This document shows positions 1 to 47,676 of a stretch of 47,676 nucleotides of DNA, one piece after another. Source of the DNA: Syntrophales bacterium (lineage in GTDB: Bacteria; Desulfobacterota; Syntrophia; Syntrophales; UBA2251). The stretch covers positions 1 to 47,676 of the forward strand of contig JALNWL010000001.1 of NCBI GenBank assembly GCA_023230905.1. The letters are read 5' to 3'. Under the pieces are notes generated by a model. That model had not been told where the DNA came from. It worked only from the letters and a program-made list of their open reading frames with translations, and made no database searches. A program made the position numbers and the translations under genes. Position 1 is the first letter of the stretch; each line of letters begins with the position of its first letter.

Positions 1-1
1 G

Positions 2-622
2 GCCACCTTCGGCCTGCTGCTGCTTCACGCCCTGCTCGCCCTGGTGGGATCCCAGGACCTCGCGGAGGGCCATCCGCTCGGGCGCCTTCTGGACGTCTTG
101 ATCGTCCTGGCGGGGTGGACGGGCCTGATCCTGGGGAACATCGGCTGCCTGGGGCTTTTCCATCGGCGGCTCGCCGATCCGGAATTGAGGGACTACGCGA
201 GCTTCGCCGATTACCTCAATCTCGGATTTATTTTTCTGTTCTTCCTCTGCGCCTTCGCGGCGGGTCTGGGCGATCCGTCGCTTGCGGGCGCCCGGGCCTA
301 TGCACTCGGCCTGCTGACCGCGGGGTCCGCGCCGGCGGCATCCGTTCCCGGTCCGTCCGCGGCCGGAATCGCAACCGTCGTCATGGCCTCACTCCTGGCC
401 GCCTATATCCCCCTGACGCACATGTCCCACATGCTGATGAAGTACTTCTTCTATCACAACGTCAAATGGGATGACGCCCCTAACCGCCGGGGCGGAAAGA
501 TCGAAGCGGCCGTCCGGAAAAACCTCGGGCTCAGGCCGACCTGGCAGGCCTGGCACGTGGGAGCGGACGGCCGGAAATCCTGGCGCGAGATCGCCGCTTC
601 GGAACCCGGAGAGATGAAATGA
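2..622 (+). CDS. NarI/DsrM-like integral membrane subunit, 5' end cut by window edge
   Basis: Frame is open from nt 2 (ATFGLLLLHALLAL...). Hydrophobic helices with C-terminal HMSHMLMKYFFYHNVKWDD tail. Stop TGA 620-622 overlaps ATG 619 of the next HdrD-like gene (ATGA coupling). Confidence 0.6.
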   Translation, partial: ATFGLLLLHALLALVGSQDLAEGHPLGRLLDVLIVLAGWTGLILGNIGCLGLFHRRLADPELRDYASFADYLNLGFIFLFFLCAFAAGLGDPSLAGARAYALGLLTAGSAPAASVPGPSAAGIATVVMASLLAAYIPLTHMSHMLMKYFFYHNVKWDDAPNRRGGKIEAAVRKNLGLRPTWQAWHVGADGRKSWREIAASEPGEMK

Positions 623-2232
623 GAACGAGACTCGCCCCCACAGACATCTCCCGGCCGTCCGACTGCCTGTCGCACATCGAGGCGGAGGATCTTGCGCCCC
701 TTCCGCCGCCCTATGAGGATTTCAATACCACGGCGATTCCCCCCCTCAAGCCGGAGAAGGTCCGGCACATCGAGACGTCCCTGGACGATACCGTGGCTCT
801 CGGCATCCCCAAGCCCGCAAGTCCGGAAGAGGAGGAGGCGCTGGTCCGCCAGTTCCTCTCCGGCCTGAAAAAACTCTTCGAGAAGGAAAACAACTGGACG
901 TTTCTGCAGCCGCTGCTTCTGTCCATGGAACACTGCGCCAAATGCCAGACCTGCGCCGACGCCTGCCCCGTTTTTGAAATGAGCGGCCGGAAGGAGATCT
1001 ACCGGCCCATCTTCCGAGCCGAGGTCCTGCGCCGGATTTACAAAAAGTATCTGAGGCCGGGCGGGAAGATCACGGCCAAGCTGACCGGCGACATCGATTT
1101 GAACTGGACGGCGATCGCGCGCCTGGCCGAGTTGTCCTATCGCTGCACCCTCTGCCGCCGCTGCGCCGCGGCCTGCCCGATCGGCGTGGACAACGGCCTG
1201 ATCGCGCACGAGATCCGCAAGCTCTTCTCGCAGGAAATGGGCATCGCCCCCAAGGAACTCCACGAAAAAGGAACCGTCCAGCATCTTCAGGTCGGCTCCT
1301 CCACCGGCATGAAACCCCCGGGCGCGAAGGACAGCCTCGAGTTCATCCAGGAAGAGATGGAAGAGATCACGGGCTACAAGGTGGACATCCCCTGGGATGT
1401 GGAAGGCGCGGACATCCTGCTCATCCACAATGCCGGCGAGATCCTGGCCTGGCCGGACAATGTCGGGGCGTTCGCCGTCATATTTCAGGCGGCCGGCGTT
1501 TCGTGGACACTGTCTTCGGAGGCGGCCGGTTACGACGTGGTCAACTACGGGCTGTGGTACGACGATGTCCAGTTTTCCCGTGTTGCCGTCCGGCATGCCG
1601 ATATCGCCCGCCGCCTCAAGGTCAAAAAGATCGTCATCGGCGAATGCGGCCATGCGCACAAGGCGCTCACGGTCGTCGCCGACCGCCTGCTGACGGGCGA
1701 TCTCAACATCCCGCGCGAATCCGCCTTGGTCACGCTCGCGGACATCGTCCTCAGCGGTAAATTGCGGCTCGATCCCCGCAGAAACGATTTCCCCGTGACG
1801 CTGCACGATCCCTGCAACATCGTGCGTTCCATGGGGATCGTGGCGCCCCAGCGGCGCATCCTGAAAAAGATCGCGCCGCGCTTCCGGGAAATGACGCCGC
1901 ACGGGGTGGAGAATTACTGCTGCGGCGGCGGTTCCGGGTTCGCCATCATGTCGGGACACAACTTCGTCGACTGGCGGAACCGGGTCAGTTCCCGCAAGAA
2001 ATTCCTGCAGATCTTGGCCGCCTTCGCCAACGAGCCGGCGGAGGTCCCGAAGTACGTCTGCGCCCCCTGCTCGAACTGCAAGGGCGCCATCCGGGATCTG
2101 ATCCGCTATTACCACGCGGAGGAACGCAGCCGCCTGTATTACGGCGGGCTGGTCGACCTGATCGTCAATGCCATGGCGGACATGAAAAAGCCGATCATCC
2201 GCTTCGGCGACGAACCGTCGTGGAAAGCCTGA
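619..2232 (+). CDS. HdrD/DsrK-like cytoplasmic Fe-S (CCG-domain) oxidoreductase subunit
   Basis: Two ferredoxin-type motifs (CAKCQTCADACP, CTLCRRCAAACP) and Cys-rich CCG-type motifs (NYCCGGGSGF, CAPCSNCKG). Translationally coupled to the upstream membrane subunit. Confidence 0.8.
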   Translation: MRTRLAPTDISRPSDCLSHIEAEDLAPLPPPYEDFNTTAIPPLKPEKVRHIETSLDDTVALGIPKPASPEEEEALVRQFLSGLKKLFEKENNWTFLQPLLLSMEHCAKCQTCADACPVFEMSGRKEIYRPIFRAEVLRRIYKKYLRPGGKITAKLTGDIDLNWTAIARLAELSYRCTLCRRCAAACPIGVDNGLIAHEIRKLFSQEMGIAPKELHEKGTVQHLQVGSSTGMKPPGAKDSLEFIQEEMEEITGYKVDIPWDVEGADILLIHNAGEILAWPDNVGAFAVIFQAAGVSWTLSSEAAGYDVVNYGLWYDDVQFSRVAVRHADIARRLKVKKIVIGECGHAHKALTVVADRLLTGDLNIPRESALVTLADIVLSGKLRLDPRRNDFPVTLHDPCNIVRSMGIVAPQRRILKKIAPRFREMTPHGVENYCCGGGSGFAIMSGHNFVDWRNRVSSRKKFLQILAAFANEPAEVPKYVCAPCSNCKGAIRDLIRYYHAEERSRLYYGGLVDLIVNAMADMKKPIIRFGDEPSWKA

Positions 2233-2263
2233 TCAAACGAACGAGGCAGAAGGAATCGCCCTC

Positions 2264-3301
2264 ATGACCCTTTTCGCACCGCTCATCGCCATCGCCCTCC
2301 TGATCGCCCTCCCCCTCGCGGGACTGGCGGCGAGCGGGGAAGGTTTGCTGGCCGTCGGCGTCCCCTACGCGGCCCTGGCGGTGCTCGTCGTCGGATTCGT
2401 CCGGCGCATCGCCCGCTGGGCGAACGCGCCCGTCCCCTTCCGCATCCCCACGACGGCGGGGCAGGGGCGCTCGCTCGACGGGATCAAACCGGACCGCCTC
2501 GACAACCCCGCGACGACCTGGGGCGTCCTCGGCCGGATGGCGCTTGAAATCCTCTGTTTCCGGTCGCTCTTCCGGAACACGAAACAACGCCTGGCGCCTC
2601 CGGCGCGGGCGGAAAGCGCCGGGGACAAAGCGGCGGCCACGGCCCGACCCGTTTATGTCAGCGCCAAGGGCCTGTGGTTCTTCGCGCTGCTCTTTCACGG
2701 GTCGCTTCTGGTGATCGTGCTCCGGCACCTGCGCTTCTTTCTCACGCCGGTCCCGACCTGGGTCGACGGCCTGATCGCGCTCGACGGCCTCTTCGCCGTC
2801 GGCCTCCCGACCGCCTACCTGTCCGACGCGGCGCTTCTCGCGGCCCTCTTGTTCCTGCTTCTCCGGCGGGTCCTGATCCAGCAGGTTCGCTACATCACGC
2901 TGGCGGCGGATTATTTTCCGCTGTTGTTGATCGGCGCAATCGCCGTTTCCGGCCTCCTGCTGCGGCATGCCTTCAAGGTCGATCTCAACCAGGTGAAGGC
3001 GCTCGCGGTGGGCTGGGCCACCTTTTCCCCGGCGGTCCCGGCGGAAACAGAGGCGTTCTTCTTCGTCCATCTCTTCCTGGTGTGCGCCCTGGCCGCCTAT
3101 CTCCCGTTCGGAAAACTCATGCATGGGGCGGGCGTTTTCCTGAGCCCCACCCGGAACCTCGCCAACGACAACCGGCGGCGGCGTCACGTGAACCCCTGGA
3201 ACGCGCCGGTGAAGGTGCATCCCTACGAAGAATACGAGGACGAATTCCGGGGCAAGATGAAGGCGGCGGGCATCCCCGTCGAGCGGGAGGAAGGATCATG
3301 A
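2264..3301 (+). CDS. dsrM: DsrM, membrane quinol-interacting subunit of DsrMKJOP
   Basis: Multi-helix NarI-like membrane protein with GAAGGAA RBS before ATG 2264. Sits first in a canonical M-K-J-O-P gene order. Confidence 0.8.
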   Translation: MTLFAPLIAIALLIALPLAGLAASGEGLLAVGVPYAALAVLVVGFVRRIARWANAPVPFRIPTTAGQGRSLDGIKPDRLDNPATTWGVLGRMALEILCFRSLFRNTKQRLAPPARAESAGDKAAATARPVYVSAKGLWFFALLFHGSLLVIVLRHLRFFLTPVPTWVDGLIALDGLFAVGLPTAYLSDAALLAALLFLLLRRVLIQQVRYITLAADYFPLLLIGAIAVSGLLLRHAFKVDLNQVKALAVGWATFSPAVPAETEAFFFVHLFLVCALAAYLPFGKLMHGAGVFLSPTRNLANDNRRRRHVNPWNAPVKVHPYEEYEDEFRGKMKAAGIPVEREEGS

Positions 3302-3373
3302 GACGGTTAGACTCCCGTTTCGCGAAGGGCGAAACGGAGACTTCCCGCAGAAATATCGACAGGACGTGCAACC

Positions 3374-5011
3374 ATGGCAATCGATAAACTTCCGACGCCC
3401 GAAGAACTGAGCCATATCGACTACCGGCCTCCCGGAACCGGATGGCGGAACACCCCGGTGGATTTCCGTCCGGGGACCTGGTGCTACAGCGCCACCCCGA
3501 AAAGCCTGACCACCCTGGATCTCCCCAATCCCCGGCAGTGGCAGCCGTCGGACGCGGACTGGAAGCTCCCTGAGAACTGGCGAACAATCATCCTCGATGG
3601 CATGCGGGAGCGCCTGGAGAAGTACCGGTCGTTCCGGCTCTTCATGGACATCTGCGTCCGCTGTGGGGCCTGTGCGGACAAGTGCCACTTCTACATCGGG
3701 ACGGGAGATCCGAAGAACATGCCGATCCTGAGGGCGGAACTGATCCGGAGCGTCTACCGCCGCTACTTCACGACGGCCGGGCGCATCCTCGGCCCTCTCG
3801 CCGGGGCGCGGGACCTGACCGAGGACGTCCTGAAGGAGTGGTTCTACTACTTCTACCAGTGCACGGAGTGCCGCCGCTGCTCCGTCTTCTGCCCCTACGG
3901 CATCGACCAGGCGGAGATCACGATGATCGGCCGGGAGCTTCTGACCCTCGTCGGCTGCAACATCAACTGGGTCCTCGAACCGGCGGCGAACTGCTTTCGG
4001 ACGGGGAACCACCTGGGCATCCCGCCCCACGGGATCAGGGATATGCTCGACTTCCTCGTCGACGATATCAAGGACCGCACGGGCGTCCGCGTGGAGGTCC
4101 CCCTGAACCGGAAGGGCGCCGAGATCCTCTTCGTCACGCCGTCGGGGGACTACTTTGCCGACCCGGGCACCTACACCTGCATGGGCTACCTGATGCTCTT
4201 CCACGAGCTTGGTCTCGACTACACGATGAGCACCTACGCCTCCGAAGGGGGAAATTTCGGCCTGTTCACCTCCCACGAGATGATCAAGCGCTTAAACGCC
4301 AAGATCTACGCCGAGGCGAAGCGCCTGGGCGTGAAGTGGATCCTGGGCGGCGAGTGCGGCCACATGTGGCGGGTCGTCCACCAGTACATGGACACGATGA
4401 ACGGCCCGGCCGATTTCCTCGAGGTCCCCGTCTCGCCCATCACGGGAACGCGGTTCGAAAACGCCGCCGGGACGAAGATGGTCCACATCGCCGAGTTCAC
4501 GGCCGACCTGATCCAAAACGGAAAACTCAGGCTCGACCCCGCCCGGAACGACCACCTGAGGGTCACCTTCCACGACTCGTGCAACCCCGCGCGGGCAATG
4601 GGCCTCCTGGAGGAGCCGCGCACGATTATCCGGCATGCCTGCAACCATTTCTTCGAGATGCCGGAAGATACGATCCGTGAAAAGACCCTCTGCTGCGGTG
4701 GCGGGGCGGGACTGGGAACGGACGAGAACATGGAGATGCGGATGCGCGGGGGCTACCCCCGGGCGATGGCGGTGAAACATGTCCGGGAACGGCACGGCGT
4801 GAACCGCTTGGCCTGCATGTGCGCCATCGACCGGGTAACGCTACCGCCCCTGATGGATTACTGGGTCCCCGGGGTCGGGGTCACGGGCGTGCACGAGCTC
4901 TTGGGCAATGCCCTGATCCTGACGGGAGAAAAGCAACGGACGACGGACCTGCGGGGAGAGCCCCTCCTCCGGGCGTCGCATGCGGACGGGGTACACGAAG
5001 CGAAGGGATGA
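3374..5011 (+). CDS. dsrK: DsrK, HdrD-like catalytic Fe-S subunit of DsrMKJOP
   Basis: CVRCGACADKCH and CTECRRCSVFCPYG cluster motifs plus CCGGGAGLG CCG motif. About 545 aa, located between dsrM and dsrJ. Confidence 0.85.
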   Translation: MAIDKLPTPEELSHIDYRPPGTGWRNTPVDFRPGTWCYSATPKSLTTLDLPNPRQWQPSDADWKLPENWRTIILDGMRERLEKYRSFRLFMDICVRCGACADKCHFYIGTGDPKNMPILRAELIRSVYRRYFTTAGRILGPLAGARDLTEDVLKEWFYYFYQCTECRRCSVFCPYGIDQAEITMIGRELLTLVGCNINWVLEPAANCFRTGNHLGIPPHGIRDMLDFLVDDIKDRTGVRVEVPLNRKGAEILFVTPSGDYFADPGTYTCMGYLMLFHELGLDYTMSTYASEGGNFGLFTSHEMIKRLNAKIYAEAKRLGVKWILGGECGHMWRVVHQYMDTMNGPADFLEVPVSPITGTRFENAAGTKMVHIAEFTADLIQNGKLRLDPARNDHLRVTFHDSCNPARAMGLLEEPRTIIRHACNHFFEMPEDTIREKTLCCGGGAGLGTDENMEMRMRGGYPRAMAVKHVRERHGVNRLACMCAIDRVTLPPLMDYWVPGVGVTGVHELLGNALILTGEKQRTTDLRGEPLLRASHADGVHEAKG

Positions 5012-5072
5012 AGCGGCGGGGCGAGGCGGACCCGTTCGGGGGCGCCTGCCGCCGGGAGAGGATCATCGGACC

Positions 5073-5579
5073 ATGAAGGGAACGGATCGCTGGAAAATCT
5101 TTGCGGGGTTGTTCGTCTTCCTCGCGCTCGCCGCCCTGCCCTTCTGGTACGGCGGGTGGGACAGGCCGGCGCCGGTCCTCGATCTCGACACCCCGGCCAT
5201 CCGGCAACTGCCGGAAAGGCGATGCGTCGAGGCCACCGCGTTCATGCGGGCGAACCACATGACGCTGCTGGCCGACTGGCGGGACGCCTCGACCCGGGAC
5301 GGGCGGCGGATCTACGTCGCGCGGGACGGGCGGGAAATCGAGGCGAGCCTGTCTCAGACGTGCCTGCGCTGCCACACCGACAAGACCCGCTTCTGCGACC
5401 GCTGTCACGACGACGCGGGCGTGAGTCCCACCTGCTGGGACTGCCACGTCGTCCCGGAGGACCGGCGTGAATCGGCGACGGTCACGCACAGGCAGAGGGG
5501 GGAAGGGGGGGACGTGTCCCCGTTCCCCGTTGACGTTGCCGCACGGGAAAAAGAAAGCCGGGGACCTGGTCCCCGATGA
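5073..5579 (+). CDS. dsrJ: DsrJ, triheme periplasmic cytochrome c
   Basis: N-terminal membrane anchor and exactly three CXXCH motifs (CLRCH, CDRCH, CWDCH). Has the RRCVEATAFMRANHM segment expected for the His/Cys-ligated haem. GGGAGAGG RBS before ATG 5073; the longer track ORF starting at 4980 is not needed. Confidence 0.8.
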   Translation: MKGTDRWKIFAGLFVFLALAALPFWYGGWDRPAPVLDLDTPAIRQLPERRCVEATAFMRANHMTLLADWRDASTRDGRRIYVARDGREIEASLSQTCLRCHTDKTRFCDRCHDDAGVSPTCWDCHVVPEDRRESATVTHRQRGEGGDVSPFPVDVAAREKESRGPGPR

Positions 5580-5603
5580 AACTTGCATGCAGGGACAGAG
5601 GTT

Positions 5604-6383
5604 ATGCACAGTAGCCGCAGAGACTTTTTGAAACTGACGGGCATTGCCCTGATCGGCGCCGCCGTCCCCGACGCGCTGCTTCCGGCCGGGCTTGCGCCGG
5701 CATGGGCGGGAGCACCCGGCTTCCGCCCGGATGTCCGCGCGCTCAAGGCCGCGCGCTGGGGGATGGTCATCGACCTCGCGAAATGCCGCCCGGACTGCAC
5801 GGACTGCATCGCCGCCTGCCACGCGGCCCACAACGTCCCCGCTTTCGGCAATCCGAAGGACGAGATCGCCTGGATCCGCCGGGAGACCTTCGGTCGGATC
5901 TTCCCCGCGCAGGTCCACAGGCACCTCGAACCCCGGCGTCAGGCGGGGCCGGTGATCGCCCTGTGCAACCACTGCGCGAATCCGCCCTGCGTCCGCGTCT
6001 GCCCCACGGGGGCGACCTTTCGGCGGCCCGACGGAATCGTCATGATGGACTACCACCGGTGCATCGGCTGCCGTTTCTGCATCGCGGCCTGCCCCTACGG
6101 CGCCCGCGGCATGAACTATCGCGATCCCCGGCCGTTCATCCGCCGCATCGATCCCGGGTTCCCGACGCGAACGAGGGGCGTCGTGGAGAAGTGCAATTTC
6201 TGTGTGGAGCGGCTGGCCGTGGGAAAGCCGCCCGCGTGCGTCGCGGCCTGTCCCTACGGCGCCCTGACTTTCGGCGACCTGGAGGCGCCCGACTCCGCGG
6301 TGCGGCGCGCAATCGCCGGAAGAACGGTCCTCCGGCGTAAACCGGAACTGGGCACGGAGCCCCAAGTTTATTATACGTTATAA
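5604..6383 (+). CDS. dsrO: DsrO, Tat-exported 4Fe-4S ferredoxin-like subunit
   Basis: Twin-arginine signal SRRDFLK and several CxxCxxCxxxCP motifs (CIGCRFCIAACP, CNFCVERL...CVAACP). ATG 5604 is preceded by AGAGG; the track start 5583 is a TTG. Confidence 0.85.
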   Translation: MHSSRRDFLKLTGIALIGAAVPDALLPAGLAPAWAGAPGFRPDVRALKAARWGMVIDLAKCRPDCTDCIAACHAAHNVPAFGNPKDEIAWIRRETFGRIFPAQVHRHLEPRRQAGPVIALCNHCANPPCVRVCPTGATFRRPDGIVMMDYHRCIGCRFCIAACPYGARGMNYRDPRPFIRRIDPGFPTRTRGVVEKCNFCVERLAVGKPPACVAACPYGALTFGDLEAPDSAVRRAIAGRTVLRRKPELGTEPQVYYTL

Positions 6384-6404
6384 GATGAGGAACCGGGGGA
6401 TGAC

Positions 6405-7562
6405 ATGCTAGAGAAGGCCCTGCACGGAAATCACCGCTACTGGGGATGGCTCGCGTTCCTCGCCGTCGTCGTCGGCGCGGGCGCGTTTTTCTACCTCCGG
6501 CAGCTCGACTACGGCCTGGGCATCACGGGGATGAGCCGGGACGTCACCTGGGGGCTCTACATCGCCCAGTTCACGTTTCTGGTCGGGATCGCCGCCTCGG
6601 CCGTCATGGTCGTCCTGCCCTATTACCTCCACGACTACAAGGCGTTCGGCCGGATCACGATCCTGGGCGAATTCCTCGCGGTCGCCGCCGTCGTCATGTG
6701 CGTGACCTTCATCGTCATCGACCTCGGCCGGCCTGAACGCGCCTTCAACGTCCTGCTGCACCCTGCCCCCCGCTCTATCCTCTTCTGGGACATGGTCGTC
6801 CTGACGGGCTACCTCGTGCTCAACCTCGTTATCGGCTGGACGGTCCTGGAGAACGAGCGCAACGGCAAGGCGCCGCCCGCCTGGGTCAAGCCCCTGATCC
6901 TGCTTTCGATCCCCTGGGCGATCAGTATTCATACGGTCACGGCCTTCATCTACGCCGGCCTGCCGGGACGGGACTTCTGGCTGACGGCCATCATGGCCCC
7001 CCGCTTTCTCGCCTCCGCCTTCGCCTCGGGGCCTGCGCTGCTCGTGCTCCTCTGCCTCGTTCTGCGGCGCTGGGGCGGCTTCGACGCGGGCCGCGAGCCG
7101 CTCCAGGCGCTGGCCCGGATCATCGCCTACGCCTTGGCGGCGAGCCTCTTCTTCGTCCTCATGGAGCTCTTCACGGCCTTCTACAGCGGCATCCCCGGCC
7201 ACACGGAACCGTTCCGCTACCTCTACGCCGGTCTGGACGGGCACACGCGGCTTGTCCCGTGGATGTGGACCTCGGCCGTCCTGGCGGTCCTGGCCCTCGT
7301 GCTCCTGATCGTTCCGGCGCTGCGGCGCAACGAAGCCTGGCTCGCCCTGGCCTGCCTGGCCGTCTTCGCCTCGCTGTGGATCGAAAAAGGGCTGGGGCTT
7401 GTCGTCACGGGGTTCATCCCCTCCCCCCTGGGCCAGATCACCGAATACACGCCCACCGGCCCCGAGGTCGCGATCACGCTGGGCGTCTGGGCGCTGGGAT
7501 TCGTCATCCTGACGGCCCTCTACAGGATCGCCCTGGGCGTCAGGAAGGAAACGGAGGCATAG
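6405..7562 (+). CDS. dsrP: DsrP, NrfD/PsrC-like integral membrane subunit
   Basis: About 10 hydrophobic helices, NrfD-like size, located directly after dsrO. Confidence 0.8.
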   Translation: MLEKALHGNHRYWGWLAFLAVVVGAGAFFYLRQLDYGLGITGMSRDVTWGLYIAQFTFLVGIAASAVMVVLPYYLHDYKAFGRITILGEFLAVAAVVMCVTFIVIDLGRPERAFNVLLHPAPRSILFWDMVVLTGYLVLNLVIGWTVLENERNGKAPPAWVKPLILLSIPWAISIHTVTAFIYAGLPGRDFWLTAIMAPRFLASAFASGPALLVLLCLVLRRWGGFDAGREPLQALARIIAYALAASLFFVLMELFTAFYSGIPGHTEPFRYLYAGLDGHTRLVPWMWTSAVLAVLALVLLIVPALRRNEAWLALACLAVFASLWIEKGLGLVVTGFIPSPLGQITEYTPTGPEVAITLGVWALGFVILTALYRIALGVRKETEA

Positions 7563-7568
7563 ACGATC

Positions 7569-8771
7569 ATGAAGACCCTCTACGTCGAGACCACGCCCGC
7601 CCGCTTCCTCGCCGTCAAGACCCTCCGCGGGCTCTGGCCGGGCGTGCTGTGGAGCCGCCTGTCCACGCTCCAGTATCGGGAGATGACGCCGACCGCCCCG
7701 CCGGCCGGCTGGGTCCACGTGAAAAATCACCAAGGCGGAATCTGCGGAAGCGATCTGCACCTGATCTTCCTCGACGCCGATCTGAGCGTCCACCCGGCCC
7801 TCCTGCCGGGCAGCACACGCAAGTACCTGGGGCACGAACTCGTGGGGCACGTCCTGGAAGCACCCCCGGACAGCGGCTTCAAGCCCGGCGACCGGGTCAT
7901 CCGGCAGATGCGCACCGGCGGCGGCTCCTGCCTGGCGCATGGCCTCGCCCCCTGCGGTTTCTGCCGGGCGGGTCAGTATCACCAATGCGAGCGAACGGGA
8001 CTCCCGGATTCCATCGGCGGGGGACTGAGCGACGAGCTTTACCTCCCCGCCGGGGGCCTGATGGCGGTCCCCGACGATCTCGCGGACGCGCAGGCGGTTC
8101 TGGTCGAGCCGGCGGCCTGCGCCATCCACGGGGTTCTGCGCGCACCGCCCAATCCCGGGGAGGCGGTCCTCGTCTACGGGGCGGGCACGATCGCCTATTT
8201 CGTCCTGCAGGTCCTCCGAATCGTCCTTCCGGACTGCCGGATCACGGCGATCGCCGAATTCCCCTTTCAGGAAGACATGGCCCGGCGGTGCGGGGCGGAC
8301 GAGGTCTGGCTGGCGCACGACGATCTCCTCGCCAGGACCGCGGCGCGGACGGGGGGGCGGGTCGTCACCGGCCGGGCAAACCGCCGGACCCTCCTGGGCG
8401 GCTTCGACCGGATCTACGACTGCGTGGGTGTCGCCGCGACCCTCGGGCTCTCCCTGCGCCTCGCGCGGGCGCGCGGCACCGTCATCCTGATCGGCGTTAC
8501 CCTCAAACCCCTGACGCTGGACATGACGCCGGTGTGGTACAATGAGGTGAACCTGGTGGGCAGCGTCTCCTTCGCCGCCGAAGCGTGGCGAGGGGAGCGG
8601 ATCCGGGACTTCGATCTCGCCATCCGCTGGATGCGGGAGGGGCGGCTGAAGACGGAGGGGTTCGCCACGCACCGCTTCCCGCTGGAACGGTACCGGGAGG
8701 CGATCCTGGCCGCCGTGCGGAAGGCGTCCAGCCGCTCCGTGAAAGTGGTGCTGGAGATGGAGAAGAGCTGA
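7569..8771 (+). CDS. Zn-dependent alcohol dehydrogenase (MDR superfamily), substrate unknown
   Basis: GICGSDLH and GHE catalytic Zn motifs, structural Zn Cys cluster [20 protein letters not shown], and VYGAGTIA nucleotide fold. Starts only 6 nt after the dsrP stop. Confidence 0.8.
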
Positions 8772-8861
8772 GGGCGAACGGTCAACGGCGTAAAGCGAAG
8801 GGAACGGACCAAGGCGCAGGTCAAGCGACCCCGGGGAAAAGATTTGAATACAAAAATGGCC

Positions 8862-10073
8862 ATGAAGATTCTGGTTCTCAACTGCGGAGGCTCGTCGGTG
8901 AAGTACAAGCTCTACGACATGGAAAGCGGCCGGGTGGTGGCGCTCGGCTTTGCGGAACGGATCGGCCTGGCGGGCTCCGGGATCCGTCATCAGGCGGAGG
9001 GCGCGGCGGCCGTTTCCTTCGAACACACCCTGCGGGATCACCGGGAAGCGCTGGAAATCCTACTCGGGATGCGGCCCGGCGGTCCGCGTGCGGGCAGCAT
9101 CGACCCCGCGGCGATCACGGCCATCGGTCACCGGGTGGTCCACGGCGGCGAATATTTCCGGACCCCCGTGATCATCGACGACGCGGTCCTCGTCAATCTG
9201 AAGGCGTGCAGCACGCTGGCCCCTCTCCACAACCCCCACAACCTGGCGGGAATCGAGGTCTGCCGGAAACTGCTGACGGAGGTGCCGCAGGTGGCCGTCT
9301 TCGACACGGCCTTCCACCAGACCATGCCCCCCCTGGCCTACACATACGCGATCCCGCATCGTTACTACGACACCTACCGGATCCGCAAATACGGCTTCCA
9401 CGGCACCTCCCACCGCTACGTGGCCGAGCGCGCCGCCGAACTCGCGGGCCGTCCCCTGGCGGAGCTGAAGATCGTAACCTGCCACCTCGGGGCGGGGTGC
9501 AGCCTCTGCGCCGTCCGCGACGGGCACTCCATCGATACGACGATGGGCTTCACGCCGCTCGCGGGTGTCGTCATGGGAACCCGCTCGGGGGACATCGATC
9601 CCGCCCTCGTCCCGTTCATCGCCGACAAGGAAGGCCTGCCGCCCGCCGCCGTTATGGACATCCTGAACTCCGAAAGCGGGGTTTTCGGGATCTCCGGGAT
9701 CTCCGGCGATTTCCGGGATCTCCTGAAGGCCGCGCGGGAGGGGAACGAACGGGCGACACTCGCCCTGGACGTCTTCACGTACAGCATCGCCAAGGGGATC
9801 GGTTCGCTCCTGCCGGCCCTGGAGGGACTCGACGCCCTCGTTTTCACGGCCGGCATCGGCGAGAACTCGCCCGACATCCGCAGGCTGATCTGCCGGCGTC
9901 TGGCATATTTCGGCATCACGCTGGACGATGGGAAGAATGCCCTTGCCCGAACGGAAACGGACGTCGCGACGACGGAGAGCCGGGTCAGGATCTACGTCAT
10001 CCCGACGGACGAGGAGCGCATGATCGCCCGGGAAACGCGGAAGCTCATCGATCCTGGGCGGGGACCCGGCTGA
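8862..10073 (+). CDS. ackA: acetate kinase
   Basis: Canonical N-terminus [18 protein letters not shown], with HRVVHGG and GFHGTSH motifs. The track start 8844 is a TTG; ATG 8862 gives the usual length of about 403 aa. Confidence 0.9.
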
Positions 10074-10159
10074 AGGGCGGCAGCGGCAGCATCCCCCGCC
10101 GGGGAATCAAAGGGGTCAACCGGACAACGAACGAAATTCAACGCAATGGAGGTATCAAC

Positions 10160-11914
10160 ATGGCCAAGATCAAAATGACGCCCAGTGAGGCGATTGTGGA
10201 AACCCTGCTCGCCGAAGGCGTGGATCACGTCACCGGCATCGTCGGGAGCGCCTTTATGGACATGCTCGATCTCTTCCCCACGGCGGGGATCCGTTTCATC
10301 CCCGTTCGGCACGAGCAGAGCGCGGGGCACATGGAGGACGCCTACGCCCGGATCACCGGCCGGGCCGGGGTTCTCACGGGTCAGAACGGACCGGGGATCA
10401 CGAACATGGTCACCTCGGTCGCGGCGGCCAACATGGGCCATACGCCGCTCGTCATCATCTCCCCGTCGGCCGGGACGCCGACCATCGGCTGGGACGGTTT
10501 CCAGGAGTGCGACCAGGTCTCCGTCTTCAAGGCCATCACGAAGGCCACGGTCCGCGTGCCCCATCCCAAGCGGGCGGCCGACTGCCTGCGGACCGCCTTC
10601 CGGATCGCGTACGCCGACCGTGGGGCGGTCCTGTACGACATCCCCCGGGACTACTTCTACGGCGAGTTGGAAGAGGAGATCCTTCCGCCCCACCGCTACC
10701 GCGTGGACGCCCGGGGCTGCGGATCGCTCGCCGACATCGAGCGGGCGGCGAAGCTCCTCATGAACGCGAAGAACCCCGTCATCGTCTCCGGACGGGGGGT
10801 CGTGGACGCGGACGCCCTGGACGTGATCAAGGCCATTGCCGAGCACCTGACCGCGCCGGTCGCCGTGACCTATCTGCACAACGACGCCTTCTACGGGGAC
10901 CACCCCCTGTTCGTCGGCCCCATCGGGTACATGGGCTCCAAGGCGGCAATGCGGACCCTGGCCAAGGCGGACGTGATGCTCGCCGTGGGAACGCGCCTGT
11001 CGGTCTTCGGCACCCTGCCCCAGTACGACATCAACTACTTCCCGAAGAAGGCGAAGATCGTCCAGGTGGACATCAACCCGAAACACATCGCCCGGACGCA
11101 CCCCGTCGAGATCGGCATCATCGGGGACGCGAAGGAGGCCGCGGTGGAGATCCTGAAGCGCCTCCGGACCGCGGACAAGCGGCGGAAGCCGGATACGGCG
11201 CGCCTGGGGAAAATCGCCGCGGAGAGGAAAAAATGGGAGCAGGAGATCGTCCGGTTGGCGAGGGTCAAGGGAACGCCGATCAACCCCCGCCGCGTCCTTT
11301 TGGAGATGTCGCGGATGATGCCGGACAACGCCATCCTGACGACGGACATCGGCAACGTGTCCTCGACCGCCAACAGCTACTTCACCTTCAAGGGCGGCCG
11401 GCGCCACATCGCGGCACTCACCTTCGGCAACACGGGCTTCGCCTACCCGGCGGCCCTGGGCGCCCAGCTCGCCCGCCCCAAGGCGCCGGTCGTCGCCATC
11501 ATCGGCGACGGGGCCTGGGGGATGAGCCTCCACGAGATCAGCACCGCCGTGGAGCACAACCTGCCGGTCATCGCCTGCGTCTTCAGGAACATGTGGTGGG
11601 GCGCCGAGGCGAAGAACCAGGTGGACTTCTACAACAACCGCTTCATCGGGGTCGACATCCCGAACCCCGCGAGCTTCATCCCGGCGGCGGAGGCCCTGGG
11701 CGCCCGCGGCATCCGCGTGGAGCATCCGGACCAGATCGGGGAGGCCTTCAAATCGGCCCTCAAGATCCGCCGGCCCACCGTCCTGGAGTTTGTCGTGGAC
11801 GGCCGGCAGCTCGCCCCGCCCTTCCGGAAGGACGCCCTGGCGCTGCCCACGCGGCTCCTGCCGAAGTACGCCCACCTGGACCACCACAACTGGCGGACGG
11901 ACTACGACATGTAG
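10160..11914 (+). CDS. xsc: sulfoacetaldehyde acetyltransferase (Xsc)-like thiamine-diphosphate enzyme
   Basis: GGAGGT RBS then ATG 10160, 584 aa. TPP fold (GDGAWGM). Xsc-like blocks as I remember them: MTPSEA..VETL N-terminus, [35 protein letters not shown]. The 1109-aa track ORF is a composite. Confidence 0.75.
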
Positions 11915-11932
11915 CCCCCTCCCGAAACAAGG

Positions 11933-11974
11933 CCGCGGACCCGGCGGGGGTTGTTCCCCCGATCGGGTCCGCGG
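11933..11974 (+). terminator. strong GC hairpin after xsc (terminator-like, no clear U-tract)
   Basis: CCGCGGACCCG (11933-11943) pairs with CGGGTCCGCGG (11964-11974), with an inner GGGGG-TTGTT-CCCCC. Begins 18 nt after the xsc stop. Confidence 0.5.
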
Positions 11975-12280
11975 ATGCTTCCCGCCCCAGCGGCTGCGGC
12001 ACAGGCACCGGCTCCACGCTTCGGGTCGATAGGGTCACGTTCACTTGCCTGCGGGAAGAAGCGCCGCTCGAAGCCCCCGTGACGGTATGATCCCTGCAGC
12101 AAATGACCCAACGAAAAGATTGAATTGACATCCGGGGCGGGCTTCCCTATAGTGCCGCCGTCCACAGCCGAGACGTCGCCCTTCCGGGGAGGGTCCCGTT
12201 TTTCAGTGCAACGTCGCCATCACTGCAGATACGGCCTTTCGATCAACCCGAGACCCTCCGCCCCATGGAAAGGAATGCGC

Positions 12281-12823
12281 ATGTTGTATGAATTCGACGG
12301 CAGAACCCCACAGGTCGCCGACGGCGCCTATGTCAGCGACACCGCTACGGTGATCGGCGACGTCGTGATCGGCCCCCATTGTTACATCGGTCACGGCGCC
12401 ATCCTGCGGGGGGACTACGGCCGGATTGAGATCGGTCCGGGAACGGCAGTGGAGGAGGGCGTCATCATCCATGCCCCGCCGGAACGGGTCTGCCGGATCG
12501 GTGAAAAGGTCACCCTGGGACACGGGGCGGTCATTCACGGCCAGAGGCTCGGAGATTGCTCCGTCGTCGGCATGGGTGCGGTTTTGAGCATCCTCTCCGA
12601 GATCGGCGAATGGACCATCGTGGCGGAGGGGGCCGTTGTCAAGATCGGCCAGGCGATCCCGGATGGGATGGTCGCCGTGGGGAACCCGGCGGCCGTCGTT
12701 CGCGAGATCGCCGACCGGGACCGGGAGATGTGGAGCTGGGGCAAGCAGATCTACATCGATCTTGCGGAGAAATACCTGCGGGTCGGCCTTCATCCCGTTG
12801 CTCCGGACGGGCGGAACGGATAA
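12281..12823 (+). CDS. gamma-carbonic-anhydrase-like / hexapeptide-repeat (CaiE/PaaY/YrdA family) protein
   Basis: Left-handed beta-helix repeats (VIGDVVIGPHCYIGHGAILRGD...). GGAAAGGA RBS before ATG 12275/12281. Confidence 0.8.
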   Translation: MLYEFDGRTPQVADGAYVSDTATVIGDVVIGPHCYIGHGAILRGDYGRIEIGPGTAVEEGVIIHAPPERVCRIGEKVTLGHGAVIHGQRLGDCSVVGMGAVLSILSEIGEWTIVAEGAVVKIGQAIPDGMVAVGNPAAVVREIADRDREMWSWGKQIYIDLAEKYLRVGLHPVAPDGRNG

Positions 12824-12898
12824 CGAGGCCCGCCCCTCTCGGGATGACGATGAAGCGAACGCGACTTCGTTTCGGCAGAAGACTTGGAGACGACCGTT

Positions 12899-14377
12899 TC
12901 AGCCCCTCGGGAGCCCGGCGAGCCGTTCCTTTAACTCATTCGCAATATCGCTCATTTCTGCGCGGCCAAATAGATTATTCATCTCTCCCGGATCGCTTTT
13001 CAGATCAAAAAGCCAAGGACGTCTGCCGCGTTCAAACTCAATGTATTTGAAATTTTCGGTACGAATGCCCCGGTATGATGGCGTGTTTTCCGGGTAATAG
13101 CGCCAGAATTCAAGAAGGCAGGCCTCTCTGGTTTTCCCGCGGGGGTTCCCGAGAACAGGGGCAAGGCTGATACCGTCCATATCTCCGGGAACCTCAAGGC
13201 CCGCCAGGTCAAGCATCGTCGGGGCAACGTCAATATTCAAGATCATCTGATGTCTCCTTCCCCCGGGGTCATGAATGATGACGGGTGCCCTCACGATAAA
13301 AGGAAGGCGGATTGAATCCTCATAGGGTTCGCGAATTCCGTGGCAATGATGGGTTCCCCACTGCATGCCATTGTCACCCATGTATACCACGATGGTTTTC
13401 TCGCTCAGGTTGTGCCGGTCCAGATAATCGAGAATTCGGACGATATCCCGATCCATGGCGGTAAGGGTTTCGCAGTAGCGTCGATACTGATCCTCATAGG
13501 AGCCCATCATGATGCCCTGGAAGACATTCCCCCTCGTTTTCCCAAACCATATCGGGTCGACGTTCGGCGGAAGCACCCGGCTCACATCCGCGTCATGATA
13601 CATTCCAGCAATGTCCGCGGGCGCCTGAAAGGGCGGATGACCGGGCCGGTGCGCGAGATAGACGCAGAAGGGTCTGCCGTCATTTCGCGATCTCTGCTGG
13701 TCAATAAACTCGATCGCGTAATCCGTCACTTCCTCGGTGATATAGGGCTTGCGGGAAGGCACTTCGCGGCCATTGACAATCATCGGGCAGTTGAAGTAGG
13801 CACCCTGCCCCTCGCGATAGGTGTAGGCCACAAAAAGATCAAGAAAGGGGAGATGGGGCAAGCCGCCGGGCATGTGCCACTTCCCGATGAATGCCGTGGC
13901 GTATCCCTCACGACTCAGATATTCCGGGAAGGTCGTGAACCTGCCTGTCCAAGCGGTATGATTGTTCCTGACGCCATGCCGGTGGGCATAGGCCCCCGTC
14001 AGAATGCTGGCGCGGGAGGGGCTGCACAGAGCGGTGGTATTGAAGGCCTGCTCGAAAAGAACCCCTTCCCGGGCCAGCCTGTCCATTCCCGGGGTTTGAA
14101 TGAAGGGATGATGCGCACAGCCCATTGTTTTTGCGTTATGATTATCGCCGAGGATAAACAGGATATTGGGCCTGTTACCACCCCGCCTGCCGCGAGATCG
14201 CACAAGGGGGATGCCCGCCTTCGCTTTTTCACCCAAGGGTCGTTCCGTGGCACCGAGCCTATCTCCCAGCAGGCCGTATGCCGCATATCCCGCAAAGCCG
14301 GCCCCGAGGACTCTTCCTCCGGCCTTCAAAAGATCCCGTCTGGTTAAAACAGGGCGTTTATTTTCTCTGTTCATCAT
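12899..14377 (-). CDS. Tat-exported Cys-type sulfatase (arylsulfatase family)
   Basis: Twin-arginine signal TRRDLLKAGG and formylglycine motif CSPSRASILTG. Sulfatase-type N-terminal block NILFILGDNH. Confidence 0.85.
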   Translation of the reverse strand: MMNRENKRPVLTRRDLLKAGGRVLGAGFAGYAAYGLLGDRLGATERPLGEKAKAGIPLVRSRGRRGGNRPNILFILGDNHNAKTMGCAHHPFIQTPGMDRLAREGVLFEQAFNTTALCSPSRASILTGAYAHRHGVRNNHTAWTGRFTTFPEYLSREGYATAFIGKWHMPGGLPHLPFLDLFVAYTYREGQGAYFNCPMIVNGREVPSRKPYITEEVTDYAIEFIDQQRSRNDGRPFCVYLAHRPGHPPFQAPADIAGMYHDADVSRVLPPNVDPIWFGKTRGNVFQGIMMGSYEDQYRRYCETLTAMDRDIVRILDYLDRHNLSEKTIVVYMGDNGMQWGTHHCHGIREPYEDSIRLPFIVRAPVIIHDPGGRRHQMILNIDVAPTMLDLAGLEVPGDMDGISLAPVLGNPRGKTREACLLEFWRYYPENTPSYRGIRTENFKYIEFERGRRPWLFDLKSDPGEMNNLFGRAEMSDIANELKERLAGLPRG

Positions 14378-14418
14378 CGTCCCCCGCCGAGCGGCTTGCG
14401 GGTTGCTCCACGTTGTTC

Positions 14419-14982
14419 CTACAAGCCGCTTCCAAAAAAGAACCGGTATCCTTCAAGAAAGATCACATAGATATTTTCGCCCCTGCCCCAGGCGTACATC
14501 AGGGCAAAGACCGTGAGGCTCCCGGCAATGATCAGCGCGGGAACTCTCATGGAGTATGCCTTTTCATTCCTTTGGATGCGGATCTTTCTTACAATGAGCG
14601 CCGCGACACCTAACTCGGCACACATCAGGACAAAAAGCCAGATGCTCAGAGGGCTGAGATACCAGTAAAGGCATTCAAGGACGGGGTGGGATTCCGTCAG
14701 GATGAGCACTTCCTTTGTAATCCACGCAAAAGGTGTGACAAATGAAGCCAGGACACTCTCCGCCAAAGAGGCCCCCCGAAGCTGGGAAACCGTATAGACA
14801 TACAAAGCCCCGAAGGAAATCGAGACAAAATAGAAAAAGCCTGAAAGAGTCGCAACAACGAGGGTGAATGTTGTCCGGTCGGGAAACCTCAGGAAAAAGT
14901 AAACTGCGAACGAAAGCAGGGCCGCAACAAAAACGGGCAAGACCGGCATCCCTACGCGCAAAATAAATGATTTCCGTCCCAT
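14419..14982 (-). CDS. hypothetical polytopic membrane protein (co-directional with the sulfatase)
   Basis: Five to six hydrophobic helices and no recognised motif. ATG 14982 is chosen here; the track ORF extends to a GTG at 15063. Confidence 0.5.
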   Translation of the reverse strand: MGRKSFILRVGMPVLPVFVAALLSFAVYFFLRFPDRTTFTLVVATLSGFFYFVSISFGALYVYTVSQLRGASLAESVLASFVTPFAWITKEVLILTESHPVLECLYWYLSPLSIWLFVLMCAELGVAALIVRKIRIQRNEKAYSMRVPALIIAGSLTVFALMYAWGRGENIYVIFLEGYRFFFGSGL

Positions 14983-15230
14983 CGCCTCACCATCCCAATC
15001 GGAAACTCTCTTCACATTGATTTGCGGCGTCCATATAAGCTTATCGGCACGAGATGAAGTCACGTCGTTTATATTTCCGGGACTTCCGGCGGAAGAAAGC
15101 GGGTGGAGGAAGTCCCGCGGTCATACACAAACGGACACGGTTGATACCGAGACGGCGGAAGGAATGACGTTAAGTTTACCATGGACAGGCGAAGAAGGCC
15201 AGCGCGATTGTCGAGGCGGATAAAATCTTC

Positions 15231-15259
15231 TTGACACACACAAGAGACCCGAATACACT
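15231..15259 (+). promoter_or_regulatory. candidate sigma-70 promoter for the PLP-enzyme operon
   Basis: TTGACA (15231-15236), 17-nt spacer, TACACT (15254-15259), about 70 nt upstream of the CDS. Confidence 0.35.
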
Positions 15260-15328
15260 CCACTCTACACGAGTGAAATTCTTATCCATCCTTGGCTTTC
15301 CACCGCATGATGAATATGTGTTCATTTT

Positions 15329-16690
15329 ATGAATCGGGATTCATTGAATGAGGGAATGGGGATGATACAGATCGCACTTCCCAACAAGGGCGCTTCGCGC
15401 GATGGGGTGATGAGGGAGCTCAAGGCCCTGCATTCCGCGGACAACGATTGGCGGACGGGGCGGATGTTCAGCCTCATCTACAACGCCGGGGCCGATGTGG
15501 AATCGGTCGCCCGGGAGGCCTACGCCGAGTACATGGTGGAGAACGCGCTGAGCCCCTTCTCCTTCCCAAGCCTCCTCAAGATGGAGACGGAGTTGCTCTC
15601 CATGATCGCCACGCTCTTTCACGGGGAGACGGCCGTGGGCAGCATGACCTCGGGCGGATCGGAGAGCATCCTGATGGCGGTGAAGACCGCGCGGGAATGG
15701 GCGCGCGCGAAGCGGCCGGGGATCTCCTCCCCCGAGCTGGTCATGCCGGTCACCGCCCACCCGGCGTTCAACAAGGCGGCCCACTTCCTGGGGATCAGGG
15801 CGGTGGCGGTCCGCGTCGATGGCGGATTCCGCGCGAGCGTCCCGGACATGATCGGCGCGGTCACGGAGAACACCATCATGATGGTGGGGAGCGCCTTCAC
15901 CTATCCCCACGGCATGATCGATCCCATCGGCGAGCTTTCCGGCTTCGCGCTTGAAAACAACATCTGGTTCCACACCGACGCCTGCCTGGGAGGGTTCATG
16001 ATTCCCTTCCTCGAAATGGAGGGATACCCGGTGCGCCCCTTCGACTTCAGGCTTCCCGGCGTCAAGTCGATCTCGGCCGACATCCACAAGTACGGATACA
16101 CCCCGAAGGGGGCGTCGACGGTCACCTATCGCGACATGGATCTCAGGGAGTTCCAATTCTTCGCGTACGCGGACTGGCCCGGCGGTGTGTACGGGACGGC
16201 CTGCGTCTCCGGCGCTCGCCCCGGGGGGGCCATCTCCTCCGCATGGGCCGTGATGCGCTACCTCGGCCAAGAGGGGTTCCGCGGGCTTGCGTCGAAGGCC
16301 ATGAGGGCCGCCAAGCGTCTCAGGGCGGGTATCGAGGCGATTCCCGGCCTCCATGTTCTCGGGAACCCCGACGGGACCGTCTTCGCTTTCGGGAGCGACG
16401 GGTTGAACGTCTACGACCTGCGCGACGCCCTCAAGCGGCGGAACTGGCACGTGGAGAGCCAGCACCTCCCGCCCTGCCTGCACCTTACCGTCTGCCCCGT
16501 CCACGAGGAGGTCGTGGACGCGTTCCTCGAGGATCTCGCGGAGGCCTGCGGCGAGGCGGCTTCCGTGAGCGAGAACGACAGGACCGAAGACGCGGTGCTC
16601 TACGGGGTGATGGGGACCATCCCCGACAGGAGTCAGGCCCTGGATCTGGCGGTAAAATACCTCAACGACCTGTACAGGATCAAGCCATAA
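15329..16690 (+). CDS. PLP-dependent group II decarboxylase/lyase, sphingosine-1-phosphate-lyase-like
   Basis: PLP-lysine block SISADIHKYGYTPKGAS closely resembles the SPL-type motif SISADTHKYGF.PKG. No N-terminal TM segment. The true start may be ATG 15362. Confidence 0.7.
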   Translation: MNRDSLNEGMGMIQIALPNKGASRDGVMRELKALHSADNDWRTGRMFSLIYNAGADVESVAREAYAEYMVENALSPFSFPSLLKMETELLSMIATLFHGETAVGSMTSGGSESILMAVKTAREWARAKRPGISSPELVMPVTAHPAFNKAAHFLGIRAVAVRVDGGFRASVPDMIGAVTENTIMMVGSAFTYPHGMIDPIGELSGFALENNIWFHTDACLGGFMIPFLEMEGYPVRPFDFRLPGVKSISADIHKYGYTPKGASTVTYRDMDLREFQFFAYADWPGGVYGTACVSGARPGGAISSAWAVMRYLGQEGFRGLASKAMRAAKRLRAGIEAIPGLHVLGNPDGTVFAFGSDGLNVYDLRDALKRRNWHVESQHLPPCLHLTVCPVHEEVVDAFLEDLAEACGEAASVSENDRTEDAVLYGVMGTIPDRSQALDLAVKYLNDLYRIKP

Positions 16691-16698
16691 CGCACGAA

Positions 16699-17418
16699 AT
16701 GCTCCTGATGATCGGGTTCCTGGTGATCGCCCACGCGGTGGAGTCCGTCCTCGGCTTCGGCGCCACGGTCATCGCCTTCGGCCTGGGGGCGCATTTCTTC
16801 CCTGCCGACCGGCTGGTGGTGATCCTGGTGCTCATTGCGCTTGTTCAGAGCGCCTACCTCATGGCACGATGGTTCCGCGACATCGAGTGGGGAATCGTCT
16901 TCCGGTCCATCGCTCCCGCCGCGCTCATGGGACTGGCGGCTGGCATCCTGATCCGCAGCATGGTCAACGAAGGGATGCTGAAGTTGATCCTGGGGGGGTT
17001 CATCGTCACCCTCTCGCTTATCGAGCTGCGCTTCCTCTTTCTGAAAAAGGACGCTCCCCCCCGCGATCCTTCGGCGGTCACGGGATCCCTCCTGGTCTTC
17101 GGCGGGGGGGTGTTCCACGGCCTTCTCGCGGTCGGCGGGCCGCTGATCGTGTACTACGCGGGAAGGAAGCTCGCCTCCCAGGAGTCGGTGCGCGGAACAC
17201 TTGCATTCATCTGGATATTCCTCAACACGATCATGCTCGCGGGATTCATCGCGGACGGGAGCATTACCGCGGACGTTCTCTCTACCGCGGGTCTTCTGCT
17301 TCCGGGGGTGCTCGCGGGCATCCTCATCGGCAACAGGCTGAAAATCAGCGACAGGCTCTTCAAGACGGCAACGTACCTGCTGCTTCTCGTGGTCGGCGCA
17401 ACGCTGGTCCTGCCATGA
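16699..17418 (+). CDS. TauE/SafE (DUF81) family anion (sulfite/sulfonate) exporter-like membrane protein
   Basis: About 239 aa with 7-8 helices and the internally duplicated glycine-rich pattern typical of DUF81. ATG 16699 lies 8 nt after the PLP-gene stop. Confidence 0.65.
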   Translation: MLLMIGFLVIAHAVESVLGFGATVIAFGLGAHFFPADRLVVILVLIALVQSAYLMARWFRDIEWGIVFRSIAPAALMGLAAGILIRSMVNEGMLKLILGGFIVTLSLIELRFLFLKKDAPPRDPSAVTGSLLVFGGGVFHGLLAVGGPLIVYYAGRKLASQESVRGTLAFIWIFLNTIMLAGFIADGSITADVLSTAGLLLPGVLAGILIGNRLKISDRLFKTATYLLLLVVGATLVLP

Positions 17419-17458
17419 CCCGCGGCGGCGCTCCGAAGACCTTCAACCAGGAGGCGCC

Positions 17459-18634
17459 ATGAGCTTGATTCTTCTGAGTCTCACCTTCCTTCTGTTTCCC
17501 GCCGTGGTGATCTATGCGTGCGGCCGGTTCCCCGCGATCGACAAGATCGGAGCGGGCATCATCTGCTACGGTGCGGGCATCGCCCTGAGCCTCGCCGGAC
17601 TCGTTCCTGCGGGCGCAAGGCCGGTCCAGGAGGCGTTCATGAACGTGTCGGTGCCGCTCTCGATACCGCTGATGCTCTTCTCCGTAGACCTCAAACGCTG
17701 GTCCCGCCTCGCCGGAACGACGGCGACTTCCTTCGCGTGCATGATCCTCGCCGTCCTCTGCGCCACGGCGGCGGGTTTTCTCATTTTCGAGGACCGTCTG
17801 CCCGAGGTGTGGATGATAGCGGGAATGTCCATCGGCGTGTACACGGGCGGGACGCCCAACCTCAACGCGATCGGGCTCGCGCTGAAGGCCCCGGAGCACA
17901 TCATCGTCCTCGCGAACACCGCCGACATGTTGGTATGCATCCCCTGGTTCATCTTCATCCTTACCTTCGCCCAGCGGATCCTCAATCTCTTCCTTCCCCC
18001 TTTCGAGAAGCATCTCGCTTCCCCGGCCGCGGACGGTCGCAGCGCACCGGATACCGATTGGGAGACGAAAGACATCAATGACTACCGCAACATCTTCTCC
18101 CGGCCGGTCCTACTCCCGCTGACGGGGGGTCTCTGCCTCGCGCTCACCATCTTCGCGGCAGGCGTAGGCCTGTATTCAATCGCCCCGCGTGAGTACAACA
18201 TGGCGGTCCTGATGCTGGCCATCACTACCCTTGGGCTTGCGGCCTCGTTCATCCCCGCGGTCCGGAACATCGACAAGACGTTCCAGCTGGGCCAGTATAT
18301 CATCCTGGTGTTCTGCCTCGTGGTGGGCAGCATGGCGGACATCCGGCAGCTCGTGATCGCCGCCCCGCATATCATCCTGTACATGGCCCTGGTCGTGTAC
18401 GGCTCATTTGCCCTGCATCTCTTCATGAGCCGGATTTTCAAGGTCGACACCGACACGACGATCATCACGGCCACCGCGGCCATCTTCAGCCCGCCCTTCG
18501 TACCCGTGGTCGCCTCGGCCCTCAGGAACAGGGAGGTCGTCATATCGGGCCTTACCGCGGGCATCATGGGATACGTCATCGGCAACTATCTCGGCATCAC
18601 CATCGCCTACCTTCTGAGGGCCTGGGGAGGATAA
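17459..18634 (+). CDS. polytopic membrane transporter-like protein (tentatively DUF819-like)
   Basis: About 391 aa with 10 or more helices and a GVYTGGTPNLNAIG block. The family assignment is from memory only. Confidence 0.45.
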   Translation: MSLILLSLTFLLFPAVVIYACGRFPAIDKIGAGIICYGAGIALSLAGLVPAGARPVQEAFMNVSVPLSIPLMLFSVDLKRWSRLAGTTATSFACMILAVLCATAAGFLIFEDRLPEVWMIAGMSIGVYTGGTPNLNAIGLALKAPEHIIVLANTADMLVCIPWFIFILTFAQRILNLFLPPFEKHLASPAADGRSAPDTDWETKDINDYRNIFSRPVLLPLTGGLCLALTIFAAGVGLYSIAPREYNMAVLMLAITTLGLAASFIPAVRNIDKTFQLGQYIILVFCLVVGSMADIRQLVIAAPHIILYMALVVYGSFALHLFMSRIFKVDTDTTIITATAAIFSPPFVPVVASALRNREVVISGLTAGIMGYVIGNYLGITIAYLLRAWGG

Positions 18635-18699
18635 CCGCGGACGGGAGGCCTCGACCGCGCCCCTTGTCTTTCCGCCATGAGACAAAACGTTCCCGGGAC

Positions 18700-18730
18700 A
18701 AAAAAGGGCAGGACCTGGATGATCCTGCCC
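18700..18730 (-). terminator. rho-independent terminator of the CBS gene
   Basis: GGGCAGGA (18706-18713) pairs with TCCTGCCC (18723-18730) and is followed on the minus strand by T6 (18700-18705). It is flanked by an outer inverted repeat GTTCCCGG/CCGGGAAC. Confidence 0.65.
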
Positions 18731-18764
18731 CCGGGAACAGCCCGCCAAAAAGACGGCGTCCGGT

Positions 18765-19208
18765 TCAGTACTTCCCACCGATATAATCGCTCAGGTGATC
18801 GATCAGCGCATCCTTCTGGGCGATCTGGGCTTTGACGGCATCGCCGATCGAGATGAGGCCGAGAAATTTGGGCCCGTCGAAAACGGGCACATGACGGATA
18901 TGTTTCCCGGTCATCAGCACCATGCAATCCTCCACCCGCGTATCGGGCTTTACCGTGTACATTTTCTCAAACGGCGTCATCACCTCTTTGACCCGGGTAT
19001 CGAGGGAATTCTTGCCCTTGATGACGATTTTTCTCGCGTAATCCCGTTCCGTGAAGATACCGACAACCTTCTCCTTCTTGTCCATAACCACCAGCGCCCC
19101 GATTTCCTTCTCCGCCATGAGCTTCAGGGCGTCGAGCACCGAAGCCTCCGGAAGAACCGTCCACAATTGCTTCGATTTGCCCTTCAATAAATCGCTCGCT
19201 CTCTGCAT
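18765..19208 (-). CDS. CBS-domain pair protein
   Basis: Two CBS repeats (VGIFTERDYARKIV..., GLISIGDAVKAQI). Confidence 0.8.
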   Translation of the reverse strand: MQRASDLLKGKSKQLWTVLPEASVLDALKLMAEKEIGALVVMDKKEKVVGIFTERDYARKIVIKGKNSLDTRVKEVMTPFEKMYTVKPDTRVEDCMVLMTGKHIRHVPVFDGPKFLGLISIGDAVKAQIAQKDALIDHLSDYIGGKY

Positions 19209-19439
19209 TGTTCCATCCCTCCCCTTGAATTCAGAATGTTATCCGAAAAGCCGGTTCTTACTTTAAAAGAAAACGGGGAATTTGGCAAGCCTTTGTGTCA
19301 TTCGGCTTGCCCGTTGGGAAGCGCCCAAGGAACGATGAGCGTTCTTTTCCCCCGCCAAACCGCCATCCGCGCCGTTTCATTTTGAGGTTGCCGCAGCAGA
19401 CGATTTATGTCATGAATTGCGTTATCTCAGGAAAGGAGG

Positions 19440-19964
19440 ATGAGCGTCATGCGAGCGAAAACGTGGTCCCCTTACGTTGCCGGCGCCTTGGCCGGTCTGC
19501 TGCTGGTCCTGTCCGTCTTCCTCACGGGGAAGTACTTCGGGGCCTCGACGACCTTCGTCCGCGCCGCGGGGTTTGTCGAGCAGTCCGTCGCGCCGGAAAA
19601 AGTGGCCGGCATGGAGTATTTCCTCAAGGAGAAGGCAAAGCTCGACTGGCAGGGAATGTTTGTCCTGGCGGTTCTCTTCGGTTCTCTCGCGGCGGCCTCG
19701 CTGTCCGGTGACCGGCGGGCGGTCCCGGTACCCGCGATGTGGGAGGCGCGCTTCGGGGCTTCCCGCGTCCGCCGCTGGACGCTGGCGTTCCTCGGCGGCG
19801 TGATCGTGATGTTCGGCGCGCGTCTCGCGGACGGGTGACCGAGCGGTCACGGTCTGAGCGGTCTGGCTCAGATAGCCATCAGCGGGTACATCTCTCTCGT
19901 CTGTTTCTTCCTGGCCGGCATTGTCGTGGCCAGAATCCTGTATGGAGGAGGTCAACGGCCATGA
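19440..19964 (+). CDS. YeeE/YedE-family sulfur-transport half-protein with predicted selenocysteine (UGA 19836-19838, residue 133)
   Basis: AAAGGAGG RBS then ATG 19440. The family motif G-C-x-S-G-H-G-x-x-G reads ADG-TGA-PSGHGLSG. The frame stays open for 41 more hydrophobic codons to TGA 19962-19964, which overlaps ATG 19961 of the partner gene. A GGUC-loop hairpin lies downstream. Confidence 0.75.
19853..19872 (+). promoter_or_regulatory. candidate bacterial SECIS hairpin
   Basis: UCUGAGC (19853-19859), loop GGUCUG, GCUCAGA (19866-19872). The stem starts 14 nt and the GGUC 21 nt after the UGA, comparable to the E. coli fdhF SECIS apex (GGUC). Confidence 0.6.
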
Positions 19965-20488
19965 ACGAACTTCTGACCGGCGCCGTCACGGGCCTTCTCT
20001 TCGGATTCATCATGCAGAAGGCCCAGGTCATCCGTTACGATCGTCAGTTGGGCGCCTTGCGCCTGCAGGACATGACCATCGTCAAATTCATGCTGAGCAC
20101 CATCCTGGTCGCCATGGTGGGGATCTACCTGCTTTTCGACCTGGGGATGGTGAAACTCTCCATCAAGTCCACGATCCTGGGGGCAAACATCGTGGGCGGC
20201 CTGATCTTCGGTATCGGCTGGGGCCTGGTGGGCTATTGCCCGGCCACGGCCATGGCGGCCTTGGGCGAGGGGCGCTACGACAGTCTCTTCGGGCTTCTGG
20301 GAATGCTGCTCGGAGCGGGCCTCTTCGCCGAGGCGTACCCGTTCCTCAAGGCGACCGTGCTCACCTGGGGAAACTTCGGCAAGATCAGCATCCCGGCGGC
20401 CCTGGGTGTCAACCACTGGATCGTGATCGTCATCCTGGTCGCGGCCTTTGTCGGACTTTTCTACTGGTTCGAGAAGAAGGGGCTATAG
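19961..20488 (+). CDS. YeeE/YedE-family sulfur-transport half-protein (partner subunit)
   Basis: GIGWGLVGYCPATA motif (GyCPg type), 5-6 helices, GGAGGAGG RBS at 19944-19951. Confidence 0.8.
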   Translation: MNELLTGAVTGLLFGFIMQKAQVIRYDRQLGALRLQDMTIVKFMLSTILVAMVGIYLLFDLGMVKLSIKSTILGANIVGGLIFGIGWGLVGYCPATAMAALGEGRYDSLFGLLGMLLGAGLFAEAYPFLKATVLTWGNFGKISIPAALGVNHWIVIVILVAAFVGLFYWFEKKGL

Positions 20489-20494
20489 GATCTG

Positions 20495-20535
20495 CCGGTC
20501 GGCGGAACCGTCGTTGCAACCGTTCCGCCGACCGG
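20495..20535. terminator. 14-bp-stem hairpin between convergent genes
   Basis: CCGGTCGGCGGAAC (20495-20508) pairs with GTTCCGCCGACCGG (20522-20535), followed by ACCGTTTTA. Confidence 0.6.
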
Positions 20536-20541
20536 ACCGTT

Positions 20542-21972
20542 TTATCGATTCTTCGGATCCCTCGGGTCTCCCTTGTAACCCAGGGCCTTCCAGTCAAACC
20601 GTCCGTTCTCGCCGTGGCAATCGCCGCACTTCAGCGAGCGGTCCCTGGAAACCACCATGTGGTGCACAGGCCAGATCATGGTGGTTTCCACGAAGCCGAA
20701 CCGGCCGCTGTACGGCTGTCCGGCGGCCTTCATCCCGCTGGCAATGGCGCGGTCCCAGTCATACTTCTGCCAATAGGCGTCACTGCCCGGAGGGCCGAAA
20801 ACCCGCACGTAGGCGATGGTGTTGTTCCCTCTGTCGTAGGCCTGCTTCCCCCTCATGATCTTGAACGGGTAGATCTTGGAATGGGGATCGTTGCGGCCGC
20901 CCGTGACGTGCGTCAGCTTCACCGCTTTGGTCGGATCGATCTTGTCGCCGGCATGGTAGCGTTCAATGTTTCCGTTGAACCACAGGTAGGTGGGCATTAC
21001 GTCCTTATCCCACTTGAAGTCTCCTTTCATCTTGTCGTAGAGCTTCATGCCGTACTGGTCCTTCGGGATATCCTCCGCCTTGATGTCCTTCCCCGCCGTG
21101 GACCAGTCCCACCAGGTCTTGGTCGGCCGGGCCTTGGCGAAGGTAGGGATATGGCAGCTCTGGCAGGCCACCCTCTCGGTGTGCTTGTTCACCAGGAAGT
21201 TCCGGTGCACATTGCCCGTGTGACAATCGACGCAGTCGATGTGGCTCGGGTGGGTGTGGGTGAGGGTGACGGAGGCCGCTTCCCCCTTGAGGAAGTGGTC
21301 CTTGGCCTGATGGCACGCCTGGCAGGTCATCTTGCTCTTGCCCCCCATGTGGATGTCGATCTCGGGGGAAGGATGGGCCATGGAGGTGTCCAAGTCTCCG
21401 TGCTTGACGTGATCCCCCCCGCCACCGTAGAAGTGGCAGGCCCCACAGGTCGTGCGGCTCGTCGGGCCGACGGACTGGGCCACTTTCAAAAGGTCGGCGG
21501 GCGGCCATGGCGTGCCCTTGGGGAACTCCCTGGCTTCTCCCGCGTAGGCCGGGTGGCCCGCCGCGGTCGGAAATTTCTTGTAGGCACCGGTCGTGTCGTG
21601 GCAGACTAGGCAATCGACGTTTTCCGCCTTGCTGAAGTCGAAACTCTCATCCTTGAAGCCGTAGCCGGCGTGGCAACTGGTGCATCGCGGCCAGTTCCCG
21701 GGCAGCCCGATGCAGAAGTTGTTCAGCGCGTTCAGCTTGCCGATGTTGACCGTTTTCCCTTTCCATTTCTGTTCTTTTGTCCAAGTCCAGTGGACGGTTT
21801 TCATGAAGTCCCGGGTTTCCTTCTCATGACACTCGATACACTTTTTTGTGACTTCGGGTCCGCTCTTGAAGGGGCCCTTGCCGACCAGTTCGACATGGCC
21901 GGCCAAGGCCGCCGATGCCAAGACGATTCCGGAAAGCAATGAGAATGCGACAGCCCATCGGGACGTCCTCAT
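20542..21972 (-). CDS. octahaem c-type cytochrome, tetrathionate-reductase (OTR) family
   Basis: Eight CXXCH motifs (CIECH, CTSCH, CLVCH, CGACH, CQACH, CVDCH, CQSCH, CGDCH). Signal peptide MRTSRWAVAFSLLSGIVLASAALA. GGAAGGAGGG RBS 7 nt before ATG 21972; the longer track ORF is not needed. Confidence 0.8.
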   Translation of the reverse strand: MRTSRWAVAFSLLSGIVLASAALAGHVELVGKGPFKSGPEVTKKCIECHEKETRDFMKTVHWTWTKEQKWKGKTVNIGKLNALNNFCIGLPGNWPRCTSCHAGYGFKDESFDFSKAENVDCLVCHDTTGAYKKFPTAAGHPAYAGEAREFPKGTPWPPADLLKVAQSVGPTSRTTCGACHFYGGGGDHVKHGDLDTSMAHPSPEIDIHMGGKSKMTCQACHQAKDHFLKGEAASVTLTHTHPSHIDCVDCHTGNVHRNFLVNKHTERVACQSCHIPTFAKARPTKTWWDWSTAGKDIKAEDIPKDQYGMKLYDKMKGDFKWDKDVMPTYLWFNGNIERYHAGDKIDPTKAVKLTHVTGGRNDPHSKIYPFKIMRGKQAYDRGNNTIAYVRVFGPPGSDAYWQKYDWDRAIASGMKAAGQPYSGRFGFVETTMIWPVHHMVVSRDRSLKCGDCHGENGRFDWKALGYKGDPRDPKNR

Positions 21973-22300
21973 AAAGACCCTCCTTCCGTTCATCGTTTCT
22001 CGAGAAGAATGACCCTGCTGGGTGTTGATCATAGAGAATCGACTGAGGGAAGTCAATCCGAAAATATCAGCTATTCCGGAGTCCTTCATCCAAACCGGCG
22101 GCGATCGTCGCCCAGAACGGGCGTTCCCCCGGCGGTTTTCTCCGGATTTTCTCCCGAAAGCCCCACACCGTCTTTTGTTCTCTCGTCATGCTGAAGGGCT
22201 TTTTCCGTTTGACATCCCCATCCCCCATACCTTAAGGTCTGAACGCCAAAAAACAAGCGTTGACCCGACAACGATCCGACTTTTTGAAAGGAGTCAAGCC

Positions 22301-22648
22301 ATGAAGAAATTCGCCTTGTTCGTATTCAAAGGAGATCCCCTGTGCTTCATCCACGTGCTCTTGAACGCCATGGATATGAAAGCCAAAGGGCATGAGGCGA
22401 AAATCATCCTCGAAGGCGCCGCGGTCAAACTGGTGCCCGAACTTGTGAAAGCTAACAATCCGCTGAATGGATTGTGGAAAAAGAGTCTCGACGCCGGCTT
22501 GGTTGAAGGCGTCTGCAAAGCCTGTTCGAACAAACTGGGAACCCTCGAGGCCGCCAAAGCGCAAGACTTGACCCTTCTTGACGATATGTCCGGTCATCCC
22601 GGCATGGCATCGTACCGGGATAAGGGATACGAAATCATTTCCTTCTGA
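22301..22648 (+). CDS. small DsrE-like (DsrE/DsrF fold) protein
   Basis: 115 aa. GAAAGGAG RBS. Conserved-looking blocks FVFKGDPLCFIHVLLNA and GVCKACSNKLG. Family assignment is from memory. Confidence 0.55.
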   Translation: MKKFALFVFKGDPLCFIHVLLNAMDMKAKGHEAKIILEGAAVKLVPELVKANNPLNGLWKKSLDAGLVEGVCKACSNKLGTLEAAKAQDLTLLDDMSGHPGMASYRDKGYEIISF

Positions 22649-22703
22649 TCCGCGGTGAAGCTTGCGTGTTCGGGTTTGACCCCGTTTGGATCTGCACGGG
22701 CAC

Positions 22704-22728
22704 CCCGCCGGAGGGTATGGCCGGCGGG
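22704..22728. terminator. hairpin between convergent genes
   Basis: CCCGCCGG (22704-22711) pairs with CCGGCGGG (22721-22728). No clear U-tract on either strand. Confidence 0.3.
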
Positions 22729-22742
22729 AAAAGCGGACGAGA

Positions 22743-24827
22743 TCACGTGCGCGGGCCGAGCAGGCGACAGGGCAGGCCCTTCAGGTTGGGGGTCCCGAAC
22801 TCCCGGCCCAGTTTTTCCACGGACGTCAGCAGGTTGACATTCGCTTCCCCCCAGTCGTACTGGCGGGCGGGGTCGCCCTCCGGGAACCACCATCCCGGGG
22901 AGGCGCAGATCACCCTGGGATCGAGGCCGTCGGTGAGCCGGGCGCGCTGGGTCATCGCACCGTGCCTCGTCTCGATGACAACCCTCTCCCCGTCGCCGAT
23001 GCCGTGGCGGGCGGCCGTTTCGGGGTGGATCTCCACCGTCGGATGGGGCCGTCTTTCCCTGAGTCTTCGTATCCAGCGGTAGGATGAGTGCAAAAAATAG
23101 CGGCTCTTGGCGCTGATCAGGAGCAGCGGATAATCCGGATCGTCCTCCTCGGGAAATCCCGAAAATTCGGGCAGGGCCGTAAGCCCGAACTTCCCCGCGG
23201 TGCTCAGGCGCAGCTCCACCTTCCCCGTCGGCGTCGAAAATCCCTTCTCTTCGTAGGCTCGGAAGCGGTCCGGCCCCTTGAGGTATCCCCTCTCCACGAA
23301 CTGCCGGTAGGTCAGTCCCGCCGGGCGGACGACGTCCTCCAGAAACGCTTCGTGGTCCTCTGGCCACAGCTCGGGGGAGGAGACGCGTTTTCCCAATTCG
23401 TTCAGGATTTTCATGTCCGGCCAGCAGCCCTCGGGCGGCTCGACGATCTTGGGACGGGCGAAGATCACGCCGTGGCCGAGACCGTAGTGCCCGATGTCGT
23501 TCATCTCGTACTGGTGGGCGACGGGCAGGACGATGTCCGCCATGGCCGCCGTCGGCGTCATGAAGAGATCGGCAACGGCCACGAAGTCGAGGCGTTTGAA
23601 GGTCTCGAAGGTGCGCCGGCTGTCCGCCCAGGCCACCATCGGATTCGTACACATCCCGTAGAAACCCCGGACGGGATAGGGCACGTCCTTAAGAACCGCC
23701 TGGCGGAAGAAGGCCGGGGCGACCGTCATGAGCCGCGGGATGATGCCGTGGTGGGCGCCGATCATCTCCTTGCGCTTGTCCGGAATGAGGTCGGCACGAA
23801 CGAACGGTCCGAGACCCATGATCTTCGGGTCCCGGGCGTTGACGTTGCCCCCGGAGACGTCGAGATTGCCGCAGACGGCCATGAGACAGACAAGCGCGCG
23901 GATCGCGTCGAAGGCGTTGACACTGTGTTCGACGGCATTGCCCCACTGGAGGGCCGCCGGTTTCGCCGCGGCGTACATCCGGGCGGCCCGGCGGATCTGC
24001 TCGGCGGGCACCCAGGTGATCTCCGCCACCCTCTCGGGGGGATACGCCTTCACCTGCCGGACGAGATCTTCAAAACCGTAAGTGTACGTCTCGACAAAGG
24101 CCTTGTCGTACAGGGATTCTTCGCAGATCACGTGGAGCATCCCGAGGGCCAGGGCCGGATCCGTACCGGGCCTGAGCGGGAGCCAAAGGTCGGCCTTCTC
24201 GGCAAGCTCGATCCGCCGGGGATCCACAACGACGAGCTTCGCGCCGCCCTTCACCCGCTCCAGGAGCTGAACGGCGATCTGCCCCTCTTCGTGGGTGGAG
24301 GTGAGATTGCTTCCCCAGAGCAACATCAGTTCGGTCGGATGATGGAGGTCCGCCACGGGGTAAAACCCGCAGGTGTGAACGCCCGTGATCTCCCGGGGGG
24401 CATGGCAGACATCCTGCGAAGCGACAACGTTGGGGGATCCGAAGAGGTTGGCCAGGCGGATTAAAACGAAATGTTCGAGCCCCTTCGGCATGCCGACACC
24501 GAAACCCACGGCCCGGGCGCCGTAGGTCTCCCGGATGCGCCGCAGATTCTCGGCCGTCTCCTCCAGGGCCTGCTCCCAGGAAATGGCCTGCCATTTCCCT
24601 TCGCCTCGCCCGCCCACCCGTTTCAGCGGTTGCTTCAGGCGGTCGGGATGGGTGAGGCGCTCCGCCGACACCCGCCCCTTGAAACAGGTATACCCCCGGT
24701 TCAGGTACCCGTCCGGATCGCCCTCGATCCGGACGATTTCGTTGCCCCGGACCCCGACCCGGAGACCGCAGCCCCCGTGGTCCATGCGCGCACAGTGGGT
24801 TTTCACCCAGCGAAGCTCTTCTGACAT
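22743..24827 (-). CDS. cytoplasmic molybdopterin (bis-MGD) oxidoreductase, DMSO-reductase superfamily, substrate unknown
   Basis: About 695 aa with family-typical blocks (GSNLTSTHEEG, LVVVDPR, C-terminal barrel). No Tat signal. ATG 24827 is preferred; the track start 24851 is a GTG. Confidence 0.8.
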   Translation of the reverse strand: MSEELRWVKTHCARMDHGGCGLRVGVRGNEIVRIEGDPDGYLNRGYTCFKGRVSAERLTHPDRLKQPLKRVGGRGEGKWQAISWEQALEETAENLRRIRETYGARAVGFGVGMPKGLEHFVLIRLANLFGSPNVVASQDVCHAPREITGVHTCGFYPVADLHHPTELMLLWGSNLTSTHEEGQIAVQLLERVKGGAKLVVVDPRRIELAEKADLWLPLRPGTDPALALGMLHVICEESLYDKAFVETYTYGFEDLVRQVKAYPPERVAEITWVPAEQIRRAARMYAAAKPAALQWGNAVEHSVNAFDAIRALVCLMAVCGNLDVSGGNVNARDPKIMGLGPFVRADLIPDKRKEMIGAHHGIIPRLMTVAPAFFRQAVLKDVPYPVRGFYGMCTNPMVAWADSRRTFETFKRLDFVAVADLFMTPTAAMADIVLPVAHQYEMNDIGHYGLGHGVIFARPKIVEPPEGCWPDMKILNELGKRVSSPELWPEDHEAFLEDVVRPAGLTYRQFVERGYLKGPDRFRAYEEKGFSTPTGKVELRLSTAGKFGLTALPEFSGFPEEDDPDYPLLLISAKSRYFLHSSYRWIRRLRERRPHPTVEIHPETAARHGIGDGERVVIETRHGAMTQRARLTDGLDPRVICASPGWWFPEGDPARQYDWGEANVNLLTSVEKLGREFGTPNLKGLPCRLLGPRT

Positions 24828-24951
24828 CTCTCTCGAACAGTCGGTATCCACGGCGGTCTCGGCCCGGATGCCAAGCCAATCCTTGCCCTTGAACAGCCGG
24901 CCCAGGGCGTACCCGGGACGTCGACAGGCTGACCGGGCTGCAGGGGCCGCC

Positions 24952-25947
24952 TCAGGCGGCGAAGGTCAGTTTCGTCCCCGACATGTTCAGGATGAACTGC
25001 TCCGGCATGGTGTTCTCCATATAGAGGATCGCCTTCCGCCCGGTGCAGTGCGTCGGGATGACGTAATCGGGGGCGAGCTTCCGGAGCTCCTCCGTCGTCC
25101 GGCCGACGATCGGCTCGAAAAACGGTCCGGACAGGTGGAACCCGCCCATGACGACGTGCACCTTCTCGATCCCCGTTACGTTCTGCGCGTGGCGGACCGT
25201 GTTGACGACGCCCGAATGGGCGCAGCCGGACAGGACGATCAGGCCCTTCCCCTTCAGATTCATGACCACCGCGGTGTCGTCCTCGATCGGGTCCCACTTC
25301 TCCACGGCATCCTCCTGGAAAAAGGCGATCGGGAAGCCCTTCTCGAAATCCGTCACCCGCTCGATCTCCCCAAGAAAGCCGACATCGCCGTCCAGGAGCG
25401 TGACGGGCGCCTTCGTCTCGACGACGTTCACGCCGGCCTGTTCCAGGCTTTCCCGGGTAATGGTGGGAAAGTCGAACTTGAGCCCCTCGCCGTACTTCAC
25501 GTAGCGGGGGGTCTTGAAGATCCCCGGGTGGACGTAGAAGGGCAGGCCCTTCTTCCCGATCATCGCCGTGAGCGCGGCAAAGCCGCCCATGTGGTCGCTG
25601 TGGCCGTGGGAGAGCGCCAGGGCCTCCACCTGCGTGAGGTCGGCGTTCAGGGCGCGGGCGTTATAGGCGGCCCCCTCCTCGGAATAGCCGAAATCGAAGA
25701 GCAGCGTGCGGGTCTTCCCGGCGGCGGTTGTCTTCACGAGGGCGGAAAATCCGTGCTCCGCCAGGATGGAGTTCCGGATCTGCCCCTCCTTGATGGCCAT
25801 CGCCCGCTGTACGACGGCGCTGTTGTCCATCATCGTGATGTCGATGGTGTTGTCCTGCAGGGTCAGGATCTCCACCCGGTCCAAGGCATTCAAGGCAATC
25901 TTCTTCAAAATGTTGGTCTCCCTTCTTTCGTTGAAAATGGATGACAT
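24952..25947 (-). CDS. MBL-fold metallo-hydrolase
   Basis: HGHSDH (HxHxDH) motif with later conserved CAH and His. The start abuts the pdaD stop. Confidence 0.8.
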   Translation of the reverse strand: MSSIFNERRETNILKKIALNALDRVEILTLQDNTIDITMMDNSAVVQRAMAIKEGQIRNSILAEHGFSALVKTTAAGKTRTLLFDFGYSEEGAAYNARALNADLTQVEALALSHGHSDHMGGFAALTAMIGKKGLPFYVHPGIFKTPRYVKYGEGLKFDFPTITRESLEQAGVNVVETKAPVTLLDGDVGFLGEIERVTDFEKGFPIAFFQEDAVEKWDPIEDDTAVVMNLKGKGLIVLSGCAHSGVVNTVRHAQNVTGIEKVHVVMGGFHLSGPFFEPIVGRTTEELRKLAPDYVIPTHCTGRKAILYMENTMPEQFILNMSGTKLTFAA

Positions 25948-26487
25948 TCAAAGCACGAACACCACGGCCGCCAGCACGGTCGTGTAGCCTTTGCTCTTCA
26001 CGATGCTCGACTGGGTGATGTTCTTCGTCGCCACGATCTTGCCGCTGATCCGGAAAATCTCCTTCTTTTCGTCCCAGCTCTCGTCCACGTTGAACGCGAT
26101 ACCCAGGGTCGAGGCCAGCATCGCCGCCGCCAGATCCTCCGCGTAATCCCCCGCCTGCCGTTCCGTCTGGCCGAAGGCGTGGTGTTCGCTGATATAACCG
26201 TACGCCTGCCGGTCCTTCGGAATGGCCAGGCCCACGGACGCCGCGAGGAGCCGCCGCGGCTCGTTGCTGCAGCAGCGGCTCATGACGCAATACGTGATGG
26301 CGCCCGGTTTGATCTCCTGCAAGCCCTGCGGCCGGGTGATGAGCCGGCATCCCGGCGGCATGATGCTCGACACCTGGACCAGGTTGCACTTTTCGATTCC
26401 CGCGTCGCGGAGGGCCAACTCGAAGGAGTGAAGCTCCTCCCGGTGGCTCCCGACGCCCTTGGTCAGAAAGATTCTCTTCGGCACCAT
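25948..26487 (-). CDS. pdaD: pyruvoyl-dependent arginine decarboxylase
   Basis: 179 aa with LVQVSSIMPPG self-cleavage site context. GGAGTGGAGAAG RBS before ATG 26487. Confidence 0.8.
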   Translation of the reverse strand: MVPKRIFLTKGVGSHREELHSFELALRDAGIEKCNLVQVSSIMPPGCRLITRPQGLQEIKPGAITYCVMSRCCSNEPRRLLAASVGLAIPKDRQAYGYISEHHAFGQTERQAGDYAEDLAAAMLASTLGIAFNVDESWDEKKEIFRISGKIVATKNITQSSIVKSKGYTTVLAAVVFVL

Positions 26488-26516
26488 GGTTCGCTTCTCC
26501 ACTCCCTGCGTCTTCG

Positions 26517-26963
26517 TCACCGCGCCGCATCCGGCCGCGCCCTTCCTACGGGACCGCGCTTTTCTTGCCATTCCTCGACAGCCCACCGGAGCGTCAACGA
26601 GGCCAGATAAGCGCAATGTTCGTGATCCTCCGGCATGCCCCCGAGCTCGGCCAGAATCGCGTTTTCGTCGATCTTGAGCGCCTCCGCGACGGTTTTCCCC
26701 TTCGCCAGGGCCACCGCGGCATGGCACGCCGCCCGGCTGAAAAAACATCCGCTCGTCGTGAAGCGGGCCTCCGCGATCACCCCGTCCCGAATCGCCAGGA
26801 ACATCTCGGTCGAATCGCCGCAGAAACCTTCCACCCGGCCGTGGGCGTCCGGGTCGTCCATGATGCCCACGGCCTCGGCGCTATTTCCATAATACAGCAA
26901 CTTCTCCCCGTAACGCGGCTGATCTTCAGTTCTGGCCAGGCCCAGCCTCTCCTCGGCAGACAT
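26517..26963 (-). CDS. NifU-N/IscU-like Fe-S scaffold domain protein
   Basis: Three scaffold Cys in IscU-like contexts (GFCGDS, TSGCFFS, EHCAYLA). ATG 26963 is preferred; an alternative GTG lies at 26978. Confidence 0.7.
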   Translation of the reverse strand: MSAEERLGLARTEDQPRYGEKLLYYGNSAEAVGIMDDPDAHGRVEGFCGDSTEMFLAIRDGVIAEARFTTSGCFFSRAACHAAVALAKGKTVAEALKIDENAILAELGGMPEDHEHCAYLASLTLRWAVEEWQEKRGPVGRARPDAAR

Positions 26964-27053
26964 CAACTCCTCTTCCACGCAACCTCACTCCCGCATCGGC
27001 GCGCACGGGCGGTCTCACCCGTGCGTCGTCTTCATGATTCGCTCTGACCGTTT

Positions 27054-27662
27054 TCAATCGAACGCCATCTTCGTTTTCCAGACTTCCCAGACCTTGCCGA
27101 CGAGTCCCGGACCGGGCTTCAGCGTGAGTTTCCCCGGCTTCCAGCCCGAAGGCATGGCTTCCGTGCCCTTGCTCTTGCGGACGTGCTGGAAGGCCTGGAA
27201 CTGGCGGATCGTTTCGCCCACGTTGCGCCCCACCGGCGGCGTGAGCACCTCGAATCCCTGGATGACGCCGTCGGGATCGATCAGGAACCGTCCCCGGGCC
27301 TCCACGCCCGCATCCTCCAGATAAACGCCGTAGACGGAGCCGACCCGGCCGCCGCCGTCGGACAGCATCGGGAAAGGCACGCCGCCCTTGACCATCCTGG
27401 ACAGCTCATGATCGTTCCACATCTTGTGGACAAAAACGCTGTCCACGCTCATGGAGAGCACCTCGACGCCCAGCTTTTTGAATTCGGGATATTTTTCGGC
27501 GACCGCCGAAATTTCCGTCGCTCAGACAAAGGTGAAGTCCCCGGGGTAGAAACACAGGCTGACCCATTTCCCCAGGAATTCGGACAACTGAACGGAGATG
27601 AACTTTCCCTTGTGGTACGCCGGCGCCGTAAAATCGGGTGCCTTTTTGCCGACCGTAATCAT
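27054..27662 (-). CDS. peroxiredoxin (AhpC/Prx1 type) with selenocysteine replacing the peroxidatic Cys (UGA 27524-27522, residue 47)
   Basis: AAGGAGG RBS 8 nt before ATG 27662. The motif [15 protein letters not shown] corresponds to FYP.DFTFVCPTE. The same frame continues into ORF 27054-27461. A GGUC tetraloop hairpin follows 10 nt later. Confidence 0.85.
27494..27511 (-). promoter_or_regulatory. candidate bacterial SECIS hairpin
   Basis: Minus strand reads UUUCGGC-GGUC-GCCGAAA, a 7-bp stem with a GGUC tetraloop. The loop is 17 nt after the UGA. Confidence 0.7.
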
Positions 27663-27970
27663 CGCTTTGACCTCCTTGATCATTGGCTGCTGAGGGGAAT
27701 CCTTGGACGTGTCCGCTTTTTCGCCGACCGGACCGCCGGTCGGCCGGGCGCATCCCGCCTTGATTTCCTTTCCCATACGCGATGTCCTCCCTTCCTTCAA
27801 TTTTGCCTCGGCATCCTCAAACCGGAAACGGGGACAGGCCCTGACTCCGGAACATCTTCGGGTTCGTATTCCCTTGACTTGAAGAATCGTTCCCCGCCGT
27901 TGACATACGTCCCGACCCGCCCGGCGTCAGGAAACCGGCCCATAGACGTATCGCAAGGCGCCCCGCCCCA

Positions 27971-28231
27971 TCACTCGTCCCCACATGACGCGCTTCCACA
28001 CCGCGCATCCCTTCCGCAGCAGGTCCGGCCCGTTTCTTCGAGGGCGCACCCGCCGCCACGACCCGCCTTGCCATGTCCGGATCCTTTCAGGATAAAGCCC
28101 GTCCCGCCGCTGATCAACCGGCGAACGCCGCCCCCACACGCCGGACATTCCACGAGAGGCGCCTCCGTGATGGCCTGCCGGCGCTCGAACTTCAAACCGC
28201 ACTCAGCGCATTCATATTCATACGTGGGCAT
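27971..28231 (-). CDS. FmdB-family zinc-ribbon protein
   Basis: [11 protein letters not shown]...CP.CG signature with a Cys/Gly-rich tail. Confidence 0.8.
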
Positions 28232-28308
28232 GCTTCAAACCCTTTTCCACGCTTCTGCTTATAATCCGGTTCCTGCCGTTAGGGAAGCGTTTTCCGTTGA
28301 AGTCCGGC

Positions 28309-29589
28309 TCAGTGATCGCAGACATTCGGACCCGTGGCGAGGGTTCCGTTCATATAGGCCGTGACCACCTTCTCCGGCGTATCGGCCGGGGCGCCGCAGA
28401 CGACCTGAATGCCGTTCTCCGTAAAAAGTCCCTGGGCGCGGGAGCCCATCCCCCCGGCGATGATGATCCGGGCCTCTTTTTCATGAAGCCATTTGGGAAG
28501 CAGGCCCGGCTCGTGGGGGGGCGGCGTCACATCCTCCCGCCGGAGGATCTTTTTCCCGTCCATGTCCACATCCAGCAGGGCAAAAACCTCGCAATGGCCG
28601 AAATGGGCGCACAACAGCCCGTCCGAAACGGGGACGGCGATCTTCGTCACGGCAGCGGCGGTCCGCGACGCCATCGGCAAGACGACCGGCGCGGGCTTCT
28701 TGTCCTTCAGATTCAGGATGGGGTCGAGGGCCTTCATGAACGCCTGGGCCGTCTCCGTTTTGTTCTGGAAATAGATGAACGGGTTGCCGTCGTCGGATGC
28801 CTCGACGATCGCGGGATCCAGCGGAATTCGCCCCAGAAAGGGAACGCCCATTTCCCTGGCCATGGCCTCCCCGCCGCCCCGCTTGAAGACGTCGATGACC
28901 GTCCGGCAGTTCGGACAGACCAGTCCGCTCATGTTCTCGATGACCCCGATGACGGGGAGCTTCAACTGCCGGCAGAAACTGATGGATTTGCGAACATCCG
29001 AAAGGGCCAGGTCCTGGGGCGTGGTAACGATGACGGCCCCGTCGCTGTCCGGCAGCAGTTGCGCCGCGGAGAGCGGCTCGTCGCCCGTGCCGGGGGGAAA
29101 GTCGATGATGAGATCGTCCAGTTCGCCCCACGCCACCTCGGACAGGAACTGCTTGATCGCCCCCATCTTCATCGGGCCGCGCCAGATGACCGCCGCATCA
29201 CGCTCCGGCATGATGAAACCGATGGACACCACCTTGATCCCGTAGAGATACTCCACCGGAACAATGGATTTTCCGTCCGACCGCAATTGCCCCTGCTCCA
29301 ATTTGAGCAGTTTGGGAATGCTCGGGCCGTGAAAATCGAGGTCCAGAAGTCCTACCTTCCGGCCCTCCAGGGCGAGGGCCACGGCAATGTTGGCCGCGAC
29401 GGTGCTCTTCCCCACGCCGCCCTTTCCGGACAGGACCATGATCTTGTGCTTGATCTGGTTCATCCGCTCCGTCAGGGCTTCCTGCTCCCGCCGTTCTTTC
29501 CGATCCTGGGCGTCGGGGCGCTGTTGATGCCCCTGACGGCCCGTTTCCTTGCCTTGACAATCCATGACGCGGTACCCCTTTCCTTGCAT
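28309..29589 (-). CDS. Mrp/NBP35 (ParA/MinD-type) ATPase fused to a C-terminal NifX/NifB-like domain
   Basis: Deviant Walker A SGKGGVGKST and a CPNC motif. C-terminal KIAVPVSDG...HFGHC...IIAGGMG NifX-like module. The start is uncertain; MNQIKHK at about 29463 is possible. Confidence 0.75.
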   Translation of the reverse strand: MQGKGYRVMDCQGKETGRQGHQQRPDAQDRKERREQEALTERMNQIKHKIMVLSGKGGVGKSTVAANIAVALALEGRKVGLLDLDFHGPSIPKLLKLEQGQLRSDGKSIVPVEYLYGIKVVSIGFIMPERDAAVIWRGPMKMGAIKQFLSEVAWGELDDLIIDFPPGTGDEPLSAAQLLPDSDGAVIVTTPQDLALSDVRKSISFCRQLKLPVIGVIENMSGLVCPNCRTVIDVFKRGGGEAMAREMGVPFLGRIPLDPAIVEASDDGNPFIYFQNKTETAQAFMKALDPILNLKDKKPAPVVLPMASRTAAAVTKIAVPVSDGLLCAHFGHCEVFALLDVDMDGKKILRREDVTPPPHEPGLLPKWLHEKEARIIIAGGMGSRAQGLFTENGIQVVCGAPADTPEKVVTAYMNGTLATGPNVCDH

Positions 29590-29639
29590 TGCGGGTCCGG
29601 GAGGAATCCCTCCTCAAGGACCCGGTTCATTCATTGTCC

Positions 29640-30122
29640 CTATGGCGCCCGGCGCCCGCGCCGCACCGCCTCTTGCTCATCGACCTCCTCATGCCATCCG
29701 CTTCTGGGGCGATCGATCCGGTGGAACCTGGCCGCGTAAGGCTTGATATCCAGGAGCGGCGTTCCATCGATAAAGTCCGCCCCGTCGAGGTGCAGGACAT
29801 GGCCCTCACGGCGAAGCAGCGCCACGAGACTCATGCCGATGGCGTTGGGCCGGCCGGGGTGGCACGTGGCAAAGACGCCCCGTTCCCTGTCCTGGAGGAA
29901 CGGCTTCACGATCAGTCCGGCCGGCGCCGCAAGGTGCAGGTGGTAGATCAGAAAGACATGTGAAAAGCTTTCGATGTCCTGCAGACCCTCGGCATACTCG
30001 GGAAACACCTCCGCACGGCCCCAGGCCCCCTGCGCATAAACGGGCTGGATCGGCGTCTCCTCCGCGAGGGTATGCCCGCTGCGGAGGAGGCCGATCGGCG
30101 TAAACCGGATCGCGCCGCTCAT
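29640..30122 (-). CDS. TrmO/TsaA (YaeB, UPF0066) family SAM-dependent methyltransferase-like protein
   Basis: PIG..RS...PIQP, RPN.IG and GTPLLDIKPY blocks. ATGA overlap with the upstream gene. Confidence 0.7.
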   Translation of the reverse strand: MSGAIRFTPIGLLRSGHTLAEETPIQPVYAQGAWGRAEVFPEYAEGLQDIESFSHVFLIYHLHLAAPAGLIVKPFLQDRERGVFATCHPGRPNAIGMSLVALLRREGHVLHLDGADFIDGTPLLDIKPYAARFHRIDRPRSGWHEEVDEQEAVRRGRRAP

Positions 30123-30481
30123 GCCCAGTGGCCCTCGACATCGGCGGCCCGGGCCTCCGTGAGCACCCCCGAGCGGTACTGGTCAAGGGCTGCGGCGACC
30201 GTTGGGGCGTCGGAGGTCAGGATCACGACACCGGCCGCACTCAGAACGCGAAACGCCTTCGGGCCGCAGTGGCCGGTCACGACGGCCTTCGCCCCGGTCC
30301 GGGCCACCGCCTCCGCGGATTGAATCCCGGCCCCCTGCGCGGCGTTCAGATTCTGCTTGTTCTCGACGATTTCAAAGGTCCGACCCTCCAGATCGTAAAC
30401 GAGAAATCTCGGGGCCCGGCCAAAACGTCTGTCCAACGGGGCCTCGAGATCGGTCCCCGATGTCGTAAAAACAATCTTCAT
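30119..30481 (-). CDS. NifX/NifB-family (dinitrogenase FeMo-cofactor-binding fold) protein
   Basis: 120 aa with HFGRAP..LVYD-type N-terminus (RRFGRAPRFLVYD) and VVTGHCGPKA. Confidence 0.75.
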   Translation of the reverse strand: MKIVFTTSGTDLEAPLDRRFGRAPRFLVYDLEGRTFEIVENKQNLNAAQGAGIQSAEAVARTGAKAVVTGHCGPKAFRVLSAAGVVILTSDAPTVAAALDQYRSGVLTEARAADVEGHWA

Positions 30482-30652
30482 GGATTCTCCCTTTCACTTT
30501 CATCCAGGCGGTGTCTGATGAAATTCAATTCGGACTGCATTCCGGACCCGGCGCCGCATCCTTCCGCGCGTCCGGTCACGACGCCCATTCCCATGGGATC
30601 CGTTCGATTCCCTCCCGGCACATCCTACAACCCGTTACTCCCGAATGACCGG

Positions 30653-31276
30653 TTATGGCCTTGTCATGACGGTCCCGCACTTCGGGCAGTTGCGGCTGGA
30701 GCAGGGCACACCGCGCTCATGCGGCTCCGTTTGCCCGCACTGCGGGCAAACGCAACGTCCGACAGTCCCTGCCGCAAAAGCGGCGGCGGTGCGACCCGCC
30801 CTTCGCGCTCCCCGACCCTGTCCATTTCGACCGGGGCCGATCGGTCCTGTCCCATCTCCTCTTGGCATCGCACTTTCCTCGTTCGCCCCCTGCCCGGCCC
30901 CCGCCGCATGCATTCGCGGAAGACAGCCCATCCGCAGATGATTCCGGCAACCCGGCAGGGCAAACCGAACCTGCCCCAGCCGATCGCTCCGATAGGCCCC
31001 AATCACCTCTTCAACGCGGCCCCGTACAAAAGGCAAAACCGTGATCCCTGACGATTCCAGCAGGCGCTTCAGGGGCATGGAGATCGCCCCGCAGATCAGC
31101 AGACCGACCCCGTTTCTCTTGAGCCGCAGGGCCTTCCCCGACCCATCCGATCCCCCCAGCTTCATTAGGGTTCTTCGGCCGTCGCCCTCGAGAACATCCT
31201 CGATAATCAGGATGTCCTCGGCCGCGTCAAAGACGGTCGAGATGGAATCCTTCCAGATGGATAAGGCAATCTTCAT
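30653..31276 (-). CDS. NifX-like domain fused to a DUF5320-like segment and a CxxC zinc ribbon
   Basis: N-terminal roughly 105 aa are NifX-like (LICGAIS). This is followed by MPRGDGTGP.GPG (DUF5320 signature) and CVCPQCG...CPKCG. Confidence 0.6.
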   Translation of the reverse strand: MKIALSIWKDSISTVFDAAEDILIIEDVLEGDGRRTLMKLGGSDGSGKALRLKRNGVGLLICGAISMPLKRLLESSGITVLPFVRGRVEEVIGAYRSDRLGQVRFALPGCRNHLRMGCLPRMHAAGAGQGANEESAMPRGDGTGPIGPGRNGQGRGARRAGRTAAAFAAGTVGRCVCPQCGQTEPHERGVPCSSRNCPKCGTVMTRP

Positions 31277-31343
31277 TCGGGTTCCCCTAACCCGGATTCA
31301 TCGTGCGTGACGGACCCGCTTGAAAACCTTCTGCAAGGGGAAC

Positions 31344-31359
31344 ATCAAGATCTGTGCCA
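31344..31359 (-). promoter_or_regulatory. candidate sigma-54 (-24/-12) promoter
   Basis: Minus strand reads TGGCAC-AGATC-TTGAT. The -24 element and spacing are perfect, but -12 reads GA instead of GC. It lies about 70 nt upstream of ATG 31276. Confidence 0.4.
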
Positions 31360-31433
31360 TAGAACCGGCAATCACCAAAACACAGCAATCATCGATACAA
31401 ATACCGGATCGGGGAAAAGGCGGGCAACCATGA

Positions 31434-31483
31434 AGTTGCGTGATTGCAACTGCGCGGTACGGATGAGGTGCGTGATTGCAACT
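31434..31483. promoter_or_regulatory. two tandem 18-bp palindromes, candidate enhancer (UAS) for the adjacent sigma-54 activator
   Basis: AGTTGCGTGATTGCAACT (31434-31451, perfect AGTTGC-N6-GCAACT) and AGGTGCGTGATTGCAACT (31466-31483), spaced 32 bp centre to centre. They lie 75-125 bp upstream of the -24 element. Confidence 0.55.
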
Positions 31484-31494
31484 CAAGGAGCAGG

Positions 31495-32853
31495 CTATTC
31501 GGGGGTGACGATCCGCAGAGCCTTGATCTTCCGGTAGAGGGTGGTCTTGTGAATGCCCAACTGCCTCGCCGTCCGCAGACGATTCCAGTCGTTCGCCCGC
31601 AGGGCGTTCGTCAGATGGATGGCCTCCATCTCCCGCAGGGAAAGGGGTTCCGGCCGAGGATCGCCGCCGCCCATCTTGAACAGGGATTCCGGAAGGTGGA
31701 TCTTCTCGATCCGCCCGGCCTTGCAAAGGATGAAGGCCCGTTCGATGATATTGCCCAACTCCCGGATATTGCCGGGATAGTCGTAGGCCATTAGGCAGGC
31801 CAAGGCCTCCTCGCTCAGCCCCTCGATCTCCTTCTGCTGAAGGACGTTGAACCGGCGGATAAAGTGATCCGCCAGGAGGGGCACATCCTCCATCCGTTCC
31901 CGGAGGGGCGGGAGGGTGATCTTAAAGACGTTGATCCGGTAAAAGAGGTCTTCCCGGAACAGCCCCTGCCGAACCCGTTCCTCGAGATTTTTGTTCGTCG
32001 CGGCGATAATCCGGACGTCGTGACGGACGCTTTCGGTGGACCCCAAGGGTTCGTAGGTCTTCTCCTGAAGGACGCGCAGCAGGCGAACCTGCATGGCCGG
32101 GGTGATGTCCCCGATTTCATCCAGAAACAGCGTTCCCTTTTCCGCCAGGCGGAACCGTCCCGCCTTGTCCCGCTTCGCATCCGTGAAAGCCCCGGCCTTA
32201 TAGCCGAACAACTCCGATTCCAGCAGGGTGTCGGGCAGGGCCCCGCAGTTCACGGCGACAAAGGCCTGTTTTTTCCTCGGACTCAAGTTGTGAACGGCCC
32301 GGGCAAAAAGTTCCTTTCCGGTGCCGCTTTCCCCTTCGATGAGGACCGTACTGCCGCTGTCGGCGACATCGGCGAGGATGTCGAACAGTTGAAGCATCCG
32401 GTGGTTCTTGGAAACGATGTCCTCGAAGGCGTATTTCCCTTCGATGGTCTTCCGGAGGTCTTCTTCAACACTGATGTCGCGGAACGTCTCCACGGCGCCG
32501 AGAACGGCTCCGGCGGTTCCTTTGAGGAGGGCGGTGGAAATGCTGACGGGTCGGCGGCGGCCCCTGGAATCGATGATATAGACCGTCCGGTTGATGATCG
32601 GCGTACCCGATTTCATCGTCTTGCGGAGGCAGCAGTCCTTTTCACAGATGTTCGCCTTCAGGACATCCTTGCACTGCTGTCCGATGGCCTCGTCCCTGGG
32701 AACGCCGGTGATCTTTTCCGCCGCCCGGTTGAAAGACGTGATCCGCCAATCCGAGTCAACGGTAAAAACCCCGTCGGCAATGGAATCCAGGATGACGTCC
32801 TGTCCATTTACAGGATCCACGGCAAGCTTGTTCCGGGATGGATGCTTCTTCAT
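31495..32853 (-). CDS. sigma-54-dependent transcriptional activator (PAS - AAA+ - Fis HTH)
   Basis: PAS domain, GESGTGKELFARAVH Walker A, ESELFGY (GAFTGA-loop region), and C-terminal HTH (RTARQLGIHKTTLYRKIK). ATG 32853 is preferred; the track start 32916 is a TTG. Confidence 0.85.
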   Translation of the reverse strand: MKKHPSRNKLAVDPVNGQDVILDSIADGVFTVDSDWRITSFNRAAEKITGVPRDEAIGQQCKDVLKANICEKDCCLRKTMKSGTPIINRTVYIIDSRGRRRPVSISTALLKGTAGAVLGAVETFRDISVEEDLRKTIEGKYAFEDIVSKNHRMLQLFDILADVADSGSTVLIEGESGTGKELFARAVHNLSPRKKQAFVAVNCGALPDTLLESELFGYKAGAFTDAKRDKAGRFRLAEKGTLFLDEIGDITPAMQVRLLRVLQEKTYEPLGSTESVRHDVRIIAATNKNLEERVRQGLFREDLFYRINVFKITLPPLRERMEDVPLLADHFIRRFNVLQQKEIEGLSEEALACLMAYDYPGNIRELGNIIERAFILCKAGRIEKIHLPESLFKMGGGDPRPEPLSLREMEAIHLTNALRANDWNRLRTARQLGIHKTTLYRKIKALRIVTPE

Positions 32854-33052
32854 CTTGTGGATCGGGAATCCTCTATCAATGTTCGTCCACCTGGTTCCGA
32901 CACGAGGGCAATGCAACCTTTACCGCGTTCTCCTTGTCGGCGGCAAATTGCATCTTGCGCCGGACGCCCGGCAGGCAGTGACGCATACGGTCCTGAAGGT
33001 AGGCACATGCGTGTCATCTGTCAAGCGATAAAAACGGCGGGGGTTTTCCTTG

Positions 33053-33082
33053 TTGACATCTCCAGCCCATTTCTTGTAGTTT
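33053..33082 (+). promoter_or_regulatory. candidate sigma-70 promoter
   Basis: TTGACA (33053-33058), 18-nt spacer, TAGTTT (33077-33082). Confidence 0.3.
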
Positions 33083-33151
33083 TTAAGGCATAGGACACGT
33101 TTTGCCGTTGGAGGATTGACGGACGTCGTCTCCATGCCGGAAGGAGGTTCC

Positions 33152-34681
33152 ATGACCGCACCGCTCATCATCGCCATGGCCCAGGGAAAGGAAGTCGTCC
33201 TGCTGCCGAACATGACCAACCGGCACGGGCTCATCGCCGGCGCGACCGGCACGGGGAAGACCGTCACACTGCAGAAGATGGCCGAATCCTTCGCGTCCAT
33301 CGGCGTCCCCGTTTTCGTGGCCGATATCAAAGGGGACCTCTCCGGCATCGGCGCGGCCGGCCAGGCCTCCGAGAAGATGCTCAAGAGGCTGGAGGCCATC
33401 GGCATCAAGGAATTCGTCCCGCGTGCCAATACCGCCGTCTTCTGGGACGTGTACGGCGAAGCCGGACACCCGGTGCGCGCCACCGTGTCCGACATGGGGC
33501 CGCTTCTGCTTGCGCGGCTCCTGAACCTCAACGAAACGCAGTCCGGCGTGCTGACCCTGGTCTTCAAGATCGCCGACGACAACGGCCTGCTCCTGCTCGA
33601 CATGAAGGACCTGCGGGCCATGATCCAGTTCGTGGGCGACAACGCCAAGCAGTTCACCACCGCATACGGAAACATCTCCGCCGCGTCCGTCGGCGCCATT
33701 CAGCGCGGGCTGATGACGATCGAACAGCAGGGCGGCGACAAATTCTTCGGGGAACCGATGCTCGACATCGCCGACCTGATGCAGACCGACGGCGAGGGCC
33801 GCGGCGTGATCAACGTGCTGGCGGCGGACAAGCTCTACAACAACCCCCGGCTTTACGCCACCTTCCTGCTCTGGATGCTGGCCGAGCTCTTCGAACAGCT
33901 GCCCGAGGTGGGAGACGTGGAGAAGCCCAAACTGGTTTTCTTCTTCGACGAGGCCCACCTGCTGTTCAACGACGCGCCGACGGCGCTGCTGGAAAAGATC
34001 GAACAGGTGGTGCGCCTCATCCGCTCCAAGGGCGTGGGGGTCTACTTCGTCACGCAGAATCCCCTGGACATCCCCGAAACTGTTCTCGGACAGTTGGGAA
34101 ACCGCGTCCAGCACGCCCTGCGCGCCTTCACGCCGCGCGACCAGAAGGCGGTCCGGACGGCGGCGGAGACCCTGCGCCCCAATCCCGCCTTCGATGCCGT
34201 CACGGCGATCACTGAACTGGGCGTCGGCGAGGCCCTGATCTCCTTTCTCGACGAGAAAGGCCGGCCGGCGCCGGTGGAGCGGGCGAACGTCATCGCCCCC
34301 GGTTCGCGTCTCGGCGTCCTCGACACGGCCGAGCGCTCGGCGGCCATCCGGAACTCCATCCTCTACGGGCACTATGAAAAGATCCTCGACCGGGAATCGG
34401 CCTACGAAAAATTGCGTGCATCCGTTCAGGGCGCCGCAACGCCCGCGCAACCGCCAGTGACGGCGGGCGACCCGGAGGCGGCCGCCCCGGGCGGCGGAGG
34501 CGTGCTGGGCGGCGGCATCGGCGACATCCTGTTCGGACGGACCGGCCCTCGCGGGGGGAAAACCGACGGCCTGGTTCAGACCGCCGCCAAGAGCGTGGCC
34601 CGGACGATCGGCTCGTCCGTGGGACGGGAAATCGTCCGCGGCGTCCTGGGCTCTCTTCTGGGGGGCGGTCGACGCCGTTGA
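33152..34681 (+). CDS. HerA-like helicase-domain ATPase (DUF853/YjgR family)
   Basis: N-terminal block [17 protein letters not shown] (Walker A) and [11 protein letters not shown] (Walker B). AAGGAGG before ATG 33152. Confidence 0.8.
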
Positions 34682-34769
34682 AGACATCGGGAATTCAATC
34701 GGCTTGCCCCGTTTCGGGTGGGGCCCTCAGGAAATCGTCCGCCACCGGGTGAACGATAGCGGACATCCC

Positions 34770-35414
34770 ATGCTGACCGTTCTGTTCACGATTTTTGCCT
34801 CGTCCTTCGTCGTCGCGCTGTCCGGCGCCCTGATGCCGGGGCCGCTCCTGACCGCGACGATCAGCGAGAGCTCGCGGTACGGATTCATCACGGGGCCACT
34901 GATGATCGCCGGACACGCCCTTCTGGAGCTTGCGCTCGTCGGAGCCATCCTGCTTGGGCTGGCGCCGTTTTTCCAACGACCGGAGGTCTTCGTGGCCACG
35001 GCCCTCAGCGGGTCTGTGATTCTCGCCTGGATGGCCTTCGGGATGTTCCGCTCCCTGCCCGCACTCACCCTCTCCCGGAAGCCTGACCCGCGGCGGCGGA
35101 ATCACCCCCTGATCAGCGGCATTCTGATGAGCGTGGCCAACCCGTACTGGATCATCTGGTGGGCGACCATTGGCCTGGGGTACATCCTCTACTCCTGGCG
35201 GTTCGGCCTCCGGGGTGTCGTTTTTTTCTTTGCCGGGCATATCCTCGCGGACCTCGCCTGGTATTCCCTGGTCTCCGCTACGGTGGCCGGGGGGCGACAG
35301 TTTCTCACCGATCGCCTTTACCGGGGCCTGATCGCGGCCTGCGCCGCTTTTCTCGTCGTGTTTGCCGGGTATTTCGCCTTTGCGGGGCTTGGAAAGCTGA
35401 ACGCGATCCTCTGA
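34770..35414 (+). CDS. LysE-family exporter
   Basis: About 214 aa, six helices, N-terminal LMPGP motif. Confidence 0.7.
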   Translation: MLTVLFTIFASSFVVALSGALMPGPLLTATISESSRYGFITGPLMIAGHALLELALVGAILLGLAPFFQRPEVFVATALSGSVILAWMAFGMFRSLPALTLSRKPDPRRRNHPLISGILMSVANPYWIIWWATIGLGYILYSWRFGLRGVVFFFAGHILADLAWYSLVSATVAGGRQFLTDRLYRGLIAACAAFLVVFAGYFAFAGLGKLNAIL

Positions 35415-35457
35415 TGGGGGTCCACTGACCGTTGCGAGGCGATACGGGGGATGGCCG

Positions 35458-36792
35458 TCAAGATGCGGCGACGGTGGCCGGACGGGGACGGCGGCGGCGA
35501 TGCCTCCGTTGTTTTGCCGGGGTCTCGGCGACCGGCGCTTCCTTTCCGGTCGGGGGGGCGTCCCCGGACAGGAAGGCGTCCCACCAGGCCACGACCGGGC
35601 GGCGCTCCGCGCTCGTTTCCGCCGCCAGGCGGAGGTAGCCCAACCCGTCCGCAAACTCGGGCCGATGGACCATGCGCGCCGGGCGGCGCGGGGGCTGGCG
35701 TTGCAGCAGGGGCTGAAGGGCAAGGATGGCGCGCAGTTGACTGCCGATCCGCCCGGGCACGCTGACGGTCCGGCACAGCGCCTCGAAAAAAACGGCGCAC
35801 GCGGCATCCAGGGCCTGCTGGCGTGGAACACCGTCCCGGTGACGCGCCAAGGCCGCCTCTTCCAGATCGGGTCCGAAAAGAGCCGCGAAGCAGAGCGGTG
35901 CGTTCGGGGGCGTCCCGTTCCGGCAGAGCCGGTCGAGCCCTGCCAGATTGGCCTGCACGATGGACCGCCGGCCGTTTTCATCCCCCCCGCCGCCGAGGCC
36001 GGGAAACAGGGCGGGACCGAGACCGCTTTCTTCCAGAAGAGGGAAAACCGGACCGGCGGAACCCAGCAGAAAGAGCTTCAGAACCTCTTCATAAAGCCGC
36101 GCCGACGAGGCGCGGGTGATGGTGGGAGACAGTTCGCACAGGACGTCCCACGTCGCCGGTTCGATGACAAACCCATGGGAAGCGGCAAAGCGGACCGCGC
36201 GGAGCATGCGTACCGGGTCCTCCGTGAAGCGGACGTAAGGATCGCCGATGGGACGGATGAGCCGCTGTTCGAGGTCGACCAGCCCCGTGGAATGGTCGAT
36301 CACGGAAAAATCGGCGATATTGTAGGCGAGCGCATTGATGGTGAAGTCACGGCGAAGGGCATCCTCCTCCGGCGTGCCGAAGACATTGTCCCGGAGTACC
36401 ATGCCGTCCTCGTCCTTGAGATGACGGGGTGGGCGGTGATCTTCCTCCGTCTTGCCCGCCTCCCCCTCATCGACCGGGGCGGCCGAGCGGAAGGTGGAAA
36501 CCTCGATGATCTCGTCCTGGAAGTGGAGATGGGCCAGCCGGAAGCGGCGACCGACGAGGCGGCAGTTGCGGAAAAGCCGCTTGAGCTGACCTGGAGCGGC
36601 ATCGGTCGCGATGTCGAAGTCCTTCGGGGTTCTTCCCAGGAGGAGGTCCCGGACGCAGCCCCCGACCAGGTAGGCGACGAACCCGTTGTCCCGGAGCCGG
36701 TAGAGCGTGCGCAGGGCGTTCGGGCTGATCTGCCTTCGGGAGATGCGGTGCTCCTTTCTGGAAACGATGCGTGGCGGCATGGGCGGCACCAT
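35458..36792 (-). CDS. pcnB: poly(A) polymerase I / tRNA nucleotidyltransferase family
   Basis: YLVGGCVRDLLLGR.PKDFDIAT and RLAHLHF blocks. Only the C-terminal 444 codons of the 758-aa track ORF carry these motifs. Confidence 0.8.
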   Translation of the reverse strand: MVPPMPPRIVSRKEHRISRRQISPNALRTLYRLRDNGFVAYLVGGCVRDLLLGRTPKDFDIATDAAPGQLKRLFRNCRLVGRRFRLAHLHFQDEIIEVSTFRSAAPVDEGEAGKTEEDHRPPRHLKDEDGMVLRDNVFGTPEEDALRRDFTINALAYNIADFSVIDHSTGLVDLEQRLIRPIGDPYVRFTEDPVRMLRAVRFAASHGFVIEPATWDVLCELSPTITRASSARLYEEVLKLFLLGSAGPVFPLLEESGLGPALFPGLGGGGDENGRRSIVQANLAGLDRLCRNGTPPNAPLCFAALFGPDLEEAALARHRDGVPRQQALDAACAVFFEALCRTVSVPGRIGSQLRAILALQPLLQRQPPRRPARMVHRPEFADGLGYLRLAAETSAERRPVVAWWDAFLSGDAPPTGKEAPVAETPAKQRRHRRRRPRPATVAAS

Positions 36793-36987
36793 AGCACACC
36801 CCGTCGAAAAAGCAACATCCAGGCATGCGGGGCGACGGCCCCGTCCGCGACAGTCCCGCCGCACCCCGCATTCACGACGAACCGGGATTTCCGGGTGCAA
36901 TTTCCGGGTTGGCAAAGTCTCCGAGAGCTGATAGGGTTCGCCAAGTGACGGGCGGACGGTAAGAACAACGCATCGCGAGGCCCTGCC

Positions 36988-37884
36988 ATGAATCCCTTCC
37001 AGTTGCACGCATGCCTGGCCGAGGCCTTCCGCAACGTGGAACGGCACCGGGACGCGGCCGATCTCATCCGGGAGTATTCCGTCAACCGGCGGAACATCCG
37101 GGAGGTGGCGCTCGACGCCGTGGATTTGGGCGACTGCCGGCAGGTCCTGGATCTGGGCAGCGGGTTCGGACCCTTCATCGACGTCCTGAAGGGACGCCTC
37201 GCCCCCGGGACCCGTGTGACGGGGGTGGACGTCTTCGGCGACTACGGCGCACCTTTTCTGTCCGCCTGCCGGGATGCCGGGTTTCAGGGAAACTTCCTCA
37301 AGGAAGGCGCATCCGTGATCGAGACCTTTCCCGAACGCGCCTTCGATCTGATCGTCTGCAGCTACTCCCTCTATTTCTTCCCGGACCGGGTTCCGGACAT
37401 CAGCCGGACGCTCAGCGACGTGGGAACGTTCATCGCGATCACCCACGACCGGAACAACATGCGGGAGCTCATCTCCACCGTCAAGGCGATCCTGGCCGAG
37501 CTCGGCCACCGCCCGGACGATCCTCTGCCCGTGGAAAACATCCTCGGCCGGTTCACGGCGGAAAACGGACGGGCGCTGCTGCAACCCTGGTTCGGCGAGA
37601 TCCGCGCGATCGATTACCCCAACGCCCTGGTGTTCGAAGCGGAGAGCCAACCGCAGCTCCTCCGCTATTTCCGCTTCAAGAGTCCGTTCTTTCTTCACGG
37701 AACCGCCTTCACCACGGAAACGGTGGCGCGACACCTCGAGGCCCGCCTCCGGCCGCGGGACCGGTTCGTCCTGTCCAAGAACGATCGGATCTTTCTCTGT
37801 TCCTCCCCCCGCCCGGGAAACGCCTCTCGGCCGGACGGGGGCAACACCAGAAACCCGTTAGGGGCGATTCAGGCGCCGGTATGA
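36988..37884 (+). CDS. class I SAM-dependent methyltransferase
   Basis: VLDLGSGFG motif I and DLIVCSYSLYF motif. Confidence 0.7.
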   Translation: MNPFQLHACLAEAFRNVERHRDAADLIREYSVNRRNIREVALDAVDLGDCRQVLDLGSGFGPFIDVLKGRLAPGTRVTGVDVFGDYGAPFLSACRDAGFQGNFLKEGASVIETFPERAFDLIVCSYSLYFFPDRVPDISRTLSDVGTFIAITHDRNNMRELISTVKAILAELGHRPDDPLPVENILGRFTAENGRALLQPWFGEIRAIDYPNALVFEAESQPQLLRYFRFKSPFFLHGTAFTTETVARHLEARLRPRDRFVLSKNDRIFLCSSPRPGNASRPDGGNTRNPLGAIQAPV

Positions 37885-38891
37885 CGAAGACATCGAGAAA
37901 TTACTGCCCGCACTGCGGAAAGGCGATGGGCCGGGCACGTGAAGAGGGGGTGCTGCGCGACTTCTGCGCCACCTGCATGCGTTTTTTTTACGACAACCCC
38001 CTGCCCGTCGTGACCGCCCTCGTGGTGACGGACCGCCGGCTGCTCCTGGTCCGGCGGGGAAACCGGCCCTACCGGGGACGCTGGTGTCTCCCCATCGGCT
38101 TCGCGGAGGTCGGAGAGAGCATCGAGGAGGCCACACTCCGGGAACTGAGGGAAGAGGCCGGGATCGAGGGCAGGGTCACGGGCCTCGTGGACGTGGACTC
38201 CGTCCGCAGCGGCTATTACGGCGACCTGATCGTCGTGACCTTCGAAGTGGAGGCCCGGGGGGGAACGCCGGCGCCGGGAAGCGATACGACGCAGGCCCGC
38301 TATTTTCCGCTGAACGCCCTGCCGAAGCTGGCCTTCTCGTCCAACCGCAGGGCGGTCGAAACCTACATCCGGCAGATGGCCGACACCTGGGCCATCGCCG
38401 ATTCCTTTTCCCGGGCGATGGGAAACGAGGCGGGGCGGGAGAGGACCGACCTCCTGTCCGACGCCCTGCTCCACGTCATCGAGTGGAATGCCGAACAGAT
38501 CGTGCATCTGTGGATCGCCGACGTGACAACGAACCGTTCCACGCCCGCGTACCACGCGGTCGATCCGGCGCGCCTTTTCCGGCGGGCGCACCGGATCGTC
38601 TCCCAGTTCGGCCGCTGGCTGGGGGGGGGATACGACGATGGAGACATCATGAAATTTTACATGCAGCTAGGCCGCGAGCGGCGGGAAGAGGGCTTCCCCC
38701 TCTCGGAGGTCCTGAGCGCCCTCAGCCTGATCCGCAAGCACATCTGGACCTTCGCCCTGTCCCGGGGGGTCTGGAACCGGACCCTGGCCATCTACATGGC
38801 CCTGGAACTCGACCGCCGCATCGTTATCTTTTTCGACAAGGCGACCTTCCACGCGTCGCGGGGCTACGAAGGGGCGACGGCCTCTACGTAG
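37881..38891 (+). CDS. NUDIX hydrolase with N-terminal zinc ribbon and an uncharacterised C-terminal helical domain
   Basis: CPHCG...CATC ribbon and NUDIX box GFAEVGESIEEATLRELREEAGI. ATGA overlap with the methyltransferase gene. Confidence 0.8.
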   Translation: MTKTSRNYCPHCGKAMGRAREEGVLRDFCATCMRFFYDNPLPVVTALVVTDRRLLLVRRGNRPYRGRWCLPIGFAEVGESIEEATLRELREEAGIEGRVTGLVDVDSVRSGYYGDLIVVTFEVEARGGTPAPGSDTTQARYFPLNALPKLAFSSNRRAVETYIRQMADTWAIADSFSRAMGNEAGRERTDLLSDALLHVIEWNAEQIVHLWIADVTTNRSTPAYHAVDPARLFRRAHRIVSQFGRWLGGGYDDGDIMKFYMQLGRERREEGFPLSEVLSALSLIRKHIWTFALSRGVWNRTLAIYMALELDRRIVIFFDKATFHASRGYEGATAST

Positions 38892-38966
38892 CCGCCCTAG
38901 CCGGGGCCGGGGAGACGCCGACGACTCGTGCCTCTCCCCGGCGCCGAGGCCTCTCTTTCCGACCGA

Positions 38967-40169
38967 TTACCGCTTCCCCCAAACCAGACTGGGCTGGCGC
39001 CAGCCGGTCACCGGAACGAAGATTTTCTTCGAGGCGTCCGCCTGCAGGATCCGGTAATAGTGGGCGCCCTTGCGCACATTCTTGCCGAACTGGATCTTTC
39101 CCAGTCCGCCCGTGTCGAAATTCCGGATTTTTTCGACCCGGTCGATCAGGCGCTCGCGCGTGAGGTTCTTCCCGCAGTCCTCCATCGCCTTGGTCAACAG
39201 GAGGAGCGGATTCCACAGGATGGGAATCAGGGGCTCGTTCAGCATGCTCTCCAGACCGGCCTCGGTGAAGCCCTTCTCGATCTTTTTCCAGCCGGGTCCC
39301 CCCTCGTGGCGCAGACCGAGGTTCCCGATGTGGTAATGCCCGTTGGCCAGGGCGCCGGCCATGAAGGTCTTGGGATCGACGGACACGTAATCTCCGAAGA
39401 ACACGGGCTTCCAGCCGATCTTGTTGGCTTCCATGAGCAGGGCGGCGTAGACCGGCGCATAGCCGACGAAAAGACAATGGGTCACGCCTTCCGCCTTGAG
39501 CTTCATGGCCTGGGCGTTCAGGTTCTTCGTCCCCCGCTTGTAGGGCGCCTCCACGACCTTGAACCCGTATTTTTTGGCCGCCATTTCCATTCCGTCCAGG
39601 GTGTCCTTCCCCCACTCGTCATCCTGATAGCAGAGGCCGATCTTCGGGTTCTTGGCCTTCAGGTCCTTGAAGACGTAATCGGCCATCAGGATCCCCTGGT
39701 CCTGGCCGTTGCAGGCATACCAGAAGAGGTAGCGCTGGGGCGGGTCGAACATCGTCTGCACGGCCGCGGCGGTCGTGTAGACGGGGATCTTCTTCGCCTG
39801 AATGTCGGGGAGGATGGCCGTGCAGGGCGTGGAGCCGTAGACCGACACGATCATGAACACCTTGTGTTGATCGACGAGCTTCGTGAACGCTGTTTTCGTC
39901 AGGACCGGATCGTACTTGTTGTCCTCCACGACGAGCTTGAGCTTTCGCCCGTGGATGCCTCCCCGATCGTTCACGTCCTTCATCCACACCTGCAGGACGC
40001 CCGTGGCCAGTCTGCCCAGATAGGCGGCCGGCCCTGACAAATCCTGGAAGGTACCTAAAAGAATGGTGTCCTTGGTGACCCCCACTTCGGCCCGGGCGAT
40101 GCCCCCACCGAGCGCTCCGAACACGAAACAGATCATGACAATCCCAACGAGCGTCCGCAACTTTTTCAT
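38967..40169 (-). CDS. ABC transporter periplasmic substrate-binding protein (LivK/type I PBP family)
   Basis: Signal peptide followed by a Leu/Ile/Val-binding-protein-like fold pattern. Confidence 0.8.
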   Translation of the reverse strand: MKKLRTLVGIVMICFVFGALGGGIARAEVGVTKDTILLGTFQDLSGPAAYLGRLATGVLQVWMKDVNDRGGIHGRKLKLVVEDNKYDPVLTKTAFTKLVDQHKVFMIVSVYGSTPCTAILPDIQAKKIPVYTTAAAVQTMFDPPQRYLFWYACNGQDQGILMADYVFKDLKAKNPKIGLCYQDDEWGKDTLDGMEMAAKKYGFKVVEAPYKRGTKNLNAQAMKLKAEGVTHCLFVGYAPVYAALLMEANKIGWKPVFFGDYVSVDPKTFMAGALANGHYHIGNLGLRHEGGPGWKKIEKGFTEAGLESMLNEPLIPILWNPLLLLTKAMEDCGKNLTRERLIDRVEKIRNFDTGGLGKIQFGKNVRKGAHYYRILQADASKKIFVPVTGWRQPSLVWGKR

Positions 40170-40391
40170 GATGCCCTCCTTTTGCTGCCGTCGACAAGAT
40201 TCATAAACCGCTTCGTCACCGTACTACCGACCCGTGACGTCAAGCGACCTTCGCGCATCGACAAACATTACCACTTCCGTCGCAACGGAGAACGCGAGGC
40301 CCGGTTCCCGGGACGGCGACGTGCTCCGGAATGACGAAAGGCAGGGTTTTCCGGTGTCTTGCTCCCTCAACGACTTTCGCCCTTTTACCGC

Positions 40392-41438
40392 TCAATACGT
40401 GTACGGCCAAGTCTTCCAGTAGCGCTTGACGCGGATCCAGATCCCGAACAGCCCCAGCGGTTCGAAGAGGAGGAAAAAGATGATGATGAGGCCGTACACC
40501 ATGACCGACAGCCCGCCGATCCGGGGCGCCAGGTCCGGATAGGCGGACACCAGCGGACCGGAGACCGCATTGATCGCCTCGGGCAGGAGCACCATGAAGA
40601 TCGCCCCGAGGACCGACCCCAAGACGGTGCCCATGCCGCCGACGATGATCATGGCGATGTACAGGATCGACTGGTTGAATGTGAAATGGTCCGGACCGAT
40701 CAGGTGCAGAAGATAAGCGTACAGGGCGCCCGCCACGCCGGCCATGAACGAACTGATCGCAAAGGACATGATCTTGTATTTGGCCATATGGATCCCGATG
40801 ATCTCGGCCGCGATGTCCCGGTCGCGGATGGCCACGAAGGCCCGACCCGTCCGGCTCATCAGGAGATTCTTCGTGAAGACCGCCGCCGCGACGGCGAGCA
40901 CCAGGACGACGTAATAATAGGACTGGTAAGAGTTCAGAGGGAATCCGAACAGATCCGGAGTCGGCAGGGCGATGCCCTTGTCGGACTGGGTGAGACTCTC
41001 CCAGTGGTAGATGACGTGCTCGACGATGAACTGAAACGCCAGGGTGGTGACGACGAGATAAAGCCCCTTCAGGCGCAGGGCGGGAATCCCGACGATCAAT
41101 CCCGCGAGCGCCGCCGCCAGGCCGGCCAGCGGCAGCGTGGCGATCAGCGGAAGACCCGTCCGGACAGCCAGGATCGCAGCCGTGTAGGCCCCGATACCCA
41201 TGAAGGCCGCATGCCCCATGGACAGCAGCCCCGTGCAGCCCGTCAACAGGTTCAACCCCAGGGCGCTGATGATCGAGACGCCGCAGATGCACGCGACGAA
41301 AACCCCGTATGACCCCATGAACAGGGGAAAGGTCAGTAGAAACGCACCCAGCAGCACGAGCGAGATCCTGGCCGCCGGACTCGGGAAAATCCGGAGATCC
41401 TGCGGATAGGACCGGATGGTGAATCGCGTCACAGCCAT
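40392..41438 (-). CDS. branched-chain-type ABC permease (LivM-like)
   Basis: Polytopic, with LivM-like conserved GH.AF.GIGAY block. Confidence 0.8.
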   Translation of the reverse strand: MAVTRFTIRSYPQDLRIFPSPAARISLVLLGAFLLTFPLFMGSYGVFVACICGVSIISALGLNLLTGCTGLLSMGHAAFMGIGAYTAAILAVRTGLPLIATLPLAGLAAALAGLIVGIPALRLKGLYLVVTTLAFQFIVEHVIYHWESLTQSDKGIALPTPDLFGFPLNSYQSYYYVVLVLAVAAAVFTKNLLMSRTGRAFVAIRDRDIAAEIIGIHMAKYKIMSFAISSFMAGVAGALYAYLLHLIGPDHFTFNQSILYIAMIIVGGMGTVLGSVLGAIFMVLLPEAINAVSGPLVSAYPDLAPRIGGLSVMVYGLIIIFFLLFEPLGLFGIWIRVKRYWKTWPYTY

Positions 41439-41470
41439 GTCGGTTTTTTCTCCCCGCTTCCGGCGCCCCG

Positions 41471-42361
41471 TCAGACGCGCTCGATTTCCTTCGTGCCGAA
41501 CAGACCGTAGGGACGGATCATCATGATGATCAGGGCCAGGACGTAGGCGGTAATTTCATTGATGCCGCTCCCAAGATAATCGGCCAGATAGAAACCGGCC
41601 AGGTTTTCCGCAACGCCGATGATGAGCCCCCCGAGGATCGCCCCGTGCACGCTGTCCAGTCCCCCCAGGATCAGGGCGGGCAGGGCCTTGAGTCCCGTGT
41701 GGCTCATGATGGGATCGAGGTAGGTCAGGCTCGCCATGAAGACGCCGGCCACCGTCGCCACAAGGGAAGCGATCACCCAAGAGGCCGTGAACACCCCCTT
41801 CACGTTGATCCCCATCAGAAACGCCGCCGAGGTGTCTTCGGCCGTCGCCCGCATGCTGATGCCGGACTGGGAGTACTTGAAAAAAAGGAAGAAGCCGACG
41901 AGGAGGATCATCGTCGCGACGATGGTGTAAATCTCGGCCTGGTTGATGGCCACGCCGAAGATCGTCAGGGGGTCCTTGGGAAAGGGCGCCGGGAAATTGT
42001 ACTCCTCATACCCCCAGACCAGCCCCGTCATGCCGCGGATGACGTTGGCCAGCCCCAGGGTCACCATGATCACCGAAAGCACCGGCTCTCCGACCAGGGG
42101 ACGGACCACCAGCATCTCCAGCAGTGCCGTGATGAGGGCCATCAGGACCAGGGCGGCGAGAAACGCCCCGATAAACGGCAGCTTCAGGACCGTGATGAAG
42201 GCAAAGGTGAGATAGGCGCCCAGCATCATCAGCTCCGGCTGGGCGAAGTTGAAGATGTCGGTCGCCTTGAAGATGAGAACGAATCCGAGGGCGATGCAGG
42301 CGTAGACACTCCCCCAGGCCAGACCCGTGATCGTGAGCTGTATCAGGATGTTGGACGCCAT
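41471..42361 (-). CDS. branched-chain-type ABC permease (LivH-like)
   Basis: Polytopic, with LivH-like N-terminus (QL..GL..GS.YA..ALG). Confidence 0.8.
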   Translation of the reverse strand: MASNILIQLTITGLAWGSVYACIALGFVLIFKATDIFNFAQPELMMLGAYLTFAFITVLKLPFIGAFLAALVLMALITALLEMLVVRPLVGEPVLSVIMVTLGLANVIRGMTGLVWGYEEYNFPAPFPKDPLTIFGVAINQAEIYTIVATMILLVGFFLFFKYSQSGISMRATAEDTSAAFLMGINVKGVFTASWVIASLVATVAGVFMASLTYLDPIMSHTGLKALPALILGGLDSVHGAILGGLIIGVAENLAGFYLADYLGSGINEITAYVLALIIMMIRPYGLFGTKEIERV

Positions 42362-42405
42362 GTTCCTCCCCTTTCACCGCCGGGGCGCGATCGGCCGGCC
42401 CGGGG

Positions 42406-44208
42406 TTAATTGCGGTACATCTCCTCGATGATCTCTCCTAACTTTTCGTAGAGGGTCTTGCGACGCAGCTTCAGCGTCGCCGTCAGTTCATTGTCATCGT
42501 GATCCAGCTCCTTCTCCAGCAGACGGAACTTCTTGATCGTTTCCACCTGCGAGAAATCCCGGTTGGCCTCATGGACCTCCTGCTGAACCAGCTCGCGGAC
42601 CTCCTGAAGCTGGGCCAGGCTCTTGAAGGTCGTATACGCCAGTCCCCGGTCCTGGGCCCATTTGGCCACATTGTCGTACTCGATCTGGATCAGCGCCGTC
42701 AGGTAGGGTTTCGCGTCCCCGATGACGATCGCCTCGTTGATGTAGGGGCTGCACTTCAGGCGATTCTCGATCTCGGAGGGGGCGATGTTCTTGCCGCCGG
42801 AAGTGATGATGATCTCCTTCTTCCGGTCCGTGATCTTGAGCCGTCCCTCCGGATCGAGTTCCCCCACATCCCCGGTGTGCAGCCAGCCGTCCACCACCGT
42901 CCGCGCCGTCGCCTCCGGATCCTTCCAGTAGCCGACAAAAACGTGGTTGCACTTGAGCAGGATCTCACCGTCCTCGGCGATCCGGATTTCAACCCCGCGG
43001 ATCGGCTTTCCTACGGTCCCCAGCTTCACGTCCCCCGGCAGGTTGGCTGTGCCGATGCCCGTTTCTTCGGTCATCCCCCACCCCTCGAGCACCGGAACAC
43101 CCAGAGAATGGAAGAAGAGCAGCACCTCGGGCGATATAGGCGCCGCCCCGCTCAAGGCCAGCCGGGCGCGCAGAAGCCCCAGCTCCTTCCGCAGATGACG
43201 GAAGAGCAGCCGTTCCCCCAGGCCGTGCGAGAGCCTGAGCGAAAAGGGAATCGGCCCGCGGGACAGGCGGGCCAGCGCCATCTCCCGTCCGACGGGCATG
43301 AAGAGGCGGTAGGCGGTCGCCTTCGCCCAGGTGGAGTCCTTCATCTTGATGACGATCCCGGCCATCATCTTTTCCCAGATCCTCGGCACGGCGAGATAAA
43401 ACGTCGGAAAGATTTCCCGCATGTCCTGGGTGACGGTATCGACGCTCTCGGCGAAATTGACCGTCGCACCGGAATAGATGGGCAGAAAAACGGACATCAT
43501 GCGCTCCGCCACATGGCACAGGGGCAGGTACGAAACGATCTCGTCCGTGTCGTATTGGGGCAGGGTCTGACTCTGGGCCTTGAGAAACTGGGCCACGTTG
43601 TCGTGGCTGAGCATCGCCCCCTTCGGGGGACCCGTCGTACCGGAGGTGTAGACCATGATGGCGACATCCTCCGGGCGGACCTGATCGACGGTGCGCCAGT
43701 ACCGCTCCGGGTCTGCCGCCTCGATCCGGCCGCCGATCCGCTCCACCTCCTCGAAGGAGACAATCATCGGATCCGTGCCGCGGCGCAGGCCCTTCATGTC
43801 GATGACGATGATCTTTCTCATGAAGGGCAGTGCTTCCCGGACCTCCAGGACCTTGTCCACCTGCTCCTGGTCGTCGCAGACAACGAAGACCGATTCGGAA
43901 TGACCGATGACGTACTGGGCCTCCCGGGAAGGATTCGTGGGGTAAACGCCCACGGCCACCCCGCGGGCGCTCTGGGTGGCCAGATCCGCGTAAAGCCACT
44001 CCGGAAGGTTTTCGCCGAAGATGCTCACATGATCGCCGGGCATAAGACCGAGGTCCATCAGCCCCAGGCAGAAGTGCCGCACATGCCGGCTGTAATCGTT
44101 CCAGGAAATCTCCTGCCAGATGCCGAATTCCTTCTCCCGCAGGGCGACCCGGTCGCCGTACTTTCTGACCCGGGCGAGAAAGATGTGGGGAACGGTATCC
44201 TCTCTCAT
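42406..44208 (-). CDS. AMP-forming acyl-CoA ligase (long-chain fatty-acid-CoA-ligase-like)
   Basis: AMP-binding motif YTSGTTGPPKG, plus TGD and GWLHTGD blocks. 4-nt overlap with the upstream ATPase gene. Confidence 0.85.
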   Translation of the reverse strand: MREDTVPHIFLARVRKYGDRVALREKEFGIWQEISWNDYSRHVRHFCLGLMDLGLMPGDHVSIFGENLPEWLYADLATQSARGVAVGVYPTNPSREAQYVIGHSESVFVVCDDQEQVDKVLEVREALPFMRKIIVIDMKGLRRGTDPMIVSFEEVERIGGRIEAADPERYWRTVDQVRPEDVAIMVYTSGTTGPPKGAMLSHDNVAQFLKAQSQTLPQYDTDEIVSYLPLCHVAERMMSVFLPIYSGATVNFAESVDTVTQDMREIFPTFYLAVPRIWEKMMAGIVIKMKDSTWAKATAYRLFMPVGREMALARLSRGPIPFSLRLSHGLGERLLFRHLRKELGLLRARLALSGAAPISPEVLLFFHSLGVPVLEGWGMTEETGIGTANLPGDVKLGTVGKPIRGVEIRIAEDGEILLKCNHVFVGYWKDPEATARTVVDGWLHTGDVGELDPEGRLKITDRKKEIIITSGGKNIAPSEIENRLKCSPYINEAIVIGDAKPYLTALIQIEYDNVAKWAQDRGLAYTTFKSLAQLQEVRELVQQEVHEANRDFSQVETIKKFRLLEKELDHDDNELTATLKLRRKTLYEKLGEIIEEMYRN

Positions 44209-44996
44209 CCCGCCCCCTCCTTCTTGAGAAGCGTGGTGGCGTCATCCCCGAGGTAGGCCTTCTGGACCTCCGGGTTCCTCTGCACCTCGCCGGTCGTCCC
44301 CTCGGCGATCTTGCGGCCGAAATCGAGGACGCAGATCCGCTTGGAGATGTCCATCACCACGTCCATGTCATGCTCGATCATCACGATCGTGGTCCCCAAC
44401 TCCTCGTGAATGTCCAGAATGAAGCGGGCGATGTCCTCCGTCTCCTCCTGGTTCATCCCGGCCATCGGCTCGTCCAGCAGGAGAAGGCGCGGCTCCTGGA
44501 CCAGGGCGCGCCCCAGTTCCACCCGTTTCTGAACCCCATAGGGCAGGCTGGACACGAGGTGCTTCCGCCAGCGTTCCATTTCGAGAAAATCGATGATCTC
44601 CTCGACCTTTCGCCGGTGGACGGCCTCCTCGGCCGCCCGATAGCCGAAGACGGCGTTGTGCCAGAATCCGTGCCGGAAATGGTGGTGGCGGCCCAGCATC
44701 ATGTTGTCGATCACGTTCATCCGGGCGAACAGCTCCACGTTCTGGAAGGTCCTGGAAATGCCCAGCTTGGCGATCTGATCGGGCCGCCAGTGCGCGAGGT
44801 CCCGGTCCGCGAAGAGGATGTTCCCACCGTCCGGCCGGTAGAAGCCGCTGATGCAGTTCAACAGGCAGGTCTTGCCGGCACCGTTGGGACCGATGACGGC
44901 GACGAGCTCGCCCTCCTCGACATTCAGGGAAACGCGATCCAGGGCAACGATGCCTTTGAAATGGAGGCTGATCTCGCGGATCTCCAGAAATCCCAT
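44205..44996 (-). CDS. ABC ATPase (LivG-like)
   Basis: Walker A GPNGAGKT, signature LPYGVQKR, Walker B LLLLDEP. Confidence 0.85.
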   Translation of the reverse strand: MGFLEIREISLHFKGIVALDRVSLNVEEGELVAVIGPNGAGKTCLLNCISGFYRPDGGNILFADRDLAHWRPDQIAKLGISRTFQNVELFARMNVIDNMMLGRHHHFRHGFWHNAVFGYRAAEEAVHRRKVEEIIDFLEMERWRKHLVSSLPYGVQKRVELGRALVQEPRLLLLDEPMAGMNQEETEDIARFILDIHEELGTTIVMIEHDMDVVMDISKRICVLDFGRKIAEGTTGEVQRNPEVQKAYLGDDATTLLKKEGAG

Positions 44997-45005
44997 GGGC
45001 CTCCT

Positions 45006-45809
45006 TTAGGAAAGCCAGCGCTTGCGGCGTTTGTAATGCTTGACTTCGGCAAAGCTCCGCCGTTCCTTTTCGTCCTTCATGCCCAGGTAGAACTCCTTCA
45101 CGTCCTCGTTTTCCATCAGCTTCCCGCTCGGGCCGTCCAAAACGATCTTGCCGTTCTCCATGATGTACCCGTATTCAGCCACCGCGAGGGCCATGAAGGC
45201 ATTCTGCTCCACGAGGAGGATCGAGACCCGCTCCTCCCGGTTGATGCGCCGGATAATGTCGAAGATTTCCGTGACGAGCAGGGGGGCGAGGCCCAGGGAC
45301 GGCTCATCCAGCATGATCAGGGACGGCCGGGCCATCAGGGCCCGCGCAATGGCCAGCATCTGCTGCTCGCCGCCGCTCAGGAACCCCGCCTGGATCTTCA
45401 GCCGCTGGCGGAGGGGGGGAAAGTAGCCCAGAACACGCTCGTAATCGCGGGCGATCTCGGCCTTGCCGTCTCGGCGCGTGTGGGCGCCGACCCGGATGTT
45501 CTCGTCGACCGTGAGTTCGGCAAAGATGCGCCGCCCTTCGGGAACCTGGGTGATCCCCATCTGCACGATTTCCTGCGGATCCATTTTATGGATGGGGTGA
45601 CCGTCAAACTCGATCACTCCCTTCTTGATTTCGCCGTCCTCGTAATCGAGAAGCCCCGAGATGGCCTTGAGGGTGGTCGACTTCCCCGCCCCGTTGGATC
45701 CGAGAAAGGCCACGATCGCCCCCTCAGGAACCTCCAGGGAAATCCCCCTCAGGACCAGGATGATGTCGTTGTAGATGACTTCGAGGTTGTTCAGCCTGAG
45801 CGATCCCAC
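45006..45809 (-). CDS. ABC ATPase (LivF-like)
   Basis: GSNGAGKST, LSGGEQQML, LIMLDEPS. GTG 45809 has an AAGGAGG 11 nt upstream; the track start 45860 is also a GTG. Confidence 0.8.
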   Translation of the reverse strand: MGSLRLNNLEVIYNDIILVLRGISLEVPEGAIVAFLGSNGAGKSTTLKAISGLLDYEDGEIKKGVIEFDGHPIHKMDPQEIVQMGITQVPEGRRIFAELTVDENIRVGAHTRRDGKAEIARDYERVLGYFPPLRQRLKIQAGFLSGGEQQMLAIARALMARPSLIMLDEPSLGLAPLLVTEIFDIIRRINREERVSILLVEQNAFMALAVAEYGYIMENGKIVLDGPSGKLMENEDVKEFYLGMKDEKERRSFAEVKHYKRRKRWLS

Positions 45810-46319
45810 GTCCGGAGAAACCTCCTTCGCCGCAACGGACGGCCAAAGACAGGCCCACACTTCCGAGAAACCTCTAAACGGCTACAACATCTTTACATTT
45901 CTGGAGACTTCCCCCCGTGAATGTCGGCGGAAAGCACCGTCAGGAAAAAACGGGAGGAAATGACAGGCCCGAACAGACGGGGGGCCGGACAAACGATCGG
46001 CCTGAACACCCCCGCCGTGGGCGCCCGGGTGACCGGTCCGGCGGGGCGCCGGCAGCGTCCCTGACCCAATCATCCCGGCACGAACAACGCGCGAACGGTT
46101 CACGGATAACCAAAATTCATCGGGATGTCAATACAAAAAAGGGGCCTGATTCGCGGGCGTGGGTCAGTGGATGTCATCCGATGCGCCGGTTGACCGATCA
46201 TCCCCTTACGTCCGTCCCACGGTCGTCCCGCGGTCGTCCGGCCGGTGTCATCGTCATCGGGACCCTGACCGCCGCATCGTCGTCTCTTCCGAGAAGACAA
46301 CGCCCCCTGCGACACGGGG

Positions 46320-46805
46320 CTACGACGGGGCGGCGGCGGTCTCTTCGAACACATAACGGACCGTCAGCTCCAGATCCGGACGCAGGGAATTGTACACGGA
46401 GCAGTAGGTCTGCCGCGACAGGGCAATGGCGCGTTCGACCCGCCGCGCGTCCAGGTTCTGACCGGCCATGTGGAGCGCCATCTCGACGCTCCGGAAGTAC
46501 TGGGGCGGTTCAGGGTTCCGCTGACCGGTGACATCGACCCGGAAAGCGGTGAGCGCCACGCGCATCTTTTTCAGGATCGACACGATGTCGATGGCCATGC
46601 AGCCGGCGAGCGACAGCAACAGGGCCTCCGTCGGATTGCAGCCCCACTGGGATTCGGCGTCGAACTCGATCTCGTAGCCCTGCGGCGTCGTCCCCGCAAA
46701 GACCAGCTCCCGGTTCCAGGCGAGGGTCGCCTTCACCCCGGGGGTAATCCCGGCCTTGTACCCCTGAAGCGCATCCCTCAATTCGCCCTTGTCCTGTTCC
46801 CCCAT
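46320..46805 (-). CDS. OsmC/Ohr-family protein
   Basis: About 161 aa with LAGCMAID and TYCSVYN Cys motifs. AGGAGG RBS before ATG 46805. Confidence 0.75.
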   Translation of the reverse strand: MGEQDKGELRDALQGYKAGITPGVKATLAWNRELVFAGTTPQGYEIEFDAESQWGCNPTEALLLSLAGCMAIDIVSILKKMRVALTAFRVDVTGQRNPEPPQYFRSVEMALHMAGQNLDARRVERAIALSRQTYCSVYNSLRPDLELTVRYVFEETAAAPS

Positions 46806-46973
46806 GCCGATCCTCCTGACCCCGTGATATCCCTTTATAACCCCGAACGGACGAGAATTCAAGACAGGGGGAGCGGCGGACATGTGAAAAAAATCTGGAA
46901 AAATTCCCCGGTATTGTTTAAAGAAAGCCGTTAATCGAAAGGCCAGGGACACACCGTCCGAAGGAGAACCGTC

Positions 46974-47676
46974 ATGAGTCAGGAAAAAAACGTCTATCAG
47001 TTCCGCGGGGGCTCGAAATACGTCCTCGACGAGGAGCTCGCCCGGATCGTCAATGTCTCCATGGCGCTGGAGATGCCGCTCCTGCTCAAGGGAGAGCCGG
47101 GCACCGGCAAGACGATGCTCGCCCACGCCATCGCGGAAAGCCTAAAAATGCCGCTGATCGTTCTGAACGTCAAATCCAGCATGAAGCTGATCGACGCCCT
47201 CTACCAGTACGACACCCTCACGCGCCTGAACGACAGTCGCTTCGGCGACTCCAAACGGGACGTGAGCAACATCGAGGACTACATCAAGATGGGCAAGATC
47301 GGCCAGGCCTTCACCGCCGAAACGCGCACCATCCTCCTGATCGATGAAATCGACAAGGCCGACACGGACTTCCAGGACGACATGCTGGACGTCCTGGACC
47401 AGATGCAGTTCGACATCATCGAGATCGACAAGACGATGACCGCCCGGCATCGTCCGGTCATCGTCATCACCTCGAACGCCAAGAAGGACCTCTCCGTCCC
47501 CTTCCTCGGCCGCTGCAACTTCCATCACATCGCCTTTCCCGACCCGGAGATGATGCGCCGGATCGTCAACGTCCACTTCCCCAACTTGAGCGACGATATG
47601 CTGGATGCCTGCATCGCCGCCTTCTACCGCATCCGGGAATTCAAGGGGATCGAAAAGAAGCCCGCCACGCGCGAAC
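46974..47676 (+). CDS. MoxR-like AAA+ ATPase, 3' end cut by window edge
   Basis: AAGGAG RBS then ATG 46974. GEPGTGKT Walker A and ILLIDEIDKA Walker B. The frame is open to the window end, so it is absent from the ORF track. Confidence 0.8.
   Translation, partial: MSQEKNVYQFRGGSKYVLDEELARIVNVSMALEMPLLLKGEPGTGKTMLAHAIAESLKMPLIVLNVKSSMKLIDALYQYDTLTRLNDSRFGDSKRDVSNIEDYIKMGKIGQAFTAETRTILLIDEIDKADTDFQDDMLDVLDQMQFDIIEIDKTMTARHRPVIVITSNAKKDLSVPFLGRCNFHHIAFPDPEMMRRIVNVHFPNLSDDMLDACIAAFYRIREFKGIEKKPATRE

Follow-up and report, generated by a model that had tools for sequence, protein, structure and literature searches.

A dsr locus with appended adh, ackA and xsc genes suggests sulfoacetaldehyde-based sulfonate respiration in an uncultured Syntrophales bacterium

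A whole clade of Syntrophales (Smithellaceae and relatives) has long been seen as obligate fermentative syntrophs. Why would such a bacterium carry the gene for a sulfite-releasing enzyme directly behind the genes of the complex that recycles DsrC? The question is raised by positions 2-11974 (plus strand) of the stretch analyzed here, which is 47,676 nt long and is called the window as a whole. In the original prediction this region was described as dsrMKJOP joined to xsc in a string of ten co-directional and tightly packed genes, and it was read as a dedicated sulfonate-respiration unit, distinct from a housekeeping dsr locus. Gene calls were based on the NCBIfam equivalog or subfamily cut-offs and domains were assigned with Pfam, which gave the following features:

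2-622, plus strand: 3′ part of M′, a DsrM-like membrane b-type cytochrome paralogue (weak match to Pfam Nitrate_red_gam)
619-2232, plus strand: K′, a DsrK-like iron-sulfur/CCG protein, paralogue of DsrK (NCBIfam DsrK, 339.8 bits; cut-off 400)
2264-3301, plus strand: dsrM (NF038037, 434.5 bits; cut-off 300)
3374-5011, plus strand: dsrK (NF045796, 741.5 bits; cut-off 400), with a CCG and two 4Fe-4S motifs
5073-5579, plus strand: dsrJ, triheme cytochrome c (NF038038, 143.4 bits; cut-off 100), with three CxxCH motifs
5604-6383, plus strand: dsrO, Tat-exported FeS protein (NF045797, 294.8 bits; cut-off 200), with an N-terminal RRDFLK
6405-7562, plus strand: dsrP, NrfD-type membrane subunit (NF045798, 485 bits; cut-off 350)
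7569-8771, plus strand: adh, Zn-dependent MDR alcohol dehydrogenase (Pfam ADH_N and ADH_zinc_N)
8862-10073 (alternative starts 8844 and 8856), plus strand: ackA, acetate kinase (TIGR00016, 469.7 bits; cut-off 293.4; Pfam Acetate_kinase, 467 bits)
10160-11914, plus strand: xsc, sulfoacetaldehyde acetyltransferase (TIGR03457, 833.9 bits; cut-off 676.4)
11933-11974, plus strand: GC-rich hairpin of 18 pairs, local ΔG of -42.9 kcal/mol, no U-tract

The identities first given to DsrM, DsrK, DsrJ, DsrO, DsrP, AckA and Xsc were confirmed, all of them exceeding the corresponding cut-offs. The DsrMKJOP complex is complete, i.e., its five subunits are contiguous at 2264-7562, each above the cut-off of its own model, and the cofactor motifs of DsrJ, DsrK and DsrO are all present; the start of dsrJ is the one called in all public contigs. 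The proposed anatomy was correct for this canonical part and did not hold for the first two genes. The score of K′ is below the DsrK cut-off and M′ gave no match with the NCBIfam DsrM model, so that the genes at 2-2232 were rejected as members of DsrMKJOP and are treated as a putative DsrMK-like paralogue pair. In the full-length contigs of the same species (L007-L009) M′ is a protein of 313 aa, and K′, which carries two CxxCxxCxxxC motifs and a CCG motif, is 31% identical to DsrK and is conserved among the Syntrophales relatives.

Xsc is an oxygen-insensitive, ThDP-dependent enzyme. The gene product at the end of the string carries the three domains of ThDP enzymes (TPP_enzyme_N, M and C) and is, by its sequence, a bona fide member of the sulfoacetaldehyde acetyltransferase family; an acetolactate synthase called by mistake was discarded, because the TIGR03457 equivalog cut-off is exceeded and the acetolactate synthase models remain far below theirs. 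The partner that would use its acetyl-phosphate is encoded 86 nt upstream by ackA. AckA is about 60% identical to the enzyme of the Smithellaceae and equally to that of the Bacillota, and is therefore uninformative on its own origin. The ADH shows the GHE motif, the catalytic Cys/His-Glu ligands, the structural Zn cysteines and the Rossmann GxGxxA/G motif. In adh, ackA and xsc, codon positions 1 and 2 are more conserved than position 3, i.e., the three genes are under purifying selection, and their GC and GC3 contents are continuous with those of the dsr genes.

The ten genes (2-11914) all lie on the plus strand and are packed as described originally. The M′ and K′ genes overlap by 4 nt, and are followed by gaps of 31 nt (K′ to dsrM), 72 nt (dsrM to dsrK), 61 nt (dsrK to dsrJ), 24 nt (dsrJ to dsrO), 21 nt (dsrO to dsrP), 6 nt (dsrP to adh, between the TAG stop at 7560-7562 and the ATG at 7569), 72, 84 or 90 nt (adh to ackA, for a start at TTG 8844, ATG 8856 or ATG 8862) and the 86 nt mentioned above (ackA to xsc). 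The hairpin behind xsc is, as claimed, the first strong one, since those in all spacers from dsrA to xsc have a ΔG of -29 kcal/mol or weaker (e.g., -28.6 between dsrK and dsrJ). It is conserved in two sister species with compensatory changes, and is probably the 3′ end or a stabilizer of the transcript; it also marks a synteny breakpoint, the collinearity with the sister species stopping at 11993. The co-directional genes, the short gaps and the lack of an internal intrinsic terminator are the sequence features of a single operon. By their place directly behind dsrP, adh, ackA and xsc are co-inherited with the sulfite-consuming machinery and are probably co-transcribed with it. It is conceivable, although we find it doubtful, that the same function is served by separate transcription units, with ackA and xsc (and possibly adh) under their own sulfonate-inducible promoters and an adjacency that reflects co-inheritance or the insertion of an island. 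The spacers in front of ackA and xsc are roomy enough for promoters, a moderate hairpin (-23.9 kcal/mol) lies between these two genes, the distance from dsrP to ackA grows to 374-468 nt in two relatives (L019 and L025), and the module includes a TetR regulator. On the other hand, the ribosome-binding site of adh (GGAGG) is located inside the 3′ end of dsrP, at the 6-nt junction, gaps of just 27-53 nt are found in several relatives, and the intergenic regions are not more conserved than third codon positions, from which a regulatory signal is thus indistinguishable. Sigma-70 and terminator consensus scans returned no plus-strand site at 3000-11900, which also speaks for one unit, but the counts are at the level of chance and are not evidence. 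The single match with a sigma-54 motif, also at chance level, is elsewhere in the window, and no Rfam match was obtained in the window.

The original remark that the window lacks dsrAB and dsrC is literally true, but only because the window begins about 1.1 kb past dsrC. Contigs of the same species show dsrA-dsrB-dsrD-dsrN-dsrC directly 5′ of the window genes on the same strand, preceded by genes for an SDR, a ThDP enzyme (TPP2), an MFS transporter and a TetR regulator. The full order is SDR-TPP2-MFS-TetR-dsrA-dsrB-dsrD-dsrN-dsrC-M′-K′-dsrMKJOP-adh-ackA-xsc-hairpin, with no gap larger than 114 nt in those contigs. DsrA, DsrB and DsrC are also above the curated cut-offs, and DsrC ends with CysB-X10-CysA-V, i.e., both C-terminal cysteines are present, so that the partners of DsrMKJOP are encoded just upstream of the window. 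Region 2-11974 makes up the last two-thirds of this long string of co-directional genes, in an uncultured member of the Syntrophales related to the Syntrophaceae/Smithellaceae. Since dsrABDNC are contiguous with it, the string is the dsrAB locus itself, and a specialized second copy of dsrMKJOP was ruled out; the suspected other copy beside dsrAB was not found either, each close genome having one DsrP locus among the best 80 matches. Hence, the gene identities, the packing and the functional logic of the original prediction stood, whereas the contrast between a dedicated unit and a housekeeping dsr locus did not.

Misassembly, which might have explained the junction of dsr and xsc, was ruled out. 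The identical arrangement is present in at least eight independent assemblies and in two sister species (93% nucleotide identity), and the same junctions were found in contigs from ENA, NCBI (two MAGs), JGI (three metagenomes) and Logan, so that a chimera of a dsr contig and an xsc contig, for which no support was found, deserves practically no credence. Furthermore, 13 of the 22 genomes of the Syntrophales clade have xsc no more than 10 kb downstream of dsrP, against none of the 40 from other lineages, which makes the arrangement more than chance. The dsrP-xsc linkage is specific to the clade, and is kept across many of its species despite rearrangements: some genomes have an ADH gene between the two, others a CoADR-rhodanese fusion, and others no insert at all, and the Smithellaceae relatives have the order xsc-SDR-TPP2-MFS. 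As a counter-example, xsc is missing from one relative (L028) that has retained ackA and the module. It could be argued that this is the housekeeping dsr locus of an ordinary sulfate reducer with an unrelated catabolic neighbor by chance, as the dsrABDNC-MKJOP core itself is canonical and similar loci occur in many sulfate-reducing Desulfobacterota. This is improbable in view of the linkage counts, which persist through several rearrangements, and of the SDR-TPP2-MFS-TetR block, which in the window species was relocated and yet is still attached to the dsr locus. In addition, a digester study reported incomplete pathways, as a rule without sat or aprA, for most of its 25 bins of putative sulfate or sulfite reducers, a Smithellaceae bin among them (PMC12495138).

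The likeliest function, which we put forward with reasonable though not full confidence, is a sulfonate respiration based on sulfoacetaldehyde, with adh-ackA-xsc behind dsrP. A sulfonate would be imported and turned into sulfoacetaldehyde by a route that we infer from the neighboring genes: the ADH may oxidize isethionate, or a C3 sulfonate (e.g., sulfolactate) may be converted by the SDR and TPP2, with sulfopyruvate as the intermediate. Xsc, whose family is clear and whose activity is predicted, would convert sulfoacetaldehyde and phosphate into acetyl-phosphate and sulfite, and AckA would convert acetyl-phosphate into acetate with the gain of ATP. DsrAB would then reduce the sulfite onto DsrC, and DsrK, as a subunit of the quinol-linked DsrMKJOP complex, would reduce the DsrC trisulfide with release of H2S, which is the chemistry established for the Dsr pathway; the outcome would be an internal electron sink for a syntroph. 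The reasoning that a sulfite-releasing enzyme is joined to the DsrC-recycling complex gains from its conservation across many Syntrophales. The same enzymes might instead serve the fermentation of sulfonates for carbon and ATP, with Xsc and AckA in substrate-level phosphorylation and Dsr mainly in the detoxification or disposal of sulfite. Besides the adjacency of ackA and xsc, this would fit with the Xsc-based taurine fermentation of Desulfonispora thiosulfatigenes, as cited in PMC10507020, and with a gene of the TauE sulfite-exporter family 4.8 kb downstream. We regard it as unlikely, because the complete quinol-linked DsrMKJOP, with DsrC and DsrD in the same string, is typical of energy-conserving sulfite reduction, and the TauE gene belongs to an insertion specific to this species, which the sister species lack.

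A search for known routes of the first step gave results that count against sulfoacetaldehyde-based respiration. Tpa/Ald, TauXY, IseJ, SauS and ComDE are all missing from the window and from the 10 kb that precede it; the scanned window ORFs and the genes called in those 10 kb include no Aminotran_3 or AlaDh gene, as a taurine route would need, and for a glycyl-radical route neither a GRE domain nor a GRE-sized gene was detected in the scanned window ORFs. ADH, SDR and TPP2 could not be assigned to characterized enzymes, as all their NCBIfam matches are below cut-off, with no curated family or subfamily above it, and their nearest PDB relatives are generic (ketose reductase/TDH for ADH; HACL/OXC/benzaldehyde lyase for TPP2). 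Homologues of the ADH in Bacillota and Chloroflexota are located within ADH/ThDP-enzyme/MFS/dehydrogenase modules, and in Ca. Amarolinea the ADH/TPP/SDR/MFS module is present without xsc, which also counts against the proposed function. We propose the ADH as a candidate dehydrogenase of isethionate/sulfoacetaldehyde (or another hydroxy-sulfonate), and together with the other conserved neighbors (the SDR, the ThDP enzyme, the MFS transporter and TetR) it is a concrete candidate for an uncharacterized pathway that forms sulfoacetaldehyde.

To our knowledge, the gut Desulfovibrionaceae are the only bacteria in which sulfonate respiration from Xsc to Dsr has been demonstrated by experiment, and no paper that links Smithella or the Syntrophales to xsc or to sulfoacetaldehyde was found in the searchable literature. 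Here both halves are joined in one conserved Syntrophales string, Smithella-type MAGs included, and as the related species keep the link between dsr and xsc, it suggests that presumed obligate syntrophs may respire organosulfonates and produce H2S. This predicts that syntrophic fatty-acid oxidizers have another electron sink at their disposal, that H2S arises independently of sulfate in biogas reactors and low-sulfate sediments, and that dsr genes so far without an explanation have a physiological role. Smithella-type MAGs are abundant in anaerobic digesters. The "uncultured DsrAB family lineage 6" has been assigned to the Syntrophales (PMC10591310). More speculatively, Dsr could be primarily an organosulfonate-respiration machine throughout the Smithellaceae and their relatives, in a supra-operon of about 21 kb with an undescribed sulfoacetaldehyde route, in which the part of Tpa/Ald, IseJ or ComDE would be played by an SDR, an HACL/benzaldehyde-lyase-like ThDP enzyme, an MDR-ADH and an MFS importer. 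If this tentative extension is true, the H2S that these organisms produce in anaerobic digesters and freshwater sediments has been overlooked, and methanogenic partners could be bypassed when sulfonates are available.

The logic that leads from Xsc to Dsr is already known from Taurinivorans muris; what is new is the fusion, the lineage, and a presumed route to sulfoacetaldehyde without tpa or ald. In T. muris (Desulfovibrionaceae), taurine respiration by Tpa-Ald-Xsc-AckA and DsrAB/DsrC/DsrMKJOP was shown experimentally (PMC10507020). As in that system, Xsc would yield acetyl-phosphate and sulfite, AckA would yield ATP, and the sulfite would be respired via DsrAB-DsrC with DsrMKJOP. Unlike in T. 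muris, the locus belongs to another order, the Syntrophales, has no tpa or ald in it or near it, is accompanied by an uncharacterized MDR-ADH, SDR, HACL/BAL-like ThDP enzyme and MFS transporter, and has xsc and ackA physically appended to the dsr genes, an arrangement that is not reported in PMC10507020. The Tpa-SarD-IslAB pathway of Bilophila wadsworthia also supplies sulfite from an organosulfonate for DsrAB-based respiration, but its glycyl-radical isethionate sulfite-lyase has no GRE-like counterpart in the window. Similar Xsc proteins (78-80% identity) are encoded in the Firmicutes taurine clusters GntR-tauABC-ald-tpa-xsc, i.e., of Desulforamulus ruminis (78%; tauABC-ald-tpa-xsc) and of the Bacillota MAG GCA_020725625.1, in which ackA is near the taurine cluster and the adjacent genes include homologues of the ADH (62%) and the PLP decarboxylase (48%) of the window. 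These clusters carry a transporter, Tpa and Ald, and, unlike the locus described here, are not adjacent to dsr. In Roseovarius nubinhibens, sulfolactate is converted into sulfopyruvate (SlcD/ComC) and then into sulfoacetaldehyde (ComDE), the substrate of Xsc. A similar succession of a dehydrogenase and a ThDP-dependent enzyme before Xsc is suggested by the xsc-SDR-TPP2-MFS order of the Smithellaceae relatives, although TPP2 is not ComDE but a three-domain enzyme like HACL, oxalyl-CoA decarboxylase or benzaldehyde lyase, for which this substrate is only a candidate, and the setting is anaerobic, with a predicted coupling to Dsr in place of the export or oxidation of sulfite.

Ten co-directional genes run along the plus strand within positions 2-11914 (ORF listing, GC3 filtering and Pfam/NCBIfam scans), and this string and its gaps in the original prediction are confirmed, with 6 nt between dsrP and adh, 72-90 nt between adh and ackA, and 86 nt between ackA and xsc.

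Features of the window (coordinates, strand, feature, basis)
2-622, plus: DsrM-like gene M', truncated (Pfam/NCBIfam scans)
619-2232, plus: DsrK-like gene K' (Pfam/NCBIfam scans)
2264-3301, plus: dsrM (above NCBIfam cut-off)
3374-5011, plus: dsrK (above NCBIfam cut-off; CCG and two FeS motifs)
5073-5579, plus: dsrJ (above NCBIfam cut-off; three CxxCH motifs)
5604-6383, plus: dsrO (above NCBIfam cut-off; Tat motif)
6405-7562, plus: dsrP (above NCBIfam cut-off)
7569-8771, plus: adh, Zn-dependent MDR alcohol dehydrogenase (no curated subfamily)
8862-10073 (alternative starts 8844, 8856), plus: ackA (above NCBIfam cut-off)
10160-11914, plus: xsc (above NCBIfam cut-off)
20542-22089, minus: octaheme tetrathionate-reductase-family cytochrome c (TIGR04315, 603 bits vs cut-off 375)

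Judged from their sequences, genes one and two of the string form a DsrMK-like pair of paralogues that lies outside dsrMKJOP; K' stayed below the DsrK NCBIfam cut-off and shares 31% identity with DsrK. The pair (2-2232) is placed between dsrC and dsrM, is kept by most Syntrophales relatives, and perhaps acts as a second reductase module of the DsrC or heterodisulfide type. At the other end of the string, the xsc frame stays open for 1.5 kb in the 5' direction, through ackA, and yields a spurious 1109-aa ORF (8585-11914). Annotation that relies on ORFs could be misled by this high-GC artefact.

The exact K' and Xsc proteins were then looked up in public assemblies. Same-species contigs were present in ENA, in two NCBI MAGs, in three JGI metagenomes and in Logan, and the gene order was identical in all of them. 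Among the metagenome samples with this contig are JGI 3300009715, 3300009693 and 3300025677. An arrangement unique to this assembly, which the original prediction had named as the sign of a misassembly, was thereby checked for, and misassembly is excluded by the single gene order across independent public assemblies. In the same-species contigs the window is preceded, on the same strand, by genes for an SDR, a 565-aa ThDP enzyme (TPP2), an MFS transporter and TetR, and then by dsrA, dsrB, dsrD, dsrN and dsrC, after which come M'K' and the other window genes. DsrA and DsrB scored over their equivalog cut-offs, and the C-terminal end of DsrC is CysB-X10-CysA-V. The TetR gene ends 61 nt 5' of dsrA, and from dsrA to xsc there are 15 genes in about 16.8 kb, with a largest gap of 114 nt. 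Because dsrA-B-D-N-C lie just upstream on the same strand, this region forms the end of the dsrAB locus of the organism and is not a second, specialised dsrMKJOP copy. In one same-species JGI contig (L007), dsrA and dsrP are each broken into two ORFs (4477-5675 and 15787-16943), probably through frameshift sequencing or assembly errors, or as population variants.

The coding end of dsrP contains the GGAGG of adh, a position that speaks in favour of predicted read-through from one gene into the other. No promoter-like or terminator-like site was detected on the plus strand from dsrM to xsc by consensus scans, which perform at chance level and carry little weight. The spacers before ackA and before xsc could, on the other hand, hold promoters, and a moderate hairpin between ackA and xsc counts against a firm claim of read-through. 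Intergenic conservation was not above third-position conservation, which likewise speaks against a firm claim.

The hairpin reported at 11933-11974 is present and is by far the strongest from dsrA through the end of xsc (local dG -42.9 kcal/mol, against -29 or weaker elsewhere in that interval). It is not a canonical intrinsic terminator, since it has no U-tract. The window is collinear with two sister species over 1-11993 at 93% nucleotide identity, the break falling 19 nt 3' of the hairpin, and the hairpin is kept in the sisters with compensatory substitutions. The unit is predicted to end at this hairpin.

A 6.66 kb block (11994-18651) follows that is missing from the two sister species. 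It encodes a gamma-carbonic-anhydrase/PaaY-like hexapeptide protein, an arylsulfatase-like gene of low GC (about 55%), a hypothetical gene, an MfnA-like PLP decarboxylase (47-48% identical to that of a Bacillota ADH/ThDP-enzyme module), a TauE sulfite-exporter family protein and a DUF819 membrane protein, a content that may point to an additional accessory island for sulfonates or sulfate esters. At 12125-12203 a near-consensus sigma-70-like promoter (TTGACA-17-TATAGT, 11/12) stands about 25 nt ahead of a GC hairpin that carries a T-run, and the two lie 5' of the ATG at 12281; this element, for which no Rfam match was found, could be a leader/attenuator or a small RNA. The octaheme cytochrome gene sits in a second block (20490-22736) that is missing from the sister species L011, and its neighbours are a split YeeE-like sulfur-transport pair (19440-20488), a CBS protein and a PhsA/Fdh-like molybdopterin oxidoreductase (22743-24851, minus strand) that scored under all cut-offs.

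Conservation of the association was analyzed by a DsrP-anchored scan of GTDB species representatives, from which the best 80 loci were retained. Among these the nearest by DsrP identity were "Syntrophaceae bacterium UBA2251" (96%) and "Syntrophales bacterium AMR_MDS_1568" (94%), followed by many Smithellaceae, Smithella and Syntrophaceae MAGs (71-76%). All the locus proteins were compared by tblastn with the 80 loci, 62 of which had at least 3 kb 3' of dsrP; loci with at least 70% DsrP identity (n = 22) were taken as the clade, and Xsc was counted at >60% identity and within 10 kb. Xsc was found in 13/62 loci, all 13 within the clade, and 15 of the 22 clade loci carried ackA or xsc, whereas neither gene was found in the other lineages (Nitrospirota, Desulfobacterales, Acidobacteriota and others; 0/40 loci with at least 3 kb 3' of dsrP). 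Smithellaceae-type relatives have the gene order dsrP-[CoA-disulfide-reductase/rhodanese fusion in some]-[ackA]-xsc-SDR-TPP2-MFS-ADH2-TetR, and often only 27-53 nt separate dsrP from ackA/xsc. The window species and its two sisters, in contrast, carry a different MDR-ADH between dsrP and ackA, and the SDR-TPP2-MFS-TetR block of the window species lies 5' of dsrA, a position that the sister contigs stop short of. As these arrangements differ, the dsr-xsc linkage has survived several rearrangements, which argues for selection on the association. Functional coupling of the dsr and sulfonate genes, the first part of the original interpretation, is thus strongly supported by conserved synteny. Its second part, a dedicated unit rather than a housekeeping dsr locus, was wrong in that framing, since it is the dsrAB locus itself that bears the sulfonate genes.

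Two variants were observed among the relatives. In the Smithellaceae loci L016 (11158-12855) and L021 (11158-12852), and likewise, judging from spacing, in L022, L031 and L037, a CoA-disulfide-reductase-like flavoprotein-rhodanese fusion lies ahead of ackA/xsc and overlaps with the stop codon of dsrP; it is another sulfur-handling gene in the slot held by ADH in the window. In Deltaproteobacteria bacterium HGW-12 (L028, 11258-17900), dsrP-ackA-SDR-TPP2-MFS-TetR is kept without xsc, which points either to loss of xsc or to a ThDP enzyme and an AckA that can function in that locus without Xsc.

The family membership of Xsc is secure (833.9 vs a cut-off of 676.4). The protein is 78-80% identical to Firmicutes Xsc from GntR-tauABC-ald-tpa-xsc clusters, and sulfoacetaldehyde acetyltransferase is the existing NCBI annotation of these proteins. 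Neither the window nor the 10 kb upstream of it contained a tpa, ald or GRE gene. The adh product is an intact Zn-MDR enzyme. Outside Syntrophales its homologues (47-63% identity) occur in recurrent modules of Ca. Amarolinea and of Bacillota MAGs, Peptococcaceae among them. In these modules the ADH is accompanied by a TPP2-like ThDP enzyme, an MFS transporter and a second dehydrogenase of the 3HCDH-like or SDR type, with an additional PLP decarboxylase in Bacillota; in one Bacillota MAG the module adjoins a taurine-xsc cluster. TPP2 is nearest to 2-hydroxyacyl-CoA lyase, oxalyl-CoA decarboxylase and benzaldehyde lyase. We hypothesize that ADH, SDR, TPP2 and MFS constitute an uncharacterised route from a hydroxy-sulfonate to sulfoacetaldehyde, for which isethionate, sulfolactate (via sulfopyruvate) and DHPS would be candidate substrates. 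In Ca. Amarolinea aalborgensis, a Chloroflexota filament from activated sludge, an ADH-MFS-ThDP enzyme-SDR array (L097, 7001-12281) has no xsc nearby and is 47% (ADH), 34% (ThDP enzyme) and 45% (SDR) identical to the Syntrophales homologues; the four genes look like a catabolic module that is widespread and uncharacterised.

Co-occurrence of xsc and dsrAB at the genome level has already been noted (PMC12019592), Syntrophales are reported to carry the "uncultured DsrAB family lineage 6" (PMC10591310), and Smithella/Smithellaceae MAGs with dsr genes have been termed putative sulfur or sulfate reducers (PMC5946492, PMC12495138). In the literature searched, no paper tying Syntrophales or Smithella to xsc and no description of a dsr-xsc gene fusion were found. 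The parts and the logic of the pathway are already known; what is new is the architecture, together with the lineage and the missing entry route. Xsc produces acetyl-phosphate and sulfite, AckA makes ATP, and the sulfite is reduced by DsrAB/DsrC/DsrMKJOP. By this established biochemistry, Xsc would here supply sulfite together with acetyl-phosphate, AckA would conserve the latter as ATP, and DsrAB, DsrC and DsrMKJOP would consume the sulfite. The same Xsc-AckA-Dsr logic has been demonstrated in Taurinivorans muris (PMC10507020).

What the first reader, a model, noticed from the sequence alone, without database searches (positions are those of the whole stretch)
7569..11974. Desulfonation module: Zn-ADH, acetate kinase and an Xsc-like enzyme, with ackA rather than pta next to xsc
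Xsc cleaves sulfoacetaldehyde with phosphate into acetyl phosphate and sulfite (established for the family). Here the gene immediately upstream is acetate kinase, which would convert the acetyl phosphate directly into ATP. That is an energy-conserving fermentative/respiratory layout, rather than the pta-linked assimilatory layout I know from aerobes. No taurine aminotransferase or isethionate lyase is present. The only candidate source of sulfoacetaldehyde is the MDR-type Zn-ADH at 7569-8771, which is a different enzyme class from the isethionate or sulfoacetaldehyde oxidoreductases I am aware of (SDR, Fe-ADH, cytochrome-linked). It may therefore be a new isethionate (or other hydroxy-sulfonate) dehydrogenase.
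Basis: partly seen in the sequence, partly recalled or inferred. Interest (0 to 1): 0.7.

Follow-up and report, generated by a model that had tools for sequence, protein, structure and literature searches.

The report
Sulfonate-respiration operon with an uncharacterised zinc dehydrogenase
A Syntrophales bacterium carries one gene string joining its sulfite-respiration membrane complex (DsrMKJOP) to a true sulfoacetaldehyde-cleaving enzyme (Xsc), acetate kinase and a zinc alcohol dehydrogenase of an unstudied family that turns up in sulfonate gene clusters across three phyla; the ATP-yielding logic is already known, but this dehydrogenase family has never been characterised.

Summary
ADH (7569-8771), AckA (8844-10073) and a 584-aa TPP enzyme (10160-11914) lie head to tail.

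The TPP enzyme is a bona fide Xsc: TIGR03457 scores 834 bits against a cut-off of 676, and it is 78% identical to the Xsc of a canonical tauABC-ald-tpa-xsc cluster.

The trio begins 6 bp after dsrP, the last gene of a complete dsrMKJOP set. Related Syntrophales carry dsrMKJOP-ackA-xsc without the ADH.

Coupling Xsc to AckA and sulfite respiration is established biology (Desulfonispora, Taurinivorans muris), so that part of the finding is not new.

The ADH is the open question:
- It belongs to no known isethionate or sulfoacetaldehyde oxidoreductase family.
- It is a distinct roughly 400-aa MDR clade with relatives in 435 genome stretches.
- Elsewhere it sits in a conserved module with a sphingosine-1-phosphate-lyase-like PLP enzyme, a second non-Xsc TPP enzyme, an MFS transporter, a TauE permease and an SDR or 3HCDH dehydrogenase.
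- In Firmicutes that module lies next to, or in line with, tpa-xsc.

An isethionate/sulfoacetaldehyde role is the simplest reading (about 0.45) but is unproven.

Verdict: new variant of a known kind; interest moderate.

The parts
44..2232 (+). NarI-like membrane protein (44-622) and a DsrK/HdrD-like paralogue (619-2232) upstream of dsrMKJOP
   Evidence: Pfam Nitrate_red_gam scores 21.9 bits, just below threshold. The DsrK model scores 340 bits, below its 400-bit cut-off. The same pair precedes dsrMKJOP in L087 and L088.
2264..7562 (+). dsrM (2264-3301), dsrK (3374-5011), dsrJ (4980-5579), dsrO (5583-6383), dsrP (6405-7562): the membrane complex that feeds electrons to DsrC/DsrAB sulfite reduction
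   Evidence: All five pass their NCBIfam equivalog cut-offs: DsrM 434/300, DsrK 741/400, DsrJ 143/100, DsrO 295/200, DsrP 485/350.
7569..8771 (+). 400-aa Zn-dependent MDR alcohol dehydrogenase of an uncharacterised clade; proposed isethionate/sulfoacetaldehyde (or other hydroxy-sulfonate) oxidoreductase
   Evidence: Pfam ADH_N plus ADH_zinc_N. The best NCBIfam score is only 92 bits and no model passes its cut-off. Identity to any solved structure is at most 25%, while the fold is modelled at pLDDT 90. Zn ligands are invariant. It starts 6 bp after dsrP. dN/dS against L007/L008 is 0.18. The gene is conserved in L007, L008, L095 and L096.
8844..10073 (+). acetate kinase AckA (acetyl phosphate + ADP -> acetate + ATP)
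   Evidence: TIGR00016 470 bits against a cut-off of 293; Pfam PF00871 467 bits.
10160..11914 (+). sulfoacetaldehyde acetyltransferase Xsc (sulfoacetaldehyde + Pi -> acetyl phosphate + sulfite), TPP-dependent
   Evidence: TIGR03457 equivalog 834 bits against a cut-off of 676; acetolactate synthase models reach at most 398 bits, below their cut-offs. Three TPP domains are present. It is 78% identical to the Desulforamulus ruminis Xsc in a GntR-tauABC-ald-tpa-xsc cluster. A GGAGG ribosome-binding site precedes the ATG.
11933..11974 (+). G+C-rich hairpin closing the gene string (terminator or RNA-stabilising stem)
   Evidence: -47.6 kcal/mol, z = -3.7, and 0 of 200 shuffles fold as well. It lies inside the block syntenic with L007/L008, which ends at 11993.
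11994..18655 (.). 6.6-kb strain-specific island: gamma-carbonic-anhydrase/PaaY-like gene (12275-12823), Tat-signal sulfatase (12899-14377, - strand), SPL-like PLP enzyme (15329-16690), DUF819 membrane protein (17459-18634). Association with the operon is possible but unproven.
   Evidence: Absent from L007, L008 and L095, which are otherwise 92-96% identical in DNA. GC is 0.57-0.59 against 0.67 in the operon. A sigma-70-like promoter lies at 12125-12153. The SPL-like protein scores 363 bits against S. thermophilum S1P lyase. It is 48% identical to the PLP enzyme that accompanies ADH homologues elsewhere.

Best explanation
The finding is the tail of a single co-directional gene string, (dsrM2K2)-dsrMKJOP-adh-ackA-xsc, in a Syntrophales bacterium. 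It serves respiration of a C2 sulfonate.

Steps that rest on family assignments:
- Xsc adds thiamine diphosphate to sulfoacetaldehyde, expels sulfite and releases the acetyl group to phosphate as acetyl phosphate.
- AckA converts acetyl phosphate and ADP into acetate and ATP (substrate-level phosphorylation).
- The sulfite is the electron acceptor of DsrAB/DsrC, which DsrMKJOP re-reduces from the quinone pool.

Inferred step: the Zn-MDR dehydrogenase interconverts isethionate and sulfoacetaldehyde with NAD(H). This supplies Xsc from isethionate, or buffers the reactive aldehyde. It yields 2 of the 6 electrons needed per sulfite; the rest come from the organism's own substrate oxidation or from H2/formate. 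The window protein has Glu230 at the end of strand beta-2, which suggests NAD rather than NADP. This is a weak inference.
For: Xsc, AckA and all five Dsr subunits pass curated equivalog or subfamily cut-offs.

Spacing indicates co-transcription: dsrP to adh is 6 bp with the ribosome-binding site inside dsrP, adh to ackA about 72 bp, ackA to xsc 86 bp. A strong hairpin follows xsc only.

The dsrMKJOP-...-xsc linkage recurs in three Syntrophales variants:
- L088: dsrMKJOP-ackA-xsc.
- L087: dsrMKJOP-CoADR/rhodanese-xsc-SDR-TPP2-MFS-ADH'.
- The window lineage: dsrMKJOP-adh-ackA-xsc, seen in L007, L008, L095 and L096.

The Xsc-AckA-Dsr route is experimentally supported in Taurinivorans muris (PMC10507020).

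For the ADH:
- It is intact and under purifying selection (dN/dS 0.18, like its neighbours).
- In this lineage no other module gene lies in the gene string with it, so its product or substrate should connect directly to Xsc.
- The same ADH clade lies immediately downstream of a TauE/SafE permease in 21 Chloroflexota loci by ORF clustering, and TauE is found in 28 loci by tblastn. This resembles the isfD-isfE reductase-exporter cluster (PMC6616044).
- In Bacillota locus L013 it heads a co-directional array ending in tpa-xsc. In Desulfovirgula it abuts an ackA-tauR-ald-tpa-xsc-tauABC cluster.
- A TDH-like Zn-MDR (PbfG) was recently shown to oxidise 2-hydroxyethylphosphonate, the phosphonate analogue of isethionate (PMC13576164).
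Against: - There is no biochemical evidence for any substrate.
- No isethionate transporter (TRAP, IseU-type or TauE) sits in the operon.
- The nearest ADH relatives (56-63% identity) always occur with an SPL-like PLP enzyme, a second TPP enzyme, an MFS transporter and a 3HCDH. This suggests a longer pathway in which the ADH need not act on isethionate.
- The Cys/His/Glu(/Glu) zinc signature and the best fold matches (sorbitol, threonine and butanediol dehydrogenases) are typical of secondary-alcohol or beta-hydroxy-amine oxidation rather than primary-alcohol oxidation.
- PbfG shows only trace activity on isethionate, and the NCBIfam phosphonate-associated ADH model scores only 46 bits here.
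- dsrAB and dsrC were not seen, because they lie outside the window. Sulfite respiration by this organism is therefore inferred.
Confidence: 0.45

Rival explanations
1. The ADH acts on a different hydroxy-sulfonate as one step of the larger conserved SPL-like/TPP2/MFS pathway. Candidates are DHPS at C2 or C3, sulfolactate, or the 3-OH of a 2-amino-3-hydroxy-1-sulfonate such as cysteinolate or a capnine-type base. In the window lineage it would work with partners encoded elsewhere, or with the SPL-like gene on the island. Xsc and AckA would still do the final desulfonation.
For: In 80 ADH-family loci the commonest neighbours are a non-Xsc TPP enzyme (32 loci), an MFS transporter (31), TauE (21), an SDR (21) and the SPL-like enzyme (20), nearly all on the ADH strand. 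The closest relatives, P0002-P0013, all sit in [3HCDH-MFS-SPL]<->[TPP2-IclR-ADH]. The window itself carries an SPL-like gene 48% identical to those. The zinc-ligand pattern and fold neighbours are of the polyol/threonine-dehydrogenase type.
Against: In L007, L008 and L095 the SPL-like island is absent, yet the ADH is kept intact under purifying selection next to ackA-xsc. No TPP2 lies within 10 kb in these loci, nor anywhere in the 47.7-kb window. A multi-step partner set elsewhere in the genome is possible but was not seen.
Confidence: 0.28
2. The ADH works mainly in the reductive direction, as a sulfoacetaldehyde reductase like IsfD, SarD or TauF. It would act as a redox valve or aldehyde detoxifier that makes isethionate, while sulfoacetaldehyde comes from taurine or another source encoded elsewhere.
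For: All characterised sulfoacetaldehyde/isethionate enzymes of the M-ADH type strongly favour reduction: BkTauF has a kcat/KM of 4.6e4 for sulfoacetaldehyde against 2.2e2 M-1 s-1 for isethionate. The TauE-ADH adjacency in Chloroflexota looks like the reductase-plus-exporter cluster.
Against: The window operon has no exporter. Reduction would compete with Xsc for the substrate that yields ATP and the electron acceptor. Glu230 at the cofactor site suggests NAD rather than NADPH (weak).
Confidence: 0.12
3. The ADH has nothing to do with sulfonates. It would be a general alcohol, polyol or threonine dehydrogenase that feeds electrons to sulfite respiration and happens to lie between dsrP and ackA.
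For: Only generic MDR similarity is detectable. About 40% of well-flanked family loci show none of the module genes.
Against: Four independent context links to sulfonate genes exist in three phyla: TauE; tpa-xsc in L013 and L090; Xsc within 4-9 kb in L011 and L013; and dsr-ackA-xsc here. The gene is also tightly coupled within the operon.
Confidence: 0.12
4. The TPP enzyme is not Xsc but an acetolactate synthase or oxalyl-CoA decarboxylase relative.
For: The domain architecture is shared with those enzymes, and no Xsc structure exists in the PDB for comparison.
Against: The Xsc equivalog model scores 834 bits against a cut-off of 676. The best ALS model scores 398 against 538. It is 78-80% identical to Xsc genes in canonical taurine clusters.
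Confidence: 0.03

Closest known systems
Taurinivorans muris taurine respiration (Tpa-Ald-Xsc-AckA with DsrAB/DsrC; PMC10507020)
   Same: Xsc releases sulfite for dissimilatory sulfite reduction, and the acetyl phosphate is turned into ATP by AckA in a Desulfobacterota anaerobe.
   Different: There sulfoacetaldehyde comes from taurine through Tpa. Here no tpa, ald or taurine transporter is in the window, an MDR ADH is present instead, and the genes are physically fused to dsrMKJOP. The host is a Syntrophales member, not a Desulfovibrionaceae member.
Desulfonispora thiosulfatigenes taurine fermentation (Denger et al. 2001, as cited in PMC10507020)
   Same: Anaerobic, energy-conserving use of Xsc.
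   Different: That is fermentation to thiosulfate in a Firmicute, with taurine as substrate and no Dsr linkage.
Bacillus krulwichiae isethionate pathway, IseD-Xsc (Tong et al. 2019; cited in PMC11423573; details from my own knowledge, paper not readable here)
   Same: A soluble NAD-dependent isethionate dehydrogenase feeds Xsc. This is the mechanism proposed here.
   Different: IseD is a metal-dependent (Fe-ADH type, PF00465) enzyme, the host is aerobic and sulfite is excreted. Here the candidate is an MDR (PF08240/PF00107) in a sulfite respirer with AckA.
IsfD/IsfE, SarD and TauF sulfoacetaldehyde reductases (PMC6616044)
   Same: The same proposed substrate pair. The TauE-ADH adjacency in Chloroflexota resembles the isfD-isfE reductase-exporter cluster.
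   Different: Those enzymes are of the SDR or M-ADH fold, not MDR. That IsfE is a TauE/DUF81-type permease is from memory and was not checked here.
PbfG, TDH-like Zn-MDR 2-hydroxyethylphosphonate dehydrogenase (PMC13576164, 2026)
   Same: The same superfamily and sub-type (TDH-like, two zinc sites), oxidising a 2-hydroxyethyl-oxyanion to the aldehyde that the C-X cleaving enzyme uses.
   Different: PbfG's catalytic Zn ligands are Cys/His/Cys; here they are Cys/His/Glu(+Glu). The phosphonate-associated ADH model TIGR03366 scores 46 bits against a cut-off of 328. PbfG barely touches isethionate.
Bilophila/Desulfovibrio isethionate sulfite-lyase route (IslAB glycyl radical enzyme; PMC6386719, PMC6453916)
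   Same: Isethionate serves as the sulfite donor for Dsr-based respiration, with the same net ATP by substrate-level phosphorylation.
   Different: No glycyl radical enzyme or microcompartment genes are present here. C-S cleavage is by the oxygen-tolerant TPP enzyme, at the aldehyde level.

Membership tests
Sulfoacetaldehyde acetyltransferase Xsc (EC 2.3.3.15) | Score above the curated cut-off of the equivalog model TIGR03457, and clearly above sister TPP families | tested here: met
   834 bits against a cut-off of 676. PRK07525 scores 832 against 620. The best ALS model scores 398 against 538.
Sulfoacetaldehyde acetyltransferase Xsc (EC 2.3.3.15) | Three-domain TPP enzyme with the cofactor-activating Glu and a GDG...N diphosphate-binding motif | tested here: met
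   TPP_enzyme_N, M and C domains are present. 'VRHEQS' (Glu52) and '[30 protein letters not shown]' can be read in the translation.
Sulfoacetaldehyde acetyltransferase Xsc (EC 2.3.3.15) | Close homology to Xsc genes in canonical taurine clusters (tauABC-ald-tpa-xsc) | tested here: met
   78% identity to D. ruminis (L089) and 80% to Desulfovirgula (L090); both lie directly after ald-tpa.
Sulfoacetaldehyde acetyltransferase Xsc (EC 2.3.3.15) | Phosphate-dependent formation of acetyl phosphate and sulfite from sulfoacetaldehyde | not testable with these tools
   Needs an enzyme assay.
Acetate kinase AckA | Full-length match above the cut-off of TIGR00016 and PF00871 | tested here: met
   470 against 293 bits; 467 bits over profile positions 1-392.
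DsrMKJOP complex | All five subunits present, in order, each above its NCBIfam equivalog cut-off | tested here: met
   DsrM 434/300, DsrK 741/400, DsrJ 143/100, DsrO 295/200, DsrP 485/350.
DsrMKJOP complex | Partner DsrAB/DsrC in the same genome | not tested
   Not in the 47.7-kb window, and the genome was not available.
Zn-dependent medium-chain dehydrogenase/reductase (polyol/threonine-DH type) | GroES-like and Rossmann domains, catalytic Zn ligands (Cys, His, Glu, Glu) and four structural-Zn cysteines, GxGxxG/A motif | tested here: met
   PF08240 plus PF00107. C59, H89, E90, E180, C121, C129, C132, C140, G204 and G206 are invariant in 28 sequences. The model has pLDDT 90.4, and fold matches are 1e3j, 2dq4 and 6ie0.
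Known isethionate dehydrogenases / sulfoacetaldehyde reductases (IseJ, IseD, IsfD, SarD, TauF) | Homology to one of these families (membrane-bound flavoenzyme, M-ADH PF00465, or SDR) | tested here: not met
   Only MDR domains were found; there are no PF00465 or SDR hits. The families are as listed in PMC6616044 and PMC13474568; the fold type of IseJ is from my own knowledge. The ADH may work like them but is not a member.
Phosphonate-catabolism-associated Zn-ADH (NCBIfam TIGR03366; compare PbfG) | Score above the model cut-off | tested here: not met
   46 bits against a cut-off of 328.
L-threonine 3-dehydrogenase / sorbitol dehydrogenase equivalogs | Score above the equivalog cut-offs | tested here: not met
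   TDH 79 against 380; IolM 86 against 450; L-idonate 5-DH 74 against 469.
Sphingosine-1-phosphate lyase family (for the island gene 15329-16690) | Full-length homology to solved S1P lyases, with the PLP-lysine motif | tested here: met
   363 bits against 5eud/3mad over residues 16-434, with 'SADIHKYGY' aligned to 'SADTHKYGY'. MfnA scores only 125 bits. Substrate specificity was not tested. The His of 'NPLHP' is Ser here; its role in phosphate binding is from memory.

The most novel reading that the evidence does not exclude
The 400-aa MDR clade marks a widespread, uncharacterised organosulfonate pathway present in Chloroflexota, anaerobic Bacillota and Syntrophales. A soluble sphingosine-1-phosphate-lyase homologue would cleave a 2-amino-3-hydroxy-1-sulfonate (cysteinolate, or a capnine-type sulfonolipid base) into taurine plus an aldehyde. 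A new ALS/HACL-like TPP enzyme and the dehydrogenases would process the remaining carbon or a C3 sulfonate. The MDR would be a fifth, non-homologous sulfoacetaldehyde/isethionate (or hydroxy-sulfonate) oxidoreductase. In Syntrophales, fragments of this pathway have been wired directly to dsrMKJOP-ackA-xsc. That would give classical syntrophs a sulfonate-respiring alternative to methanogenic partners.
Probability: 0.25. Interest if true: 0.8.

Novelty: new variant of a known kind. Interest (0 to 1): 0.55.

Why it matters
Organosulfonates are major sulfur and carbon currencies, and their anaerobic breakdown is a source of H2S.

If the ADH is an isethionate or other hydroxy-sulfonate dehydrogenase, it adds a new enzyme family for annotating sulfonate use. 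Relatives were found in 435 stretches of a genome collection holding one genome per species. It also provides an oxygen-tolerant, glycyl-radical-free route from isethionate to sulfide.

The physical fusion of dsrMKJOP with ackA-xsc in several Syntrophales suggests that members of an order known for obligate syntrophy can instead dump electrons on sulfonate-derived sulfite. This matters for methanogenic reactors and sediments. It also matters for experiments that use sulfonate inhibitors such as bromoethanesulfonate, which hydrolyses to isethionate (PMC6328780).

The conserved SPL-like/TPP2 module is a concrete, testable lead to an undescribed pathway.

Tried and rejected
- Sequence-based specificity. 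NCBIfam, Pfam, PDB sequence search, and an AlphaFold model followed by Foldseek gave only generic polyol/threonine-DH similarity (identity at most 25%). No substrate could be assigned.
- The second TPP enzyme (TPP2) from Firmicutes, Smithella and Chloroflexota was scanned against NCBIfam and the PDB. No model passes its cut-off. The best matches are 'acetolactate synthase PRK05858', 2-hydroxyacyl-CoA lyase and oxalyl-CoA decarboxylase. Its reaction stays unknown.
- The island PLP enzyme first looked like an MfnA-type decarboxylase. That was rejected in favour of S1P-lyase homology (363 against 125 bits).
- The Smithella MDR ADH next to xsc (L087) is not the same clade, at 25% identity.
- The idea that adh-ackA was acquired as a cassette (AckA is only 59% identical to L088's, against 84% for Xsc) was dropped. 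Dsr subunits between the same genomes range from 52 to 82%, so 59% is not anomalous.
- Literature searches found nothing on S1P lyase with sulfonates, on novel sulfopyruvate decarboxylases with Xsc, on cysteinolate catabolic enzymes, or on Syntrophales with sulfoacetaldehyde.
- The IseD paper (PMC6643256) is not held.
- The metagenome scan added only two loci of the same lineage.

Full report
OBSERVATION

The window is G+C-rich (0.57-0.68), so many spurious ORFs appear. Third-position GC and family scans pick out one co-directional + strand series:

| Coordinates | Gene |
|---|---|
| 44-622 | NarI-like protein |
| 619-2232 | DsrK-like paralogue |
| 2264-3301 | dsrM |
| 3374-5011 | dsrK |
| 4980-5579 | dsrJ |
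| 5583-6383 | dsrO |
| 6405-7562 | dsrP |
| 7569-8771 | Zn-MDR alcohol dehydrogenase |
| 8844-10073 | ackA |
| 10160-11914 | 584-aa TPP enzyme |

The ADH start lies 6 bp after the dsrP stop, with a GGAGG inside the end of dsrP. A GGAGG also precedes xsc. No promoter-like site falls between dsrM and xsc.

IDENTITY OF THE PARTS

The TPP enzyme passes the Xsc equivalog model TIGR03457 (834 bits, cut-off 676). All acetolactate synthase, pyruvate oxidase and oxalyl-CoA decarboxylase models fall below their cut-offs. No Xsc structure is in the PDB.

It is 78% identical to the Xsc of Desulforamulus ruminis, which sits in a textbook GntR-tauABC-ald-tpa-xsc cluster. It is 80% identical to the Xsc of a Desulfovirgula MAG in ackA-GntR-ald-tpa-xsc-tauABC.

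AckA and all five Dsr subunits pass their curated cut-offs.

The ADH has ADH_N and ADH_zinc_N domains. It also has the full set of catalytic (C59, H89, E90, E180) and structural (C121, C129, C132, C140) zinc ligands. It reaches no curated family: the best score is 92 bits against cut-offs of 376 and above. It is at most 25% identical to any solved structure, even though its fold is modelled with pLDDT 90.

WHAT ELSE IS, AND IS NOT, IN THE WINDOW

There is no taurine aminotransferase (tblastn with a Tpa). No ORF is large enough and unassigned to be a glycyl-radical isethionate lyase.

Directly after the xsc hairpin comes a 6.6-kb stretch (11994-18655, GC 0.57-0.59) that is missing from three close relatives otherwise 92-96% identical in DNA (L007, L008, L095). 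It opens with a near-consensus sigma-70 promoter and carries:
- a gamma-carbonic-anhydrase/PaaY-like gene;
- a Tat-signal sulfatase;
- a PLP enzyme (15329-16690);
- a DUF819 membrane protein.

The PLP enzyme first looked like an MfnA decarboxylase. It is in fact a sphingosine-1-phosphate-lyase homologue: 363 bits against the Symbiobacterium enzyme, against 125 bits for MfnA.

COMPARATIVE CONTEXT OF XSC

Xsc proteins 80-84% identical to the window's are common in Syntrophales and Smithellaceae MAGs.
- One Syntrophales contig reads dsrMKJOP-ackA-xsc with no ADH (L088).
- A Smithella contig reads dsrMKJOP-[CoA-disulfide-reductase/rhodanese]-xsc-SDR-TPP2-MFS-(another MDR ADH)-TetR (L087).
- The window lineage reads dsrMKJOP-adh-ackA-xsc. 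This includes a more distant metagenomic member with 85% DNA identity (L096).

Fusion of the sulfite-reduction membrane complex with the sulfite-producing enzyme is therefore a recurrent Syntrophales trait.

The principle itself is already in the literature. It is described for Taurinivorans muris, with Desulfonispora thiosulfatigenes as the older fermentative case (PMC10507020). Co-occurrence of xsc with dsrAB in MAGs has also been noted (PMC12019592). I found no paper that links Syntrophales to xsc. Early Smithella drafts were reported to lack dsrAB and dsrMKJOP (PMC4208337).

COMPARATIVE CONTEXT OF THE ADH

The protein search gives one cluster at 95% identity (annotated as a Syntrophales MAG) and then nothing until 63%. 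The ADH-ackA-xsc layout is therefore confined to one narrow lineage.

The next relatives (56-63% identity; Desulfovirgula, Peptococcaceae and unbinned contigs) all lie in a six-gene module: [3HCDH-type dehydrogenase, MFS, SPL-like PLP enzyme] divergent from [TPP2, IclR, ADH]. TPP2 is only about 30% identical to Xsc and passes no curated model. The PLP enzyme there is 48% identical to the one on the window's island.

A genome scan found 435 relatives. In the 80 best loci the recurrent neighbours are:

| Neighbour | Loci |
|---|---|
| TPP2 | 32 |
| ATG22-like MFS transporter | 31 |
| TauE/SafE permease | 21 by ORF clustering; 28 by tblastn |
| SDR | 21 |
| SPL-like enzyme | 20 |

In Chloroflexota these typically form the tight operon SPL-TauE-ADH-MFS-TPP2-SDR.

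Two Firmicutes loci place a true Xsc (76-78% identity) within 4-9 kb of the ADH module. In L013 the order is TauR-like | ADH-SPL-TPP2-MFS-3HCDH-x-tpa-xsc, all on one strand. In Desulfovirgula the module abuts the taurine cluster.

The ADH clade is thus tied to sulfonate genes in three phyla by four independent kinds of neighbour. The usual partner set is larger than Xsc alone.

MECHANISM

Assigned from family membership:
- Xsc converts sulfoacetaldehyde and phosphate into acetyl phosphate and sulfite.
- AckA makes ATP from the acetyl phosphate.
- DsrMKJOP serves DsrC/DsrAB sulfite reduction.

Inferred: these run as one transcription unit, and the organism respires the sulfite. dsrAB and dsrC are outside the window.

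For the ADH, the simplest reading is isethionate <-> sulfoacetaldehyde, for four reasons:
1. In this lineage it is kept next to ackA-xsc, with no other module gene in the string. It is intact and under purifying selection (dN/dS 0.18, the same range as its neighbours).
2. TauE-ADH adjacency recalls the IsfD-IsfE reductase-exporter cluster.
3. It shares an operon with tpa-xsc in L013.
4. A TDH-like Zn-MDR, PbfG, was shown in 2026 to oxidise the phosphonate analogue of isethionate (PMC13576164).

Against this reading:
- The zinc-ligand pattern and fold neighbours are those of secondary-alcohol or beta-hydroxy-amine dehydrogenases.
- No isethionate transporter is in the operon.
- The ancestral context implies a longer pathway.

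I put about 0.45 on isethionate oxidation feeding Xsc. I put 0.28 on another hydroxy-sulfonate, 0.12 on mainly reductive (detoxifying) sulfoacetaldehyde reduction, 0.12 on no sulfonate role, and 0.03 on the TPP enzyme not being Xsc.

COMPARISON WITH WHAT IS KNOWN, AND NOVELTY

The module works like the T. muris and D. thiosulfatigenes Xsc-AckA routes. If the ADH assignment holds, it also works like the Bacillus krulwichiae IseD-Xsc isethionate route.

The ADH is not a member of any known isethionate or sulfoacetaldehyde oxidoreductase family (IseJ, IseD, IsfD, SarD, TauF), nor of the PbfG-like phosphonate ADH model.

The energy-conserving logic is already known. Three things appear unreported in the papers I could search:
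- the dsrMKJOP-ackA-xsc fusion in Syntrophales;
- the MDR clade;
- the SPL-like/TPP2/TauE module.

Overall this is a new variant of a known kind. The more novel possibility is that the SPL-like enzyme cleaves 2-amino-3-hydroxy-1-sulfonates to taurine within an undescribed pathway. That is chemically coherent and fits the adjacency to tpa-xsc, but it rests on context alone (probability about 0.25).

Noticed in passing
window 27054-27662 (- strand); TGA at 27522-27524: A PrxU-type peroxiredoxin gene is interrupted by an in-frame TGA exactly at the peroxidatic cysteine position ([12 protein letters not shown]), with a small hairpin right after it. It is probably a selenocysteine-containing peroxiredoxin. 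ORF callers report only the C-terminal 135 aa.
   Followed up: partly
window 11994-18655: A 6.6-kb lower-GC island is absent from three relatives with 92-96% DNA identity. It carries a gamma-CA/PaaY-like gene, a Tat-signal sulfatase, an S1P-lyase-like PLP enzyme and a DUF819 membrane protein, and opens with a near-consensus sigma-70 promoter at 12125-12153.
   Followed up: partly
window 20490-22736: A second indel relative to L007/L095 carries an octaheme tetrathionate-reductase-family cytochrome c (20542-22089, TIGR04315 603 bits). It lies next to a molybdopterin oxidoreductase of the PhsA/Fdh type at 22743-24851.
   Followed up: no
L072 7801-15169; also L029, L044, L045, L083 and others: Chloroflexota carry a tight six-gene operon, SPL-like PLP enzyme - TauE - MDR ADH - ATG22-like MFS - ALS/HACL-like TPP enzyme - SDR. 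It has no curated family assignment for ADH, TPP2 or the MFS. A weak ceramidase-like gene follows the ADH in 9 other loci.
   Followed up: partly
L013 4622-15987: A Bacillota MAG has a TauR-like regulator followed by ADH-SPL-TPP2-MFS-3HCDH-x-tpa-xsc, all co-directional. The unknown module is embedded in a taurine/sulfoacetaldehyde operon that lacks a taurine ABC transporter.
   Followed up: partly
L087 6215-14880: A Smithella contig has a CoA-disulfide-reductase/rhodanese fusion between dsrP and xsc, followed by SDR-TPP2-MFS and a different MDR ADH. This is a second, independent wiring of Xsc plus a TPP2-type module to dsrMKJOP.
   Followed up: partly
window 44-2232: An extra NarI-like/DsrK-like (HdrD-type) pair sits directly upstream of dsrMKJOP. 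It is conserved in L087 (82% identity for the DsrK-like protein), but the protein at the matching position in L088 is only 32% identical.
   Followed up: no
window 35458-37734 (-) and 35500-36948 (+): The PcnB-type poly(A) polymerase ORF is 758 aa, with about 320 extra N-terminal residues before the PcnB match begins. A long antisense ORF overlaps it. The true start was not determined.
   Followed up: no
window 25948-26748 (-): The pyruvoyl-dependent arginine decarboxylase ORF has about 85 residues ahead of the region matched by the family model, so its start codon is uncertain.
   Followed up: no

Follow-up and report, generated by a model that had tools for sequence, protein, structure and literature searches.

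A UGA codon probably read as selenocysteine in a split YeeE/YedE-family transporter gene of a Syntrophales bacterium

The in-frame UGA codon at positions 19836-19838 of a contig from a Syntrophales bacterium (GenBank assembly GCA_023230905.1, contig JALNWL010000001.1) is best explained as a selenocysteine (Sec) codon in a PmpA-type selenoprotein of the YeeE/YedE family, a reading of identity and family to which we assign, from sequence comparison, a probability of about 0.9. The whole stretch of DNA analysed, hereafter the window, comprises 47,676 nucleotides. An earlier note on the same DNA had proposed a Sec-containing YeeE/YedE transporter subunit, and this interpretation is supported by homology, the conserved cysteine column of the family, the codons of orthologues, covariation in a SECIS hairpin and a PrxU gene in the same window. 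The marks by which bacterial selenoproteins are recognised were both found, namely a Cys/Sec pair with conserved coding sequence downstream and a covarying bacterial SECIS element (bSECIS) with a GGU loop. The substrate and the chemical role of the residue, Sec133, are much less certain. The features concerned are the following.

19440-19964, plus strand: PmpA-type (C-terminal-half-like) split YeeE/YedE subunit, its UGA presumably read through; from PF04143 and the alignment to 6LEO/8J4C
19836-19838, plus strand: in-frame UGA probably read as Sec, residue 133; from the invariant Cys column, the alignment to C293 and codon counts
19852-19873, plus strand: predicted bacterial SECIS hairpin; from fold energy, covariation and specificity to TGA forms
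19944-19951, plus strand: Shine-Dalgarno sequence GGAGGAGG of the partner gene, within the read-through extension and 9 nt before ATG 19961
19961-20488, plus strand: PmpB-type (N-terminal-half-like) partner of 175 aa, with Cys93 encoded by TGC 20237-20239; from PF04143, PF20398 and 6LEO
27054-27776, minus strand: putative PrxU-type peroxiredoxin selenoprotein gene, with UGA 27522-27524 at the peroxidatic Cys; from NF040737 and a hairpin

Reading frame and homology of the read-through product

Read conventionally, the gene is an open reading frame of 19440-19838 that closes ...FGARLADG-TGA. The frame then stays open for 41 further codons (PSGHGLSGLAQIAISGYISLVCFFLAGIVVARILYGGGQRP) up to the TGA at 19962-19964, which shares bases (ATGA) with the start codon of the partner gene at 19961. 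The coordinates in the earlier note for both stops and for this overlap all check, and the partner's ribosome-binding site does lie inside the extension as it had claimed. An AGGAGG at 19434-19439 directly abuts ATG 19440, and ATG 19449, the start chosen in the public annotation, is better spaced from it; with these two candidate starts the read-through product would be 174 or 171 aa long. The public entry for the protein (MCK9231177.1, 'YeeE/YedE family protein [Syntrophales bacterium]') has 129 aa and is cut at the UGA. In random sequence with the G+C content of the window (63%), an open frame of 41 codons has a chance of about 0.32, so the open frame alone is no evidence, and the significance of the extension lies in homology and conservation and not in its length.

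When Cys is placed at the UGA, residues 5-161 of the read-through product match positions 173-309 of the 310 in the PF04143 (Sulf_transp) profile with E = 1.3e-20. The match, at 74.6 bits against a cut-off of 27, crosses the UGA, as had been anticipated for this alignment. The protein also aligns with residues 235-329 of the Spirochaeta thermophila YeeE/TsuA structures (6LEO, 8J4C), where position 133 falls on Cys293 (context ...TAGGC(293)NIGH...), and the extension matches the last transmembrane helix of both PF04143 and 6LEO. Among full-length orthologues in our alignment the Cys at column 133 is invariant, in agreement with the expectation of the earlier note. The window itself reads D-G-U-P-S-G-H-G, and the signature of the subfamily is G-C/U-P-S-G-H-G-L-S-G. 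A family signature given in that note (G-C-T-S-G-H-G-x-C-G) was approximately right, and its second Cys is absent from the subfamily. An AlphaFold2 model of the closest Cys orthologue (P0001), built from an 11-sequence alignment, was too poor to place the residue (pLDDT 47, pTM 0.31).

Selenocysteine and cysteine forms among relatives

A protein search returned 4428 relatives. Full-length Cys orthologues of 172-177 aa, 73-82% identical, read GARLADG-C-PSGHGLSG, and dozens of 'truncated' entries of 129-133 aa from Syntrophales, Smithella and Syntrophaceae metagenome-assembled genomes (MAGs) end at GARLADG. At the DNA level, the sample drew 16 loci from genomes and 80 from metagenomes, plus a few contigs with the exact protein; the scan of a genome collection with a single protein yielded just the 16 loci, and the metagenome scan supplied the usable statistics. 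At column 133, the 100 related loci besides the window carried TGA (76), TGC (16) or TGT (8), and neither TAA nor TAG, so that the search for TGA or TGC at this codon in related genomes, proposed in the earlier note, gave both. In the closest environmental relatives the ratio of TGA to Cys forms is about 3:1, and it is, if anything, biased toward Cys since one of the two metagenome search patterns contained the Cys. TGA forms were seen both in Syntrophales/Thermodesulfobacteriota and, with 53-55% identity, in Synergistota. In a neighbour-joining tree of 85 unique sequences, Sec and Cys forms are interspersed, and the tree requires at least 12 switches between the two predicted forms.

The hairpin downstream of the UGA

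The predicted SECIS element begins 14 nt past the UGA and consists of a 5' arm at 19852-19859 (GUCUGAGC), the loop GGUCUG at 19860-19865 and a 3' arm at 19866-19873 (GCUCAGAU); with the U of the UGA as 1, nucleotides 17-24 pair with 31-38. It folds with -19.4 kcal/mol (z = -2.5). A hairpin with this loop, its GGUC 21 nt from the UGA, had been described in the earlier note with a 7-bp stem; loop and distance (counted from the A of the UGA) were correct, and the stem has 8 bp, of which seven are Watson-Crick pairs and one is G.U.

Covariation was assessed in 63 unique TGA-form sequences, collapsed to 61 distinct rows for pair counts. The five lower-stem pairs are paired in 97.7% of cases overall. 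Pair 18-37, which couples a four-fold-degenerate Gly third position with the first base of an Ile/Val/Leu codon, takes all four Watson-Crick types (G-C 24, A-U 13, C-G 8, U-A 8, with G-U in 3 and broken in 5 of the 61 rows). Pair 19-36 is broken in none and exchanges C-G for U-A, the Leu codon changing from CUG to UUG as the Gln codon changes from CAG to CAA. The covariation score was 0.295 compared with 0.074 in shuffled alignments, with none of 500 shuffles as high and 34 double-sided changes, and sliding the 3' partner by 1-3 columns as a control lowered pairing to 12-50%. Part of the conservation of the hairpin sequence is protein-driven, because the hairpin lies within the conserved peptide GLSGLAQ. 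In the Cys forms, pairs 18-37 and 19-36 hold in 8 and 14 of 22 unique sequences, respectively, and the Gly codon of the loop is GGU in 9 of 22 as against 59 of 63 Sec forms. Judged by these counts, the hairpin is specific to TGA forms and decayed in most Cys forms. Two structural classes can be distinguished, an LSGLAQ-type, which includes the window and has an 8-bp stem with a GGUCUG loop, and an LSGSLQ-type with a bulged stem and a GGUUCG loop.

The element resembles the SECIS of Escherichia coli fdhF in being a hairpin within coding sequence, directly 3' of the UGA, with GGU(C) in its apical loop. In fdhF the GGU(C) stands at positions 22-25 from the U of the UGA, whereas in the window it stands at 25-28; the window stem is also shorter (8 bp), and the class to which it belongs is without the bulged U. 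Rfam returned no SECIS family at its gathering threshold for the whole window or at E <= 10 for 19800-19920, where only a chance U3 match appeared. A further small hairpin that includes the UGA itself (UGACC-GAGC-GGUCA, 19836-19849) was considered as part of the element and rejected, as it needs GGU at codon 4, which only 28 of 63 Sec forms have.

Two Cys forms bear on the history of the element. L017, a close relative with TGT, keeps an intact hairpin, and in L019 the hairpin has decayed; both look like recent Sec-to-Cys conversions.

Selenocysteine decoding in the host

The window contains a second gene with an in-frame UGA, which we take to be a selenoprotein gene of the PrxU type. Its translation reads ...DFTFV-UGA-ATEIS, it scores 391 bits against NCBIfam NF040737 (cut-off 270), and the hairpin UUUCGGC-GGUC-GCCGAAA lies 13 nt past its UGA. 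Gene callers divide it into pieces of 84 and 132 aa. The earlier note had pointed out that a peroxiredoxin gene in the window shows the same arrangement of UGA and GGUC hairpin, and the position of the codon, the hairpin and the family score bear this out. PrxU is a known selenoprotein. It is included in the selenoprotein discussion of a review that also covers YeeE/YedE selenoproteins. The gene provides strong, though indirect, evidence that the host would decode Sec. ARAGORN found no tRNA-Sec, and no tRNA of any kind, in the 47.7 kb window, and Pfam searches of 20 other open reading frames in the window found no selA, selB or selD; the Sec machinery of the host is presumed to be present. Of 32 confident genes in the window, 21 end normally at TGA, which excludes a reassigned code and means that recoding must be local.

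By analogy with characterised bacterial SECIS elements, the hairpin at 19852-19873 would direct the recoding of the UGA by recruiting SelB.Sec-tRNA(Sec). Translation would then run on through the last transmembrane helix to the stop at 19962-19964, and the overlap of this stop with the start of the partner gene would let the two subunits be made together. UGA could instead be read through without Sec, by near-cognate Trp or Cys insertion or a suppressor tRNA, or it could serve mainly as a selenium-dependent switch for the A subunit and its coupled partner. No gene for tRNA-Sec was found in the window, and a switch would be compatible with the ATGA coupling. Nevertheless, we regard this as very unlikely, given that the codon sits on the Cys column, that a GGU-loop hairpin follows at about the fdhF-like distance and that the PrxU gene lies alongside; a selenium switch would moreover be an addition to Sec decoding and not an alternative to it. 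We know of no mechanism other than Sec decoding that carries the joint signature of a UGA on a Cys column and a GGU hairpin.

Conservation of the extension

Gene callers and the NCBI annotation close the gene at TGA 19836-19838. If this TGA were a genuine stop, the product would be a truncated YeeE-like protein of 129-132 aa and the 41 codons would be an untranslated spacer holding the ribosome-binding site of the partner. More genes of the window end in TGA than in any other stop, and an open frame of this length has the appreciable chance probability given above. The 'spacer', however, is 60-100% identical at the protein level across phyla, and in 69 unique TGA-form extensions there is not one stop within the next 36 codons. 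Codon differences of these extensions from the window are synonymous only in 817 cases and amino-acid-changing in 679. On these counts, the extension is translated sequence under purifying selection. The supposed spacer also matches the last transmembrane helix of PF04143 and 6LEO, the codon is always TGA where it is a stop and always falls on the Cys column, and the truncated protein would lack both its essential Cys and its final helix. A genuine stop is thus very unlikely. Orthologues that end at this position with no conserved helix downstream, which the earlier note had named as evidence to the contrary, were not encountered, the downstream frame always being open.

Hardly credible is a pseudogene or an error of sequencing or assembly: although a single base separates TGA from TGC or TGT and the window apparently derives from a metagenome assembly, the exact protein occurs on at least 23 independently assembled contigs, TGA is found in 76 of the 100 other loci down to 53% identity, and the covarying hairpin goes with TGA.

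Partner subunit and comparison with known transporters

On the Sec reading, the genes at 19440-19964 and 19961-20488 would encode PmpA-like and PmpB-like halves of a split YeeE/YedE sulfur transporter, here called A and B, and Sec133 would stand in for the one Cys that is conserved in the A subunit. The B subunit matches PF04143 (profile positions 17-150, 60.9 bits) and PF20398, and it aligns with residues 3-120 of 6LEO such that Cys93 (in GYCPATA) falls on Cys91 and Ile24 takes the position of Cys22. Its Cys codon was TGC or TGT in all 59 B subunits examined and TGA in none; Sec is found only in the A subunit. The ATGA overlap suggests translational coupling of A and B, and Cys-form orthologues have comparable stop/start overlaps of 4-8 nt.

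In PmpA and PmpB, the Cys residues correspond to C293 of the C-terminal half and C91 of the N-terminal half of YeeE, respectively (Li et al., 2024; PMC11582611). The window pair shares with PmpA/PmpB of Serratia sp. ATCC 39006 (Gristwood, 2011; PMC11582611) two adjoining half-size genes with U133 on C293 and C93 on C91, the features that define split PmpA/PmpB proteins (PMC11582611). The window subunits differ from the Serratia proteins in being about 175 aa and not about 130 aa long and in having Sec in place of the A-subunit Cys, and in contrast to Serratia no regulator or pmpC-like neighbour was seen at the window locus.

TsuA/YeeE, which works with TsuB/YeeD (E. coli; S. thermophila structures 6LEO, 6LEP, 8J4C and 8K1R), belongs to the same fold family, and its conduction-path residues C91 and C293 are retained, the former by Cys93 of B and the latter by Sec133 of A. 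Unlike the window pair, TsuA is a single chain of 330-350 aa with an extra central helix and a third Cys, C22. The scores of the window genes against the TsuA/YeeE models NF041049 and NF052577 (33-46 bits) lie far under their cut-offs of 400-645, and no TusA/YeeD-like gene adjoins the pair, which is flanked by genes for a CBS-domain protein and an octahaem cytochrome. YedE/FdhT, a distant homologue within the superfamily, has been linked to selenium bioinformatically, by gene neighbourhood (selD, yedF). The window gene is not a YedE/FdhT member, since it scores far under the cut-offs of NF033796 and TIGR04112 (29-34 bits against 350 and 200), and a Sec-containing YedE was not reported in the literature searched.

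Relation to catalogued selenoproteins

Supplementary Table S3 of Peng et al. (2016, ISME J) has an entry for a 'YeeE/YedE family' selenoprotein that comprises 5 sequences from 5 organisms. The motif of YeeE/YedE selenoproteins has been given as GUxSG (Zhang et al., 2026; PMC13188914), and a single sentence places the family with other transporter subunits predicted to contain Sec (Zhang et al., 2022, PMC9312934; Zhang et al., 2026, PMC13188914). The GOS paper, which the review cites as source for these selenoproteins, does not contain the family in its main text; the traceable listing is that of Peng et al. (2016). The window gene has the catalogued motif in a PF04143 protein and shares with the catalogued family the Pfam family, the Sec motif, the Cys/Sec pair and the bSECIS prediction. 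The comparison with the catalogued reference, WP_012471001.1, covered Pfam family and motif; this sequence was not among the matches when the Pelobacter propionicus Cys orthologue served as query, and in the literature searched its accession turned up in the two reviews only. The window gene is a mis-annotated member of the already catalogued selenoprotein family YeeE/YedE (PF04143, GUxSG), and novelty is low because Sec forms of YeeE/YedE have been in catalogues since 2016.

Several findings seem to add to what the catalogue entry contains: the position of Sec on Cys293, the asymmetry between A and B, the two covarying SECIS classes, the roughly 3:1 excess of TGA and the frequent switching. 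In the literature searched, nothing was found on the Cys293 equivalence, on Sec being confined to the A subunit, on Sec forms predominating as they do in the present sample or on frequent Sec/Cys switching. The window gene calls for re-annotation as a selenoprotein of about 171-174 aa, and the same mis-annotation as a fragment affects dozens of its orthologues in MAGs of Syntrophales, Smithella and Synergistota. To our knowledge, selenoprotein transporters are few. Here the Cys homologue has a crystal structure and a growth-complementation assay, which gives a handle on the role of Sec at the mouth of a sulfur pore; the points beyond the catalogue offer a good experimental handle and not a new kind of protein.

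Possible function and gene neighbourhood

In TsuA, C293 sits in a periplasmic indentation and hydrogen-bonds thiosulfate bound at position I, and the path proposed for the substrate leads from C293 by way of C91 to C22; the C293A and C91A mutants are inactive, while the S. thermophila protein tolerates C22A (PMC7449682). By equivalence with C293, Sec133 may face the periplasm and contact thiosulfate at the mouth of the pore, with Cys93 of the B subunit, the counterpart of Cys91, as the likely next residue of the relay. The heterodimer probably moves reduced inorganic sulfur species, either thiosulfate or sulfane/zero-valent sulfur. At the capture site, a selenolate could surpass a thiol as nucleophile or leaving group. 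As a selenol would be largely deprotonated at neutral pH, Sec133 would be expected to act as a nucleophile and not as the hydrogen-bond donor proposed for C293, which would favour either the relay of sulfane sulfur through a covalent Se-S bond or a faster exchange.

It is possible, if doubtful, that the heterodimer carries not thiosulfate but zero-valent or sulfane sulfur (polysulfide, persulfide) or a selenium species, with a transient Se-S or Se-Se adduct resolved by a cytoplasmic reductase. PmpAB-like proteins have been reported to take up zero-valent sulfur, according to the account of Liu et al. (2023) given in PMC11582611, and the YedE branch has been linked to selenium transport. The selenolate, moreover, could not give the S-H...S hydrogen bond proposed for C293. 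A flavoprotein resembling CoA-disulfide reductase (CoADR) or Npsr adjoins the AB pair on the same strand at 11 loci, all of them Sec forms, and a thioredoxin does so at 4 loci. Against this, the flavoprotein is missing from the window, its association with Sec forms only is weakly sampled since most locus flanks extend just 1.5 kb, and the scores with the YedE/FdhT selenium models are far under cut-off. A more specific and less likely proposal is covalent catalysis, in which Sec133 would take sulfane sulfur from polysulfide or thiosulfate outside the cell as a transient Se-S adduct and pass it to Cys93 and then to the cytoplasm, the site being reset by the CoADR/Npsr-like flavoprotein or thioredoxin; the prevalence of the Sec form (76/100) and its repeated switching with Cys (at least 12 times) would belong to the same picture.

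No neighbourhood is common to all orthologue loci, and the surroundings of the pair vary between genomes; the flavoprotein and the thioredoxin are the only neighbours that recur. The gene context in the window is only suggestive as a clue to function. Upstream of the AB pair are a TauE-family gene and genes for a PLP-dependent decarboxylase, a sulfatase, a TPP enzyme and acetate kinase, with DsrMK-like and DsrOP-like genes further upstream. Downstream and convergent lie genes for an octahaem cytochrome of the tetrathionate-reductase family (TIGR04315, 603 bits) and a cytoplasmic molybdopterin oxidoreductase.

SECIS remnants and the start of the A gene

The hairpin that follows the UGA of the A gene (the PmpA-type half of the split YeeE/YedE transporter pair) is still present in its closest Cys-form relatives, L017 and L019, two related loci from the genome and metagenome scans that both carry TGT at this codon.

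SECIS hairpins in Cys-form (TGT) orthologues
L017:3397-3444, intact, GGUCUGAGC-GGUCUG-GCUCAGAU
L019:3397-3444, partly decayed, loop GGACUG, one C.A mismatch

These 'fossil' SECIS elements point to recent Sec-to-Cys conversions. At the 5' end of the A gene (19434-19451), the SD sequence AGGAGG immediately abuts ATG 19440, while ATG 19449 (MRAKTW...), the start chosen in public annotation, has a 9-nt SD spacing. In contrast to the annotated start, the orthologues align from the 19440 position (MNVLREKTW...).

A second UGA gene

27054-27776 (-), PrxU-type peroxiredoxin selenoprotein, UGA 27522-27524 at the peroxidatic Cys (DFTFV-U-ATEIS)

This gene scores 391 bits against the NCBIfam PrxU model NF040737 (cut-off 270) and carries a hairpin, UUUCGGC-GGUC-GCCGAAA, 13 nt 3' of its UGA. 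Gene callers cut it into pieces of 84 and 132 aa.

Possible redox partners and genomic context

In 11 loci, all of them Sec forms, a pyridine-nucleotide-disulfide oxidoreductase of 476-479 aa directly adjoins the transporter pair on the same strand, for example at L002:1389-2828 and L007:224-1654, and 3' of the B gene (the PmpB-type half) in L044, L051, L056, L065, L066, L070 and L103. Its top match is CoA-disulfide reductase (TIGR03385, 145 bits, below cut-off), and its N-terminal motif is VICSLPYGVG. A thioredoxin gene adjoins the pair in four loci. The window contains neither this oxidoreductase nor a thioredoxin gene, and the genes surrounding its own pair include the following.

44-7562 (+), two successive gene pairs, DsrM-like (Nitrate_red_gam) and DsrK/HdrD-like (Fer4 and CCG), by domains, and the two genes after them
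20542-22089 (-), octahaem c-type cytochrome, tetrathionate-reductase family (TIGR04315, 603 bits)
22301-22648 (+), 115-aa ORF without a family match, adjoining the cytochrome gene
22743-24851 (-), molybdopterin oxidoreductase, top NCBIfam matches Fdh-alpha and PhsA, all below cut-off

The cytochrome gene is convergent to the transporter pair. Sec members of its family are annotated in GenBank, according to a 2026 review (PMC13188914); the gene in the window has no in-frame UGA. The molybdopterin oxidoreductase, likewise a neighbour of the cytochrome, appears to lack a signal peptide. After the two DsrM-like/DsrK-like pairs come genes for a Fer4_11 protein and for a DsrO/DsrP-like membrane protein of the NrfD family; jointly, this gene set suggests a sulfur-metabolism redox module in the membrane. 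Further, the cluster at 8844-18634 encodes an acetate kinase, a 584-aa TPP enzyme that is possibly sulfoacetaldehyde acetyltransferase-like, a hexapeptide transferase, a sulfatase (-), a TauE-family permease, a DUF819 membrane protein and a PLP-dependent decarboxylase (MfnA/GAD-like, below cut-off), which together have an organosulfur flavour.
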